Positions 1-64,000 of a stretch of DNA of 64,000 bases are shown here, piece by piece. This DNA comes from an uncultured Ignavibacteriales bacterium (GTDB lineage: Bacteria; Zixibacteria; MSB-5A5; GN15; FEB-12), in NCBI GenBank assembly GCA_964464605.1, contig CAYXJN010000004.1, forward strand, positions 1 to 64,000, read 5' to 3'. The notes beneath the pieces were generated by a model. It was given only the letters and a program-made list of their open reading frames with translations, searched no databases and was not told where the DNA came from. The translations under genes and the position numbers were made by a program. Each line of letters opens with the position of its first letter. Position 1 is the stretch's first letter.

Positions 1-57
1 GTAGGACATGCGGCTCTGGACCGTAGAATCGGGGTTCGAATCCCTGTCTCCCAGCCA
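1..57 (+). tRNA. tRNA-Gln(CTG), 5' end truncated by window edge
   Basis: Anticodon arm GCGG-CT-CTG-GA-CCGT, T-arm GGGG-TTCGAAT-CCCT, and 3' CTCCCAG-CCA ending at 57. Confidence 0.9.
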
Positions 58-87
58 AGAATGCGGGTTGAGCAAAGGGAATCTATC

Positions 88-1314
88 ATGAACATTTTTA
101 CCGGTAATTTTCAAAGAGTAAATTGCGCATGGAAGCAGGCGCGCGCGATTATCTTGCTTGTTATCTGTATACTATTCGCTTTACCGGTTTTGAGTTTTTC
201 GCAAAGTCAATATGAGCAGGAACAGAAAAAGGAGCTTGAAAAGCTTTTTACCGAGCGCGCGTATGATTGTAACGACATTTACAAAAATTGTACGCGTTTG
301 ATCGCTGATTATTACGCGAAAGGAGATTTGGATTCCGTTCGGGTAGTTGTCAACTATTGGCAATCTACATGTTATGGCGCGGCATCGTTAGTCCGGTTTC
401 AAACATTGTTTTGGATGCAGTCTGAAACTGCTCCTCTTGTTATGGCTCCGAATATTCTGCTCAGATCACTCCGATATTACAAATGGTACTATGCCTACGG
501 TGACAGAGAGCGGCGTGAATATCGTGATTCTCACCAGGAACGGTTTGATAAGTTGGTTGACAGTTTGGCGACAAACGCGCTCAAAAAAGCTGAACCACAT
601 TCGCTTGAGCATCATATTGCCCGGATTTATTGTGGAGAGCCGGATTCACTGTATCACTTTTTGCAGGTTGAGCCCGGTGCAAACACGCCATTAGGTCAGG
701 AATACCGCCGATTTGCTGATTCAGTGCGGTATGCCCCCGAGGAATATTTTGGATTGTCTTCCGGAGCTTGGGTGCCAGTCGGCAAGCGTGAACTGCTCGG
801 CGTGAAGCCATTGTTGAGTTTCTTCACCGGTCATAGATGGAATCGGTATCTTATTGAGCTTTATATGGGGATCGCTTTTCTACAATCGAAATCACCGTAT
901 GTCGTGAAAGCAGGGGATAGCTTGATTGAAACGGAAGATTTTAACTGTGGAATGTTTGGATTCGAACTTGGCCGAGAATTGTTGAGAACCCAACATCATG
1001 AGTTTGACGCAATGGTCGGTGCCGGGGCGCAGGTGGTCAACGCTATTTATGTTGATGATGAAAAGTATAAGGATGGAAAGCAGTACTGGTCAGCGTTAGG
1101 AACAGTTGGTGTTCGGTATCGCCTGTATCCGGTAAAGTACAATTCGACGTTTATTTATTTTCAGCCGATGCTTGAGTTTTCGACAATAAACACCGAGGGT
1201 GGCACTGATTTGTCCGGAGCCGCTATTACGTTCCGTTTAGGTGTGTCATTTAGAGGTTTCTACAGCACCAAAGAAAAACAGCAAGTTTTACGCGAGATGG
1301 AATACGAATACTGA
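88..1314 (+). CDS. Exported hypothetical protein, helical N-terminus with probable beta-barrel C-terminus
   Basis: Long ORF (61..1314; ATG 88 preferred because 61 abuts the tRNA); hydrophobic signal-like segment; C-terminal half has alternating aromatic/Gly strands. Confidence 0.6.
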   Translation: MNIFTGNFQRVNCAWKQARAIILLVICILFALPVLSFSQSQYEQEQKKELEKLFTERAYDCNDIYKNCTRLIADYYAKGDLDSVRVVVNYWQSTCYGAASLVRFQTLFWMQSETAPLVMAPNILLRSLRYYKWYYAYGDRERREYRDSHQERFDKLVDSLATNALKKAEPHSLEHHIARIYCGEPDSLYHFLQVEPGANTPLGQEYRRFADSVRYAPEEYFGLSSGAWVPVGKRELLGVKPLLSFFTGHRWNRYLIELYMGIAFLQSKSPYVVKAGDSLIETEDFNCGMFGFELGRELLRTQHHEFDAMVGAGAQVVNAIYVDDEKYKDGKQYWSALGTVGVRYRLYPVKYNSTFIYFQPMLEFSTINTEGGTDLSGAAITFRLGVSFRGFYSTKEKQQVLREMEYEY

Positions 1315-1361
1315 CCACTCTCGCTAAATCAAACATACATACTTAGTGAACGACTGGAATT

Positions 1362-1592
1362 TTACTCCACCTCCTCGCCTAAATCCTCGACGGAGATGCC
1401 GAGTTTGTCACAGGCTTTTTCCAGAGCAGTCTCATAATCAGCGCCCACTGCCGATTCGGATTCCCCGGTTTGGTTGTCGGTGACAGTTACTTTGATCGGA
1501 TCGGAATCATAGTCTAAGATTCCCTCGATCATCGACTCAACGAGCCATTTGTCCACTTTTTCGGATTCAACCGAATACCTTTGGTCGCCCAT
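1362..1592 (-). CDS. Small acidic hypothetical protein
   Basis: ATG at 1592 preceded by AAGGGAG; fills the gap downstream of the desaturase. Confidence 0.55.
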   Translation of the reverse strand: MGDQRYSVESEKVDKWLVESMIEGILDYDSDPIKVTVTDNQTGESESAVGADYETALEKACDKLGISVEDLGEEVE

Positions 1593-1746
1593 GGTGCGAG
1601 TACTCCCTTTTTTGCAATTGTTCACCGGCTCTTGTGAGTCCCGGTGCACGTCCTCTTGGGAAATACTAATGAAAGAGCCTAAACTTCGTCAAGCTTTAGA
1701 ATGGTGGTAGAAAGAGATAATTTTGAGAACAAAAGTACGAACGTGC

Positions 1747-2793
1747 TTAGGCGGCTTTGCTGAGGCCATGTTTCAAGCGCCATGCTTTCACGGCACGGAA
1801 ACCGACCAAACGGCCGCTTTCTTCATCCCAAAGCCGGAAGGTGAGTGATTTCAGGCTCGAAAGTAGAGTGACCGGTTTGATGGTGCTGACGCCGGGGACA
1901 TTCTCATGGCATTTAGCCAGGTAATAGTTCGGTATGCGTGAATTGAGGTGGTGCACATGATGGTAGCCGATACTTCCGGTAAACCAGCGCAGGACGATAG
2001 GGAGATCATAAAATGAGCCCCCTTCAAGCGACGCCGTCACAAAATCCCAGCCCTGTTCACGCGACCAATAGACATCTTCGAATTGATGCTGCACATAAAA
2101 CAGCCAGACTCCGCACATCAATGCGACAAAAAGGGTAGGAATCTGAATCAGCAGATAATTCTGCCACCCCATAATCATACTCATGACAAATGCGATGACT
2201 ACAATACCGGCATTAGTCCAGTAGACGCTGTACCGTTCACGTGGTTTTGATTTGCGGCGAACGAAACGATTGGTAATCAGCGCAAGAAACAACGGCCCCA
2301 AAAGGAACATGATAAACGGATTGCGATAGAGCCGATACTCGATACGTTCTTTCAGCGGTGCTTTTGCGTATTCGGCGACGGTCATCATCCAGACATCCCC
2401 GTGACCGCGTTCGTCCAGATTGCCGGAGGTGGCATGATGCTTGGCATGGCTGGCGCGCCAATAGTAATAGGGGGTAAAGGTGAGTATGCCGGTGATGTTT
2501 CCCCAGGTATTGTTCGCTTTGCTTGATTTGAAGAATGATCCATGCCCGCAATCATGAAAGATAATAAAAAGCCGAATCAAGAGACCGCCGTTGATGAGCA
2601 TTACCGGAAGTGCGAGCCAGAATGAATACTGCAATGCAAAATAGGAAACAACCCACGCAAGAATGTACAGTGTCAGAGTGCTGGACAACTGCCAGATGCT
2701 TCGGGCATTGCTCGGATGCTGGTATTTGGAGAGTTCGCGCTGGATTTTGTCGCCGTCAATCTTGGAAGATTCGGCGTGCATCGTTGTCGACAT
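1747..2793 (-). CDS. Membrane fatty acid desaturase (Des-like)
   Basis: His boxes HDCGH, HAKHH, HHVHH; transmembrane segments; ATG 2793 with GAGG RBS. Confidence 0.92.
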   Translation of the reverse strand: MSTTMHAESSKIDGDKIQRELSKYQHPSNARSIWQLSSTLTLYILAWVVSYFALQYSFWLALPVMLINGGLLIRLFIIFHDCGHGSFFKSSKANNTWGNITGILTFTPYYYWRASHAKHHATSGNLDERGHGDVWMMTVAEYAKAPLKERIEYRLYRNPFIMFLLGPLFLALITNRFVRRKSKPRERYSVYWTNAGIVVIAFVMSMIMGWQNYLLIQIPTLFVALMCGVWLFYVQHQFEDVYWSREQGWDFVTASLEGGSFYDLPIVLRWFTGSIGYHHVHHLNSRIPNYYLAKCHENVPGVSTIKPVTLLSSLKSLTFRLWDEESGRLVGFRAVKAWRLKHGLSKAA

Positions 2794-3180
2794 GTTTACC
2801 TCTCTGGCTGTTCGCGCGGCGACAACCGCGCCGATCAATGAGGTTTGTTATCGGCGAGTGGAGACCACACATGTTCTCTACTAATAGCGACTAAATAGCC
2901 TTTATACTGCTCAGAGGCAACAAATATCCCTTTGATGACGATATTTATTTTTTTGCGTCGCACAGTAATCGGTTGACTTTGGGAATTGTGTCAGGCATGT
3001 TAAGTCACATAACATCGTGTCCCGTATTATTTTTTATTAAGCTTGTCTTAGCACCTCAATCTTTGTCAGAATGTAATCTGGTCACAGTAGCGCAATTCCG
3101 CGCATGAATGAGTTTATTTGCTCTGTTTTTCGGTTCATCGGAAACGACGATCAGGGCAGTAAACAGAAGTGGAGAGTAGA

Positions 3181-3489
3181 ATGAATATCTACGTAGGAAA
3201 CCTTTCGCACCGTACTGACGAAGCCGGCCTTCGCAAATCTTTCGAGCAGTTCGGGGAAGTAAGCCAGGTTAACATCATCAAGGACAAGTTCACCTCAGAT
3301 CCGAAAGGATTCGGGTTCGTTGAGATGCCGTCGAAAGATCAGGCTATGGCCGCGATCTCAGGTCTTAATGGACAGGACCTTGATGGTCGTACGCTGAATG
3401 TAAACGAAGCGCGCCCGCGCATGGACAACAAGCCGTCCGGTGGCGGCGGTCGTCGTCCGAGCGGCGGCGGAAACAAACGCTCCTGGTAA
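3181..3489 (+). CDS. RRM RNA-binding protein with Gly-rich tail
   Basis: RNP2 IYVGNL, RNP1 KGFGFVEM, LNVNEARPR, GGGG tail. Confidence 0.95.
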   Translation: MNIYVGNLSHRTDEAGLRKSFEQFGEVSQVNIIKDKFTSDPKGFGFVEMPSKDQAMAAISGLNGQDLDGRTLNVNEARPRMDNKPSGGGGRRPSGGGNKRSW

Positions 3490-3526
3490 AGCAAACACTG
3501 CTCGCATTACGCGAGCTTTAGTTTCG

Positions 3527-3557
3527 AAAGACCCGGTTTTTAACCAGGTCTTTTTTT
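3527..3557 (+). terminator. Rho-independent terminator
   Basis: AAAGACCCGGTT-TTT-AACCAGGTCTTT imperfect stem followed by a T run, after the RRM gene. Confidence 0.75.
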
Positions 3558-3646
3558 GTGTCTTTTTGCCGGTTTGCGGATCTATTGCAAAACCAAATGG
3601 AGATTAGTATACTTTGGCGCATTAAACGCAGGGAAAGGGAATCTTC

Positions 3647-4468
3647 GTGAAACGCTTCGTGATTCTCACAATACTTTTCGGATTGTTTTTCACTCAATCG
3701 ATTTCAGCGCATGTGTACTGGATGAAAATGCATCGGGAGCGGGAAATTACTGTTGAATATCAGATGGCCACGTTTAAAGAGAGCGGCCTTTTTAAAAATC
3801 CGTTCAACCTCAATTTCGCCGGGTATTTTCATACCGCAGGAAACGTGTATATAGCGGCGCAGCTTCCGGTGGCAAAAGAATGGATCGATGGAATAACCGG
3901 TAATCCGTACTTAGGTGTTGAAATTGTCGATAAAAAGAAATCATCCCGAATCATACAATTGGGTGTGCGTTTCCCCTTTGCTAAAGATGATTTTGAAATT
4001 TCCAATGTCGCGTATACCGGCAGTATGATATCCACCGATCAATCGGAAGCGTTTATGCCCCTTACTTGGACATTACAACCGGTAATCGGGTATCAATGGA
4101 TCCTGCCGAAAAGCCCCACGACGAATCACGTGTTTAAACTTACCGGCAGCCCGACCGCGTTGCTACCGGCCGGACGGGACAATCTGTTGTTGTTCGATAT
4201 GACAGCGGAAGCATGGCTGCAAAGTATGGGGAAATGGGAAGCCGGCGCCGGTCTTCAGGGGCGCGTTCCGATAGGGGATGATTCACAATTTTCGGAATCG
4301 TTTATCGGGTTTGCCTGTCTTTCGCTTCGGTTTAATTTGGGCAAGCATCTTCGCCCCGGATTTCGATTTGTCCTTCCGCTTAGCAAAGATTTCAGCGATA
4401 ACATTGACTATACGCTCAATGTCGATGCCACCGTTGACTTGATTAAGTGGTTGGATGAGGAAAAGTGA
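3647..4468 (+). CDS. Secreted / outer-membrane hypothetical protein
   Basis: Signal peptide MKRFVILTILFGLFFTQSISA; beta-strand-like composition; RBS and upstream TTGCAA..TATACT. Confidence 0.65.
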   Translation: MKRFVILTILFGLFFTQSISAHVYWMKMHREREITVEYQMATFKESGLFKNPFNLNFAGYFHTAGNVYIAAQLPVAKEWIDGITGNPYLGVEIVDKKKSSRIIQLGVRFPFAKDDFEISNVAYTGSMISTDQSEAFMPLTWTLQPVIGYQWILPKSPTTNHVFKLTGSPTALLPAGRDNLLLFDMTAEAWLQSMGKWEAGAGLQGRVPIGDDSQFSESFIGFACLSLRFNLGKHLRPGFRFVLPLSKDFSDNIDYTLNVDATVDLIKWLDEEK

Positions 4469-4470
4469 AA

Positions 4471-5211
4471 TTACTTTAGCGCGGACTTCAATAGTTCGCG
4501 GTTCATCTTTGCGATAAATTTCACGGAAATCTCTTTCGGGCAGACTGCTTCGCATTCGAACTGATTGGTGCAGTCGCCGAATTTTTCTTTATCCATCTGT
4601 GCTACCATCCGTTTGACACGGGTAGCCGCTTCTACCTGTCCTTGTGGCAAAGCAGCCAGATGGCCGACCTTCGCGGCAACGAACAGCATTGCGGAGGCAT
4701 TTTTACATGAGGCAACACAGGCGCCACAGCCGATACAGGCGGCGGCATCCATCGCTTCTTCAGCGGCATCTTTGGAAATAGGGAGCGCGTTTCCATCCTG
4801 CGCGCCGCCGGTATTGACGGAAACATATCCACCGGCCTGAATAATCCGGTCTAATGATGTCCGGTCGACAACGAGATCTTTAATAATCGGAAATGCTTTG
4901 GCGCGCCAGGGTTCGATATAAATATGGTCACCATCTTTGAAATGGCGCATGTGTAACTGGCAGGTTGTTGTGGCGCGTTCCGGACCGTGGGCGATACCGT
5001 TAATCATCAGAGAGCACATACCACAGATACCTTCGCGGCAGTCATGGTCGAAGGCGATAGGGTCTTGTCCTTTGGCAAGCAGCTGTTCGTTGGTAACGTC
5101 GAGCATTTCCAAAAAGGACATGTGTTCGCTGATATTGTTGACCGGATAGACTTCCATTTTGCCGGAAGTATCCCCTTTTCTCTGACGCCAGACATGCAGC
5201 GTGAGGTTCAT
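4471..5211 (-). CDS. sdhB: Succinate dehydrogenase/fumarate reductase iron-sulfur subunit
   Basis: [32 protein letters not shown]; overlaps the sdhA stop. Confidence 0.95.
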
Positions 5212-7124
5212 TTGTAACTCCGTTGCGACAGTTTCACGTTCTCGAATACAAGCGGTTCTTTATGCATTGTCGGCTGTTTGCCGACTCCGGTAAATTCCCA
5301 GGCCGAAACATGGCAGAAATTGTTGTCGTCACGAAGCGCCTCACCATCCGGGGTCTGGCTTTCCTCACGGAAATGTCCTCCACAGGATTCAGAGCGGGTG
5401 AGAGCATCCATACACATCAATTCACCGAACTCCAAAAAGTCGGCAACCCGTCCGGCGCGTTCGAGTGATTGATTGAACTCTTCATTTTCACCCGGCACGT
5501 TGACATTTTTCCAGAATTCATCCCGAATTTCCGGAATCAGCTGTAATGCTTTTTTGAGTCCGGCATCGTTACGCGCCATGCCGCAATAATCCCACATGAT
5601 TTTTCCGAGTTCACGGTGGAATGAATCGACGCTTCGTTTGCCGTTAATGCCGAGCATTCGTTTGGTGCGTTCGGTCGTTTCCGATTCCGCGTTCTTGAAT
5701 TCCTGCTGATCGATGGCATAGTTTGCTTTTCCAGCACGGGCGAAATAATCGCTGATAGTGTAGGGGAGAATGAAATAGCCATCGGCTAATCCCTGCATCA
5801 GCGCACTTGCCCCCAAACGGTTGGCGCCGTGATCGGAAAAATTCGCTTCACCGATAACGAACAGACCGGGAATAGTGCTTTCTAAATTGTAATCGACCCA
5901 AAGTCCGCCCATCGTGTAGTGAACGGCGGGATAAATACGCATCGGAACTTTGTACGGGTTTTCACCGGTGATCCGTTCATACATGTCGAACAGATTACTG
6001 TATCGATCATGCACGACTTTTTCACCGAGACGCTTGATCGCATCGGCGAAATCAAGAAAGACGCCTAATCCACCGGGGCCAACGCCGAAACCGGCATCGC
6101 AGGCTTCTTTGGCGCTGCGTGAGGCGATATCGCGTGGAGCAAGATTACCGAAACTCGGATATTTTCGCTCGAGATAATAATCCCGTTCGGATTCAGGGAT
6201 CTGATCCGGCGTACGGGTATCCCCTTTTTTCTTCGGTACCCAGATACGGCCGTCGTTGCGTAACGATTCGGACATAAGTGTCAATTTCGATTGATAGTCA
6301 CCGCTGACCGGAATACAGGTCGGGTGAATCTGCGTGAAACAGGGGTTACCGAAGAACGCCCCTTTTTTGTATGCACGATACGTGGCTGTTACGTTTGAGC
6401 CTTTCGCATTGGTCGAAAGGTAAAAGACATTACCGTATCCGCCGGTCGCAAGCACGACGGCATCGGCCGCATACGACGTAATTTTTCCGTTCACTAAATC
6501 GCGAACGACTATACCCACCGCACGATTGTTAGCGACGACCAGCTCCAGCATTTCGGTGCGGGAGAACATTTGCACCGTACCGGCTGCTATTTGTCGGGAA
6601 AGCGCCGAGTAACAGCCTAACAGAAGCTGCTGACCTGTTTGACCGCGCGCATAAAATGTACGTGATACCTGCGCACCTCCGAATGAGCGGTTAGACAACT
6701 GACCGCCGTATTCACGCGCGAAAGGAACCCCCTGCGCGACACACTGGTCGATAATGTTGGTGCTGACTTCGGCCAAACGATGCACATTCGCTTCACGGGC
6801 GCGAAAATCGCCACCTTTTACCGTATCATAAAAAAGGCGATGAACCGAGTCACCGTCATTCTGATAATTCTTAGCAGCGTTAATTCCACCCTGTGCGGCA
6901 ATTGAGTGCGCACGGCGCGGGGAATCCTGAAAGCAGAAGCAAAGAACGTTGTAACCGAGTTCACCCAATGTTGCTGCGGCCGAACCACCGGCCAATCCGC
7001 TTCCGACCACGATAACGGTGTATTTTCGTTTGTTTGCCGGATTGACCAGCTTCATTTCGAATTTATGCCTGGTCCATTTGTCGGTGAGCGGACCTGAGGG
7101 GATTTTCGCGTCGAGTTTGCTCAT
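5208..7124 (-). CDS. sdhA: Succinate dehydrogenase/fumarate reductase flavoprotein subunit
   Basis: GSGLAG FAD motif, [30 protein letters not shown]. Confidence 0.96.
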
Positions 7125-7849
7125 CCTAAAGTCACCGTTGGAAGGGTAATATAGCCGAGCAACACGCCGATGGGGACAGAGCTAAATCCTAAAAAGAGAA
7201 AAACGGCGATAACATACGAAAGCGCCTTCAGTTTCGGTGTCGATGTTGGTGTCGCGACGCCGAGTGACTGGAAGATACTCGCGAACCCGTGGCTGATATG
7301 AATCGCCAAAAGCAGCATGGTCAGCATATACAGAAACGAAACTACTTTATTCTGAAATCCGAGAATGACCATTGAGTAGACATCATGCCGTCCGGATAAA
7401 TCGACCAAGTTCTTATATTCCGGATGAATGCCGAAAAAGGTAAAGTGAGCTAAATGGTAGAAGACAAAAAAGAAAATTAATGCGCCGCTGTAAATCATCG
7501 AACGAGATGCTACCGATGCCTGCACCGTTTTTGCGTGGGCATACCCGATTGGCCGGGCCGCCCGGTTTTCCAAAAAGAGTCGAACGCCAGTAACAATGTG
7601 AGCAATAAGTGATACGCCAAGAATCACCCGTACCGACCAGGTCAGAAGCGGGGTGTCGGCTAACATTTTGGCGTAAGCATTGATTTTGTCCTGACCGAGA
7701 AAAATTTGCAGGTTGCCCAACATATGGCCGATAATCCAGCCTAAAATGATTACGCCGGTCACCGCCATGACTACTTTTTTGCCGATAGAGAGTTGTGTGA
7801 GAGAGATTTTAGAAGGATCAGCGAGGATAACTTTTGCGTCAGTTTTCAT
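7121..7849 (-). CDS. sdhC: Succinate dehydrogenase cytochrome b subunit
   Basis: [18 protein letters not shown]; five TM helices with His ligands; first gene of the operon. Confidence 0.92.
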
Positions 7850-7881
7850 CTGTTTTGTCTGCGTACGTAATTCAGGAGAAA

Positions 7882-7910
7882 AACATAGCCGACTTTACCG
7901 GTTTGGTCAA
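7882..7910 (-). promoter_or_regulatory. sigma70-type promoter of sdhCAB
   Basis: TTGACC-17 bp-TATGTT on the minus strand. Confidence 0.6.
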
Positions 7911-7997
7911 CTCAAAAAGCGAGCAATTTCGTGAAACCGGGGTTCATCCAAATCCGGTTTTCTGTGTACAATGCATTATGCTGCAGGGAAATGGGAA

Positions 7998-8026
7998 TTG
8001 ACAGGTTTTAAGCCGAGTGGTATGAT
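7998..8026 (+). promoter_or_regulatory. sigma70-type promoter
   Basis: TTGACA-17 bp-TATGAT with TG extension. Confidence 0.7.
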
Positions 8027-8104
8027 TAGCCAGAGCGGGTCCGGCGCCAGTTACGCCGCGAATCAGATATCGAAAACCAGGTGTTTCAACATAAGGAGAA
8101 AAGA

Positions 8105-8695
8105 ATGAAACGGATTGTATGGAGTCTTGCCGTCGTTTGTTTAGCGGTCGTTTCCGGCTTTGCAAAAGATGGCGGATCAGTGCGATTGAAACTTTCCGGA
8201 ACCGGTGCAGTCAATGACAGCACAATTAAAGCAGGACAGCCGGTTTCAGTCGATATCTATATCACGAACGATACCGTACGTGAAGGATTCAGCTTCGGTT
8301 TCTCGTTCAAGTCCGCAACGATCAAAAAAATTGTCCATCCGAATACAGACAGCGGCAAGGCGATCGCTTTGCCGACCAGCAAGCGCGGCGATGTTAAAGG
8401 ATTCAACGGCTGGCAGGATAAAGCAGTCTGGGATTTTGGCGGTGTCTATGCAGTCCCGACAGATTGGGACGGCAATTTGCCTGACGTGGTCGGCTTTGGC
8501 GGTATTGCGGTCAAGCAGGGAATGCAGGTTACTGCTGAACCGGTAAAAGTATTGTCTATTGATCTGATTGTTCCGGAAACCGGACAGTTGGTTGTTGATT
8601 CCGCCTTTTTCCCGCCGGGTGGTGAGTGGATTTTTACTCCGCCAATTACCAAGCCAGCTTGGGGTGGGCCGTATAAGTTTACCGTCGTGAAGTAA
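8105..8695 (+). CDS. Secreted beta-sandwich (cohesin-like) protein
   Basis: AAGGAG RBS, signal peptide, GQPVSVDIYITND..GFSFGFSF strand pattern. Confidence 0.6.
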   Translation: MKRIVWSLAVVCLAVVSGFAKDGGSVRLKLSGTGAVNDSTIKAGQPVSVDIYITNDTVREGFSFGFSFKSATIKKIVHPNTDSGKAIALPTSKRGDVKGFNGWQDKAVWDFGGVYAVPTDWDGNLPDVVGFGGIAVKQGMQVTAEPVKVLSIDLIVPETGQLVVDSAFFPPGGEWIFTPPITKPAWGGPYKFTVVK

Positions 8696-8770
8696 TAGTT
8701 TACGATGATGATATGCAAATCGGCTTGGCGAAATGCGCCAGGCCGATTTTCTTTGTATACTGTTCAGCGT

Positions 8771-9514
8771 ATGAAACAATGTGCAATTGTTTTTCTTTTC
8801 ATTCTGTCGTGCTCTGCGGTTTCCTCTGCAGCCGGTACTGCGGATAGCTCAAATAGCTTTTATCGCATCAGTATCGGTCGGGAAACGATCAGTGATACGA
8901 CTCGAGTCGACACGGTCAGCGTCACGCTCAAATCATTTCCATATCCGCTTGCAGCTTTCGATTTGAAAATCGGGACGGATAAATCGAATGTGGAGATTAT
9001 GCAAATCTTGCCGGGATTTTTTCATGATTCCTGTCGTTGGGAGTTTTTTAATGCGCGATCGGTTTCGGTAGAACGGGAAGAAGGAACGCCGACTTCGCTG
9101 TGGCAAGTTGTCGCTATTTCCGAAACGATTCCGGACGATACTGCGCCTGCTTGTTATCTGATTGAAGGGGAAGTCGAGTTAGTCAAAATCGTTGTCTCGA
9201 TTCAAAAGACGAATGCCGCGCAAACAGCGCCGATTCCGCTGTTTTTTTATTGGGAAGACTGCACCGACAACACGATATCTAACCAGTCAGGGGATACTCT
9301 CGCGTTGTCCTCCCGGATTGTCGATTTTTATCCCGTACAACTGCCCGATCAGGCCGATGTTTTCCCGACTCGTATGGGAACCCCGCGGCAATGTATTACC
9401 CCCGGCAAACCGAACCGGCCGCGCCGGTTGATTGAGTTTCTTAACGGCGGGTTGGAAATAGTGCCGGTTACGGCGAAACCGGACAGTACGCCTGCTGATT
9501 CTACACCCAAATAA
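8771..9514 (+). CDS. Secreted cohesin-like protein
   Basis: Signal peptide; DTVSVTL..LAAFDLKI..ELVKIVV..NGGLEI strand pattern; paired Cys. Confidence 0.55.
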   Translation: MKQCAIVFLFILSCSAVSSAAGTADSSNSFYRISIGRETISDTTRVDTVSVTLKSFPYPLAAFDLKIGTDKSNVEIMQILPGFFHDSCRWEFFNARSVSVEREEGTPTSLWQVVAISETIPDDTAPACYLIEGEVELVKIVVSIQKTNAAQTAPIPLFFYWEDCTDNTISNQSGDTLALSSRIVDFYPVQLPDQADVFPTRMGTPRQCITPGKPNRPRRLIEFLNGGLEIVPVTAKPDSTPADSTPK

Positions 9515-9571
9515 ATATGCCTGAAATCTTTCTGTTCCCTTTGTCATAAACATGGTATCTTGGGTATCGCT

Positions 9572-10645
9572 ATGGCGTATTCATTATCAGGCAATGCAGA
9601 TTCCGACGTTATCATGACTGACAATAGAACTTCATTTGAAATCGTCGCCAAAATTCTGCGCAGCAGTAATGCGGAGTCGATGCACTTCGGGGCAGTGGCC
9701 GTTGTCGATGTGTTCGGAAAGTTAACCCATTACGTGGGAAACCCGTCGATGCCGTTTATGACCCGTTCATCTATTAAACCGTTTCAGCTGATTCCGCTGT
9801 TACGTACCGGCGCGGCCGATCATTTCGGATTTACGCCGAAACAGCTGGCGATTATGGCCGGTTCACACAACGGTTCCGATGAGCATGTTGCCGTTACCAA
9901 ATCCAATTTACAATTGGCCGGTGTGCAGGCATCTGATCTGCAATGCGGAACGCACAAACCGCTGTTCATGGATATCGAAAAAATCTATCCTCAGAACGGG
10001 GAAGACAACGACCCGTTACGCCATAACTGCTCCGGAAAACATTCCGGCTTTTTAGCTCTGGCGAAGTTTTTGAAAGAAGATACCGGAACATATTTAGACC
10101 CAAACAGCAAAACGCAGACACTTATTCGTGAGGCTATCGCCGAAATGTGCGAAGTTGACCCGAATAGCATGCCGCGCGGCGTCGACGGATGCAGCGCTCC
10201 GAATTATGCGATGCCCCTTTCCAGTTTAGCGGTCGGGTTTATGAAGCTCGCGACCTTGCAAGGGAAGGATGAAGCCACGCGCAATGCACTGAAACGTATA
10301 CGCGAGGCAATGCAGCAGTATCCTGAAATGGTGTCGGGAGACAAACGATTTGATTTGGCGGTTATGCAGTCATTCCCGAATCGCGTAGTCTGCAAAGTCG
10401 GAGCAGAATCGATTCAAGGTTTCGGATTTTCGGAACCGGCTGTCGGTATTGCCGTTAAAATATTAGATGGCGCCAAACGGGCGCTGGAACCGGTATGCGT
10501 GGAAGCGATGCGTCAGTTGGGGATTTTTGCCTCGATCGATGATGTCCCGCACTTACGCAAATATCACAATCCGCAGATAAAGAACTATCGCGGTATTGTG
10601 ACCGGCTCGGTAAATACGCAGTTTACGCTGCATAAGTGCGAATAA
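9572..10645 (+). CDS. L-asparaginase II family protein (Rhizobium-type)
   Basis: RSSIKPFQ, GSHNG, HNCSGKH, DGCSAP, KVGAE motifs; start at 9572 or 9614. Confidence 0.9.
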   Translation: MAYSLSGNADSDVIMTDNRTSFEIVAKILRSSNAESMHFGAVAVVDVFGKLTHYVGNPSMPFMTRSSIKPFQLIPLLRTGAADHFGFTPKQLAIMAGSHNGSDEHVAVTKSNLQLAGVQASDLQCGTHKPLFMDIEKIYPQNGEDNDPLRHNCSGKHSGFLALAKFLKEDTGTYLDPNSKTQTLIREAIAEMCEVDPNSMPRGVDGCSAPNYAMPLSSLAVGFMKLATLQGKDEATRNALKRIREAMQQYPEMVSGDKRFDLAVMQSFPNRVVCKVGAESIQGFGFSEPAVGIAVKILDGAKRALEPVCVEAMRQLGIFASIDDVPHLRKYHNPQIKNYRGIVTGSVNTQFTLHKCE

Positions 10646-10770
10646 GATATATGACACATAATGCGACACAACATTTAGGGCTTTCGTATCATCGCAGACG
10701 GGTTAAAGATGTAACCTGATTCTTCTCCTTTTTCGTTTTTGGGTGCACCTAACAAGTGAAAGGAGAAATT

Positions 10771-12177
10771 GTGTCATACCCGATTCCGCCGGTGGAACCA
10801 TACCGGATAAAATCAATAGAGCCGATTCGTTTATTAAGCCGCAACGATCGCATCCACCGCATCGAAAAGGCGAACTACAACTTATTCAAGCTTGATTCAG
10901 CCGATGTCTACATAGATTTAATGACTGACTCCGGTTTTAGCGCCATGTCCGCCGCGCAATGGGGTGGGTTGATGAAAGGGGATGAATCCTACGCCGGGGC
11001 ATCCTCATTCCGCCGTTTTGAAGAAACAATCAAGAGCATTACCGGTCTGACGCATATCGTACCATGCCATCAAGGGAGAGCAGCAGAACATATCGTATTT
11101 CGCACCTTAGTACAGCCGGGACAATATATCATTAACAACACACATTTCGATACCACGCGTGCCAATACGCTCTATCGCGGCGCGATTCCGGTCGATTTAC
11201 CTTGTCGTGAATCTGCGCTTGATGAAGCGATTCCATTTAAAGGGAACATGGATGTCGAGCGACTGGAAGAGTTTCTACACCGGGAAAAGCATGGCAGCGT
11301 CGGCATGGTGATTATGACCGTGACGAATAATTCAGTCGGCGGCCAGCCGGTGTCGATGGAAAATCTTCGCGCTGTATCGGCGTTATGTAAACGATTCAAT
11401 GTGCCGTTCTTTATCGATTCGGCCCGTTTCGCGGAAAACTGTCATTTCATCCGGCGTGATGAAACCGGCTACTCGCAGGAATCAGTCAGCAGTATCGCCC
11501 GTCAGATGTTTTCACTATGCGACGGGATGATGATGTCGGCTAAAAAAGATGCGTTCGCCAATATCGGTGGCTTTATCGCGGTATCGAATCCTGATTGGTA
11601 TCGGAAAATGACCGAACTGCTCGTCGTGCTCGAAGGTTTTCCGACCTACGGCGGATTGGCAGGGCGTGATCTGGATGCTATCGCTATCGGTCTGCATGAA
11701 GTGTTGCAGGAGGATTGGCTGACTTTTCGCGTCGATCAGATAGCATATTTAGGTGAATGTCTGAAACAAGCAGGGATGCCGATTGTCGAACCGACTGGTG
11801 GGCATGCGGTGTTCATCGATGCCGGAAAATTTCTGTCGCATCTGCCGTCCTCAGCATTTCCAGGGCAGGCGCTTTCAGTTGAATTGTACATTGAAGGTGC
11901 AGTGCGGTCGGTCGAAATCGGATCGCTTATGATGGGGGAGACCGATGCAAAAACCGGCACGTTCAAACCGGCGCCGAAAGAATTAGTACGTTTAGCGGTA
12001 CCCCGTCGTGTCTATACGAATACACATTTCGAATACATCGGCCGTGTTGCTGAGGCGATTACCGCGCGGAAGAAAAATATCAATGGCTACAAAATCACCC
12101 GTCAGGCGGAATTGCTGAGGCATTTTACCTGTGATTTAGCACCATTGGCAGCGAATGCAGTATCATCGCATGCGTAA
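10771..12177 (+). CDS. tnaA: Tryptophanase (beta-eliminating lyase)
   Basis: IDLMTDSG, GDESYAG, HQGRAAE, MSAKKD (PLP Lys); VEIGS and LRHFT favour tryptophanase over tyrosine phenol-lyase; GTG with AGGAG RBS. Confidence 0.85.
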   Translation: MSYPIPPVEPYRIKSIEPIRLLSRNDRIHRIEKANYNLFKLDSADVYIDLMTDSGFSAMSAAQWGGLMKGDESYAGASSFRRFEETIKSITGLTHIVPCHQGRAAEHIVFRTLVQPGQYIINNTHFDTTRANTLYRGAIPVDLPCRESALDEAIPFKGNMDVERLEEFLHREKHGSVGMVIMTVTNNSVGGQPVSMENLRAVSALCKRFNVPFFIDSARFAENCHFIRRDETGYSQESVSSIARQMFSLCDGMMMSAKKDAFANIGGFIAVSNPDWYRKMTELLVVLEGFPTYGGLAGRDLDAIAIGLHEVLQEDWLTFRVDQIAYLGECLKQAGMPIVEPTGGHAVFIDAGKFLSHLPSSAFPGQALSVELYIEGAVRSVEIGSLMMGETDAKTGTFKPAPKELVRLAVPRRVYTNTHFEYIGRVAEAITARKKNINGYKITRQAELLRHFTCDLAPLAANAVSSHA

Positions 12178-12757
12178 GAGGCTTCTTTTCGGTTTGCTTT
12201 TGCTTGGCCTCGTCGCGTTTGGCGGATGCAGTTCAATCAAAATTGAAACCGGAGAAACACCGGAAGAGAAAAACGAATCGACGCAGGAACAGGCGCGGCA
12301 GTTTCGCGTTCGGTGGTCCTCCGATTTTGAACGTGCATCGGAACTGAGAAAAGTTGAATTGCTCATAGCCCATGTTCAGCGGATGGAAAACTGGTATCAA
12401 CAGCTTGGTGATACGCTCACGCATCGCTGGCAACAGGGGAACATCGGACGGGGAGAACCGATTAGTGCAAGTGAGATGAGTCAGATTGTCGAAAACTCAC
12501 TCGCGCCGCATAAGCCGATGTTAAACGCATGGGATGAGATGATCGAGTACGGCGTGCGGAGAATCAGTGAATTGAAATACTTCGCGCCCGATGTGCTCAC
12601 GCAGATTGATGCTTTGGTCGATCAGTTTTACAAATTCAGCAGCGTGGTCAGATATCCGAGCGGTGAATTCGTCGATTACGACCAGAAGATCCGGATCGAA
12701 GCACAGGATTTTGACGGTAAAATGACCGATTTACAAACCTGGCTTAAAACCCAGTAA
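12170..12757 (+). CDS. Hypothetical lipoprotein
   Basis: MRKRLLFGLLLLGLVAFGG-C lipobox; overlaps the tnaA stop. Confidence 0.7.
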   Translation: MRKRLLFGLLLLGLVAFGGCSSIKIETGETPEEKNESTQEQARQFRVRWSSDFERASELRKVELLIAHVQRMENWYQQLGDTLTHRWQQGNIGRGEPISASEMSQIVENSLAPHKPMLNAWDEMIEYGVRRISELKYFAPDVLTQIDALVDQFYKFSSVVRYPSGEFVDYDQKIRIEAQDFDGKMTDLQTWLKTQ

Positions 12758-12947
12758 CTACGAATATGTGAATCTGGTTTCACCTATTGGCTGTGAAATT
12801 GAGATTTTACATTTGAGAGTCTCAAACGTCTTTTCCCTAAGGTCCTACTAAGCTGTTACAAAACAATAAATTACATATTCGTCTCATCCTGACCGCCTGC
12901 TTGGCTGAGTTTTTGCCGGGTAAAAGCGGGAATGAGTCCGGCTGCAC

Positions 12948-12976
12948 TTGACTATTTAGCCGGAACTTTATAGATT
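12948..12976 (+). promoter_or_regulatory. sigma70-type promoter of the porU operon
   Basis: TTGACT-17 bp-TAGATT. Confidence 0.6.
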
Positions 12977-13088
12977 CAAACGAGTTAAACAGTTGTCACC
13001 CCTTTTGGAGGATCTCTATAGACCCACAGTTCACGAGTGATTGATGTAAGGCAACAAGCCATAACGCTGAAAGGCTGACTCGTACCCT

Positions 13089-16000
13089 GTGAGTTTATCT
13101 CGCGCAGTTGTTGAGACTGCGTTTTTCCAATCAGCTTCGTATTCATTACTGCTGCCATTTGCATTGGCGGCCGGGATGAGTTTTCTCTGTTTTGCGGATG
13201 CCCACGCTGCCGTAAAAGAGCCGGTTACCGTTTTGTCGTCAACTGCAGACGGCTTCAGTGCTCGCGTTGCTATCGACTTTTCGAAATTAGAATGGGCGCA
13301 GGCTACTGACTCATTGCTCGCCGGATTTTACACAATTCAAGTCGGCATCCCATATGGCGCGACGGTACAATTACTTTCCGCACGTGGTGTGGCTGAAGCT
13401 ACTTTCAATCAGATACCAAACGTATTTCCGAATCAAAAACTCGCGCCGATGGAACTGGTGAAAGTCGGCCGTCCAATCGTTACCCGCGGTCGCACGACTG
13501 TTGGGGTGCGAATCTATCCGGTGCAGAACAAAACCTGTTATCAGTCAGTTGAGTTTTCACTCCGCTTTGTCGGTGGTGAAAAGACGTATAGCGAACTGCA
13601 GCCGGATGGCCGCTTCGATCGGATGTACGATGCCGCTGTTGCCAATCATGCTGAAGCGAAAGCATGGCTTGCCCCTGTTGCACAGCCGACTGCCGATGCG
13701 AACGCAGTCGGTGAGTTTTCCAACTCTACGATCTGGTGTAAAGCGAAAATCGGTACGACCGGTATTTACCGGATTACCGGGGCGCAGTTGAACGGAATCG
13801 GTATTAACGTGACCAATTTACGGTCTGACTCGGTTCGTGTCTTTTCCGGTTCCGGGTTGCCGCTACCGGTACATAATGATTCCGCCCGTCCCGCACTTGA
13901 AGAATTAGCAATTCAGATTCAGGATGGCGGTGATGGATTTTTCGGTGCGAATGATACCCTGTTGTTTTTCGGTGAATCAGTCGACCGGTATACCTATTCC
14001 CAAACCGGCGCAGCACATTTCGTGAGTAATCCGTATATCGATCAGAATGTGTATTGGATAGCGATTGGCGGAACGTATGTAACAGCGCCACGACGCATGA
14101 GTTCAGTCGACGGAACACCCAGTGGTATCGTTGATACGACGATTACTACATTCACCCGCTACGCTCACGCCGGACAAAATACACTGCTTCGCCGTTACTA
14201 CGATGGAGAAATACCGGAGTATTACACTTGGTATTGGTCGAGTGACCGGAACTTCAGTTTCTTTATCGCAACGCCCGGTTATATCACTGGCGACACGGCG
14301 CAGTTGTTTTTCTACGGACAAACATTTGACACTTCCGGTACCGGACCGCAAACCGGTTTTATGAATATGCGCGTGAACGGTGTTTCCGGATTGAACAAGA
14401 ATTGCTCGATCGATTCCTGCTATTTTCGCAGCAATCAACTGCGCGATGGGTTAAGCACGATCGATTTAACTCTGTTCCCGATTGCCTACGCGCCCGGCTA
14501 TTTCGATTTTGTCGATATCCGCTACCGCAGCCGCTTGACCCCGGCCAATAACCAGCTCGATATGCAGTTTGCGCCGTTCACTGGCATCGCCAACGTTCAG
14601 ATAACCGATAACATGACCGGTACCGCCCGAGTCTGGGATGTGACCGATGGCCACGCACCGGTTAACGTTACGAATTTCACCCGCTCTGCCGGTACGCTTT
14701 CATACAATTACGCGCTTGCTTCGACTGCGATGACCCGAATGTACACCGCGACCAGTGCCGCATTGTTAGCGCCGTTGTCACTTCAGCAGGTGCAGCCGAC
14801 AGATCTTCGCGCAAACAGTTCGCAAACAGATTTACTGATTGTAACGCCCCTTAATTTGCAGAATGCGGTCAATGAATATGTCACGCTGAAAGAACAGGAG
14901 GGGGCTTCAGTCACTGTCGCGACGATTGAAAATATCATGGATAATTTCGGTTGGGGGCTGTATGACCCGACTGCGATTCGTGATTTCCTGAAATATTCGT
15001 ATGAAAATTATCCGGCTCCGGCACCGTCGGCGGTACTGATGGTCGGTGACGGCAGCTACGATTACCGTAACTATCTCGGAACCGGCGTTCCGAATTACGT
15101 ACCGCCGTATATTCATCCGCTTGATGCCTCCGTATCCGATGACAACTATGTTTATTTCGGTGCCTACGGCATTCTCGACAGTGACACCAGCTATGTCGTA
15201 AGCGGTCGCGGGTATGATATGATGACCTCCCGCTGGCCGGTAAATTCCTCCGCACAGGTTCGCAACGTTATCAATAAAATTCGCACCTATGAATCGAGCA
15301 CTAATTTCGGTGAATGGCGGAATACGATTACGCTGGTGGCCGACGATGAATTCGGCACCTTCGCCAGCGAATCATTCCATACGATTCAAACGGAAGAGTT
15401 GGCGAATGCGCACACTCCGGCACTCTTCAATCAGGACAAAATTTATTTGTGGGATTTCCCCTTTGTCGGCACTGAAAAACCTTCAGTGAATGACCGGATC
15501 GTTCAATCGATTAATAACGGCACCCTGCTTATCAACTATGTCGGACATGGCAATCCAGAGCTCTGGTCGGATGAACATGTTTTCACCCGCAGTTCCGATT
15601 TACCCCGTCTGAACAATGCCGCCAAACTTCCGTTAGTGTTTGCCGCCTCCTGTGCGATCGGGTTTTATGATGACCCGCGCCGTGTCGGTATGGCGGAGGA
15701 TTTGTTGACGATGCAGGATAACGGCGCAGTTGCGGTCGTATCGGCCACTCGTTTGGTCTATTCGTCACCGAATGCGCAGTTCAATCAGAAAGTCTTCGAT
15801 ATTCTTCTGTATAACGATTCACTCTCGATCGGTGAAGCAGTCTACGTTGCAAAACTGCAGCGGCAGTATGCCTCATCGACCCCGCCCGATCCGGTGATTA
15901 ATGACCGCGCCTATATTTTCCTGGGCGACCCACTTTTGCAGCTTGGCATGCCGGAGTATCCTATCGTTATCGATCAACGCCCGGATAGTTTACAGGCGCT

Positions 16001-17006
16001 GCAGTTGACGACCGTGAGCGGACATCTGATTGATGATGACAGCGCGCTCGTAACCGGTAACGGAACACTCTATATCACTGTCTATGATTCCAAAAAACAG
16101 CGGGTGCACACAGTGCAGCAGTCACAGCAGGATGTGACCTACCAAGTTGCCGGCTCAAAACTCTATCACGGCAGCACGGACATAACGAATGGCGCCTTCA
16201 ACGTGCAGTTTATTCTTCCGTTGGATGTCACCTTCGGCGGCACAGGAGCAAAAATTTCTTTGTATGCAATTGTGAACGGACATGATGCCGGAGCCAGTAT
16301 TGACTCCCTGCCCGTTTCCGGCAGTATCGCCGCCAGCACCGATTCAACCGGTCCGGCGATTACGATTGGTTTTGTCGAAGCGCCCTCGTTCACCGATGGG
16401 GGCGTCATTCCGCCGACAGCGACCTTGCAACTACAAATCACTGATCCGTCCGGTATTAATTTAACCACCGGACAGGGGCATGAAATTATGCTTGAAGTCG
16501 ACGGTGATACGCAAAACCCGATTCCGCTCAGTTCGTCATTCAGCTATACCGCCGGTTCCTATACGGAAGGAACGCTGGTGTATGCATTAAGCCAGCTGAG
16601 TGCAGGGGAACATCGCATTAAAATTAAGGCGTGGGATAACGCCAACAATTCCGCCGTTGCCGAAGTCAGCGCGGAAGTAATCGCTCCGGGTAATTTTGCG
16701 ATTAAAGATTTACTCAACTATCCGAACCCGATGCGGGAACGAACCGAATTTTCATTCTTTTTGACTCAGCCGGCCCGGGAAGTAGCGCTTGAAATTTTCA
16801 CGCTATCCGGCCGTCGAATCAACCGGATGCTTTTCCCCGGACCGCTTGAAGCGCGCCGCTATACCAATGTTCTCACCTGGGATGGACGTGATGCATTAGC
16901 GGGAGACCGGGTTGCTACCGGGGTCTATATATATAAAGCGACGGCGTATCCGGCCAACGGCGGGGATGCGGTCGAATCATTTGGCAAAATAGTTTTGGTC
17001 AATTAA
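13089..17006 (+). CDS. porU: T9SS sortase PorU (C25 peptidase) with C-terminal sorting domain
   Basis: DPTAIRDFL, VGDGSYDY, SDDNY, catalytic YVGHG and ASC, LGDP, IKAWDNANN, CTD NYPNPM..WDGRD..GVYIYK; followed by porV. Confidence 0.9.
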   Translation: MSLSRAVVETAFFQSASYSLLLPFALAAGMSFLCFADAHAAVKEPVTVLSSTADGFSARVAIDFSKLEWAQATDSLLAGFYTIQVGIPYGATVQLLSARGVAEATFNQIPNVFPNQKLAPMELVKVGRPIVTRGRTTVGVRIYPVQNKTCYQSVEFSLRFVGGEKTYSELQPDGRFDRMYDAAVANHAEAKAWLAPVAQPTADANAVGEFSNSTIWCKAKIGTTGIYRITGAQLNGIGINVTNLRSDSVRVFSGSGLPLPVHNDSARPALEELAIQIQDGGDGFFGANDTLLFFGESVDRYTYSQTGAAHFVSNPYIDQNVYWIAIGGTYVTAPRRMSSVDGTPSGIVDTTITTFTRYAHAGQNTLLRRYYDGEIPEYYTWYWSSDRNFSFFIATPGYITGDTAQLFFYGQTFDTSGTGPQTGFMNMRVNGVSGLNKNCSIDSCYFRSNQLRDGLSTIDLTLFPIAYAPGYFDFVDIRYRSRLTPANNQLDMQFAPFTGIANVQITDNMTGTARVWDVTDGHAPVNVTNFTRSAGTLSYNYALASTAMTRMYTATSAALLAPLSLQQVQPTDLRANSSQTDLLIVTPLNLQNAVNEYVTLKEQEGASVTVATIENIMDNFGWGLYDPTAIRDFLKYSYENYPAPAPSAVLMVGDGSYDYRNYLGTGVPNYVPPYIHPLDASVSDDNYVYFGAYGILDSDTSYVVSGRGYDMMTSRWPVNSSAQVRNVINKIRTYESSTNFGEWRNTITLVADDEFGTFASESFHTIQTEELANAHTPALFNQDKIYLWDFPFVGTEKPSVNDRIVQSINNGTLLINYVGHGNPELWSDEHVFTRSSDLPRLNNAAKLPLVFAASCAIGFYDDPRRVGMAEDLLTMQDNGAVAVVSATRLVYSSPNAQFNQKVFDILLYNDSLSIGEAVYVAKLQRQYASSTPPDPVINDRAYIFLGDPLLQLGMPEYPIVIDQRPDSLQALQLTTVSGHLIDDDSALVTGNGTLYITVYDSKKQRVHTVQQSQQDVTYQVAGSKLYHGSTDITNGAFNVQFILPLDVTFGGTGAKISLYAIVNGHDAGASIDSLPVSGSIAASTDSTGPAITIGFVEAPSFTDGGVIPPTATLQLQITDPSGINLTTGQGHEIMLEVDGDTQNPIPLSSSFSYTAGSYTEGTLVYALSQLSAGEHRIKIKAWDNANNSAVAEVSAEVIAPGNFAIKDLLNYPNPMRERTEFSFFLTQPAREVALEIFTLSGRRINRMLFPGPLEARRYTNVLTWDGRDALAGDRVATGVYIYKATAYPANGGDAVESFGKIVLVN

Positions 17007-17022
17007 TACGAAGGAGAAACAG

Positions 17023-19683
17023 ATGAACCTGAAACGTGTCGGAATTCTGGTATTTGTCGCAGGGATACTGGGTATGTCTGCTGCAAACGTCCATGCGGAT
17101 GTTTCAGCCGCTGGCGTGTTGTTCTTGAAATTACCTCCCGGCGCCCGCGCTGCCGCGATGGGTGAATCCTTTACGGCGATAGCGGATGACGCTACCGCTA
17201 CCCACTGGAATCCGGCGGGTTTGGGATCATCTGCGTTTTCATCTGCCTGGGTGTCAAAACAGATTCCTGAAGAACTCCGTCCGATTAAGCAATTTACTTC
17301 GGTAAAAGCCAGAAGCGGCGGCAGCTATACGTCCTATGATATCTGGGCGATTACGGCAAAAGGTTTAGCCCGTAACGACGGAAATGACTGGGTGTTTAGT
17401 GAGCATATCACAACCCGTACCGATCAAACCTTAAGCAAGTTAGTTGCGGCATCGTTCAATATTTCCAACGAAGAAGATATCGCATCACGTTCTCGCAAAA
17501 TTGCCGAATTGAATAGCAAGCAGAGCTATGCAGAGCTGAACACTTTTTTTGACAAGCTGCTTACCGCTGTTCCGGAAACAGCCAAGCAGAGAGCGACGCT
17601 GACCGGGTATATCGATACGTTAAACGTAGCATATGATCAGTGCCTGATTAACTGGTCGAAGATGGAAGAAGCGGAAAAACAGTTCGAGTCCGGAATGTCC
17701 GATGGAACGTTGTCGGAAGTCGAGACCGACCGCGTTTTGTTTTCACTGGAACGGGGACGTAACCGCTTTTTGCCGGAGCGGCTGGAAATTCCGTTCAGTG
17801 CCGGATACGACGGTGATGCCACAGTTATCGCCAGCAGCAGTGAGTTTTTGTTCCTCGGTACGACCGAAGGGTTTTATCAGTTCCGTGAAAAACGCTGGAC
17901 CAAAGCAAAAAGCGATTCAACCTTGACCGGATCGGTGCAGTCGATTCTTCCGATGGGTGCCTTTACTCTGGTCGGCTTCTCTGACGGCTTAATGAAATAC
18001 GGCAGCGGGATGCTTCGTGATGTTGATAACGCCGATGCTTTGCCGCGTAAATCGGTTACTGCGTTAGGTGGTAGCAGTATTTCTGATATCTGGGCGGTTA
18101 TTGATAACGACCTGTATCATTGGAACGGTTCCATCTGGGCGAACTGGCAGAATTACACGGCGGTGTTGGATGATTCGCCGGATCAGCTGGCAAAGAAGTT
18201 TGCGCTGTACGGAACCGAAGCAGAAGCTGCACTTTTCAAAGAAAAATTGGTGCAAGTGAATAAGACCGTTGCAGTCACTTCGGCTACTGACTCTGCGGCC
18301 GCTCCGGCTGTTGATTCTTTAGGCGTACCAGTCGAGCCGGTCACACCGGTCGAACAGCCGTTTACCATCACTGCCGGTCAGGTAATCAAGGTGCCGTATG
18401 TCGCCGCTTTGAAGGGAAATGTGACCACGCTGTACGGCAGCGGCAATAGCGTCTGGTTAGGAAGCAACTTCGGATTGTATCATTTTACCGGTAAAAGCTG
18501 GGAAATACCGGGTTATGCAAAAACTGCAGTAGCCGCGGGCGAAACAGTGCAGACTTTAGTAGACAAGGTCAAAGCGAAAAATTCGGAAACTTCCGCCCAG
18601 TACAAAGAAGCTATTAAAACGATCAATGATATCCCCGGTGATGAACTGACGGTCGGCGATACCATTCTTACCTACAAAACCGCCGCCGCAGCGCCGGTTC
18701 GTTCGATTAACAACTATGAGGGAACTATCTACTTCGCAACGGCGGAAGGCATGCTCCAGCTTGAAGACGATGTCTGGAATCGCAGCGGTATTCAGGGACT
18801 TGGCACTGCCGATGCGCTGGGTATTGCAAAAGCGGATAATGATATCTGGCTCGGTTCAAAAGAAAAAGTAGTTGCCCGGTCGAATGCCCGCAAAGAATTA
18901 GCGGTTATGCACGTGCAATTGCTCCCCGGTTTGGGCGTCGATGATGTGTACTATGAATTTCTTTCTTTCGTAACCCCGATTGAAGGATGGGGTGGTTTGG
19001 GTGTCGATGTTTCATTCCTATCGCTTGGCAAGAGCGTCCAGACGGGTGAAGGCGGCGATGTTATCAGCGATTTTTATTCGTTTGAAACCGCCATTGCCGT
19101 TGCTTACGGAACGTCGATTACTCCGAGCTTAAAAGGTGGTATTGCCGCCAAAGTTATTTACTCCCGCCTTTCTCCGATCGGCGCCGGTAAAGAACAGGGT
19201 GACGGTACCTCTACCGGTTTCGCCGTCGATATCGGCGTGCTGCAATATATCTCCCGTCAGTTGACCTTTGGCGCAGCCTTGCGTAATCTCGGACCGGATA
19301 TTGCCTACGTTGACGCGGCGCAATCTGACCCGCTACCCCGGACCATTTCGCTTGGTCTTGCTTACAAGCTGCGTAATGAAGAAGACCTGCGAGTGTTGAT
19401 TAGCGCGCAGATCGATAAAGAACTGGTGGCATTGGATGACGGGTATTCGAAAGAGCTCTCGCAAACGTCGCCGGGATTCGGAGCTGAAGTAATGTTAATG
19501 AATCTCATCGCGTTCCGTGGCGGATACAAGTATGATGGCGAAGATCCGGATAACAGCGTCGCGACCTTCGGTGCTGGTTTGAGGTTGTTGAACAGCTTGA
19601 AGTTTGACTTTGCCTATACCCCCGGATTCACGAGCGAAGCGCAGAAAAATACGCTGCGTTCATCCGTGGGCTTGATGTTCTAA
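17023..19683 (+). CDS. porV: PorV/PorQ-family outer-membrane protein with large internal insertion
   Basis: N-terminal FLKLPPGARAAAMGE..DDATATHWNPAGL; C-terminal barrel FAVDIG..GAALRNLGP..DPLP; terminal Phe. Confidence 0.8.
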   Translation: MNLKRVGILVFVAGILGMSAANVHADVSAAGVLFLKLPPGARAAAMGESFTAIADDATATHWNPAGLGSSAFSSAWVSKQIPEELRPIKQFTSVKARSGGSYTSYDIWAITAKGLARNDGNDWVFSEHITTRTDQTLSKLVAASFNISNEEDIASRSRKIAELNSKQSYAELNTFFDKLLTAVPETAKQRATLTGYIDTLNVAYDQCLINWSKMEEAEKQFESGMSDGTLSEVETDRVLFSLERGRNRFLPERLEIPFSAGYDGDATVIASSSEFLFLGTTEGFYQFREKRWTKAKSDSTLTGSVQSILPMGAFTLVGFSDGLMKYGSGMLRDVDNADALPRKSVTALGGSSISDIWAVIDNDLYHWNGSIWANWQNYTAVLDDSPDQLAKKFALYGTEAEAALFKEKLVQVNKTVAVTSATDSAAAPAVDSLGVPVEPVTPVEQPFTITAGQVIKVPYVAALKGNVTTLYGSGNSVWLGSNFGLYHFTGKSWEIPGYAKTAVAAGETVQTLVDKVKAKNSETSAQYKEAIKTINDIPGDELTVGDTILTYKTAAAAPVRSINNYEGTIYFATAEGMLQLEDDVWNRSGIQGLGTADALGIAKADNDIWLGSKEKVVARSNARKELAVMHVQLLPGLGVDDVYYEFLSFVTPIEGWGGLGVDVSFLSLGKSVQTGEGGDVISDFYSFETAIAVAYGTSITPSLKGGIAAKVIYSRLSPIGAGKEQGDGTSTGFAVDIGVLQYISRQLTFGAALRNLGPDIAYVDAAQSDPLPRTISLGLAYKLRNEEDLRVLISAQIDKELVALDDGYSKELSQTSPGFGAEVMLMNLIAFRGGYKYDGEDPDNSVATFGAGLRLLNSLKFDFAYTPGFTSEAQKNTLRSSVGLMF

Positions 19684-19702
19684 ACAGGGAGTACAACAGG
19701 GA

Positions 19703-22700
19703 ATGACAAAAGGCCGCATCATAGGACGATTGCTGGCAACGGTACTGATCTCTGTCAGCATCGGATATCTGACGGCGTATGCAGAGGGGAAGGTGCTTTC
19801 CGGAAAGATGATGCGCGATACCAGCGTACATCACGATCACCTGGGATTTCACCCGGCAACGTCGGTTGGCAAGGGTCCGCTTAAGCACCTTACACGGAAA
19901 AACCCGTGGTCACTGCCGGATCATGCTTTGGCAGGTGGGGGCGTTCAGGATACTATTCATATTTTGGTGCTTCGCTACAATTTCCAGTACGAAGCGATCG
20001 ACAATCCGAATACGACCGGGCGCGGCCGGATGGATTTATCCAATCCGTTCGCTTCGCCGACTGATTCCGCGAACTATTACAATGCTGTCGGACATTTTAT
20101 CGATCCGCCGGCGCATGATTCACTTTATTTCGACGCGCATATGCAGGCGCTGCGCCGTTTCTACGAGTATTCCTCGCATAACCGTTTGACCTTGACCTGG
20201 GATATTTTCCCGCCGAAACGGGATTCGGTGTATACGCTTCCGCAGCAGATGGGGTATTACGGTGCGTGTGAGTTTGACTCGGTTGTCGCCGGACTTGAGC
20301 AGTTTTTTGTCGATTGTATCAGTACGGCGGATGCTCTTTCACCGGAGATTAATTTTTCACGATACGAATCGATTTTCATTTTCCATGCCGGAGCAGATCG
20401 TCAGAACGATATCGGCTTTCCGCCGACCTGTGAAGATTTGTTTACCGGGTTTATCCGCTTCGGTGATTCGGTATTGGTTGATAATGATTCGACCTCGGTG
20501 CGGGATGCTCTGCTCATGCCAGAGACAGCGAGTCAGGATAACCGCGCTACCGCGCTGAATGCCGTTATCGCCCATGAGTTCGGGCATCAGCTTGGGTTGG
20601 TTGATTTGTATAGCACGATTAATTTTGCGACGACCATCGGCGATTTTGCGACGATGGATCATAACGGATTCAAAACCGGCATTGATTTCGGCTGGTCGGT
20701 CGGTTCGGCCTTTGGTTGTTTCCCGGTTTATCATGATGCCTGGTCGCGCGCATTTTTAGGGTTTGATTCGGTCTATGATTTCAGGCAGGGGACGGATATT
20801 CGCATCGTAGCCGCCAACATGGTCAAAGACGGCATCAAAATCGCCCGCGTTCCGATTACCGAGAATGAATATTACTTAATTGAAAATCGTATCGAAGATA
20901 CCGACGGTAAAGCGACCGCGGTGCTGGCCGATTCGGCAACTTCGGTTATTCAGGGGCCTGTATTTGCAGCGACCCGCGAATTTACGGGTGAGTATGATGC
21001 CTTATTACCCGGTTCAGGAATGTTGATCTATCGCATCGATGAAACAGTTGCGGGAATGGATTACGATCAGGACGGCTTAAACAACTTTCTTGATAATGAT
21101 CTACAGTGGGACTATCAGCGGAAATTCATGACGCTTATGGAAGCGGATGGTTACGAAAATCTTACCGGTCGCTGCACGGCAGGGTGCGGCCTGGTCGGGC
21201 AGTCGTATGGCTGGCTGGGAGATATGTACCCGGAAGGAAACAACACTTCGCTGACACCGAACAGCAATCCACCGTCAGTCGATGGCACCGGTAACAATAC
21301 GCATATACGTATTACGAATATCCATCGTGACAGCAGCATTACTCCAGATACGGTTTTCGGTGCAGTAATGAAATTCTCCGTTGAAACGGATGGCCTTGTT
21401 TCCGGGTTTCCGGTTCGTATCGGCTACCCGAAATTTTTGAATGAAGGAAGACTCGCGCCGATAATTGACGACCTTAATGGAGATAACACGCCGGAAATTA
21501 TTGTAGCTGCAAGTCGTCGTGTGCTTGCGTTTACACCGAATGGGGGGAGTTTTCTGCAGTCGGTTGATTCCTGTCCGGCCTGTCCGGTGTTTGTCGATAC
21601 CGCGATAACTTCATTTTCTTCGACATTGTATCCGGTTCCGATACTCTATCAGGCTCCGGCTGATATTTCCGCCGGTCCGGTTACCGGAAATTTTGGTACT
21701 GGCGCCACCCGTTATGTTGCTTTTTCTTATTTTTCAGGCGGATTCGGCCGTGTTGTTTTGGTTGCACCGCAGGATGTGGGTGATGACGGTCAGGCCGATG
21801 TCGCCGCTCCGCCGGTTGCTACGGCCGGTGCACCGACGCATTTGGTGTTTGGTAACAAACTCTGGGTTGTTGCGGATAGTGTGTACGTCAAATCATCGTT
21901 GGCTGGAGCGGCAACGCGAATTGTATCGATTAGTGATTCGGTAACAACCGGTGCCTGCCTGGCTGATTCGTTTCTTATCGTTGCGGCGGGTAATGCTGCC
22001 GGAACGAACCTGTATTTACTCAATTCAACGAATGCAACCGATACGCTGCACTTGACCGGTTTCTACTCACTCGGTCCGGTGGCGGCGGATATCGATGGTG
22101 ACGGTGTAACTGAAATTATTCTCTTTTCACCAAATGGAAACGCAGCGATCGTGAATGTCAATTCCGGTATACAATCGTTGCAAGTGCAGCTAACCGATGA
22201 CTTGAACACTGACTTTACCACGTCACCGATTATTGCGGATGTCGATCTCGATGGACGCCCTGATATCGTTATCGGCGGCGTCAATGCGATCTATGCCTTT
22301 AATGACAACCTGATTTTGAAAACCGAGTATCCGATAGAAGTTGATGACCGTTTCCTCGATGAGGAAGTCGATGCGGCGCCGATTGCCGCCAATATCTCCG
22401 GCGATAAGCAGCCGGAAGTAATTGCACCGAATGCGATCGGCAATTTCTATTCATTCGGTCCGAAACTGTCGACCGGTTTTCCGTTATCAGCGGGAGAGCG
22501 TTCAATTAGTTCTGCTGTTGTCTTCAACACGTCAACCGGCGGTAAACTTGGCTATAGCGGTTTAGACGGCTGGTTCTATTTGTGGGAAACCGGAACAGAC
22601 AGCACGACCAATTTCTGGCCGATGGCGGGGCATGATGCCTCAGGTAGTTTTGCATTTTTATCTTCGCAGCTCAGCCCGGAAGCGAGTTATTCCGGTCTCT

Positions 22701-22978
22701 TGCCTGAAGACCGGGTTTACAATTACCCGAATCCGGTAACGAGCGGCGTTACCACGATCCGGTATTTGTTGGGTCAGACGGCGACAAAAGTAGAATTGAA
22801 ATTATATGATTTATCCGGAATCGAAATTGCCACGCTGTCCGGCACGACCATGGCCGGAGATAATGAAACAGTGTGGAATTGTTCCGGAGTAACACCCGGT
22901 GTGTACCGCTGCATGATTTATGCTGATTTTAGCGGCAGCAGCGAACACGCCTTTACTGATATCGCGGTGATACGATGA
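19703..22978 (+). CDS. M6 (immune inhibitor A-like) metalloprotease with FG-GAP repeats and T9SS CTD
   Basis: IFHAG, HEFGHQLGLVDLY, EYYLIENR, DLNGD/DIDGDG/DVDLDG repeats, C-terminal YNYPNP..GVYRC. Confidence 0.85.
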   Translation: MTKGRIIGRLLATVLISVSIGYLTAYAEGKVLSGKMMRDTSVHHDHLGFHPATSVGKGPLKHLTRKNPWSLPDHALAGGGVQDTIHILVLRYNFQYEAIDNPNTTGRGRMDLSNPFASPTDSANYYNAVGHFIDPPAHDSLYFDAHMQALRRFYEYSSHNRLTLTWDIFPPKRDSVYTLPQQMGYYGACEFDSVVAGLEQFFVDCISTADALSPEINFSRYESIFIFHAGADRQNDIGFPPTCEDLFTGFIRFGDSVLVDNDSTSVRDALLMPETASQDNRATALNAVIAHEFGHQLGLVDLYSTINFATTIGDFATMDHNGFKTGIDFGWSVGSAFGCFPVYHDAWSRAFLGFDSVYDFRQGTDIRIVAANMVKDGIKIARVPITENEYYLIENRIEDTDGKATAVLADSATSVIQGPVFAATREFTGEYDALLPGSGMLIYRIDETVAGMDYDQDGLNNFLDNDLQWDYQRKFMTLMEADGYENLTGRCTAGCGLVGQSYGWLGDMYPEGNNTSLTPNSNPPSVDGTGNNTHIRITNIHRDSSITPDTVFGAVMKFSVETDGLVSGFPVRIGYPKFLNEGRLAPIIDDLNGDNTPEIIVAASRRVLAFTPNGGSFLQSVDSCPACPVFVDTAITSFSSTLYPVPILYQAPADISAGPVTGNFGTGATRYVAFSYFSGGFGRVVLVAPQDVGDDGQADVAAPPVATAGAPTHLVFGNKLWVVADSVYVKSSLAGAATRIVSISDSVTTGACLADSFLIVAAGNAAGTNLYLLNSTNATDTLHLTGFYSLGPVAADIDGDGVTEIILFSPNGNAAIVNVNSGIQSLQVQLTDDLNTDFTTSPIIADVDLDGRPDIVIGGVNAIYAFNDNLILKTEYPIEVDDRFLDEEVDAAPIAANISGDKQPEVIAPNAIGNFYSFGPKLSTGFPLSAGERSISSAVVFNTSTGGKLGYSGLDGWFYLWETGTDSTTNFWPMAGHDASGSFAFLSSQLSPEASYSGLLPEDRVYNYPNPVTSGVTTIRYLLGQTATKVELKLYDLSGIEIATLSGTTMAGDNETVWNCSGVTPGVYRCMIYADFSGSSEHAFTDIAVIR

Positions 22979-23001
22979 CTTTGACAGATAGGAGAATTTT
23001 T

Positions 23002-23919
23002 ATGCGACGCATGATGAGTTCGGTTTTAGTCGTGTGTGCGTGCCTCTTCGGTGCTGCCGCCTCATTTGCGAATACAGTAGCCCCTTCCGTATTTGAACGG
23101 GATATACTGGCGTCTCAATATAGCCTGACGACAGCGAAGGTTTTAGCTGATCTGGACGATCAGACGGGTGGTGGGGATGAGATGGAGTCTTCCTCGAATC
23201 CTCCCGGCTATAAATCTCCCGGAAAAGCATTTGTGTATTCATTGATTATCCCTGGAGCCGGTCAATTGTATTACGGCAGCAAAATCAAAGCCGCTGCGTT
23301 TTTGGGCGCGGAAGCAGCTTCCTGGTTTTTCTATGCGAAGTTTCACAGTGACGGGGAAGAGCTGACCGATGAGTTCGAAGCATTTCAACAGGCTCACTGG
23401 AGCGAAGATGCTTATAGTGACTATCTTGAATGGGTGTACGGGCACCGTGACGATGACTCAATCGATGCCGTGGAAATAAGCCATAATTTGCCGAGCACCA
23501 GAACACAGCAGTATTATGAGATGACCGGCAAATATGACCAATTTTCATGGGGGTGGGATGATGCCCGTTTAGATGGCCGCGGATTGGAAGGAGTAGACAC
23601 AACCTCCGGTAATCCGTATACACCGGTTGATCCACCTGATACTGCCAAAGGAAATCGGGTACCGAGTTCCGCGAATCGTCTTACCTATGAAACGATGCGT
23701 CACGACGCCAACAAGAAATTCGACAATGCGACCAAAATGATTATCGTGGCGAGTGTCAACCATCTCGTCAGCGCTGTTGAGGCGTTGATTTCGACCAAGC
23801 TGCGGAATAACAAACTTGCCAAAGGTCCGACACTTGGGCAGATAAAAGTGAAAGCGACTCTAAAGTCGTATTATTCCCGACGTGATACACCGTATGTAAC
23901 CTTCACGTATAAGTTCTGA
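23002..23919 (+). CDS. Exported membrane protein (DUF5683/TM2-like motif), paralog 1
   Basis: Signal peptide; KSPGKAFVYSLIIPGAGQLYYG; C-terminal YKF. Confidence 0.7.
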   Translation: MRRMMSSVLVVCACLFGAAASFANTVAPSVFERDILASQYSLTTAKVLADLDDQTGGGDEMESSSNPPGYKSPGKAFVYSLIIPGAGQLYYGSKIKAAAFLGAEAASWFFYAKFHSDGEELTDEFEAFQQAHWSEDAYSDYLEWVYGHRDDDSIDAVEISHNLPSTRTQQYYEMTGKYDQFSWGWDDARLDGRGLEGVDTTSGNPYTPVDPPDTAKGNRVPSSANRLTYETMRHDANKKFDNATKMIIVASVNHLVSAVEALISTKLRNNKLAKGPTLGQIKVKATLKSYYSRRDTPYVTFTYKF

Positions 23920-24737
23920 TGAAACAACAGCTGTTTGTCCGCACTCTTATCGCGTTTTTGGTTATCGCCGCACAGAGCTTCGGCGCGTCGTTTTATTCAT
24001 CCCAAACACCGATTCAAACGGCAGTGGCGGCATCATCGTATTCGTTGGGTTACGCAATTGCTGACGATGAATTTGAATCGATGAACAAACCGCGCGAAGC
24101 AAAAGATACCGCCGCAACGAAACAATCGGATGACCAGCGTAAATCACTCGGTAAAGCGATTTTGTATTCTGCTTTGGTTCCGGGGGGCGGGGAATGGTAT
24201 GTCGGCCATAAGACCAAAGCGAAGCTGTTCATGGCGGCCGAGGCCGGTATCTGGATCGGGTTTTCTGCTTTTCTTATTCAAAAAAACTGGAAGCGGGATG
24301 AACTGGTTTTGTACGGCAACGAACACGCGAATGCCCAGCTCGAAGGGCGCGATGATGAGTTCCTTGATTTAGTCGGTTTTTATGACAGTATCGACGAATA
24401 CAATACACTCGGTCGCGCGACTGATCCGGAGCGGCCGTATTTAGCTGATACGCCGGAGAATCACTGGCGTTGGGACTCAGACGGTTCAATTGAAGCATTC
24501 AAGTACATCAAAAACGACTATCGTGAAGCAAAACGGCGCAGCCAGTTTATGCTCGGTCTGGCGGTAGTGAATAGAGTGATTTCGATTGTCGACGCTATTC
24601 GTGATGTCCGCCGGCATAATTCACGGATCGGTGAGGATAACTCGGAATTTTCAAAAACTGATACTTACAAACTGCAATTTTCTATTCACCCGGAATCTGA
24701 CACACAGGTACGGCTGACCTTATTGACACCGTTTTAA
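23919..24737 (+). CDS. Exported membrane protein (DUF5683/TM2-like motif), paralog 2
   Basis: TGATG coupling; KSLGKAILYSALVPGGGEWYVG; C-terminal Phe. Confidence 0.7.
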   Translation: MKQQLFVRTLIAFLVIAAQSFGASFYSSQTPIQTAVAASSYSLGYAIADDEFESMNKPREAKDTAATKQSDDQRKSLGKAILYSALVPGGGEWYVGHKTKAKLFMAAEAGIWIGFSAFLIQKNWKRDELVLYGNEHANAQLEGRDDEFLDLVGFYDSIDEYNTLGRATDPERPYLADTPENHWRWDSDGSIEAFKYIKNDYREAKRRSQFMLGLAVVNRVISIVDAIRDVRRHNSRIGEDNSEFSKTDTYKLQFSIHPESDTQVRLTLLTPF

Positions 24738-24745
24738 TCATCATC

Positions 24746-25738
24746 ATGAACATGACTCGCCATATTCTCGCATTCGTTGTTATGAGCGGTTTTTTGTGCG
24801 CCTGTAACCCGGGGGAACAGGAAATCGCGTCGGAGCAGTCGAGTACAACCCTCGCGCCGCCGCTGACTGTTGTCATGGAAAAAGAGCTCAAAGGGAATGT
24901 GCTGGGTGCAGTTTTATCGGAGCCGTTTGGCGTTGCCGTTTCGCGGGATAAACACATCTATCTTTCCGACGCCCGAAACAACCGCATTCTGCTGTTCGAT
25001 TCACTCTTGAATCCACTCCAGCAGCGGGGCGGATACGGCGGCGGTGCAGGGCAGATGAATCATCCGCAGTATATTACGCTTGATAATGATTTGAATCTTC
25101 TGGTAGCCGAGCAGGGAAATCGCCGCGTTTCATTTTTTAATTCGCGACTCGACTATGTTTCCGAAATCGCGATGAAAGATCAGGATGAACCGCTACGTTT
25201 CGGCGCACCCAAAGGGGTTGCTGTAAGGCGCGGTGGAGAAGTGTGGGTGTCGGAGCCGTATAATAACCGTCTTGATGTATTTTCAGCAGCCGGGATATTC
25301 GACCGCTTTATGGCGGATTACAGTGCCGGGATGGAAGGGGTAATTTCTCCTGCGAAATTAGTTACCGTTCCCGGGGGGAGAATGATTACGTGCGATGCCG
25401 GCAATCGGCGGGTCGTGTTTCTCGATGAATTCGGCGTTAACCGAAAACAGATTCGGTATAGCGGATTCGAACGTCCGGTCGCAGCGACGGCAGGTGACAA
25501 TGTTATCTGGGTGCTTGATGAACGCAAAGCGATGGTCTATCTGTTTTCGATGGAAGGGACGTATATCGCATCATATGGCCCCTCATTTGGCGGAAGTGGG
25601 ATCGGGTTAAAAAATCCGTCCGATATTGCGCTTTTGTCCCGCGATCAACTGCTGATTGTCGATAACGGGAACGACCGCGTTTTGCTCTGCCGGATTTTCT
25701 GGTCACAGGATGAGTCCAGCAATGCTGTTCCGCACTAA
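24746..25738 (+). CDS. NHL-repeat beta-propeller lipoprotein
   Basis: LCAC lipobox; repeated P.GVAV..YLSDARNNRI / LIVDNGNDRV units. Confidence 0.85.
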   Translation: MNMTRHILAFVVMSGFLCACNPGEQEIASEQSSTTLAPPLTVVMEKELKGNVLGAVLSEPFGVAVSRDKHIYLSDARNNRILLFDSLLNPLQQRGGYGGGAGQMNHPQYITLDNDLNLLVAEQGNRRVSFFNSRLDYVSEIAMKDQDEPLRFGAPKGVAVRRGGEVWVSEPYNNRLDVFSAAGIFDRFMADYSAGMEGVISPAKLVTVPGGRMITCDAGNRRVVFLDEFGVNRKQIRYSGFERPVAATAGDNVIWVLDERKAMVYLFSMEGTYIASYGPSFGGSGIGLKNPSDIALLSRDQLLIVDNGNDRVLLCRIFWSQDESSNAVPH

Positions 25739-28700
25739 TCGCCGATGGCTTCAACTCGTATTCTTTTTTAGTTTAATCCTCATCAGTGTTTCTCCGTCTG
25801 TGTTTGCATCTGTAACCAAAACAGAATTTATCGGCGAGCAGATTCCAAAACGGATATCGTATGGCGCTCGTCCGATTTTCGGTTTTTCCGATTCGCTTTT
25901 TATAAATGGCAGATTGCTTGAACGGGGGAAAGAATATCTTGTCGACGATGCCAACCGTCAGTTCGTTTTACAGATTACCCCAAATCAGAATGACACGTTT
26001 TCGGTTCGATATACCCCCTTTCCGGCCTGGGTAGTTGCTTCATATAATTCGGTAATACCATCGGTTGAACCCCGCTATGATGTCGCGGTGCAGCCGGCGG
26101 CATCGTTTTCCCGAGTCGCTGTTCCATCTCCGTCTGCACATTCGCAGTTAAACATTTCAGGGAGCAAATCATTTCGTGTTGCCTCACGCACGGAGGGAAA
26201 CCGGCAGTTCGGGCAGTCGATTGATTTGCAGGTGAATGGATTCTTGACGCCGTCGATTCGACTCGATGGTGCAATCAGTGATCGCGGGTATGACCCGGCC
26301 TATGGCACCAGCACCAGTCGTCTGCGTGAGCTTGAAAATGTCCGTTTGAAACTGACTGCGCCAGTGTTGACCGCGCAGGTTGGGGATATCGATTTTCTTT
26401 CCGGGTTCGATTCGGGGAAACGTCAGGAATCACGGCTGTACGGATTTTCCGCAACGGCAGGGCAAGCTAATTGGAACGTAACCGGAACGGCCGCGCGCGC
26501 CAGAGGACGGTTTACCTCGAAAAGTCTGCTTGGTATCGACAATGTGCAGGGGCCGTACCAGATTACCGAAAGTAATGCGATCGCGATTGTTCCCGGTTCC
26601 GAAACGGTCTGGCTCAACGGCGCAAAATTAGAGCGAAGCGCCGATCAGGGCTATACGATTGAATACCCGACCGGAAGGATAACTTTTTCAAGTCGTTATC
26701 CGATTGATCGGAGATCCCGCATCGAAGTCGATTATGAAATCGCCGAGACGGCGTATCGCCCGTCGTTATTCTCAGGCGGTGCGAAAGTCGCCGGGAATGA
26801 TTCGATTGTTTTTGCGCAGGTTGAATGGCTGCAGGAAAAGGACGGGGAAACCAGTTTGTCGGGCGAACTTTCGCAGTCTGACAAACAGATTCTTAGCGAT
26901 GCCGGTGATAATACTGTATTAGCCGTTCGTTCCGGTGTTCGGGCCGACAGCTTAGGCGCCTATGTGCTTGATTCGACCGCGTTACCTGATTCGATATTCA
27001 CCTATGTAGGAAAAGGGAACGGTGATTATTCACTTACTTTTCGCTATGCCGGTTCGCAGAATGGTAGTTACCGGTTTGAAGGAGGAGACCGCTATAGGTA
27101 TGTCGGCGTAGGTCGTGGTGAATATTTGCCGCAGATACAATTGAGCGCGCCGGAGCAGCAATCGTATTATCGGGCAAAAGTCGGAACTCAGTATCCGGGA
27201 GTTGGAAAGTTCAGTGCAGAAGTTCGCCAGAGTGTGTATGACCAAAATCTATTTTCATCGCATGATGACGCTGATAATAGCGGCTTATTGTATCAATTCG
27301 GATTTGACGGCAAATGGGGGAAAGAATCTAAACAAAACCGGATTCATCTGTTAGCGCGTACGAAGGAATCGGAATTTGTCGAGCGTTCACGTGTCGATGC
27401 CGCAGATTTCCATCGTCAGTTTCTTTTGCCGCTTTCATTTATGTCATTAGCTGATGAACGGTATTACTCAGCCACCGGGGCGTTTCACGCAGCTAATTTT
27501 TTACAGGTGTCACCCGAATTTGCGTATTTGACCTACAGCCAACAAACCAAAGCGACCCGCACCGGCGGCACTCTCTTAGTTACACCACACACAAAACTTG
27601 ATGTGCAGGGTGGGTTGGTGGCGATGGAGCTAACGACCGATAACCCGGTTCATCCGCACGGTTCCGGCAAAACCGCGCAGGCGGCAATTCGGTACCGCAT
27701 GACGGACAACATCAGCGTTACGCCATCATGGAATTATGATGACCGTAGAATTCGATACAATGATACTACCGATGCCTTAACCAGTTCGCAACTCGCTTTC
27801 GAGATTCAAGGCAAACATGAAACGCTCCGACTTGAACAGCTTCGTGAAGACACGCTTGAAACAGCCGCTTTACCGACTCGAATCAGAAACCGACTGATGC
27901 TCACGTCGCGTCGCCGTATCGGCAACTTGACTTACACGTCAACTATTACCGGACAGATGCGAACGGAAAATGATGTAACCGAGCGGAATCTGCTTTCAGA
28001 TTTGGATATGTCGTATGCGAGCGCCGCGCATCGTCTTTCGGTTACAACTGCGTATTCCCTTTCGCATGAAACCCGCAACGCGCGCGGGATTACATACTTG
28101 GAAGTTCCGACCGGACAGGGGACACATAGATTAGAAAACGGACAATACATTCCCGATCCGGATGGCAATTATATACAGGTGGAAGAGATTCTTTCGGATC
28201 ATTCGGCGGTCAGTCGCGGTCGTAAGTCATTCCAACTGCAAAAAGCATGGTCGATGGTCAATATCCGTTTTGTTTCGCATATCGAAGAGGAACTGCTTTC
28301 AAAAGGAGAACGGACTGCTTTGTGGGCGGTGCCGTTTTTGTCGGATGAAAACGAACCGTATCTGTTTTATGATCGCCGCTACGAAGCCCGCACCGGGTTT
28401 ATTCCGCTTTCCGGTGTCGATGCTATCCTGCTGCAATATGCCGATTCCCGTCAGTCACGATTACTCGGCAATGAGCAGAAACTTCGCACCGACCGCACCG
28501 CGCGGGTAACACTCACTCAACCGGTGAAAGCATTTTTCTGCGAAGAGCAATTCGAATGGTTTGCGATTGATCGGGATGCCTATTACAGCGGCGGTGGGTC
28601 ATTCGACGGATTCATGGTATCGACGCGATTACGGGGGATGATCGACCGGAATGAATATACCAGCGGTGTGCGGGTACGTTCGGCACGGACAACAGATGAT

Positions 28701-28991
28701 ATCAAGGCGGTTACCTTTGCGAGCGAATCGACTGTGCGAGTCCGGCTGTTCGATCAATGTGAATGGAGCAACAGTCTCGAAGTGTATCTCAACAAGTATT
28801 CAACTGATATAGTCACTGTTTCTTATCTACTTACGGATGACCGCCCCGGCAAGCGGGGTTCGATCTGGTCGTCGGGATTCAAGTACCGCGTTCGGAATGA
28901 AGTGCGAATAGATGCCGGTATTTCCGGGCGTCATGCCGATGACCGCTCGGCGCGATTACTGTTCAAAGGAGAAGTGCTTGTTACGTTCTAA
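25722..28991 (+). CDS. Large outer-membrane beta-barrel protein with SprA-like N-terminal motifs
   Basis: Signal peptide; 1089 aa; IVPGSETVWLNG..YTIEYPTGRITF motif shared with SprA in this window; terminal Phe. Confidence 0.75.
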   Translation: MLFRTNRRWLQLVFFFSLILISVSPSVFASVTKTEFIGEQIPKRISYGARPIFGFSDSLFINGRLLERGKEYLVDDANRQFVLQITPNQNDTFSVRYTPFPAWVVASYNSVIPSVEPRYDVAVQPAASFSRVAVPSPSAHSQLNISGSKSFRVASRTEGNRQFGQSIDLQVNGFLTPSIRLDGAISDRGYDPAYGTSTSRLRELENVRLKLTAPVLTAQVGDIDFLSGFDSGKRQESRLYGFSATAGQANWNVTGTAARARGRFTSKSLLGIDNVQGPYQITESNAIAIVPGSETVWLNGAKLERSADQGYTIEYPTGRITFSSRYPIDRRSRIEVDYEIAETAYRPSLFSGGAKVAGNDSIVFAQVEWLQEKDGETSLSGELSQSDKQILSDAGDNTVLAVRSGVRADSLGAYVLDSTALPDSIFTYVGKGNGDYSLTFRYAGSQNGSYRFEGGDRYRYVGVGRGEYLPQIQLSAPEQQSYYRAKVGTQYPGVGKFSAEVRQSVYDQNLFSSHDDADNSGLLYQFGFDGKWGKESKQNRIHLLARTKESEFVERSRVDAADFHRQFLLPLSFMSLADERYYSATGAFHAANFLQVSPEFAYLTYSQQTKATRTGGTLLVTPHTKLDVQGGLVAMELTTDNPVHPHGSGKTAQAAIRYRMTDNISVTPSWNYDDRRIRYNDTTDALTSSQLAFEIQGKHETLRLEQLREDTLETAALPTRIRNRLMLTSRRRIGNLTYTSTITGQMRTENDVTERNLLSDLDMSYASAAHRLSVTTAYSLSHETRNARGITYLEVPTGQGTHRLENGQYIPDPDGNYIQVEEILSDHSAVSRGRKSFQLQKAWSMVNIRFVSHIEEELLSKGERTALWAVPFLSDENEPYLFYDRRYEARTGFIPLSGVDAILLQYADSRQSRLLGNEQKLRTDRTARVTLTQPVKAFFCEEQFEWFAIDRDAYYSGGGSFDGFMVSTRLRGMIDRNEYTSGVRVRSARTTDDIKAVTFASESTVRVRLFDQCEWSNSLEVYLNKYSTDIVTVSYLLTDDRPGKRGSIWSSGFKYRVRNEVRIDAGISGRHADDRSARLLFKGEVLVTF

Positions 28992-30612
28992 GGGCATGGT
29001 ATGCCTTTCATTCATACTTCTCTGTTCGATAAGCACGGCAATGACAGCATCGGTGCAAGTTGCCGATGAGTTCAAGTCGATGCGCTCTGAATTGCAGCGG
29101 ATTGTCGACAAAACAGTATCGTCTGATGAACAGCAGGCAAATATCATCGAATATTTGAGTCAGCAGGGATATTTACAGCCGTCGATAGTTGCTGATGCCG
29201 GTGGATTACGCATAGAGCCGGGAAAGCAATTTGTTCTCGATACGCTCATATTGAATCAGGATATCATTGCCGTCGAAACAATAAACCGATGTTTCTCCGT
29301 CCGGTTGCTCGATAGCCTTGCTTCTGTCCATGTCGATTCCCTTAATAATCTCGGTTGCTTGTATGCGAGTTTTACGGTTCAGGAGATGCGACTGCATGAT
29401 TCGATCGTTACGATTGAAGCCGGTATTATCAAAGGACCTTCCGTTCGCTGGGCAGATACCCGATTGGAAGGACTCAAGCGCACTGATCCGGAACTAATCG
29501 AACGATACCTGTCGATTTCAACGGATAGTACGATTTCGGAAGATGTCATTATCTCTGTTGAACAGGAAGCCTCGCAGATTCCGTTCGTTACTTTCGTGCC
29601 CCCGGCGCAAATCAAACCGCGTGACGGATACGAACAGGTGGATTTAGCGTTGTCGTTTATTGAAAAACGAAGTGTGTTGCTGAATGGCGGTTTGGGATAC
29701 GGCGGCAATTCACAGGATGAACTGATCTGGTCGTTGGGAGCCACGGTTGATAATCTGTTCGGGGATGGAAAATCAGCATCGGTCAAATCGGAACGACGTG
29801 AACAGAAACGGGAAATTTTAGAAATCAGCTACCGTCAGCCGCTTTTCCTTTTGCACGTCGATGATTTGCAAATTCGGGCGGCAACGCGTGATTTTCCGGA
29901 GAGCTTTGCAGAATTTCTGTTGAGCGGACAGTATTCGACTCGGTTCAAGCGGAGAATGACAGGGTCAACTTCGCTTACTTATCGCACCGTAAAACCGGCA
30001 GCTACAAATCCGTATCAAACCCTTGGTATCGACTTCGGTGCAGTCTGGTCACACACTAATTCCCGTTTATTGCCAACGCGGGGATATCGCCTCAATACAT
30101 CAGTTGCCGGAGTATGGCGTACGTATCAGCAGGGTGCAGATAGTTCAGCGATGAATGGCCGTTCATTCACCGATGTACGTTTGCATACCTCATTTGAATA
30201 TTATCAACCTGTTATTGCATCGCTTGGTGTAGCATCAGCGATTCGCTATTTCGGGTTGGAATCATCTGAAAACCTACCGCCAATTTCTGAACTCTTTTTA
30301 ATCGGTGGTCCGGGTACGTTGCGCGGCTGGAATCAGGATCAGTTTTCAGCAATTCGCTCCGCGACATTTTCATTCGAACCACGTTTGCATTTCTCCGGCG
30401 GGTATCTGCATCTGTTCTATGATGGCGGCTGGCTGCAAAACCGGGAAATGCGAAATGGAAAAACGGCGATGCGTGAAACCTATCATGACGGTTTTGGTTT
30501 TGGACTGTTTTTGCTGAACGGTCAAAAAGGACTTTCGCTTAGTTTAGGCTGGAACAAAACGCTGCGATGTAATGACCCGCTTGTCGGATTGTCACTCAGC
30601 ACGGACTTATAA
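28978..30612 (+). CDS. Omp85 (BamA/TamA) family outer-membrane protein
   Basis: POTRA-like LEGLKRTDPELIERYL; NLFGDGK; IGGPGTLRGW loop-6 motif; TTG start with AGGAG. Confidence 0.8.
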   Translation: MLRSKGMVCLSFILLCSISTAMTASVQVADEFKSMRSELQRIVDKTVSSDEQQANIIEYLSQQGYLQPSIVADAGGLRIEPGKQFVLDTLILNQDIIAVETINRCFSVRLLDSLASVHVDSLNNLGCLYASFTVQEMRLHDSIVTIEAGIIKGPSVRWADTRLEGLKRTDPELIERYLSISTDSTISEDVIISVEQEASQIPFVTFVPPAQIKPRDGYEQVDLALSFIEKRSVLLNGGLGYGGNSQDELIWSLGATVDNLFGDGKSASVKSERREQKREILEISYRQPLFLLHVDDLQIRAATRDFPESFAEFLLSGQYSTRFKRRMTGSTSLTYRTVKPAATNPYQTLGIDFGAVWSHTNSRLLPTRGYRLNTSVAGVWRTYQQGADSSAMNGRSFTDVRLHTSFEYYQPVIASLGVASAIRYFGLESSENLPPISELFLIGGPGTLRGWNQDQFSAIRSATFSFEPRLHFSGGYLHLFYDGGWLQNREMRNGKTAMRETYHDGFGFGLFLLNGQKGLSLSLGWNKTLRCNDPLVGLSLSTDL

Positions 30613-30648
30613 ATTGACCCGTATGCTATTCTGCTCTATTCTTTCCTG

Positions 30649-31497
30649 ATGGGGAACTTTACCTCCTTTTTCCAATTGATTCGTGTCATCAATTGCCTGA
30701 TTGCCGCCGCTGGTGTGGTAGTCGGCTCCTGGCTGACCGGATTTACGATTCAGTATTATGAAATCGTTGTAACGGCGATAGCCACATTCTGTATCTGCGC
30801 CGCCGGAAACGTGATGAACGACCTGATCGATATTCCGGTCGACCGGATTAGCCATCCAAATCGGGCTTTAGTGTGCGGAACTGTTTCCATGAAAACGGCC
30901 AGAGTGTACGCGGCTTTGTTCGCAGTTGTCGCCATTTGTCTTGCGCTAACCGTCAACCGGGCGGTGGTGGCATTGGCGGTTACGGCCGCAGTTCTTTTGG
31001 CACTGTATAATCTCTTTTTGAAAAATCAGCCGTTTATCGGGAATCTTGTTGTGGCGCTTTTGGCGGGACTAACGCTGGTTACCGGGGCGGCAGCGGTCGA
31101 TCCGGCGGTTGAGTTTTCATTGCCGAATCCGCTCTTGCCTGCCTGGCTTGCGTTGTTGATTCACCTTTTGCGGGAGATTGTCAAAGATATTGCGGACAGG
31201 GAAGGGGACGCGCTGGTCAAGGCGCGTACATTGCCGATTGTCCTTGGGGTAAAACAGTCGTTAAATATTGTTAATGCTATTCTCTTTCTGCTTATTCTCA
31301 GTACCTTACTTCCCGTGCTGTTTGGATGGTATACGACTGTTTGGTATTTGGTTTTGGTGCTCTTGCTCGTTGACCTTCCGCTTGTCCTGCTTGTAGTTTC
31401 GTGCCGAAAAGAGCCATCGCCACAGCGTGTCCGGCGGCTTTCTTCCGGCCTAAAAATGGCGATGGTTGCCGGGATGATTGCGCTATTAACTGCCTGA
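30649..31497 (+). CDS. UbiA-superfamily prenyltransferase, DGGGP-synthase-like
   Basis: LIRVINC, GNVMNDLIDIPVDRISHPNR, REIVKDIADREGD..RTLP; multiple TM helices. Confidence 0.8.
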   Translation: MGNFTSFFQLIRVINCLIAAAGVVVGSWLTGFTIQYYEIVVTAIATFCICAAGNVMNDLIDIPVDRISHPNRALVCGTVSMKTARVYAALFAVVAICLALTVNRAVVALAVTAAVLLALYNLFLKNQPFIGNLVVALLAGLTLVTGAAAVDPAVEFSLPNPLLPAWLALLIHLLREIVKDIADREGDALVKARTLPIVLGVKQSLNIVNAILFLLILSTLLPVLFGWYTTVWYLVLVLLLVDLPLVLLVVSCRKEPSPQRVRRLSSGLKMAMVAGMIALLTA

Positions 31498-31562
31498 GCG
31501 AAACGGAAACAATCCGGACAGATAGCAGTATAAAAAACCGTTGTCCATACACTGATGGAGAA

Positions 31563-32447
31563 ATGAAAAAACAGCCCTTTTACATAGTCGTTTGTCTTAC
31601 TGTTTTGTGTGCGGTAACCCTGTTTGCACAGACAGGTGGGCAGGGGATAACGGTCAGCCAATCCATTGACCGGACAACGATCCCGTTTGAAGAAACAGTC
31701 ACAGTCGACATTACCCTTACCTGGCAGGGTTCGCAATTCAGTTACCGGTTCGACCGTCCGCTGAATCCGCAGCTTGATCGCCTGAAAATCAAAGAATATT
31801 CATCGACCGTCAGTTCATCGGGGAGCGGTGAAACGGAAATGACGACCAAACGGTTTCGCCTGACACTTTCGCCGACTTCAGCAGGGAAAGCGGAGATTTC
31901 GCCGATTACCATCGCCTATCTGAAATGGCCGGACAGTTTGTCCGGCGAAGTGGTCACCGAAGCAATGAGCGTTTCTATTGCCGATCCGAAACCTGCAGCG
32001 GAAAATGAACCGATGCGGTTGGTGGATTGGGTAAAAATTATCGCCGCGATAGCGGCGCCGCTTGTGCTCATTGTTGCGTTTTATCTGCGTCGCAAACGGC
32101 AAAAAAATCAGATAGTGAAAATTACCCCGAAAGAAAAATTCCTGGCCGATTTGACCGTTTTGAAAAATGACGCAAGAAGTGATTTGAAAAAATTTCAGAC
32201 CGGATTGTATAAATTACTCAGTGATTATTTGACCGACCGGTACTATCTCACCACTGACCGGTTGATGAATGAGGATATCCCTACGCTGCTTGCGCAGACT
32301 GATTTGTCCGAATCGCAGCGTCAGCGGATGGGAAGTTGGTTTGAACGGGCGAGGGCCGACCGATTTCGGCCGGTGGATGCACAGCCAGGGGAGACGATTC
32401 GTTTAGAATCCGAGATCCGGCAGTTTTTTGAGCAGTTAACGAAATAA
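31563..32447 (+). CDS. BatD-like Ig-domain membrane protein
   Basis: Signal peptide, SQSIDRTTI..VTVDITL, one TM helix, C-terminal ADRFR helical region; precedes moxR. Confidence 0.7.
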   Translation: MKKQPFYIVVCLTVLCAVTLFAQTGGQGITVSQSIDRTTIPFEETVTVDITLTWQGSQFSYRFDRPLNPQLDRLKIKEYSSTVSSSGSGETEMTTKRFRLTLSPTSAGKAEISPITIAYLKWPDSLSGEVVTEAMSVSIADPKPAAENEPMRLVDWVKIIAAIAAPLVLIVAFYLRRKRQKNQIVKITPKEKFLADLTVLKNDARSDLKKFQTGLYKLLSDYLTDRYYLTTDRLMNEDIPTLLAQTDLSESQRQRMGSWFERARADRFRPVDAQPGETIRLESEIRQFFEQLTK

Positions 32448-32465
32448 TGATATCTGGAGAAACTC

Positions 32466-33455
32466 ATGTACGCGAACATTGAACAGATTCAGGCTTCGGT
32501 CGAAAAAGAATCTGCGCTTATCACCCGGCTGACCCAGCAGGTCAGTTCGGTGATTGTGGGGCAGAAGTATTTGATCGACCGCCTGATGATCGGCATGCTG
32601 GCGAATGGACACTTGCTTATTGAAGGTGTCCCGGGGCTGGCGAAAACGCTTTCGGTAAAAACGCTGTCGGATGCAATTCAGGCAAAATTCCAGCGCCTGC
32701 AATTCACGCCCGATTTGCTGCCGGCCGATTTGATCGGAACGCTGGTGTACAATCCGCAAACGGCGCAGTTCACGGTGAAAAAAGGTCCCGTTTTTGCCAA
32801 TATAATTTTGGCGGATGAAATTAACCGCGCTCCCGCCAAAGTGCAGTCGGCGCTTTTGGAAGCGATGCAGGAACGGCAGGTCACGATCGGTGATACGACG
32901 TACAAATTAGAAGATCCGTTTTTGGTGCTCGCGACGCAGAATCCGATCGAGCAGGAAGGCACCTACCCGCTTCCGGAAGCGCAGGTGGACCGATTCATTA
33001 TGATGCTCAAGATTTCCTATCCGACTCCGGCCGAAGAACGGGAGATTTTGAACCGGAACACGACCAACGAAACCGTTCGGGTCGAAAAAGTGGTGACGCC
33101 GGCCGAAATTATCAGTGCGCAAAAACTGGTGCGGACGCTCTATATCGATGAAAAAGTAAAAGAGTATATCATAAATATCGTCTTTGCCACCCGTGAACCG
33201 GAAAAGTACGGACTCGCGAAAATTAAGAGCCTGATAGGCTATGGCGCTTCACCGCGCGCAACCATTTTTCTGACGCTTGCAGCCAAAGCGCATGCATTCT
33301 TAAAAGGCCGTGGTTATGTGACGCCTGAGGACGTAAAAGCGATCGGCGCCGATGTACTCCGTCACCGTGTTATTCTCACCTATGAAGCGGAAGCGGAAGA
33401 AGTCTCTGCTGATAAAGTAGTACAGCATGTATTCGATGCCGTGGAAGTGCCATAA
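32466..33455 (+). CDS. moxR: MoxR-family AAA+ ATPase
   Basis: GVPGLAKT, RLQFTPDLLPAD, DEINRAPAKVQSALLEAM, NPIEQEGTYPLPEAQ. Confidence 0.95.
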   Translation: MYANIEQIQASVEKESALITRLTQQVSSVIVGQKYLIDRLMIGMLANGHLLIEGVPGLAKTLSVKTLSDAIQAKFQRLQFTPDLLPADLIGTLVYNPQTAQFTVKKGPVFANIILADEINRAPAKVQSALLEAMQERQVTIGDTTYKLEDPFLVLATQNPIEQEGTYPLPEAQVDRFIMMLKISYPTPAEEREILNRNTTNETVRVEKVVTPAEIISAQKLVRTLYIDEKVKEYIINIVFATREPEKYGLAKIKSLIGYGASPRATIFLTLAAKAHAFLKGRGYVTPEDVKAIGADVLRHRVILTYEAEAEEVSADKVVQHVFDAVEVP

Positions 33456-33464
33456 TCGACAACT

Positions 33465-34340
33465 ATGATACCGGCCGAAGTATTAAAAAAAGTCAGACGT
33501 ATCGAAATTCGCACCAAGAAATTGGTGAATGATCTCTTTTCCGGAGAATACCACTCCACATTTAAAGGACAGGGGATCGAATTCGAAGAGGTGCGTGAGT
33601 ACGTGCCCGGGGATGATATCCGTCTTATCGACTGGAATGTCACCGCCCGAGCCGGTCATCCCTTTATCAAAAAATTCAAAGAGGAACGTGAGCTTTCGGT
33701 GGTGCTGCTGGTGGATGCTTCCTCATCCGGCCGCTTCGGCACTAAAGAGCGCTTCAAAAGTGAAACCGCCGCTGAACTCTGCGCGCTGTTGGCTTTTTCA
33801 GCGATTAAGAATAATGATAAAGTAGGGATGATTATTTTCACCGATACGATCGAACGGTTTGTCCCGCCAAAAAAAGGACGGGGCCATGTACTTCGTTTGA
33901 TTCGGGATATTCTGTATTTCCAGCCGAAAGGAACGGGGACGAATATCACCGGCGCACTTGAGTATTTCAACCGAGTGATAAAGCGGAAGTCGGTTGTCTT
34001 TCTGATTTCTGACTTCTTGTCCGAAGGCTATCTGAAGCCGCTGCAGATAGCGAGCAAGAAGCATGATATTATCGCCGTCAAAATTACCGATCCTCGGGAA
34101 ACAAAGTTTGAAAACGTCGGATTGTTGGAGCTTGAAGATGTCGAAACCGGAGAGGTATTCGTTATCGATACCGGCTCATCTGCGTTCCGTAAAGAATTCG
34201 CCGCCAAATCAACTGAAGATTTGACCAATATCCAGCGTAGTTTCCGAATGATCGATTTGGATTTCATTCCAGTGCAGACGGATGAGTCTTATATCACGCC
34301 GCTTATCAAATTCTTTAAAAAGCGGGAGCATAGAGCGTAA
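33465..34340 (+). CDS. DUF58 family VWA protein
   Basis: FKGQGIEFEEVREYVPGDDIRLIDWNVTAR. Confidence 0.93.
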   Translation: MIPAEVLKKVRRIEIRTKKLVNDLFSGEYHSTFKGQGIEFEEVREYVPGDDIRLIDWNVTARAGHPFIKKFKEERELSVVLLVDASSSGRFGTKERFKSETAAELCALLAFSAIKNNDKVGMIIFTDTIERFVPPKKGRGHVLRLIRDILYFQPKGTGTNITGALEYFNRVIKRKSVVFLISDFLSEGYLKPLQIASKKHDIIAVKITDPRETKFENVGLLELEDVETGEVFVIDTGSSAFRKEFAAKSTEDLTNIQRSFRMIDLDFIPVQTDESYITPLIKFFKKREHRA

Positions 34341-34342
34341 CG

Positions 34343-35353
34343 ATGCGGTTTGTCAGACTATACATATTCGCATTACTGCTTGTAACTGCTTCTGCATGGT
34401 CACAAACGTCAACTGATACGCCTATTGATACGGTTGGTTCACTATCAGGAATTGAAGTGCGCACCTCGGTTGATAAAGCGGATGTCTATATCGGCGACCT
34501 TATCACCTATAAAATCGAAATTGTTCATGACTCTGGTGTCGATTTGGTTCCGCCACCCTTGGGTGCGAATCTTGGCGCCTTTGATGTCAAAGATTATCAG
34601 GCGGATGTTATCACTAAACTTGATGGTGGCCGGGTGCAGAGTACCAGTACCTTTGTGCTGAGTACGTTCACGACCGGTGAATATATCATTCCTGCGCTGC
34701 CGGTTTTGTTTTCATTGGCTGATGGCTCAAAGAAAGTTGTGTTGACTGAATCACTGCCGATAAAAGTGAATTCTCTGTTATTAAACGCCGGCGATTCGGC
34801 TGATATCAAGCCGCTCAAAACCCCGTATGAGTTTTTGCGCGACTGGTCAACATCGTTACGCTGGGTAATTGTCAGTTTGGTATTGCTTACGGTCGGGGCA
34901 TTGTTTTTCTGGCGCTGGTGGAAGCATCGGGTGCATCCGGACGGTCCTATCGATACGCGCACGCCGTGGGAAATCGCCTTCGCCGACTTAGCAGCGCTGC
35001 AGCAGAAACATTTGCCGCCTCAGAAGAAATATCGGGAATTCTACTTTGCGCTCACTGACATAGCGCGCGCCTATTTGGGAAGAATCTACGGATTCTCCGC
35101 GCTCGATATGACGACCGAAGAACTGCTCGATTTTATGAGCGGTATTCAGTTGCCGGGCGAATTGTACCAAAATCTTTCCCGATTTACCAAAGGGGCGGAT
35201 CTGGTAAAATTCGCAACCTTCGAACCGGAAAATGAGCGGATGGATGGGGATTTCAGTTTTGTGCATGGGATGGTAGAAGCGGTTCGCGCTGAGCATTTGC
35301 GGAAACTTGCTGAGCTGGCGGCGAAACAGGCAGCAGAGGAGAAGAAAAGCTGA
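34343..35353 (+). CDS. Bat-operon membrane protein (BatD-like/DUF4381-like)
   Basis: Signal peptide, Ig-like domain, TM helix, ALDMTTEE..ADLVKFA. Confidence 0.75.
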   Translation: MRFVRLYIFALLLVTASAWSQTSTDTPIDTVGSLSGIEVRTSVDKADVYIGDLITYKIEIVHDSGVDLVPPPLGANLGAFDVKDYQADVITKLDGGRVQSTSTFVLSTFTTGEYIIPALPVLFSLADGSKKVVLTESLPIKVNSLLLNAGDSADIKPLKTPYEFLRDWSTSLRWVIVSLVLLTVGALFFWRWWKHRVHPDGPIDTRTPWEIAFADLAALQQKHLPPQKKYREFYFALTDIARAYLGRIYGFSALDMTTEELLDFMSGIQLPGELYQNLSRFTKGADLVKFATFEPENERMDGDFSFVHGMVEAVRAEHLRKLAELAAKQAAEEKKS

Positions 35354-36393
35354 TGCTTGAATTCGCCGGTTTTACGTTTAATTTTGCCGACGGCTCCACC
35401 ACCAAACTGCCCGCGCTCTACATTTTCATCCTCGGCGGGGTAGTTATTCTGGCGATGCTTTTGTTCCATTTCCGACGCAAACGGACGCAGTCATCGGCGA
35501 TTAAATACTCCGATGTCCGCTTGGTAAAACGAGCCGCCCGTTCAAGCCGTCAACGGTTCCGGATTCTGCTTTTGTTCTTTCGTATTCTTGCCGTCGCCCT
35601 AATTTTTGTCGCTTTCGCACGGCCCCGCGCGGGAACGGAGTACAAAGAAGTCACCTCCGAAGGTATCGATATTATGATTTCCTTAGACGTTTCCTCGTCG
35701 ATGCAGGCGGAAGATTTCAAACCCCACAACCGTTTGTATGTAGCCAAAGAAGAAATCAAAAAATTTATTGGACGCCGCACCAACGACCGTATTGGACTCA
35801 TCGTTTTCGCCCGCTACGCCTATACGCAATGCCCGCTCACGACGGATTACGGCGTATTGCTGGGGTTTGTCGATCAGGTCGATTTCGGCACGGTTGATGA
35901 CGGCACCGCTATCGGGATGGGTATCGCAACGGCGGTGAACCGTCTGCGGGATTCTGATTCAAAATCGAAAATCCTGGTACTTTTAACTGATGGTGACAAC
36001 AACGCCGGTGAAATCGATCCGCTGACCGCCGCAAATTTGGCTATGGCGATGAATATCAAAGTCTATACGATCGGTGTCGGTAAGCCGGGGAATGCCATGT
36101 TTCCGTACATGGATCCGATTTTCGGTAAACGCTACGTGTACCAGCCGACGAAAATCGACGAAGAAACGCTGACCAAAATTGCCGAACAAACCGGCGGAAA
36201 ATACTACCGTGCCCGTTCCGGCGAGGAACTCGAACAGATTTATGCAGAAATTGATGGATTGGAAAGAACAGAAGTGAAGACTTCGTCGCACGTCCAATAC
36301 AAAGAGCTTTTCACCATTTTTGCCTATGCCGGATTATTGTGCCTGGTTTTGGAAATAGTATTGGCTAACACCTTTTTCAGAAAGCTGCCGTAA
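35353..36393 (+). CDS. batA: BatA VWA protein
   Basis: ARP, DVSSSM MIDAS, DRIGLIVF, GTAIGMG, LLTDGDNNAG. Confidence 0.9.
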   Translation: MLEFAGFTFNFADGSTTKLPALYIFILGGVVILAMLLFHFRRKRTQSSAIKYSDVRLVKRAARSSRQRFRILLLFFRILAVALIFVAFARPRAGTEYKEVTSEGIDIMISLDVSSSMQAEDFKPHNRLYVAKEEIKKFIGRRTNDRIGLIVFARYAYTQCPLTTDYGVLLGFVDQVDFGTVDDGTAIGMGIATAVNRLRDSDSKSKILVLLTDGDNNAGEIDPLTAANLAMAMNIKVYTIGVGKPGNAMFPYMDPIFGKRYVYQPTKIDEETLTKIAEQTGGKYYRARSGEELEQIYAEIDGLERTEVKTSSHVQYKELFTIFAYAGLLCLVLEIVLANTFFRKLP

Positions 36394-36402
36394 GGAAATA
36401 GT

Positions 36403-37425
36403 ATGCGCTTTGCCGAGCCGATGGTTCTTTTGCTCTTGTTGTTCGTGCTGCTGTTAGCCGGATTTGTTTGGGTAGCGATTTACCGAAAACGGGTGCTGCT
36501 CAAACGATTTGGTGACCTGCCGCTGATCATGCGTAATGCGCCGTATATCTCGTTCGCGCGACAGGCTGGAAAAGCGGCGATTTTGCTGGTTGGCCTCGCC
36601 TTTCTGGTTGTTGCTCTGGCGCGGTTACAATTCGGAACGCATATGGAGATGTTAAAGCGTGAAGGTTTGGATATTGCTGTCGCATTGGACGTCTCAAATT
36701 CGATGCTCGCCGCTGATTATGCGCCCAATCGACTGTTCAAAGCGAAACAGGAAATACACGGCATTATCGACCGGTTGAAAGGGGATAGAATCGGTTTGGT
36801 TGCCTTCGCCGGAGAAGGGTTCGTGCAATGTCCGTTAACGCTGGATTATTCTGCCGCCCAACTCCTCTTGGACGCCATGGATAACAGCTCGGTCTCAATT
36901 CAGGGGACATCCTTGACGGCCGCTATCAACACCACCCGGAAAATGTTCGATCAGAAAGAAAGTCAGTTCAAAGTGATGGTTCTTTTGACCGACGGGGAAG
37001 ATCACGGAGGCGGGATCGAGGATGCCGCCGAAGAGGCACGCAAACAAGGGATAAAAATTTACACCATCGGTATCGGAAACCCGACCGGGGAGCCGATTCC
37101 GATATTAGACCGGGCCGGAAATCAGATGGGATTCCGCAAGGATGAAAACGGCCAGATTATTATTTCCCGGCTGGATGAACAAACCCTTCAGAAAATATCA
37201 CTTACCACCGGAGGGAAGTATTATCATGCCTCGCCCGGAGAAATGGAGTTGGACCGGATTTTTGACGAAATATCCGGTTTAGAGAAAAAGGAACTGGAAG
37301 GAACCCTGGTGACCCGCTACGATGACCGATTTCAGTGGCCGTTAAGCATAGCGATTTTTTTCATCGTGCTTGAATTTTTTGTCTCGGAGCGACGTAAAAT
37401 AAAAGGTGCAACGGAAAATGCGTAA
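36403..37425 (+). CDS. batB: BatB VWA protein
   Basis: MRFAEP start, DVSNSM, DRIGLVAFAG, TDGEDH, GEPIP. Confidence 0.88.
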   Translation: MRFAEPMVLLLLLFVLLLAGFVWVAIYRKRVLLKRFGDLPLIMRNAPYISFARQAGKAAILLVGLAFLVVALARLQFGTHMEMLKREGLDIAVALDVSNSMLAADYAPNRLFKAKQEIHGIIDRLKGDRIGLVAFAGEGFVQCPLTLDYSAAQLLLDAMDNSSVSIQGTSLTAAINTTRKMFDQKESQFKVMVLLTDGEDHGGGIEDAAEEARKQGIKIYTIGIGNPTGEPIPILDRAGNQMGFRKDENGQIIISRLDEQTLQKISLTTGGKYYHASPGEMELDRIFDEISGLEKKELEGTLVTRYDDRFQWPLSIAIFFIVLEFFVSERRKIKGATENA

Positions 37426-38203
37426 ACCCTTCTTATATGCCCTTCTTGCGGCGGTCATCATTTCGCCGGTTATCAGCCGGGCGGATTATATCGATTTGGT
37501 TAAGAAGGGGAATGAAGCCTTCAACAATCAGGACTATGCCAAAGCGTTAGAGTTCTACCGACAGGCGGAGCCGGAGCTTCCGCTATCTCCGGAACTTGCC
37601 TACAACCTTGGCAATGGACTGTACGGACAAGGGGAGTATGAAGCTGCGTTGGAGCAGTACACCAAGGCCTTAAACTCCACCGATTTCAAAATTGCACAAA
37701 AATCACATTACAATCTCGGCAACACCCATTTTCGCATGGGTGATTATCAAAAAGCGATTGGTGAATTTGAACAGGCCTTAAAACTTGATCCGACCGATCT
37801 GGATGCGAAATACAATCTTGAAGTCTCCCGCAAAATGCTCAAAGAGCAGATCAAGCCGCAGCAGGGTGGGGAAGAGGATAAAAAGCAGCAACAACAGCAA
37901 CAGGACCAGCAGCAGAAACAGGATCAGCAAAACCAGCAGGACCAACAACAGCAGCAAAAGCAGGATGAACAGCAAAAAGATCAGCAAAACTCTCAGGACA
38001 ATCAGCAGAGTGAAGGGGATCAGAAAGATTCTACTGACCAGAAACAGCAGCAGCAAAAGATGAAGCAGGGTCAGCAGGGACAAAAGATGTCCAAAGAAGA
38101 TGCCGAGCGAATTTTGAATGCGCTCAAGGATGATGAACAGAAAATTCAGCAGGCGCTCAAACGGGCGCGCGGAGAAGCTGTCTATACCGGTAAGGATTGG
38201 TAA
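37418..38203 (+). CDS. batC: BatC TPR protein with Gln-rich linker
   Basis: YNLGN TPRs, Q-rich tract, AERILNAL, terminal KDW. Confidence 0.88.
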   Translation: MRKPFLYALLAAVIISPVISRADYIDLVKKGNEAFNNQDYAKALEFYRQAEPELPLSPELAYNLGNGLYGQGEYEAALEQYTKALNSTDFKIAQKSHYNLGNTHFRMGDYQKAIGEFEQALKLDPTDLDAKYNLEVSRKMLKEQIKPQQGGEEDKKQQQQQQDQQQKQDQQNQQDQQQQQKQDEQQKDQQNSQDNQQSEGDQKDSTDQKQQQQKMKQGQQGQKMSKEDAERILNALKDDEQKIQQALKRARGEAVYTGKDW

Positions 38204-38205
38204 GC

Positions 38206-40044
38206 ATGCGGTTTCTGCATCTGTTGTTTGTTGTCTGTCTGCTCTTTGTGATGCCGCAGATAGTTTCTGCCGCTCCGCAGGCGAATAACGCACCGGTTTC
38301 TATCAACGTTTCTCTTGATCCGGATTCTATCGGTGTCGACAATCAGGCCGCACTTACAATTACAATTAACGGTGTCGATCAAAATCTTCCCGCTCCCGAA
38401 TTGCCGGAAATTGCCGGTGTAGAGTTTTATTCGCAAGGACGCTCAAGCAATGTCAGTATTATCAACGGGCAGGTGTCCGCATCAGTGACGTATCGCTTCC
38501 TGCTGTTACCTGCCGCACCGGGAAGCTACCATATTGGCGGGATTCGTGTCGAGAAGGATGGCAAACGGTACGAAGCGACTCCGGTAACGCTGACGGTTTT
38601 AAAAACTTCTCCGAAACAACAGCCACAAAAAAGAGTGCAGCGTGTCGATGAGGTTCCGGAGTCGGAAATGAGCGGAGCGGGCAGGGATTACTTCTTGGAT
38701 GCTGTCGTGAGTAAAAAGAATCCGTACGTCAGCGAACAAGTCACATTAACGCTCAAGTTTTATTACGCAGTACAAATTTACGGCAGCCCCCAATTGACTG
38801 AACCGGCAACCACCGGTTTTTGGACGGAAGTGCTCGGCAACTCTGCGCCGTATTATCAAAAAGTGAACGGTCGCAATTATCGGGTGATCGAACGGAAATA
38901 CGCACTATTCCCGACCCAAACAGGAGATTTGACTATCGGCCGTGCGATCATTAAAGCAACGATAGCCGGTCGCGGCGCCAAACAGGTCGACCCGTTCGAT
39001 ATGTTCGGCAGTGTGTTTGGCCGCGGGGTGGAAGTAACCGTGTCCAGCCAGCCGATTCGTATCAATGTTAAAGCATTGCCGGATGCCGGAAAGCCGAAAG
39101 GATTCACCGGAACAGTCGGAAAATTTACGGTTGTTGCACGGGCCGACAAAACAGAAGTCGAAGTCAATCAACCGGTGACCGTTACCTTTCAGATAAGCGG
39201 TAACGGTAATATCAAATCGGTCTCTGAACCGGAAATGCCGGATCTACCGGATTTCCGTATCTACGGTTCATCTACCAATGAAAGCGTATCCGAAAATGAT
39301 GACCGTATCGGCGGCGCAAAACTGTATGAAAAAGTCTTTATACCGAAACGGCCCGGAGATATCGAAATTCCGAGCATTAATTTTACCTTTTTCGATCCGG
39401 ATGCCGGTCAGTACAAAACTGTCGCCACCAAACCGATTAAACTGACCGTGCAAAAAGCGGAAGGGTACACCGGAGATCCGCAAGTACCGTTCTCTTCGCC
39501 TTCAGTAACAGTCGGAAGGCAGGCACAGGATATTCGCTATATCCGCACGGAACTGGGTGAAACGCAGCCCATCGGCGAAATGCTTTTGACAACCCCCACA
39601 TATATACTCATTAACGGTATCCCTGTGGTCGTGTTGGCAGGGTTAGTTATCGCCAGACGGCGGAGAGAACATCTGGCGGCGAATGTCGGCTACGCCCGTT
39701 CACAGTCGGCCGGAAGAGAAGCGCGCAAACGCTTGGCCAAGGCACGTTCATTGGCAAATCTGTCGAGTTCGCAGCAGTTCCATACGGAAATTCATCGGGC
39801 ACTGACAACATACATAGCAGACAAACTAAACGTTTCACCGCATGGACTGACGATTGACGGTATCGAATTGATGCTCCGTCAAAAAGGGGCAGATGATTCG
39901 CTCATATCCGGCGTCGCCGATATCTGGAAAAAGTGTGATTTCGCCCGTTTTGCGCCTTCCTCGGTTTCACAGGAAAGTATTGTGTCGTTGTTGGGACAGA
40001 CCGAAGAGGTAATGAGTCGTATCGAAGAGGTGCGGCTTGGGTAA
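38206..40044 (+). CDS. batD: BatD oxygen-tolerance protein
   Basis: SNVSIINGQ, YALFPTQTG, FTGTVGKF, ISGNGNIK, FFDP. Confidence 0.88.
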   Translation: MRFLHLLFVVCLLFVMPQIVSAAPQANNAPVSINVSLDPDSIGVDNQAALTITINGVDQNLPAPELPEIAGVEFYSQGRSSNVSIINGQVSASVTYRFLLLPAAPGSYHIGGIRVEKDGKRYEATPVTLTVLKTSPKQQPQKRVQRVDEVPESEMSGAGRDYFLDAVVSKKNPYVSEQVTLTLKFYYAVQIYGSPQLTEPATTGFWTEVLGNSAPYYQKVNGRNYRVIERKYALFPTQTGDLTIGRAIIKATIAGRGAKQVDPFDMFGSVFGRGVEVTVSSQPIRINVKALPDAGKPKGFTGTVGKFTVVARADKTEVEVNQPVTVTFQISGNGNIKSVSEPEMPDLPDFRIYGSSTNESVSENDDRIGGAKLYEKVFIPKRPGDIEIPSINFTFFDPDAGQYKTVATKPIKLTVQKAEGYTGDPQVPFSSPSVTVGRQAQDIRYIRTELGETQPIGEMLLTTPTYILINGIPVVVLAGLVIARRRREHLAANVGYARSQSAGREARKRLAKARSLANLSSSQQFHTEIHRALTTYIADKLNVSPHGLTIDGIELMLRQKGADDSLISGVADIWKKCDFARFAPSSVSQESIVSLLGQTEEVMSRIEEVRLG

Positions 40045-40786
40045 GCGTAATGTCATATTCACCCTGATTCTTTTTTCCATCGGTGGTATTGCCCAAGCCG
40101 ATGATTCCCGTTTTGCGGCCGGAAACGCCTATTACGAAAAGGGTGCTTTTGACAGCGCCATTACACAATATGAAGCAGTGCTGGCAACCGGCGTTGAGTC
40201 TGGATCAGTATATTTCAATCTTGGTAATGCCTATTTCAAACAAGGGGATTTAGGCCGGGCGGTCTTGAATTATCTGCGCGCAAAACGACTCGATCCGGCA
40301 GCTGAAGATATCACCAGTAATTTGGAATTTGCCCGACAGTTTTCCCGTGTCCAAATGGAAGGTGTTGAATTAAGCCCTGTCGATGCATTCTTGGACTCGC
40401 TTGTTGGAAAGTATCGACTAAACACGCTGGCGTGGTGGTCAGCGCTCTTTTTCATCCTGTTAATCGGTACGCTGATTGTTCGTTTCGGACTTGGGTATAA
40501 TATTTTGTCGATGAAAGCGGGGACATGGGTAATGCTTGTCCTTTGTCTCACCGCCGCAGGATTGACGACCTATAAGTACCGTAATGAATATGTCGTGAAA
40601 CGCGGGGTCATAGTTGCGCAGGAAGCCACTGTCTATTCGGGCCCTTCAGCGACCGCCAGCGAGGAATTTCAGGGCTCACCCGGTCTGGTTATCGAAGTAG
40701 TCGGTGAATCATCGGGGTATTTGGATGTTCTTTTCGAGAACAAACGGCGCGGCTGGCTCAAGGCTGATGCCGTTATCCTGATGTAG
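40037..40786 (+). CDS. batE: BatE TPR/SH3 protein
   Basis: YFNLGNAYFK..GRAVLNY, two TM helices, C-terminal SH3-like GWL. Confidence 0.85.
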   Translation: MGKRNVIFTLILFSIGGIAQADDSRFAAGNAYYEKGAFDSAITQYEAVLATGVESGSVYFNLGNAYFKQGDLGRAVLNYLRAKRLDPAAEDITSNLEFARQFSRVQMEGVELSPVDAFLDSLVGKYRLNTLAWWSALFFILLIGTLIVRFGLGYNILSMKAGTWVMLVLCLTAAGLTTYKYRNEYVVKRGVIVAQEATVYSGPSATASEEFQGSPGLVIEVVGESSGYLDVLFENKRRGWLKADAVILM

Positions 40787-40899
40787 CCCGTAACTCATTG
40801 CCGATTGAGCAGTTTATCGGTTGACACATTTCCCGTTTACCCCCTATTTTGCCTGAATACTTATGTAGTCGGGTTGAATGAAACGTATGGTGGACAGGT

Positions 40900-41940
40900 A
40901 TGCTGCTCAAGAAAAAACGCTTTTGGGGGATAGTTGTTGCCATTCTCCTATTGGCATACTGCGCCAAAGATATCCGCACGCATGACCTGGTGGAGCTTAG
41001 CTCACGGGTTAATTACTGGCATTTGTTTCTTTCCATTATTTTCTCATTCATCTTTGTCATTTCACGGGCAGTTCGCTGGCGGAGTATGGTCCATCGCTAT
41101 GCGCCGATCCCGATGGTAAAAGCCTGCGGCGTGTTTTCCGCCGGACAAATGCTCAACATGACCTTGCCTGCTCTCACCGGCCAAGTCGGACGAGTAATTT
41201 TGTTCTCGAAGCAGGCGGGGCTTCGCAAGAGCCATATTGTATCGACTGTCGTTCTTGAAGTCGTTTTCGATGCTCTCAGCATGGTCTTCTTCCTGCTTTT
41301 GACCTCGATGGTGTTCGTATTTCCGGATGAATACCGTTTTATCAGCATTTTGGTTTTTGGCGGAACACTGCTGATTCTGGCTATTTTGTATGCGGTGATT
41401 TTTTCCAAACGTCAGGTAGAAGGATTTCTCAAACGATCGATTCGTCCGCGCTGGCCGCGTGTGTATGTTTCTACCACCCGTTTCTTCCGCTCATTTTCGA
41501 AAGGTCTCAACCTGCTGAAGTCGAGTCAGGATGTCGCCTTCTCACTCGGTATTTCACTTTTTGCTTGGGCGGCGCATGCGGCGAGTATTTATTTTCTGTT
41601 TAAAGCTTTTGCTTTTCATCTGCCGTTCGCTGCGGCAGCCGCAGTCATGATTATCAGTACCCTTGCTTTGATGATTCCGATAACCCCCGGCAATGCCGGT
41701 ACCTTTGAAGTGGCGGTGAGCACATCGCTCATTGCTTTAGCCGTTCCAAAAGCAATGGCGGTCATGTTCGCATTGACGCTGCATATCGTGGATATAATCC
41801 CGGTATTCGTCCTGGGAATTCCGTTCTTTGGCGCAAAGTCAAAGGGGGAAATCGATTTGAACGCTGAACCGTTGCCGACCGAAGCAAAATCGAAAATCGC
41901 GCAGCGTCCGAAAGTGGTTGGACATCGGGGGAGTAAATGA
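40900..41940 (+). CDS. Lysylphosphatidylglycerol synthase TM-domain (flippase-like) protein
   Basis: RAVRW, NMTLP..G..GR, PITPGNAGTFE; multi-TM. Confidence 0.85.
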   Translation: MLLKKKRFWGIVVAILLLAYCAKDIRTHDLVELSSRVNYWHLFLSIIFSFIFVISRAVRWRSMVHRYAPIPMVKACGVFSAGQMLNMTLPALTGQVGRVILFSKQAGLRKSHIVSTVVLEVVFDALSMVFFLLLTSMVFVFPDEYRFISILVFGGTLLILAILYAVIFSKRQVEGFLKRSIRPRWPRVYVSTTRFFRSFSKGLNLLKSSQDVAFSLGISLFAWAAHAASIYFLFKAFAFHLPFAAAAAVMIISTLALMIPITPGNAGTFEVAVSTSLIALAVPKAMAVMFALTLHIVDIIPVFVLGIPFFGAKSKGEIDLNAEPLPTEAKSKIAQRPKVVGHRGSK

Positions 41941-42905
41941 TTCGCACCTTTATCTACCGCCCCGGTGAAAAGGTCAAAGTCGAAGAGGGAGTAAAAAACT
42001 TCGACCGTCTGGCCGCCGAACCGGATACCGTGCTCTGGGTTGATTTATGCAAGCCGTCTGATGAGGAATCATTCATCCTCACTCATGATTTCAGGTTCCA
42101 CCCGTTGGCGATCGAAGACGTAATCTCCGAAAAATCCCGCACAAAAATCGATGATTACGAGTCGTATGTCTTCTTCGTGTTTCAGATTGTCGATTATGTC
42201 GGGCGGGAAGAAGGACTGAAAATCGGTGAAGTAAGCATGTTCTTAAGCAAGAACACGCTCGTTACGATTCACTGGGATGAACACCGGATTTTTGAATATC
42301 TGTATCATCGCGCCGAGCGGGATGAGCGGCTTATGTCTCGCGGCGTTGATTTCCTGTTTCATGCCTTAGTCGACACGATTGTCGATAACTACAACGCCAC
42401 GCTCGATATTTTAGAATATGAAGTCGATCAGGTAGAAGAAGATGTTCTGGGGCAGCCGCAGGGAGAAACGGTAAAGCTGATTTTCGCGCTTCGCCGGGAT
42501 ATTGTACAGCTTCGCCGAATCGTGTTACCGCAAATGGAAATCGTCAACCGTCTTGCGCGGGGTGAGTTCAAGCTGATTTCGCAGCGCGCGGCAATGTATT
42601 TCTCCGACGTTCACGACCATCTGCTGCGGGTAAATGATATCGCCGACTCCCACCGCGATTTACTGCATACCTCGCTGGAAGTTTATTTTTCATCGGTAAC
42701 CACCAAGACAAACGAAATTATTAAAGTACTCACGATCTTTACCGTGCTTTCTATTCCGCCGCTGTTTTTGGTCGGGTTATGGGGGATGAATTTCTCCTTC
42801 ATGCCGGAACTGAAGTGGAAGTACGGCTATTTGTTCGCGTGGGGAGTGATTTTGGGGGTCGTGCTCTTGATGGTCGTCTATTTCCGGCGCAGAAAATGGC
42901 TCTAA
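41937..42905 (+). CDS. corA: Magnesium/cobalt transporter CorA
   Basis: FHPLAIED, KVLTIF, GMNF..MPEL. Confidence 0.95.
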   Translation: MIRTFIYRPGEKVKVEEGVKNFDRLAAEPDTVLWVDLCKPSDEESFILTHDFRFHPLAIEDVISEKSRTKIDDYESYVFFVFQIVDYVGREEGLKIGEVSMFLSKNTLVTIHWDEHRIFEYLYHRAERDERLMSRGVDFLFHALVDTIVDNYNATLDILEYEVDQVEEDVLGQPQGETVKLIFALRRDIVQLRRIVLPQMEIVNRLARGEFKLISQRAAMYFSDVHDHLLRVNDIADSHRDLLHTSLEVYFSSVTTKTNEIIKVLTIFTVLSIPPLFLVGLWGMNFSFMPELKWKYGYLFAWGVILGVVLLMVVYFRRRKWL

Positions 42906-42982
42906 TTTGAAAATTTCGGGCACTTTTACCTATATGGAACGTTATCCGTAGATATGTTTTCAAAAGCCAAAAGAACTAGCGT

Positions 42983-44608
42983 ATGAAAGAGTTGATTTCA
43001 CCAGCCCGAACATTGGGTTTCCCGCCAATTTTTATCGATTATTTAAGCGGGGCAGAATCTGCGCGGCATCTGTATTTCGGAACTTCTCCGGAAAGCGTGG
43101 CCGAACGTCTTGATTCGATTTCGTATGATCGCGCTTTTATGGTGAATATACTCACCGAACAAAACCGCCGTTTTCAGGCCGCGCCGCCGACTTTTGCGAA
43201 TATCGAAAAACTGGAAGATCCCCGTACGCTATGCGTGTTTTCCGGTCAGCAAGCTGTTCTGTTTGGCGGACCATTATTGATCGTGCTCAAAGCAATCGCG
43301 CTGGCAAAACTCGCCGAAAAACTTTCCAAACAACTCAGCCGTCCGGTTGTGCCGGTGTTTTGGGTGGCTGGGGATGATCATGACTTCGCTGAGGTCAATC
43401 ATACCTGGTTGTTGAACCGTTCCGGTGAACCGGTCAAGATTTCGTACGACACCCCGCCCGCACAACCGGTTTCTATCGGCGAAGTGACATTTACCGATCG
43501 AGCTGCTTTAGAGAAAGCGAAGCAGTCAGTCTTTGAAGCGCTTGGCCAATCCGAGTTTACCCCGGCGATTCAAGAGATAATCGAGAAAGCGTACGCGCCG
43601 GGCCGGTTGATGACCGATGCTTTCGCGGTGCTTATGGCATCACTCACACAATCGCTCGGTGTTATCTATTTCTGCCCGACCGATGACCGCGTGAAACAAC
43701 ATGCCGTACCGTTTTTCAATTCGATTATCAATCGCCAAACCGAACTGCACCAGATGGAACTCGACACCAACCGGGAAATTATTCGTTCCGGCTATCATGT
43801 GCAGGCGGAAAAAAGCGAAGACGCCGCGCATCTGTTTTATTCCTCCAACGGCCGCGTACCGATTCATAATAATGACAACGGCTTTACGACGGTCAACGAA
43901 CATTGGACGGTTGATGAGTTACTTGTCCGCATTACTTCCGAGCCGCAAAAGTTTTCTGCCGATGTTATCACCCGTCCGATTTTACAGTCATATTTGTTTC
44001 CGGTCGTCAGTCAGATCGGCGGACCATCGGAAATTGCCTATCTTGCGCAGGTGAATCCATTATTTACTCTCTTTAATCTCGTACCACCGTATTACACACC
44101 GCGCCCGTCCGGAACGTTTGTGGAAGCCCGTTTTGTCAAACTGATGCAGGAATACAAAATCAAGTTTGCCGATTTAACGGGGGATATCGAAACCATTATC
44201 AATCGTGTCCTTGCAGAATCATTCCCAAAAGAATTGGAAAGCAACTGGAAGCAAGTAGTTGAAAATGTCAATGCGCAGTTCGATCAGTTTTCGGAAACGT
44301 CGCTGCAGTTTGATCCGTCGCTAAAAGAATTCGCCAAACAGGTCAAAGGGAAAGTGGAATTCTCAATGAAAACCTTTGAAGAGAAACTCTTTTCCTCGCA
44401 TAAGAAAAAATCCAAAGATGTTCGTGAACGCATTTATCGGCTTAATCACGCGCTCTTTATGAATCACGCGCCGCAGGAGCGGTCTTTGAATATCACCTAT
44501 TTCCTCGCCCGTTACGGAATTTCGTTTATTGATTTTATTTATCAGCAGATAGAGCTTGATCAGCCGGCGCATCAGGTTATTCCGCTCACGACGGGGGAGA
44601 ACAAATGA
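42983..44608 (+). CDS. bshC: Bacillithiol biosynthesis cysteine-adding enzyme
   Basis: SGQQ..FGGP, VPVFWVAGDDHDFAE, GGPSEIAY, PQER. Confidence 0.92.
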   Translation: MKELISPARTLGFPPIFIDYLSGAESARHLYFGTSPESVAERLDSISYDRAFMVNILTEQNRRFQAAPPTFANIEKLEDPRTLCVFSGQQAVLFGGPLLIVLKAIALAKLAEKLSKQLSRPVVPVFWVAGDDHDFAEVNHTWLLNRSGEPVKISYDTPPAQPVSIGEVTFTDRAALEKAKQSVFEALGQSEFTPAIQEIIEKAYAPGRLMTDAFAVLMASLTQSLGVIYFCPTDDRVKQHAVPFFNSIINRQTELHQMELDTNREIIRSGYHVQAEKSEDAAHLFYSSNGRVPIHNNDNGFTTVNEHWTVDELLVRITSEPQKFSADVITRPILQSYLFPVVSQIGGPSEIAYLAQVNPLFTLFNLVPPYYTPRPSGTFVEARFVKLMQEYKIKFADLTGDIETIINRVLAESFPKELESNWKQVVENVNAQFDQFSETSLQFDPSLKEFAKQVKGKVEFSMKTFEEKLFSSHKKKSKDVRERIYRLNHALFMNHAPQERSLNITYFLARYGISFIDFIYQQIELDQPAHQVIPLTTGENK

Positions 44609-45735
44609 ATATCGGTATCACCTGCTATCCGACCGCCGGCGGCTCCGGAATTGTCGCCACCGAATTGGGGCAGCAGTTAGCGATGCGCGGACACAACGTG
44701 CATTTTATCGCCTATGACATGCCGTTTCGCTTGGATCGCTTCCAACCGAACCTGCAATATCATGCCGTCGAATCGACTGCATATCCGCTGTTTAAGTTTT
44801 ATCCGTACTCGCTTCCTTTATCAGTAAAAATGGCAGATGTAGCCCGTAATCATAAACTTGATATCCTGCATGTTCACTATGCTATACCACACGCAACTTG
44901 CGCCTATTTAGCCAAGCAGCTTCTTGTCGACAGCGGTTCGAAACAGCCGAAAATCATTACAACGTTACACGGCACAGATATCACGCTGGTTGGCGTAGAT
45001 CCGACATTCTTTGATATGACCCGTTTTTCGATTCGTCAGTCGGACGGTATCACGGCGGTATCAAATTATTTAGCTGAAGAAACCCGTGAAGTATTCCATA
45101 TCGAAAAAGAGATTCGCGTCATTTACAATTTTATCGATACCAATCGCTTCAAACCTTCCTCAGTCGATTGCTCGCGTAAAGAATTCGCCAAGCCGGAGGA
45201 ATTCTTAATCGGCCATGTTTCCAATTTCCGGCCGGTGAAACGAACGCTCGATGTTATCGATATTTTTGATCGTATCGCCGCTGAACTTCCTGCGAAGCTA
45301 CTGTTGGTCGGGGAAGGGCCGGATACGACATTAGTACGCCGCGCAGTCACACGCAAAGGACTGACGGATAAAGTGATTTTTCAGGGAAGCCAAAGCAGAA
45401 TCGAAGCGATTCTGCCCTGTCTTGATCTGATGCTCATGCCCTCTGAAGATGAATCTTTCGGATTGGCAGCGCTGGAGTCGCTTGCCTGTGGTGTGCCGGT
45501 GATCGGTACGCTCAACACCGGATTAGTGGAAGTCATCAGCGATGGCAAGAACGGTTTCTTGCGCCCGATTGGAGATACCGCCGCGATGGCCTCTGCCGGA
45601 ATGCTACTGTTGAAAAATGCATCGATACTCGCTGAATTCAAGCGGGCGGCGCATACGATTTCGCATGAACGCTTCAACTCGCAAAAACTGATTACGGAAT
45701 ACGAGAGTTATTATAAGCAGGTGTTGAATGGATAA
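44605..45735 (+). CDS. bshA: N-acetylglucosaminyl-malate synthase (GT4)
   Basis: IGITCYPTAGGSGIVATELG, HVHYAIPHA, TLHGTDITLVG, SNFRPVKR. Confidence 0.95.
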   Translation: MNIGITCYPTAGGSGIVATELGQQLAMRGHNVHFIAYDMPFRLDRFQPNLQYHAVESTAYPLFKFYPYSLPLSVKMADVARNHKLDILHVHYAIPHATCAYLAKQLLVDSGSKQPKIITTLHGTDITLVGVDPTFFDMTRFSIRQSDGITAVSNYLAEETREVFHIEKEIRVIYNFIDTNRFKPSSVDCSRKEFAKPEEFLIGHVSNFRPVKRTLDVIDIFDRIAAELPAKLLLVGEGPDTTLVRRAVTRKGLTDKVIFQGSQSRIEAILPCLDLMLMPSEDESFGLAALESLACGVPVIGTLNTGLVEVISDGKNGFLRPIGDTAAMASAGMLLLKNASILAEFKRAAHTISHERFNSQKLITEYESYYKQVLNG

Positions 45736-46453
45736 ACCGGTTAAACTTGATGTTCTGGCGATCGCAGCGCACCCGGATGATGTCGAAATCACCTGCGGCG
45801 GATTACTTATCAAACTTGCTCGTAAAGGGCGCGCTGTCGGTGTTATTGATGTCACCCGAGGAGAAATGGGAACACTTGGCACGCATCATGACCGTTTGAA
45901 AGAGGCGGAAGCGGCTGCCAAAGTGATGGGGTTAGTCTATCGCGGCAATATGGGATTACCTGATTCCGCAGTTGAACATACTATTGAAAACAGCCGGAAA
46001 CTTGCCGTTATGATTCGGCAATTAAAACCGGAGATGGTGATTCTTCCGCATTGGGAACAGCGCCATCCTGATCATTTAGCCGTTTCAAAACTTGGCTATG
46101 ATGCCTGCTTTTTTGCGGGACTTAAAAAACTGCCGATAGAAGGGGAGCCATCCCGCCCACGGAAGGTTATTTATGCTTCGTATTATGAAGGGGAGAATTA
46201 TTCATTCTTAGTCGATGTTTCCGAGCATATCGAAGACAAATGCAAGGCGATTGCCTGTTATCATTCGCAGTTTGGTGATTTTGAAGCATCCAAGCAGGTT
46301 TTTCATTATAGCGGACAGGATATTTACACGCTAATGCGCACCCGTTGTGCGGATTTGGGGTATCGGGTGGCGGTCAATTTCGCGGAAGCCTATTTTCTGA
46401 AAGAAGACATTCTCATCGACGATCCGCTCTTAATGCCCGTGAAATCGATTTAA
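45728..46453 (+). CDS. bshB1: N-acetylglucosaminyl-malate deacetylase
   Basis: AHPDDVE, TRGEMGT, RHPDH; follows bshA. Confidence 0.92.
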   Translation: MDKPVKLDVLAIAAHPDDVEITCGGLLIKLARKGRAVGVIDVTRGEMGTLGTHHDRLKEAEAAAKVMGLVYRGNMGLPDSAVEHTIENSRKLAVMIRQLKPEMVILPHWEQRHPDHLAVSKLGYDACFFAGLKKLPIEGEPSRPRKVIYASYYEGENYSFLVDVSEHIEDKCKAIACYHSQFGDFEASKQVFHYSGQDIYTLMRTRCADLGYRVAVNFAEAYFLKEDILIDDPLLMPVKSI

Positions 46454-47064
46454 GCTTCATTCTCTTCGAGTTTTTTCCAATTAGGTTGCAAATCATCTAC
46501 AAACGCTAATTCAGGAGAAACTTCTACAAATACATCTCTGTTCCTGTATTGGAATTCTCGTGTTGGTATAGCGTACCTTTTTGATTTTTTCCTATCACTG
46601 ACATTTTCTGTCCATTTTTTGTAAAATATTGAAACGTAAATTGTAAAATTGTCTGGTCTTACTTTGCCGATTTTATTTCCAACCTCACCTAAATTAATGG
46701 TGTGATCTATACTGGATTGAGCAGGGAAAAATCTTCTGCTTCCTTCATTAGGTGGAAAATAATCAAATTGATTTTCGCATTTAAATCTGACATAAATGAG
46801 CCCAATTGCATCTGTCTTGGACAAATTCTCGATTTCGAAAGATAGATGCCCCGCTAAAAGAGTGCTTAATTCATTCGATGGGAAATGTTTGAGAGCTTTG
46901 ACTTGAATGACAGGTCTTGTTAAATATTCCGTTTGGCTGAGGCTGGCATTCATTGTGCGCCATGCAGCGATCAAAGTTCCCGCAAGAGCTATTAAAGTTA
47001 GTATTTCAATAGTCGGCTCAATGCTTTTCAACCATTCATTCATTCCGTAAAACCAATCACACAC
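46450..47064 (-). CDS. AT-rich hypothetical protein with one N-terminal TM helix
   Basis: 204-aa ORF (alternative start 47043); visibly AT-rich relative to its flanks. Confidence 0.6.
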   Translation of the reverse strand: MCDWFYGMNEWLKSIEPTIEILTLIALAGTLIAAWRTMNASLSQTEYLTRPVIQVKALKHFPSNELSTLLAGHLSFEIENLSKTDAIGLIYVRFKCENQFDYFPPNEGSRRFFPAQSSIDHTINLGEVGNKIGKVRPDNFTIYVSIFYKKWTENVSDRKKSKRYAIPTREFQYRNRDVFVEVSPELAFVDDLQPNWKKLEENEA

Positions 47065-47386
47065 TTTTCTTCATCCTCACCATCTGCCTGCCCTTAACTT
47101 CGGAACGAGCGAGGACACCGCGGGCTTCGAGGTCGAGTTTCACGCTGACGTAATACCACATCACACTGCCTGAAAACGTTTTGCCTATTTTTGATTCCAC
47201 TTTCTTGCCGAGCTGAGTGAAATTGACCTCCTTTTCTTTTTTCAGAATGTCGAAGATAGCGGTTTTGATTTGATCGTATTTCCCCTTGTCCATATTCACA
47301 CCCTTTTTCCCTTCAGGATGTTTACAGAGGATTTTTTCTAAAGCCGCTTTTTTCGGCTTTGCGGTTTTGGCTTTCTTGACTGGCAT
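47057..47386 (-). CDS. Small basic protein, DUF6958-like
   Basis: HPEGKKGVNM..KY..FSGSVMWY..VKLDLEARG; ATG 47386 with GGAG RBS. Confidence 0.75.
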   Translation of the reverse strand: MPVKKAKTAKPKKAALEKILCKHPEGKKGVNMDKGKYDQIKTAIFDILKKEKEVNFTQLGKKVESKIGKTFSGSVMWYYVSVKLDLEARGVLARSEVKGRQMVRMKKSV

Positions 47387-47400
47387 TTGCTTCTCCGTTT

Positions 47401-47418
47401 CACACCCTAAAGGGTGTG
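47401..47418. repeat. REP-like palindrome
   Basis: CACACCCT-AA-AGGGTGTG, perfect 8-bp stem. Confidence 0.5.
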
Positions 47419-47441
47419 CCACCCAAATTACGGTGTAGTTC

Positions 47442-47464
47442 AAAATAAAACAGGCGTCGCCTGT
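47442..47464 (-). terminator. Probable terminator after tRNA-Sec
   Basis: Minus strand ACAGGC-GAC-GCCTGT followed by TTTATTTT. Confidence 0.55.
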
Positions 47465-47497
47465 GCCTTTCGTGGGCGTCGCTATTAACGCTACCCG

Positions 47498-47587
47498 CGA
47501 AAGGGGTGGGAATCGAACCCACCAGGGACTTACAGCCCCCCGCACGGCTTTGAAGGCCGGGACCGCCACCAGACAGCATCCGCTTCC
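47498..47587 (-). tRNA. selC: tRNA-Sec (UCA)
   Basis: GGAAG 5' end, 6-bp D stem with TGGT loop, CT-TCA-AA anticodon loop, long variable arm, GTGGG-TTCGATT-CCCAC T arm, G73; selA and selB nearby; CCA not encoded. Confidence 0.92.
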
Positions 47588-47636
47588 GAAAGGAAGATAC
47601 TGTTGAACAAGAGAGCGAAGCAAGTAGTCGACTGAC

Positions 47637-47654
47637 CCCACAGCAAGCTGTGGG
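47637..47654. repeat. REP-like palindrome
   Basis: CCCACAGC-AA-GCTGTGGG, perfect 8-bp stem. Confidence 0.5.
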
Positions 47655-47742
47655 CGACTTCCGAATATAGAATGTGATGAGCTTCGCTTATAAACGCGGC
47701 GACGCCGCTTGACTGGAGACTAAAAAACGGCCAATTTTCATC

Positions 47743-49833
47743 GTGGCTGCACTGCGAATAGATACTTCACTGCAATTCCTTAAGGGAGTCGGTCCCAGCC
47801 GCGCGGCGGTTATGGCTGAACTCGGCTTTTCGACTATCCGTGACTTGTTGTTCTATTTCCCCCGTCATTACTTAGACCGTACCAGCATCACCCCGATCAA
47901 CAAACTCAAAGTCGGCCATGAGGCAACGATCGTCGGTGTCGTCCGCGCGCACGGGAAACTGTTCGGCAAAACGAAACGGTATGAAGTCATTCTTGAGGAC
48001 AACTCCGGCGCGATAACCCTCGTTTGGTTCGGCCCGGCGGTTCGCTTTTGGGAGAAGACCTTCAAAAAAGGGCAGGTTTGGGCGGCGACCGGGACGGTCA
48101 ATTTTTATCATGGCTATCAGATCGCTCATCCGGATTTAGAGCGTCTGGAGGATGAAACCGACCGGATGATTCATGCCGGCCGCATTATTCCGGTCTATCC
48201 GCAGACTGCCGAACTCAACAAAGTCGGTCTCAACAGCAAAGGGGTACGCAGGCTTACAACCATGCTGTTTGAATCGCTTGAGGAAAAACTGCCGGATGTG
48301 TTACCTGATGAAAAACGGGAATCGCTCGGATTGATACCGCTCAATGAAGCGGTCAAGAAAATCCATTATCCTGAGCATGTTGAAGATATTGAAACCAGCC
48401 GTCGCCGTTTAGCCTTCGATGAGTTTCTGCAATTTCAATACGCTGTTCTCAAGCGAAGAAAAAACAGGCAAGTGGTCGAAAAATCGCATCGCTATAAAGC
48501 ACCATCTGAAGCACTCAAACAATTTTTGTCATCTTTGCCGTTCAGTTTGACCGATGGGCAGAAAAAAGCGATGCAGGAAATTCTCGGTGATTTACAAACA
48601 CCCCATCCGATGGCGCGATTGCTGCAAGGGGATGTCGGCTGCGGGAAAACAGTGGTGGCGATTACCGCATCACTCTACGCCGCGCAGAACGGATTGCAAG
48701 TCGCCTTTATGGCCCCGACAGAAATTTTAGCGGAACAGCATTATCGAAGCTGGAAAGCGCCGCTTGAAGCCTTAGGGGCGAAAGTTGAGTTGTTAACTTC
48801 ACGATTAAAGCCGAGTCAGAAACGAAAAATCGCCGAGCAATGCGCCGCGGGCGAGATTGATATTCTGTTGGGAACGCACGCACTTGTTTACGATTACGTG
48901 CAGTTTTCACGATTGGGATTAGTGATAATCGATGAGCAGCATCGTTTCGGGGTTCGCCAGCGCGGAAAGCTGCATGCAAAAGGGGAAAACCCGGATTTAC
49001 TCGTCATGACCGCAACGCCGATTCCGCGGACGCTTGCGCTCACTCTCTATGGCGATCTTGATATTTCAACGATTGACTCCATGCCCACGGGAAGAAAACC
49101 GATAAAATCGGTCTGGCGGCCGAGTTCAGTGCGGGATAAAGTCTATCAATATGTTCGTGATGAAGTGAAAAAGGGCGGGTTAGCCTATGTCATTTTTCCG
49201 GTGATTGAAAAATCAGAACAAACAGATTTACGCGGCGTAACGGAAGCCTATGAGCAACTCACCAAGACCGTATTTGCCGGATTGCGCGTCGGGATGGTGC
49301 ATGGAAAAGTTCCGGCCAAAGAGCGGGATGAACTGCTCGAGAAATTCAAGCATGGTGAACTGGATATACTCGTCGCAACAACCGTCGTTGAAGTAGGGAT
49401 AGATAACCCGAATGCGACCCTGATGGTAATCGAGCATGCCGAGCGGTTCGGCTTGGCGCAGCTGCATCAGTTGCGCGGTCGAATCGGACGGGGGACCAAA
49501 GAGGCGACACTGATCGCGCTGGCCGAAGAACCGATTTCCGATATGACCCGCAAACGACTCGAATTTTTCACCGGTACAACCGACGGCTTCAAAATCGCCG
49601 AAGCAGACCTAGAACTTCGCGGTCCCGGCGAGCTGCACGGCTCCCAGCAGTCTGGTGTGCCATTTCTAAAGATGGTTCGCTTCACGACTGACCGTGACTT
49701 GCTTGAGGCTGCCCGAAAACTGCTCCAAGAGCTTTTGACGAACTATCCCAAGATCGATACCAGCTACAAACCGCTCTATCTGGAGCTTGAAAACCGGCTC
49801 GCATCGCAGGAACTGCAGACCGCCGGGGGGTAG
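47743..49833 (+). CDS. recG: ATP-dependent DNA helicase RecG
   Basis: LKGVGP, RLLQGDVGCGKT, DEQHRFGV, MTATPIPRTL, QLHQLRGRIGRG. Confidence 0.96.
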   Translation: MAALRIDTSLQFLKGVGPSRAAVMAELGFSTIRDLLFYFPRHYLDRTSITPINKLKVGHEATIVGVVRAHGKLFGKTKRYEVILEDNSGAITLVWFGPAVRFWEKTFKKGQVWAATGTVNFYHGYQIAHPDLERLEDETDRMIHAGRIIPVYPQTAELNKVGLNSKGVRRLTTMLFESLEEKLPDVLPDEKRESLGLIPLNEAVKKIHYPEHVEDIETSRRRLAFDEFLQFQYAVLKRRKNRQVVEKSHRYKAPSEALKQFLSSLPFSLTDGQKKAMQEILGDLQTPHPMARLLQGDVGCGKTVVAITASLYAAQNGLQVAFMAPTEILAEQHYRSWKAPLEALGAKVELLTSRLKPSQKRKIAEQCAAGEIDILLGTHALVYDYVQFSRLGLVIIDEQHRFGVRQRGKLHAKGENPDLLVMTATPIPRTLALTLYGDLDISTIDSMPTGRKPIKSVWRPSSVRDKVYQYVRDEVKKGGLAYVIFPVIEKSEQTDLRGVTEAYEQLTKTVFAGLRVGMVHGKVPAKERDELLEKFKHGELDILVATTVVEVGIDNPNATLMVIEHAERFGLAQLHQLRGRIGRGTKEATLIALAEEPISDMTRKRLEFFTGTTDGFKIAEADLELRGPGELHGSQQSGVPFLKMVRFTTDRDLLEAARKLLQELLTNYPKIDTSYKPLYLELENRLASQELQTAGG

Positions 49834-50023
49834 GTTGTCGCATACTCGGGTTCTCATCTTTGAGGCTCTTTTTCCGACAATTGGAAACAGGAGAACGATT
49901 GCGTGTACAATAGGGGATTGCCTCATATTCAGGTAGAGGTTCGGGACGAACCCTCTGCCGCATTACTTCCAAGTTCTTTCGGCTTGTTTTACAGTAAAAT
50001 ACTAACTACCTTATAGTTACGAA

Positions 50024-50989
50024 ATGGCCGTACAACTGACACAATCCGGTTCCGATATCGAAACTACCCGCGCAAAGCTCCGTTCGGCCTTTGGGGCAAA
50101 GTTGGAATTCGACACGCCATTGTCGTTGTATACCAGCTTCAAAACCGGTGGTCCGGCCAAATATTTCATTTCCGTCACTACGACCGACGAACTGACCAAT
50201 AGCATCAAACAGGCGCAAGCACTTGGTATTCCGTACGTTCTGATAGGAGGCGGTTCCAATCTGCTCATTTCGGACAACGGCTACGACGGCCTAATTATCA
50301 AGCTGTCGATTTGTGGTCTCAAACTGCTCGATCCGGTCACTATCCACTGCGGTGCCGGGGAAGACCTGATGGCATTGGTCAATTACTCGGTCGACAACAA
50401 CCTCACCGGTCTTGAATTCGCCAGTGGAATCTGGGGGACAGTCGGCGGCGCGATTTACGGGAATGCGGGTGCCTATGGTGGGGAAATTAAGGATGTTTTG
50501 ACAGGGATCACCCTTGTCGACAGGCAAGGAAATGTGAAGCAAGTTAACCGGGAGTATTGCCGTTTTGCCTATCGTGATTCATATTTGAAAGTAACAAAGG
50601 AAGTGGTGGTCGATTGTACCCTTCGCCTGCAAACGGGCGACAAACAGGAGATACGAAATCGCATTAACGAGATAATCGCGATCCGCAAAACGAAACATCC
50701 CGACTCCTGCTCGGCCGGCAGTTTTTTCAAAAACATACCTGATCCGACGCAACCGTACGGAAAACTTCCGGCGGGGAAACTGCTTGAAGAAATCGGGTCG
50801 AAAACGATGTCTGTTGGCGGCGCGAAAGTGTATGAAAAGCATGCGAATATCATCATTAACGGCGGCAATGCGACCTCGCAAGATATTCGGGATTTAGCCG
50901 ATATACTAAAACAGAAAGTATTTGAACGATTCGGCATAATGCTGGAAGAAGAAGTCCAACAAATAGGACAGTTTAAAACGGAGGAGTAG
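50024..50989 (+). CDS. murB: UDP-N-acetylenolpyruvoylglucosamine reductase
   Basis: GGPA, GGGSNLL, GTVGGAIYGNAGAYG, SAGSFFKN, KHAN. Confidence 0.96.
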   Translation: MAVQLTQSGSDIETTRAKLRSAFGAKLEFDTPLSLYTSFKTGGPAKYFISVTTTDELTNSIKQAQALGIPYVLIGGGSNLLISDNGYDGLIIKLSICGLKLLDPVTIHCGAGEDLMALVNYSVDNNLTGLEFASGIWGTVGGAIYGNAGAYGGEIKDVLTGITLVDRQGNVKQVNREYCRFAYRDSYLKVTKEVVVDCTLRLQTGDKQEIRNRINEIIAIRKTKHPDSCSAGSFFKNIPDPTQPYGKLPAGKLLEEIGSKTMSVGGAKVYEKHANIIINGGNATSQDIRDLADILKQKVFERFGIMLEEEVQQIGQFKTEE

Positions 50990-51040
50990 TATCGAGCGGT
51001 AGCTAAAAAGTAAGAAAGAGCAGTTAGTTAGTATTACTAA

Positions 51041-54000
51041 GTGACGAAACGACACGCTACCGTATTTTATCTGATCGTTGTTATCACAATGGTCATCGCT
51101 GCACTCGACTCGGCTTTCGCTGCCGGCGGGTTTGTGGCATCCTTTGAACGTCAATCGACGGTTGTTTCCCCGTACGAACCGCCTGTCAATGAACTTTCGG
51201 TATCGCTCAGTCCCACAACACAATATTCTTTTGCCGCAAAACGGCGCGGTTCATTCAAATCGCTCGATGCAAATTCCCGCGAAGGTGTCGTCCGCTTTGA
51301 GCAGATTTATTATTCCACGGACAAGAAAGAATGGGCACTGGCACCGGTCGCTGCTGATGTCTACGCGTACAATACATACCGAAACGCGCAGTACGATCGC
51401 GCCCAGCTTCGGAGCGAAGTAAGTAGGCTGCTGACGGCGCAGCAGCAAAAATCCGGTGATCGCGGTCTTGGGGTCAGTATCGCATTGCCGGGAACGATCG
51501 ACAGAATTGTCGGTGAAGGGGGAGCCGGATTAAAAGTAGTCGGCTCCTATCGTATCGATATGGGGGGGCGCTCCAACTGGAATGACGCCGCCACGACCGA
51601 ATTTAACCGCCCGAGTCGTTTTCCCTCGCTTGAGATGAAGCAACGCTATCGTTTCGACATTACCGGAACGATCGGCAGCAAGATTTCCGTCAAAGTTTCA
51701 GAAGACAACCAGACCGACATTCCGCTCGCAAACCGTATTCAGATTCGGTACAAAGGGGATGACGACGACATACTCAAAACTATCGAAGCCGGCAACACCA
51801 CGCTCAACTTGAAAAGCACCCGTTTCTCCGGGTATTCTCAGAGTGTTCAGGGGTTGTTCGGTTTGAAAGCGGAAGCGCAGTTGGGACCGTTCCGCATGAC
51901 CGGTATCGTTTCACAGGAAAAAGGCTCGGCGGAGCGCTCGGTTGTCACACCGGGCGGTGAAGAAAATGCGGACATTATTCGTGATTGGATGTACGAAGAA
52001 GGGAGAATTTTCGATCTCGGTCTGCTCGGTGAATTTGCGTCGGGAGATTCTGTTCTCAATCTGGAAGTGTATCAGGAGCGGCCGGTCGGGGAAGCGATTA
52101 TCGAAAACTACGCCCGTTTGTATGTTAAACCGGAAGAGCCGACTTTCCGTGCTGCCGAAAATTTCTCGGTAGATTCCGTTCCGGTTGTTCGCATCGAAAA
52201 AGACAGATATATCTGGCAGAATGACAAAACTAAGCGAACGCCCTACATCGTGTTTACTTCAAGCGGTATCCAGCAGATGTTCGGTGTCTGGATGGTAGTC
52301 TGGCGCCAGCAATCCGGTACTATCGACACGATTGGTAATATTTCAGGTGACACTGTTGCTCTTAGCCTGAAACTGATTCGTCCGAAAACCGAACGCGCTT
52401 CACCGCAGGATACCACCTGGTCGCTTATGTGGCGAAATACGTATCGCATTCCGCGCGGAACGGCCATTGCGGATGTGAAGCTGAAAATATTCAAGGGATT
52501 GCCCGGAAACGAAGGAACCGGGGAAGACCTTGACTATCAGGAAGCGACAGTATCGAACAATCGATACATCATGATCACCGGTCTTGATCAGGTAAACACG
52601 GCCAATGTCGCTTCACCAGACGGGTTGCTCGATAACGACCCTGATATTTTCCGGCCGGAATGGGGGCTTATTGTTTTCCCGCAACGCCGACCTTTTGCGC
52701 CGGATTCATCCGCGCCTGAAATCAACAAGGATGCAAGATTTCCCGATGACACCGTGCAGTTTCGGAATAATGCGGGCATCCCTGCACCGGCATTGGCTGC
52801 GCAAGTACCTGAAATTTACGATTCCAAGACCACCCGGCAGTCCTCAAGTCAATATTATCTGCAATTAACCTCCAGGGCACGCGGAGCAACAATAAGCTTG
52901 AGCCGCCCGAATGTTATCGAAGGTTCGGAACGGGTTACGCTCAATGGACGTACGCTGGTTCGTGATGCCGACTACACGATCAACTATGACATCGGCCAGG
53001 TCACGCTTATTTCTCAGGAAGCGCTTGACCCGAATGCGGATGTTCAGGTTGAATTTGAGTATGCACCGTTCTTTACGCTGCAGAAGAAATCGTTGTATGG
53101 CGCGCGGCTTGAGTACCAACTCGGTAACAACCTGGAACTTGGTTCCATGCTGCTGTACAAAACCGACAAAGCGCAGGATAGAAAACCGCGTGTCGGCCAA
53201 GAAACGGCGAAGATGCTTAACTTCGATGTCGACGGAAAACTGGAACTCACGCCGAATTTTCTGACCAAAGCGGCCGACGCGATTCCATTTGTTACGACTG
53301 AAACACCCTCCAGAATGACTATTATCGGTGAAGTAGCGCAGTCACGACCGAACCCGAACGTCGACAATATCGGGTATGTCGACGATTTCGAAACAGCAAC
53401 GGAAGAATTGTCGCTCGGTAATTCCCGCCAGCGCTGGCATCTCGCTTCACGTCCTCCGTTTTTAAATTCGGGGTACCTGCGCGGTAAGCTTTTATGGCAT
53501 AGCCCTGATCCCTCGTTTGAACAACTGCCGAGCCATGAAGATATCTACAACACCGAAGCGCAGCCGAATGCCAGCATCATTCGCACCTTCCGCATGATTT
53601 TCCGCCCGAACACTCAAGATACGCTCTACGACACCACGGTTGCTCCGAGTAATGATACCACGATAAGCATCAACTCGATTGTCAGCGCCAACCGCGGACC
53701 GTCATGGGCCGGAATTACCCGCTTGTTCTACGGTGTCGACGCCAAACGCGCTCAGTTGTTCGAAATGCGGGCGAAAATCAGTCCGGCGAGCCGGCTCCGG
53801 ATGCACTTTGACTTCGGTATCATCAATGAAGAATTGGATGTGTATCCCGCGACGCTGCAAAAAACCTTCTCCGAAGACACTGATAATAACGGCAAGGTAA
53901 GTACGGCAGAAGATGTAGGTCTTGACGGTTTGGCAAACACAGTTGAAGATGTGAAACTTTCCCGCGGTGGGATTAAAGACCCGAGCCGTGATAACTGGTA

Positions 54001-57000
54001 TTATGCCGGGGAAGGGGATTGCCCGATTGGAGGTGGCGCATTGTGCGATATCGATTCGCTGCGCTATGAGTGGCTGAACGGGACAGAAGGCAACTTACGC
54101 GACAATAATGCCGATCCGGACAAAGAAGCGCTTGGCTCTACGCTCGAATCGAATGATGCCTTTTTCTCTTACACTATTGACTTCAATGATCAAACCAGCC
54201 CGTATTACTTCGATTCATTGAAAGTGCCGAATTCTGAACGAAACGGCTGGTTTACTTATCGCATTCCAATCCGTGACCCGCGGTACCTGGATACCTCATA
54301 TGTATCAGACGCCAACCTTACTCCCGATTGGAATAAAGTAACGCATGTTCGGGTCTGGTTTGAATCAGCCACCGGACAAACAACTCCGGATACGATTGAG
54401 GTCGCCGATTGGCAATTCGTGCAATCGAACTGGCAGGATACGATTATCTATGCCGTTCCGGTTGCGCGTACCTCTAATTTCACGGTAGCGACAATTTCAG
54501 AAGAAGATGGTTCCTTTACTCCTCCGCCCGGAGTAACGGCGTATGAAGACCCGACCACCAATGTCAAAGAACCGCAGCGCGGTTTGCAGTTGAAGTTCGA
54601 GAATCTCGAAACCGGTGATACCTGCCTAGCCTCAAAAGACCTTCTGCAAATCGAACGGTATGGCGGCTACCGGAAAATGGAAATGTATGTCAATGCTGTG
54701 CTGGATAATGCCTATGACGGCAAAATTCGCTTCTTTTTCCGCTTAGGACAGGATAAGAAGAATTACTATGAGTTCAATCGCCTGTTAGCCGTCGGTCCCC
54801 GGTGGGATCCGCAAAATTTTGTTACTATCGATTTCAATGAACTAAGCGCACTCAAAGACTCGGTACTGAAAAATGCCGACCCGACAGACACGATTCTCAT
54901 ATCCGACACGCTTCGCGGATATCGCGTGGTCGGCAGGCCGAATATCAATCAGATTCGCTATTTCGCTTCCGGGGTAGTCAACACCGATACAACGCTCAGG
55001 CCGAGCGGTGAAGTATGGCTGGATGAACTGCGGGTGACCGATGTGCGGCGGGATGTCGGTACTGCCGGTCGTATCGCCGTGTCGGGATCAATTGCGGATT
55101 TGATCACGTATGGAACGACCTACGAATATGAAGATGCCTATTTCCGCCGGCTTTCCACCGCGACCCGCGGCGGTTCGACCGATAACTTAGGCAGCGGCAG
55201 TACCCGGAAAATCTTCGGGCTGAATTTGGGAATGACCTTAAGCAAGTTTTTGCCCAAGAGTTGGGGGGCGTCGTTGCCGGTCAGCTATTCCTACAACACA
55301 TCGACACTGCTGCCGCTTTTACGAACGAATAGTGACGTTGTACTTGCCGAAGATATCCGTAAAAGCGAGCAAACGACGAGTAAGTCAGAATCATTCAGTA
55401 TTTCCGAACAGTTCGACCGGAAAGGCAAAAACCCGCTTTTCTCATTACTCTTGAATCGGCTCAATACGAATTTTTCGTATCGGCGTTCACGGGATCGCTC
55501 AGTCACCAATCCGGAGCGGTTTGGTGAAAATGTCAGCCTCAGCGGACAGTATGATTTCGGCATTAAGAAAGTGCCGCATGTACCGCTCTTTTTCTGGACA
55601 AAGTATATTCCGGTCGCCCGGAAAACACAAAAAGCAAAGTTGTATTTGTATCCCACATCATGGACTGTTAGCGCCGACTACAGCCGCAGTATTAATATCA
55701 GCCGTGACGCCGACTCGAATCTGACCTCATCGCTGTCCCGTACCCTCAACGGTCGCATGAATATTAACTACAAAGTCTTCGACCGTCTTACAACTACGTG
55801 GGATTGGGCTTCGGCGCGCGATCTGACCGATCCTGACTGGGTGCAGTTCTCGTTCAATCCGAAAAAAATGCGGTTAGGAAGAGAAACGAATTTCTCGCAA
55901 GGAGCGAATGCCACCTACGATCCGAACCTGCTTCAGTTTTTTACGACCCGATTTTCGTATAAAGCTTCGTACAGCGATTTCCTTGATCTGGGTGATAATA
56001 CCCGGCGAGTTACGCTTTCGACCAGCGGCGGCGTAGACGGTACGTTCGACCATCAACGACTGCTCGGTCGCAAGGGAACCACTCAGGATCGTCGTCCACA
56101 GCCGCGACAAAGCGGCGGCAGACGAACCAATCCGCCTCCCGGTGAGAAGGAAAAAGATGAAAAGAAGGACGAGAAAAAGGATGAGAAAAAAAATGAAGGA
56201 CCGAGCCAGCCGTTTTACACGCCTGTTCTTAGCGGTCTGCGCTTTTTAACCAGTTGGCTTGATCCGATCGGCTATAAATACAGCAAGCAATACAATGATG
56301 CCCGGTATGGTCTGAACGCACGCCCGGAGCTAAAGTACCAGCTCGGTCTTACCAGAAAGATCGATACGACGTTACAGGGAATTGCGCGACAACCGCAATC
56401 ATCCGGTGAATCGGAATCGTATGATCTGAATACAAAATTCAAACTTTTCGGCGGTATTCAAACCGGTGTCGGTTTTTCCCGATCGATTCAAAAAGACTTG
56501 GTGAAACAGGGTGCGAAACAGAAAAATACCTCGACCTATTTCCCGCGGGTTACCGTTACGATCAGTGAAATGAAATCTTTCCCTGTTTTCAAAAAGCAGA
56601 TCAACTACTTCATTCGTATTTTCTCGCCGCAGACCGGATACAGCAAGAGCGAAATACTCAATGAAGACATCACCGGAGTGAAGCGCAAAATCGGGGTGAC
56701 CACCACGGAGGAATTCCGTCCGTTGCTGGGAGTAAATTTCAATGTCCGCCGTGACCTGTCGTTATCCGGTTCGTATTCCTTGAAAAAAGAGGATATTGAG
56801 CGTTTTAACCCGACTACCGGAAAACCGCAGTCGAGTACCAATACCAAGACAACCGGTGTTGATGCCTCCGCGAAATATTCATTCAGCGCCCCGTCAGGTC
56901 TCTCGATTCCACTGTTTGGTAAAATCAAGTTCCGTTCGACGGTAAATTTGACCTTTGATTTGAATTACAACCGTTCCCTAACCAGCGGTTCAAATCAGGG

Positions 57001-57169
57001 AGCGACCACCGACAAGAAAGACTGGGTTTACCGGCTGACCATCGCGTACAACTTTAGCCGTCAGGTCAGCGGCGGCCTTGAAGGATACTGGCAGGATTCC
57101 AGCGATGGCGTCCGCGAACGGGATACGCATACCCGCAGCTTGAATATCTTTGCGGAGATGGGTTTCTAA
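51041..57169 (+). CDS. sprA: T9SS translocon SprA/Sov-like giant beta-barrel
   Basis: 2042 aa; YKGDDDDILKTIEAGN, GLFGLK, GSERVTLNG..DYTINY, YVDDFE, EDVGLDGL, GEVWLDELR; terminal Phe. Confidence 0.9.
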   Translation: MTKRHATVFYLIVVITMVIAALDSAFAAGGFVASFERQSTVVSPYEPPVNELSVSLSPTTQYSFAAKRRGSFKSLDANSREGVVRFEQIYYSTDKKEWALAPVAADVYAYNTYRNAQYDRAQLRSEVSRLLTAQQQKSGDRGLGVSIALPGTIDRIVGEGGAGLKVVGSYRIDMGGRSNWNDAATTEFNRPSRFPSLEMKQRYRFDITGTIGSKISVKVSEDNQTDIPLANRIQIRYKGDDDDILKTIEAGNTTLNLKSTRFSGYSQSVQGLFGLKAEAQLGPFRMTGIVSQEKGSAERSVVTPGGEENADIIRDWMYEEGRIFDLGLLGEFASGDSVLNLEVYQERPVGEAIIENYARLYVKPEEPTFRAAENFSVDSVPVVRIEKDRYIWQNDKTKRTPYIVFTSSGIQQMFGVWMVVWRQQSGTIDTIGNISGDTVALSLKLIRPKTERASPQDTTWSLMWRNTYRIPRGTAIADVKLKIFKGLPGNEGTGEDLDYQEATVSNNRYIMITGLDQVNTANVASPDGLLDNDPDIFRPEWGLIVFPQRRPFAPDSSAPEINKDARFPDDTVQFRNNAGIPAPALAAQVPEIYDSKTTRQSSSQYYLQLTSRARGATISLSRPNVIEGSERVTLNGRTLVRDADYTINYDIGQVTLISQEALDPNADVQVEFEYAPFFTLQKKSLYGARLEYQLGNNLELGSMLLYKTDKAQDRKPRVGQETAKMLNFDVDGKLELTPNFLTKAADAIPFVTTETPSRMTIIGEVAQSRPNPNVDNIGYVDDFETATEELSLGNSRQRWHLASRPPFLNSGYLRGKLLWHSPDPSFEQLPSHEDIYNTEAQPNASIIRTFRMIFRPNTQDTLYDTTVAPSNDTTISINSIVSANRGPSWAGITRLFYGVDAKRAQLFEMRAKISPASRLRMHFDFGIINEELDVYPATLQKTFSEDTDNNGKVSTAEDVGLDGLANTVEDVKLSRGGIKDPSRDNWYYAGEGDCPIGGGALCDIDSLRYEWLNGTEGNLRDNNADPDKEALGSTLESNDAFFSYTIDFNDQTSPYYFDSLKVPNSERNGWFTYRIPIRDPRYLDTSYVSDANLTPDWNKVTHVRVWFESATGQTTPDTIEVADWQFVQSNWQDTIIYAVPVARTSNFTVATISEEDGSFTPPPGVTAYEDPTTNVKEPQRGLQLKFENLETGDTCLASKDLLQIERYGGYRKMEMYVNAVLDNAYDGKIRFFFRLGQDKKNYYEFNRLLAVGPRWDPQNFVTIDFNELSALKDSVLKNADPTDTILISDTLRGYRVVGRPNINQIRYFASGVVNTDTTLRPSGEVWLDELRVTDVRRDVGTAGRIAVSGSIADLITYGTTYEYEDAYFRRLSTATRGGSTDNLGSGSTRKIFGLNLGMTLSKFLPKSWGASLPVSYSYNTSTLLPLLRTNSDVVLAEDIRKSEQTTSKSESFSISEQFDRKGKNPLFSLLLNRLNTNFSYRRSRDRSVTNPERFGENVSLSGQYDFGIKKVPHVPLFFWTKYIPVARKTQKAKLYLYPTSWTVSADYSRSINISRDADSNLTSSLSRTLNGRMNINYKVFDRLTTTWDWASARDLTDPDWVQFSFNPKKMRLGRETNFSQGANATYDPNLLQFFTTRFSYKASYSDFLDLGDNTRRVTLSTSGGVDGTFDHQRLLGRKGTTQDRRPQPRQSGGRRTNPPPGEKEKDEKKDEKKDEKKNEGPSQPFYTPVLSGLRFLTSWLDPIGYKYSKQYNDARYGLNARPELKYQLGLTRKIDTTLQGIARQPQSSGESESYDLNTKFKLFGGIQTGVGFSRSIQKDLVKQGAKQKNTSTYFPRVTVTISEMKSFPVFKKQINYFIRIFSPQTGYSKSEILNEDITGVKRKIGVTTTEEFRPLLGVNFNVRRDLSLSGSYSLKKEDIERFNPTTGKPQSSTNTKTTGVDASAKYSFSAPSGLSIPLFGKIKFRSTVNLTFDLNYNRSLTSGSNQGATTDKKDWVYRLTIAYNFSRQVSGGLEGYWQDSSDGVRERDTHTRSLNIFAEMGF

Positions 57170-57186
57170 GCGTATAGTACGGTACG

Positions 57187-58557
57187 ATGACCGAAATACG
57201 CTCCCCCCGCGACATCCCTTCAGTCGAAACGGTAACCGCACAGTGCGAAAAAGTGGAATCGCTTGCAAATATTCCTCGTACGGTGCTGGTTGCGGCCGTA
57301 CAAGCGGTAGTCGAAACGCTTCGCAGTCAGCTTCAGAAAAAATCAATCTCGTTTACCATGAAGCAGATACAAAAAAGAGTGGTTGATGCCGTGCGAAGCT
57401 CGCATGCCTCGCAATTACGACGGGTGATTAACGCGACCGGAATCGTTGTACATACCAATCTTGGCCGTTCACCGCTTGCTTCGCACTTGCTTGTCGATAT
57501 AGAGCCGCTCTTGACAGGATACAGCAATGTCGAGTTCGATTTGGAAACCGGTGCGCGCGGTAAACGCGGAGAGATGGTGGAAAGTTATTTGGCGCAGCTT
57601 TCAACCGCCGAAGCAGGAACAGTGGTTAATAATAATGCCGCCGCGCTGTTTATGATTCTGAACACGTTTGCTGCGCGGAAAGAAGTTGTAATCTCCCGTG
57701 GGGAGTTAGTGCAAATAGGGGGCGGGTTCCGCATTCCAGATATTCTCAGTCGTGCCGGTGCAAAGTTGGTCGAAGTCGGTACGACCAATATCACTACTCT
57801 TGCTGATTACGAAAACGGAATTACCGCAAAAACCGCCATGATACTGAAAGTGCATAAAAGCAACTTCACGCAAACCGGATTTACCAAAGATGTTGCTATC
57901 CCCGAACTTGTACCGTTAGCGCGAAAGCATCAGTGCCTTCTGGTGAATGATCTGGGAAGCGGTCTGTTTTTTTCGACGAAACAATTGCTCGGTTACGAAG
58001 AGCCGACAGTGCAGCGCTCAGTGTCGGACGGCGCCGATCTGACCTGTTTTTCGGGCGACAAAATGCTCGGCGGTGTGCAGGCAGGATTGATTGTCGGCAA
58101 ACAGGAACTCGTTTCCAAAATCAAAAAGAACCCGCTCTTCCGGGCAATGCGGGTAGACAAAATTACGTTTGCCGTGTTAGAACGGCTGCTTGCTTCCTAT
58201 CTGAACGGTTCACACACTACCGATATTGCCGTATGGTCGATGCTTTCGATTCCGGAAGCGGAACTCTACAAACGGGCCAAAGCGATGGTGAAATCGGCCG
58301 GAGAGCCGAAAGGGGTTTCGGTCGAGGCAACCAAAGCATACTTAGGCGGCGGCGCGATGCCGGAGGAAGCGATTCCGTCCGTCGCGATAATTTTTGCCAG
58401 TACGTTTTCGGCAACTGCCCTGCAAAAAAAATTCCGGAATCATGCGATACCGATTATCGGACGAATCGAAGCGGGCCGCTTTATGCTCGATATCAAAGCA
58501 GTCGCTCTTTCCGATGATGCGGTCCTTATCGAAGCTATCCGCGCTGCTGTTGCGTAA
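57187..58557 (+). CDS. selA: L-seryl-tRNA(Sec) selenium transferase
   Basis: VINATGIVVHTNLGR, VNNNAAA, SRGELVQIGGGFRIPD, FSGDKMLGG. Confidence 0.96.
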   Translation: MTEIRSPRDIPSVETVTAQCEKVESLANIPRTVLVAAVQAVVETLRSQLQKKSISFTMKQIQKRVVDAVRSSHASQLRRVINATGIVVHTNLGRSPLASHLLVDIEPLLTGYSNVEFDLETGARGKRGEMVESYLAQLSTAEAGTVVNNNAAALFMILNTFAARKEVVISRGELVQIGGGFRIPDILSRAGAKLVEVGTTNITTLADYENGITAKTAMILKVHKSNFTQTGFTKDVAIPELVPLARKHQCLLVNDLGSGLFFSTKQLLGYEEPTVQRSVSDGADLTCFSGDKMLGGVQAGLIVGKQELVSKIKKNPLFRAMRVDKITFAVLERLLASYLNGSHTTDIAVWSMLSIPEAELYKRAKAMVKSAGEPKGVSVEATKAYLGGGAMPEEAIPSVAIIFASTFSATALQKKFRNHAIPIIGRIEAGRFMLDIKAVALSDDAVLIEAIRAAVA

Positions 58558-58568
58558 TCTATTCGGCC

Positions 58569-60458
58569 ATGATTGTCATTGGAACCGCCGGGCATATCGA
58601 TCACGGAAAATCATCAATAGTCGAACGGCTCACCGGCACTAATCCGGATAGATTGCCTGAAGAGAAAGAACGGGGGATGACGATCGATTTGGGTTTCGCT
58701 TTTTATCTCACGCCAGGCAATGAAACGATAGCGATTGTCGATGTTCCGGGGCATGAGCGGTTTGTCAAAAACATGATTGCAGGAGCGGGGGGAATCGATG
58801 TCGCTATGCTGGTAATTGCGGCCGATGACGGCTGGATGCCGCAAAGCACCGAACATTTTCATATTCTTCGCCTGCTCGGCATTCGGCATGGAATAATCAT
58901 TATCAATAAGTGCGATTTGGTAACACAGGAACGAGTCGATTCTGTTATTGCTGATATCAAATACCATGTGCAGAATTCATTTTTGACGCATGCTCCATTG
59001 TTTACTCTTTCTGCAGTAACAGGACTCGGGTTTGGTGATTTGCGCGCTTACCTGAATCAATTACCGCAGAAGGTGGCGAGCCGTCAGGATACCGGCAAGC
59101 CTCGTTTGTGCATCGACCGTTCATTCATTCGCCCCGGTATCGGCGGGGTGGCAACCGGCACACTGCGCGGTGGGAGTTTGCGCGTGGGACAGGAAGTAAC
59201 AATCTGGCCGTCCAAAACGGGATCGAAAATTCGCACGCTGCAATCGAACAATCAATCTGTCGAAACCGCCCAGCTGGGGCAGCGCACCGCACTTTCCTTG
59301 TCCGGTATTGATAAATCACTCTTAGAACGTGGTGGGGTCATATCGGATCGGTTTGATTTAACGTATCTGGTCGAAAATCCTATTTTGGCACTCACAATTG
59401 AACTCCTGTCCGACTCGTCGGTTCCCCTCAAAACCGGGCGGCGTGTTTTGGTGTTAGCCGGAACGGCAGAGGTTGAAGGGGAGATACGAACCTGGAACAA
59501 CGAAGATATTTTGCCAGGCAAAAGCGGCTGCTGCTTTTTCATTCCGGATTCCGCGCTTTACACGCTAATAGGTGATTCAGTCATTCTCAGATTACCGACG
59601 CCGATGGTCACGATCGGCGGTGCACGGGTGCTTGATCGGTTAGCGCGCCCGCCGAGATTACGAGAACTACCTTCGTTCCAATATCTAAGAAATCGAAATG
59701 TCGATGACCCGGAAAGCTTGGTACGAAGCGAACTGCACAAGTATCTGCTGGTTCCTGCTTCATCGCTTTTGAGCTGGGCCGATTATTCTCCTAACACAAT
59801 TGAGTCAGCCGTCGCTGCTTGCAAAGCTAAGGGACTTCTGCAAGAACGTGATGGGTATTTATATGATCCAAACCACCTGCAAACGAACATAGCAGGATTG
59901 AAAACTAAAATTGAAGATCGAATCAAGCAATCGATATCGCTGAAAGGAATCCGGGCGGAACAGGTTGCGTCTGATTTCGGTTTCGATCTGTCTGCAACGC
60001 TCGCTCTGTTACGAATATTGGTGCAAAAAGATATTCTCAGCGAACGTGATGACCTTTTTAGTGTCAAAGGAGCGAATGCGCAGTTATCAGGGGCATTGAA
60101 AACGGCGTACGATGATATTCTTTCCCGGCTGCAAGCCGCTCCGTTTACTCCACCTGCACTTGCCGGTTTTGCGGAGAAAGGAAAAATCTATCGTGAAGCA
60201 ATCGGTGTACTGCTTGAAACTAAACAGGTACATAAGTGTGGAACTGATTTTATTTTTGTATCTTCCGCCTGGCAGACAATAACCGATTTCGTGCATGAGT
60301 GCTTGAAGAAACAGGCATCATTGACCGTGAATGATATGAAAGAAAAATTCGGCATCACCCGCAAGCATGCGATACCGATTCTCGAAGAAACCGACCGGCT
60401 AAAATTGACTCGGCGTGACGGTGACGTGCGTGTTAAAGGAGAGAGGTTTGAAGCGTAA
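58569..60458 (+). CDS. selB: Selenocysteine-specific elongation factor
   Basis: [33 protein letters not shown]-terminal [10 protein letters not shown] winged helix. Confidence 0.96.
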
Positions 60459-62034
60459 AACCGTTTTCTATAACGGCCGTGTCTATACTCAAGCCGACCC
60501 GCGCCCCGCTGACAGTTTTGCTATTAACGGCGCAATGATTGTCGCAGTCGGTAAAAATCTGCGGTATGATCCTGAGTTTATCGGATACGACAAAGTCGAT
60601 CTCAAGGGAAGAGCGGTCATTCCCGGGTTAGTCGATGCCCACGCGCATTTTTTGTACTTCGCAAAAACATTGCATCGCGTCGCATTGGATGATTGCCGTT
60701 CGATTACGGAAGTTCTGGCTGCGATTCGAAAATTCGCTAAAGAGAATCCGAAATCAGAATGGATATACGGGGATGGGTTCTCTCCGGATAAAATGCCCGG
60801 CCGTATTGAACCGGATCGCTTCCAACTCGATTCAGCAACGGGCAGCCGCCCTGCCTTTATTTATTACAAAGACCATCACTCTGCGTGGGTGAACAGCAAA
60901 GCACTGGCGATAGCCGGGATTACTGCTAAATCAGTCAATCCGGCGCGTGGTGAAATTGTTCGCTCCAGCGGCAACACGCCAACCGGTATTCTGCGTGAAT
61001 GGGGAGGATACGGACCGGTATTTGAAAAGGTACCCGGGCCTGTCGGTAAAGAACTCGATACAGCATACGATAAGGCGCTTACTATCGCCTACTCCCGCGG
61101 TGTGACCGGGGTACATTCATTTGATAAGCCGGATGCGTTCCCGTTTTATTCTCAACGCACGGAAAAGAGAACGCTCGGATTGCGGATCAATTTTTATCCG
61201 ACTTATCCGATGCTTCCTGATCTTTTGAAAGCTAAAACCGGTTACGGTTCCGGGGATGAATTTTTCCGCTTCGCGGGGATCAAAATTTTCGCAGACGGCG
61301 CATTAGGCAGTCAAACAGCGCTGATGTTCAAGCCATATGAGCATAGCAAGTCGAATCGGGGAATCGAAGTAACCTCGGTCGCTGAAATCGTCCGTATCGG
61401 TAAACAGGCTGCAAAGCTCGGATTTCCCTTAGCGGTACATGCAATCGGAGACAAGGCAGTTTCCAACGTGCTCGATGCCTTCGCGCAGTTACCGAAACTC
61501 AAAAACGGCGCGCGGCACCGTATCGAGCATGTTCAGTGCATTCGCCCAAGTGATATCAAGAGAATGAAACGGCTGACAGCCGTGGGGTCGATGCAGCCAT
61601 CGCATTGTCCGTCCGACATCACCATGGCGCGCAAACATTGGGGGAAACGGGCAGCGAATGCGTATGTGTTCCGTGACTTATTCGATTCCGGAGTCGATTT
61701 AGCGTTTGGTTCAGATGCGCCAATTGAGCCATTGCACCCGATTCATGGCATCGCAGCCGCGGTTCGTCGCGCATTACCGAAGAATAAAGACGTCTTTTAT
61801 CCGAAACAGCGCATTTCTGTTGCCGAAGCGGTGTTCGGATTCACCGCCGGAGCAGCGATTGCCTCCGGCGAAGCCGACCGTCGCGGCTATCTGTTACCCG
61901 GTTATCCGGCAGATTTTGTCATTCTCTCGGCTGATCTCACCAAAGTCGCGGCCAACGCGCTCTACGACGTTCATCCGCTTGCTACGGTATTCAACGGCGG
62001 CGTTGTTTACACGCATTCCCGTTTTTCCCTCTAA
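60448..62034 (+). CDS. Amidohydrolase 3 (YtcJ-like)
   Basis: PGLVDAHAH, KIFADGALGSQTA, HAIGD, RHRIEH, GSDAP; TTG start overlapping the selB end. Confidence 0.9.
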   Translation: MKRKTVFYNGRVYTQADPRPADSFAINGAMIVAVGKNLRYDPEFIGYDKVDLKGRAVIPGLVDAHAHFLYFAKTLHRVALDDCRSITEVLAAIRKFAKENPKSEWIYGDGFSPDKMPGRIEPDRFQLDSATGSRPAFIYYKDHHSAWVNSKALAIAGITAKSVNPARGEIVRSSGNTPTGILREWGGYGPVFEKVPGPVGKELDTAYDKALTIAYSRGVTGVHSFDKPDAFPFYSQRTEKRTLGLRINFYPTYPMLPDLLKAKTGYGSGDEFFRFAGIKIFADGALGSQTALMFKPYEHSKSNRGIEVTSVAEIVRIGKQAAKLGFPLAVHAIGDKAVSNVLDAFAQLPKLKNGARHRIEHVQCIRPSDIKRMKRLTAVGSMQPSHCPSDITMARKHWGKRAANAYVFRDLFDSGVDLAFGSDAPIEPLHPIHGIAAAVRRALPKNKDVFYPKQRISVAEAVFGFTAGAAIASGEADRRGYLLPGYPADFVILSADLTKVAANALYDVHPLATVFNGGVVYTHSRFSL

Positions 62035-62091
62035 AATCAAACGGTTCCGATAGGGATTGACAGCCGAATTTCGGTTATCTATGTTTTTCGT

Positions 62092-63444
62092 ATGAAACGG
62101 GGTCGTCGACTCTTATTGGGGCTGTTGCTCTTCTGTCTTTTCGCACCGGTTTTATCCTTTGGTTTGCGGGCAATTCTCTATGCACAGGATTCACTGACTC
62201 CCGATTCCGCAGTTGAAGCACTCAAACAAACGTATGCAAGACCGATTGTCTACACGATGGAAATCGACGGTGCGATCGGTACGGTAACCGTTGATCGCAT
62301 CGCCGACGCTATCGACCGCGCGGAAAAAGATAAGGCCGAGCTTTTGGTTATTCTGTTGAATACTCCCGGCGGATTGACCAAATCCACCTGGTCAATCACG
62401 ATGGACATGCTCAATTCACACGTTCCTATTTGTGTTTATATCGCTCCTTCCGGAGCCCGCGCCGGATCGGCCGGGGTGTTTATTACCTATGCCGCTAATT
62501 TTGCCGCGATGGCTTCCTCGACCAATATCGGCGCCGCGCACGTCGTTTCAGGCGACGGACAAAAAATCGATTCGATCTTGAATGAAAAATTGACCAATGA
62601 TGCCGTCGCCAGTATTAAAGCCTCTGCCCAAAAACGGGGGCGCAACGCCGAGTGGGCGGAACAGGCAGTGCGGGAATCGAAATCGATTACCGACAGCGAA
62701 GCCTTAGCGCTGAACGTGATCAACTTCCGCGCAAAGAATTTAGATAGTCTCTTAAATAAATTGAATGGCCAAGTCGCGGAAACGCCGCGAGGAGCCGACA
62801 CGCTTAACTTGGTCGATGCCGATGTTCGCCCTATTGCCGTCTCTTTTGTCGAAAAATTTCTGGAAATTATCACTCAGCCGGATATCGCCTTTATTCTGTT
62901 CTCAATAGGCGGACTTGGGTTGGTGCTCGAACTGTACAATCCGGGTTCGATTCTACCCGGTGTGGTCGGTGCGATTTCATTGATTTTAGCGTTCTACGCC
63001 TTCCAAACCTTGCCGATCAACTATGCCGGTTTAGCTTTAATGGTATTAGCCGGAATACTGTTTATTGCGGAGATAAAAGTCATTTCGCACGGTCTGTTAA
63101 CTATTGGCGGCCTTATTGCGCTCTTTTTTGGCGGGTTGATGCTCTATGATTCCGTTGACCCGTCAATTCGGGTCGGTATGGATGTACTGATTACCGTCGT
63201 TTTGCTTATCGGCGTCAGTGTCGGCCTGGCCGGATGGTTAGTGCTCAAAGCGCAGCGCAGCAAGCCGTTCAGCGGGCAAGAAGGGCTGATTGGCAAAACA
63301 GCGGAGGTACGCGCAAACGGATTTATTTATGTCAGTGGTGCGCTCTGGAAAGCGGAAGCAGCTGAAACGCTGGAAGTAGGTGCAAAAGTAGAAGTGACAG
63401 GCGTGAACGGTCTTAAATTAAAAGTGAAGCGTATAGTTTCGTAA
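62092..63444 (+). CDS. nfeD: NfeD-family membrane serine protease
   Basis: LNTPGG, RAGSAG, TNIGAA, TM region, C-terminal OB fold G.LWKA. Confidence 0.92.
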
Positions 63445-63461
63445 GAAACAAGGAGATAGAT

Positions 63462-64000
63462 ATGTTTGATTTTCCGGTCATTATTGTCGTTGTGTTCTTT
63501 GTCTTTTTGATTTTGGTCAATTCGATCAAAGTGCTCAAAGAGTATGAACGCGGCGTTATTTTCCGGCTTGGCCGCCTGATCGACACCAAAGGACCGGGGC
63601 TGATCCTGCTGGTACCGATTATCGATAAGATGGTACGTGTCGATTTGCGCGTGATTACCTACGATGTCCCGCCGCAGGATATCATCACCCGCGATAACGT
63701 TTCGGTCAAAGTGAATGCTGTGCTGTATTTTCAAGTCATTGATCCGAATAAAGCAATTGTGTCAGTGTCGAATTTCTTTGAAGCGACTTCGCAGATTGCC
63801 CAAACCACACTCCGTTCTGTGCTTGGCCAACAAGAGATGGATGATTTGCTGGCAAACCGTGACAAGATCAATGCCGAACTGCAGCAGATTATTGATCAAC
63901 AGACTGAACCATGGGGTGTGAAGGTGTCGGTGGTCGAAGTGAAAAACGTCGACTTGCCGCCCGATATGATTCGCGCGATGGCCAAACAGGCGGAAGCGGA
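63462..64000 (+). CDS. SPFH/stomatin (slipin) protein, 3' end truncated
   Basis: Absent from the ORF track; translates to [45 protein letters not shown]; usual partner of NfeD. Confidence 0.92.

Follow-up and report, generated by a model that had tools for sequence, protein, structure and literature searches.

The question raised by this locus is whether the window (the whole stretch of 64,000 nucleotides that was analysed) encodes, besides SprA, a second and smaller SprA-related pore with an Omp85 protein of its own, as the original prediction proposed. That reading was supported for the SprA relation, a very large predicted barrel and the Omp85 partner, and was not supported for the smaller size. 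The following genes are involved.

13089..24737, + strand: conserved upstream context, outside the module: porU, the porV-family gene (886 aa), a gene for an M6-like protein that carries a T9SS sorting domain, and two DUF5683 genes
13089-17006, + strand: porU (family match)
17023-19683, + strand: porV-family gene, 886 aa (family match)
24746..25738, + strand: NHL-repeat beta-propeller lipoprotein gene (330 aa, P0123), whose last 17 bases overlap the barrel gene
25722..28991, + strand: predicted giant outer-membrane beta-barrel gene (1089 aa, P0001), with a signal peptide (residues 1-29) and a C-terminal Phe
28996..30612, + strand: TamA-like Omp85 gene, 538 aa from the Met at 28996 (longest open reading frame from 28912), PF01103
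51041-57169: SprA of the window, 2042 aa (TIGR04189, 573 bits)

The open reading frame at 25722-28991 exists as claimed, encodes 1089 aa and carries both the signal peptide and the C-terminal Phe. Overlaps with both neighbouring genes had also been proposed. Provided that translation begins at the ATG at 25722, the one with the NHL gene is genuine and amounts to 17 bases. The one with the Omp85 gene, of 80 bases, is probably an artefact of open reading frame calling, because alignments of the Omp85 orthologues begin at the Met at 28996, which comes four bases past the barrel stop codon. Promoter and terminator scans gave counts no different from those of shuffled sequences.

The barrel protein, so called after its predicted fold, matched no Pfam family at E<=0.01 and no NCBIfam family; the best NCBIfam model, TIGR04189, scored 19.3 bits, below its 200-bit cut-off. 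As no Pfam or NCBIfam model covers the family, its members carry the label 'hypothetical protein' in hundreds of genomes. Relatives comprised 2205 cluster representatives at E<=1e-3, and within one phylum 253 of 285 genomes gave a full or partial match. The search for related loci used a narrower barrel alignment, and relatives outside the phylum may have been missed. Taxon labels of the relatives (Chloroflexota, Bacteroidota) conflict with their record titles (Ignavibacteriales, Calditrichota, others), and the family range given here is based on neither. Members of the family were found only in an uncultured phylum.

The relationship with SprA was examined by several comparisons. When the genome was searched with the barrel protein, the matches were itself and SprA only. 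BLASTP yielded a sole significant local match, between barrel residues 211-341 and SprA 580-675 (42/132 identities, 28% gaps, E 6e-7 for this single comparison), and TIGR04189 aligned with residues 283-340 and with that stretch only (model positions 598-653, E 1.3e-4). In the first profile-profile comparison by hhalign, 40 barrel family members were set against 28 Zixibacteria SprA sequences. Residues 286-357 aligned with SprA 622-693 (probability 93.4%, E 2.5e-7), and residues 36-103 with SprA 609-678 (probability 88.5%, E 2.7e-6). With a more diverse family profile of 36 sequences, the former improved to E 3.9e-9, while the N-terminal copy (32-103 against SprA 606-679) reached E 2.5e-9 at a probability of 96%. 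The shared SprA-type beta domain of ~70 aa is thus present in two copies, and the second copy that had been suspected near the N-terminus was recovered at residues 36-103, with E values from 2.7e-6 to 2.5e-9. Residues 136-270 aligned colinearly with SprA 157-303 over 124 columns (E 4.5e-4, probability 33%), and the three N-terminal motif pairs among those on which the SprA similarity had been proposed (QSIDLQVNG.. and QRYRFDITG.., AQVGDIDF and IEAGNTTL, LYGFSA and LFGLKA) fall within this alignment.

The best E value of the reversed-SprA controls was 0.19, against which the HMM-HMM alignment is significant; the SprA relationship is therefore specific though distant. As judged from these profiles, the homology is local: significant similarity spans only about 240 of the 1089 barrel residues, the rest of the barrel giving E 0.08 or worse. 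The family profile, searched against PDB sequences with HMMER, found nothing significant and did not reach F. johnsoniae SprA. Within the homologous region, SprA alone carries an insertion of roughly 320 aa (residues 304-605). Pfam SprA_N (PF14349), matched by the SprA of the window at 75 bits, is absent from the barrel protein. Most likely, the barrel protein is an ancient, stripped-down SprA relative that has kept the first strands and the small domain but not the cap and the inserts, which account for roughly 1,000 aa in SprA. Its parts, and the corresponding region of SprA, are arranged as follows.

Residues 32-103 (25815..26030, + strand): N-terminal small beta domain before the barrel, first SprA-type copy (hhalign against SprA 606-679)
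Residues 136-270 (26127..26531, + strand): first predicted barrel strands, colinear with SprA 157-303
Residues 286-376 (26577..26849, + strand): inserted SprA-type beta domain (second copy) and the two strands after it (BLASTP, TIGR04189, hhalign)
Residues 379-478 (26856..27155, + strand): second inserted domain between barrel strands (DSSP on the model)
Residues 479-1089 (27156..28988, + strand): rest of the predicted barrel, about 28 long strands (DSSP, pLDDT mostly 85-97)
Residues 795-816 (28104-28169, + strand): conserved hairpin in the barrel, with V795, G798, G800 and G815 invariant or nearly so
SprA residues 157-711 (51509..53173, + strand): SprA region homologous to the N-terminal part of the barrel protein (hhalign)

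The AF2 model of the barrel protein had a pLDDT of 82.4 and a pTM of 0.68. Both the strand count and the closure were taken from a DSSP string of this model, which gave ~39 long beta-segments between residues 142 and 1088 with the two inserted domains excluded. Since 39 is an odd number, at least one segment must be miscounted, and the protein is predicted to be a single-chain giant barrel of about 38 strands. The first strands by DSSP are 142-156, 162-176, 179-186, 207-212, 216-226, 236-247, 251-260 and 263-270. Structural matching aligned 16-18-strand porins over model residues 147..1089, which would fit a barrel closed by pairing of the first strand with the last. Foldseek returned generic barrels only (TMq <=0.27), including BtuB matches at TMq 0.17, and a match to the BtuB-BtuG entry 8blw was a generic barrel match with an rmsd of 21. 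Among solved chains, SprA gave the longest structural alignment (692 residues) and was the sole one to span the model end to end. The C-terminal residue F1089 is kept in at least 90% of the sequences. The N-terminal small domain consists of six short strands (pLDDT about 81-86). The second inserted domain had no significant Pfam match and is strongly conserved, G412, G448 and Y450 being invariant in the diverse alignment. By our reading of the DSSP string, a strand count that starts at the C-terminal end places the long loops and the two inserted domains on the same face.

SprA of F. johnsoniae is a single-chain transmembrane barrel of 36 strands (PMC10994853; 10.64898/2026.03.07.710327), described as the largest known single-chain beta-barrel (10.64898/2026.03.07.710327), and its cap places more than 150 kDa outside the membrane (PMC12611786). 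The ~39 long segments in our model come near this strand number, and the idea of a half-size barrel or smaller pore was not supported: what is missing is the ~1,000 aa of SprA inserts and cap. In the model, loops and inserts outside the strands total a few hundred residues, and a large SprA-type extracellular cap is not found in a protein of 1089 aa overall.

The product of the downstream gene matched PF01103 at 50.2 bits (cut-off 24). Its AF2 model (pLDDT 87.5) contained three POTRA-like beta-alpha-alpha-beta-beta units and 16 strands, and matched TamA (4c00) at TMq 0.70 / TMt 0.69 and BamA at E of about 1e-24. It is therefore predicted to be an Omp85 protein of the BamA/TamA class with a TamA-like architecture. 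With the model of BamA proper (TIGR03303) it scored 59.9 bits against a cut-off of 297, and its three POTRA-like units compare with five in BamA; Omp85 paralogues of BamA size (824 and 831 aa) are encoded elsewhere in the genome. The only TamB match in the genome is on contig C9, adjoining a different Omp85 gene, and no TamB was found at the barrel locus. The orthologue alignment has the consensus 'TLRGY' at the place where the loop-6 motif is expected.

The claim that the barrel has its own Omp85 partner was strengthened by comparing 80 loci. An Omp85 gene lies directly downstream of the barrel gene in 68 of the 80, and in 68 of the 69 with enough downstream DNA. The other 12 comprise 11 that end at a contig edge and one (L021) with its Omp85 on another contig of the same genome. 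This last locus, where the barrel stands without its usual neighbours, was considered as a counter-example and is explained by rearrangement. At the deep-branch loci, NHL upstream and Omp85 downstream flank the barrel in 12/12. A seeming 1589-aa barrel-Omp85 fusion in one genome (G160) was dismissed, as the two genes are separated by a scaffold gap of 100 N.

Joint loss pointed in the same direction. In all five near-complete barrel-less genomes examined, the orthologue of the barrel's Omp85 was absent too, and the locus was otherwise unbroken from the DUF5683 genes or NHL through to ubiA. Family f4 (33 genomes) contained 24 genomes with both genes, 9 with neither and 0 discordant. Outside families f1, f2 and f4 the single-sequence Omp85 search (E 1e-25) lacks sensitivity, and its use was confined to these three. 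One genome scored as Omp85-less by that search (G042) has a diverged Omp85 adjoining its barrel (profile E 1e-54); among G042, G110, G118 and G111, the profile re-check covered G042. The barrel and Omp85 genes are hence linked and lost jointly, and most likely form a two-gene unit in which the Omp85 protein is the obligate genetic partner of the barrel. Because complete genomes without the module exist, it is dispensable. Together, these results establish as real an undescribed family of SprA-related, predicted giant barrels with a dedicated Omp85, and the gain and loss of an uncharacterised barrel protein together with its own TamA-like Omp85 point to an undescribed outer-membrane module.

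The NHL lipoprotein (PF01436, 62.8 bits against a cut-off of 20) has a lipobox Cys20 that is invariant in 34/34 aligned orthologues. In 76 of the 80 loci its gene is found upstream of the barrel gene, and almost all informative loci have the NHL, barrel and Omp85 genes side by side. However, the NHL gene is intact in two of the five barrel-less genomes, so it could not be upheld as an obligate member of the module, and this retention argues against a plug that serves this barrel only. A putative NHL pseudogene in one genome (G096, '1 TGA') was discarded, since the NHL profile is covered over its full length by a frame free of stops, and the TGA, which comes at the end of the match, most likely just terminates the gene. 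Complex prediction for Omp85 with NHL gave a score of 0.01 and a mark of 0.32, which counts neither for nor against binding.

The barrel does lie, as proposed, in one gene run with porU and the porV-family gene. This run with porU, porV and the sorting-domain gene was found in 40-52 of the 80 loci, the misses being mostly short contigs. Gene order is kept over 20 kb across the whole phylum, as far as an unrelated Bat/MoxR operon, and adjacency to porU and porV therefore carries little weight. Moreover, the porU, porV, M6-like and DUF5683 genes are in place and intact in 5/5 genomes without barrel and Omp85, and SprA is still matched in all five. Thus the T9SS can do without the module and does not disappear together with it, and the proposed functional tie to porU and porV was not supported. 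Any link of the module to the T9SS is at most putative. SprA has a lateral opening that PorV or a Plug protein closes, and it transports proteins with a T9SS sorting domain; that porV persists where the barrel has been lost is a genetic hint against such a dependence for the barrel.

We propose that the module consists of an undescribed giant SprA-relative barrel and a dedicated Omp85, a whole account that we give about even chances of being right. The barrel would be exported by Sec and folded into the outer membrane by its private Omp85, which may stay bound; a barrel of such size would be a hard client, which is our proposed reason why a private Omp85 is needed. It would then form a gated passage for bulky cargo, which would most likely be folded proteins, in parallel to the canonical T9SS and not as a part of it. 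The NHL propeller lipoprotein, which usually accompanies the pair, may be an accessory that acts as plug or lid. We infer the insertase role of Omp85, the conduit and translocon function of the barrel and the plug role of NHL from the comparisons above. A more far-reaching version, which we hold to be rather improbable, makes the module a minimal SprA-type translocon and a separate secretion route: a ~38-strand barrel, at least as large as the largest known single-chain barrel, made from 1,089 residues, with a private Omp85 that both assembles it and works alongside it in the place of PorV, and with a propeller plug.

Alternatively, the barrel could be a second SprA-type translocon within the T9SS that serves PorU and PorV, its Omp85 being not an assembly factor but a working partner at the pore, as PorV is on SprA. 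The homology to SprA and the recurrent gene run with porU, the porV-family and the sorting-domain genes are consistent with this, and the Omp85 lateral gate known from BamA could in principle face a lateral opening. Such a translocon is nonetheless unlikely, as the PorU/PorV part of the locus and SprA outlast the module, the conserved order makes adjacency a weak argument, and the Omp85 belongs to the BamA/TamA insertase class. It is likewise doubtful that the SprA relation reflects just a shared mobile small domain, on a barrel that has a separate origin (for example in a smaller porin whose strands were duplicated), is convergent and perhaps structural or porin-like, and simply uses Omp85 as its insertase. 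The first eight strands are colinear with the first of SprA at E 4.5e-4 (reversed controls >=0.19), the small domain follows those strands in both proteins, no third protein in the genome carries it, and no solved chain other than SprA covers the model end to end.

An uptake channel for large substrates was also weighed, in which NHL would act at the surface as a lid or as a binding protein, much as in SusC-SusD or BtuB-BtuG, and Omp85 would build the barrel-lipoprotein complex. The propeller lipoprotein gene that adjoins the barrel gene in 76/80 loci, the loops and inserted domains read as lying on one face, and the presence of 8blw among the structural matches, though generic, would suit such a channel. 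Yet Pfam detects no TonB-dependent plug or 22-strand receptor family on the barrel, no element for energy coupling is evident, the barrel's link with NHL is not a strict one, and its only specific homology is to an export pore. We regard this uptake function as quite improbable.

If the preferred model of a SprA relative with a dedicated Omp85 is right, a comparable strand number to SprA is reached in half the polypeptide, by a gene that travels with its own Omp85. The barrel would then be a natural minimal SprA barrel for asking which parts are core, the pair would offer one client and one insertase for studies of giant-barrel assembly, and the module would give a view of T9SS translocon evolution outside Bacteroidota. 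In the literature, we found no paper on a protein that is SprA-like, a SprA paralogue or a half-size SprA, none on an Omp85 partner of SprA, none on a T9SS or type IX secretion in Zixibacteria, and no description of a TamA/BamA-class Omp85 that tracks one particular barrel gene.

Among known systems, LptD-LptE also combines a large barrel, an N-terminal beta domain, a lipoprotein partner and Omp85 involvement: LptD is a 26-strand barrel with an N-terminal periplasmic beta domain and a lipoprotein within the barrel, and its assembly depends on Omp85. However, neither an LptD family nor an OstA-type N-terminal domain matched the barrel protein, LptD_2 was found elsewhere in the genome (205.6 bits), PF04453 and PF03968 had no match in the genome, and NHL is a propeller and not LptE-like. 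The absence of the module from near-complete genomes contradicts an LptD reading as well, because an essential LPS inserter would not be absent. BtuB-BtuG and SusC-SusD share the pairing of a barrel gene with a lipoprotein gene, and BtuG has a beta-propeller fold. They differ in that the barrel protein has no TonB-dependent plug or receptor signature, is predicted to be far larger, and has Omp85 and not the lipoprotein as its strictly coupled partner.

In two-partner secretion, the Omp85 carries a plug helix at its N-terminus and two POTRA domains, and its partner has a TPS domain and forms a secreted beta-helix. A TpsB assignment was rejected, as the Omp85 here has three POTRA-like units with no helix ahead of them apart from the signal peptide; a TpsA assignment was rejected too, as its partner is a predicted membrane barrel with no TPS/haemagglutination family match. 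The likeness to TamA and BamA lies in the 16-strand Omp85 barrel, the three POTRA-like units and the TamA-like size. In contrast to TamA-TamB, no TamB lies beside this Omp85, and its presence follows one particular barrel gene; TamL of Bacteroidota, unlike it, is described as a lipoprotein (PMC12045153).

The closest comparison is with SprA/Sov, the T9SS translocon (TIGR04189; solved as 6H3I, 6H3J and 8GL6). Both are very large single-chain outer-membrane barrels, by prediction in our case, with homologous first strands and a small beta domain inserted after them, and their genes share one genome and lie together within the 64-kb window. The barrel protein is half as long (1089 against 2042 aa) and has neither the roughly 320-aa insertion (304-605) nor the PF14349 region nor the large mass that SprA places outside the cell. 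At the N-terminus, a second copy of the small domain stands where SprA carries an extension that binds SkpA (PMC10994853). Finally, the barrel protein is tied to an Omp85 and not to PorV, and it is dispensable in some lineages that retain SprA.

The 1089-aa protein belongs to a family that is locally homologous to SprA, and its gene is linked to, and lost jointly with, that of an Omp85 protein. In the source genome (2.8 Mb, 18 contigs), both genes lie on contig C4 in a single plus-strand run, in the order porU, PorV-family, M6-like, two DUF5683, NHL, barrel, Omp85, UbiA and Bat/MoxR. The features concerned are as follows.

13089-17006, +, porU (NF033707, 711 bits)
17023-19683, +, PorV-family protein, 886 aa
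19703-22978, +, M6-like protein with a T9SS sorting domain
22975-24737, +, two DUF5683 genes
24746-25738, +, NHL-repeat lipoprotein
25722-28991, +, 1089-aa predicted barrel protein
longest ORF from 28912, +, Omp85 protein (start most likely the Met at 28996)
51041-57169, +, SprA, 2042 aa (TIGR04189, 573 bits), 22 kb downstream

The PorV profile matches the 886-aa protein at residues ~30-67 and 620-885 only, hence about 550 residues are inserted in this PorV-family barrel protein, whose orthologues across the phylum measure 882-932 aa. The M6-like protein combines a metalloprotease fold, FG-GAP repeats and the sorting domain, scores 268 bits on the 'inactivated M6-like' model NF052323 (cut-off 600) and is always flanked by the porV and DUF5683 genes. 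The DUF5683 tandem consists of diverged paralogues (314 and 272 aa); the two stay together in 63-64 of 80 loci, and they are retained where the barrel module is lost. Directly after the module, in a conserved position, stands a UbiA-family prenyltransferase (30649-31497, +), whose best NCBIfam matches are archaeal-type geranylgeranylglycerol-phosphate geranylgeranyltransferase models (173-180 bits, under their cut-offs). Next comes a full Bat/MoxR-type operon (31401-40786, +; BatD-like, MoxR AAA_3, DUF58, BatA/VWA and TPR BatC-like), and throughout the phylum it keeps a colinear arrangement with the T9SS genes upstream. Directly 3' of SprA lie selA and selB of the selenocysteine machinery (57187-60458, +). 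Within the C-terminal third of SprA itself (residues ~1690-1710; 56100-56160) is a low-complexity stretch rich in lysine and glutamate, EKEKDEKKDEKKDEKK, and the small domain of SprA (residues 600-680; 52838-53080) gives weak phage-tail-family matches, none at cut-off (NF052337 tail_tube_6XGR, 18 bits; DUF2460, E 0.019); one barrel homologue is labelled 'DUF2460 domain-containing' by its source. DNA near-identical to 24746-30612 occurs in metagenome runs of seven coded studies; one study has no label, and the labels of the others are bioreactor, activated sludge, sludge, aquaculture, rhizosphere and wastewater. None of the runs listed is of RNA.

The barrel protein begins with a signal peptide, and its last residue is Phe. 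No Pfam family matched it at E<=0.01, and the sole NCBIfam match, at 19 bits, was to one stretch of the SprA model. BLASTP against the SprA of the window gave one significant local match (residues 211-341 vs 580-675; 32% identity, 28% gaps, E 6e-7), the remaining segments each being insignificant when taken singly. Two alignments of the family (A1, 40 members; A2, 36 more diverse members) were compared by hhalign with an alignment of 28 Zixibacteria SprA proteins. With A1, residues 286-357 matched SprA 622-693 (probability 93.4%, E 2.5e-7) and residues 36-103 matched SprA 609-678 (88.5%, E 2.7e-6); with A2, the E values were 3.9e-9 and 2.5e-9, respectively. The latter match bears out the degenerate second copy that the original prediction had placed near the N-terminus. 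A third, colinear match appeared with A2 (136-270 vs SprA 157-303; 124 columns, E 4.5e-4, probability 33%), and the three N-terminal motif pairs noticed earlier all fall within this one alignment. Reversed-SprA controls reached at best E 0.23 with A1 and 0.19 with A2, and the rest of the barrel gave E 0.08-0.5 against SprA, two of these weak matches being C-terminal and colinear. In the whole genome, the barrel protein matched only itself and SprA; against PDB sequences, the family profile did not reach F. johnsoniae SprA. The predicted resemblance to SprA, judged from these alignments, is thus real and specific, though limited to about 240 residues, namely the first eight barrel strands, the small beta domain and the strands that follow this domain; in SprA, about 320 extra residues separate the first strands from it.

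AlphaFold2 on A1 gave a model with mean pLDDT 82.4 and pTM 0.68. In it, a small domain of six strands (residues 32-97), followed by a disordered linker, precedes long strands from 142 to 1088, a series broken by two inserted domains (271-344, SprA-type, and 379-478) and by a conserved hairpin (795-816). Outside these, 39 long segments were counted in the DSSP string. Such outer-membrane barrels have both ends in the periplasm, so the true strand number must be even, most simply 38; we infer both this approximate count and the closure of the barrel. When the strands are numbered back from the C-terminus, tight turns of 2-5 residues fall on one face of the model and all long loops and both inserts on the other. 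Tight turns on one face and long loops on the other are the usual pattern of outer-membrane barrels, which would place the inserts outside the cell. One report describes the 36-strand barrel of SprA as the largest known (10.64898/2026.03.07.710327). The model is compatible with a barrel of SprA-like circumference, without proving one. Hence the 'half-size' of the original prediction holds for protein length, but probably not for the barrel.

Linkage was counted by tblastn with the window proteins over 80 loci from species genomes. Omp85 lies directly downstream of the barrel gene in 68 loci and NHL directly upstream in 76, compared with 63-64 for the DUF5683 genes, 58 for ubiA, 45 for porV and 40 for porU. 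Of the 12 Omp85-less loci, 11 break off at the barrel gene or no more than ~420 bases away from it; in the twelfth, L021, the neighbours are wholly different, and that genome carries the Omp85 on another contig. Profile searches of another 12 loci, of which 11 belong to the deep families f13 and f14, showed both genes in place in all 12, NHL upstream and Omp85 downstream of the barrel. Gene order alone is weak evidence here, given that colinearity extends over the entire 20-kb region throughout the phylum. We therefore turn to losses. Five barrel-less genomes (G188, G096, G097, G162 and G237; 96-100% complete, four genera, three families) all retain a porV-family gene, and none has an orthologue of the module Omp85, giving just weak matches to BamA-size frames of 827-871 aa. 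Their loci read porU-porV-M6-DUF5683-DUF5683, followed by NHL-ubiA (G096, G097) or directly by ubiA (G188, G237), with <160 bases at the site of the two or three missing genes; the G162 locus was read up to the second DUF5683 gene. Of the five genomes, three have lost NHL as well as the pair, and the other two, of one genus, keep it intact. In family f4 (n=33), 24 genomes have both genes, nine have neither and none is discordant, two phylum-wide searches agreeing exactly. In family f1, both genes are absent from six genomes, and six others seem discordant: the single-sequence query gave a false negative for G042, in G079 and G080 no more than 81 bases separate the Omp85 from where the contig begins, and G110, G118 and G111 remain. 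Thus barrel and Omp85 form a unit that has been lost repeatedly while the surrounding T9SS genes stay, and the early proposal that this Omp85 is the barrel's own partner is upheld.

The Omp85 orthologues are not lipoproteins. The AlphaFold2 model (pLDDT 87.5) has a barrel of 16 strands preceded by three POTRA-like units, with BamA (E ~1e-24) and TamA (4c00; TMq 0.70, TMt 0.69) as best structural matches; this predicted architecture points to the insertase class rather than the two-partner-secretion class. The genome encodes five Omp85 proteins, and since its sole TamB adjoins another of them, the module Omp85 is an additional paralogue. On contig C9 (82504-85490, -), a 668-aa Omp85 and a TamB-family frame of 1192 aa lie side by side and presumably make up the TAM pair of this genome; further paralogues of 831 and 601 aa are on C3 and C6. 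An LptD_2 protein is found elsewhere in the genome. In the NHL lipoprotein, the lipobox cysteine is invariant.

A scan of 1.84 billion cluster representatives returned 2205 matches to the barrel family at E<=1e-3, of which 1990 also reach E<=1e-10; among 150 listed representatives, all are 1000-1230 aa or fragments. In the phylum, the profile matched 279 of 285 genomes at 1e-5 and found no match whatever in six. For 26 of the 279, the best match was merely ~1e-9 to 1e-19, a level that corresponds to the SprA domain in the source genome; leaving these out, 253 of 285 have a full or partial member. The most divergent subfamilies (1150-1230 aa, ~20% identity) come from f13 and f14, and the weak means of search used outside the phylum found no members there.

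We propose that the barrel protein may be an ancient, stripped-down relative of the SprA barrel, which a private TamA-like Omp85 would fold into the outer membrane and might stay bound to. The barrel could then provide bulky cargo with a gated route alongside the canonical T9SS and outside it, and the propeller lipoprotein would be an accessory that serves as plug or lid. Taken whole, this proposal has in our estimate about an even chance of being right; the insertase role, cargo and gating are what we infer. The translocon integrated into the T9SS that was originally suggested is unlikely, since the porU and porV genes are indifferent to loss of the module. That the barrel evolved independently and merely shares a domain with SprA is quite unlikely, given that the first strands match colinearly as well, and an uptake channel with the lipoprotein as its lid seems slightly less probable still.

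Our literature search, thin on subscription journals, found nothing on T9SS in Zixibacteria, on a short SprA-like protein or on SprA with an Omp85 partner. What appears to be new here is an uncharacterised family of predicted giant barrels with a dedicated, predicted TamA-like Omp85. Specialists in outer-membrane biogenesis would find this surprising, and the module may offer a compact system for the study of giant barrels, in a host phylum that is uncultured. Compared with SprA/Sov proteins, the barrel protein scores 19 bits against a membership cut-off of 200 bits and lacks the PF14349 region and the large cap; it is therefore not classed as SprA, but is akin to the SprA-type barrel by descent and would probably work like one.
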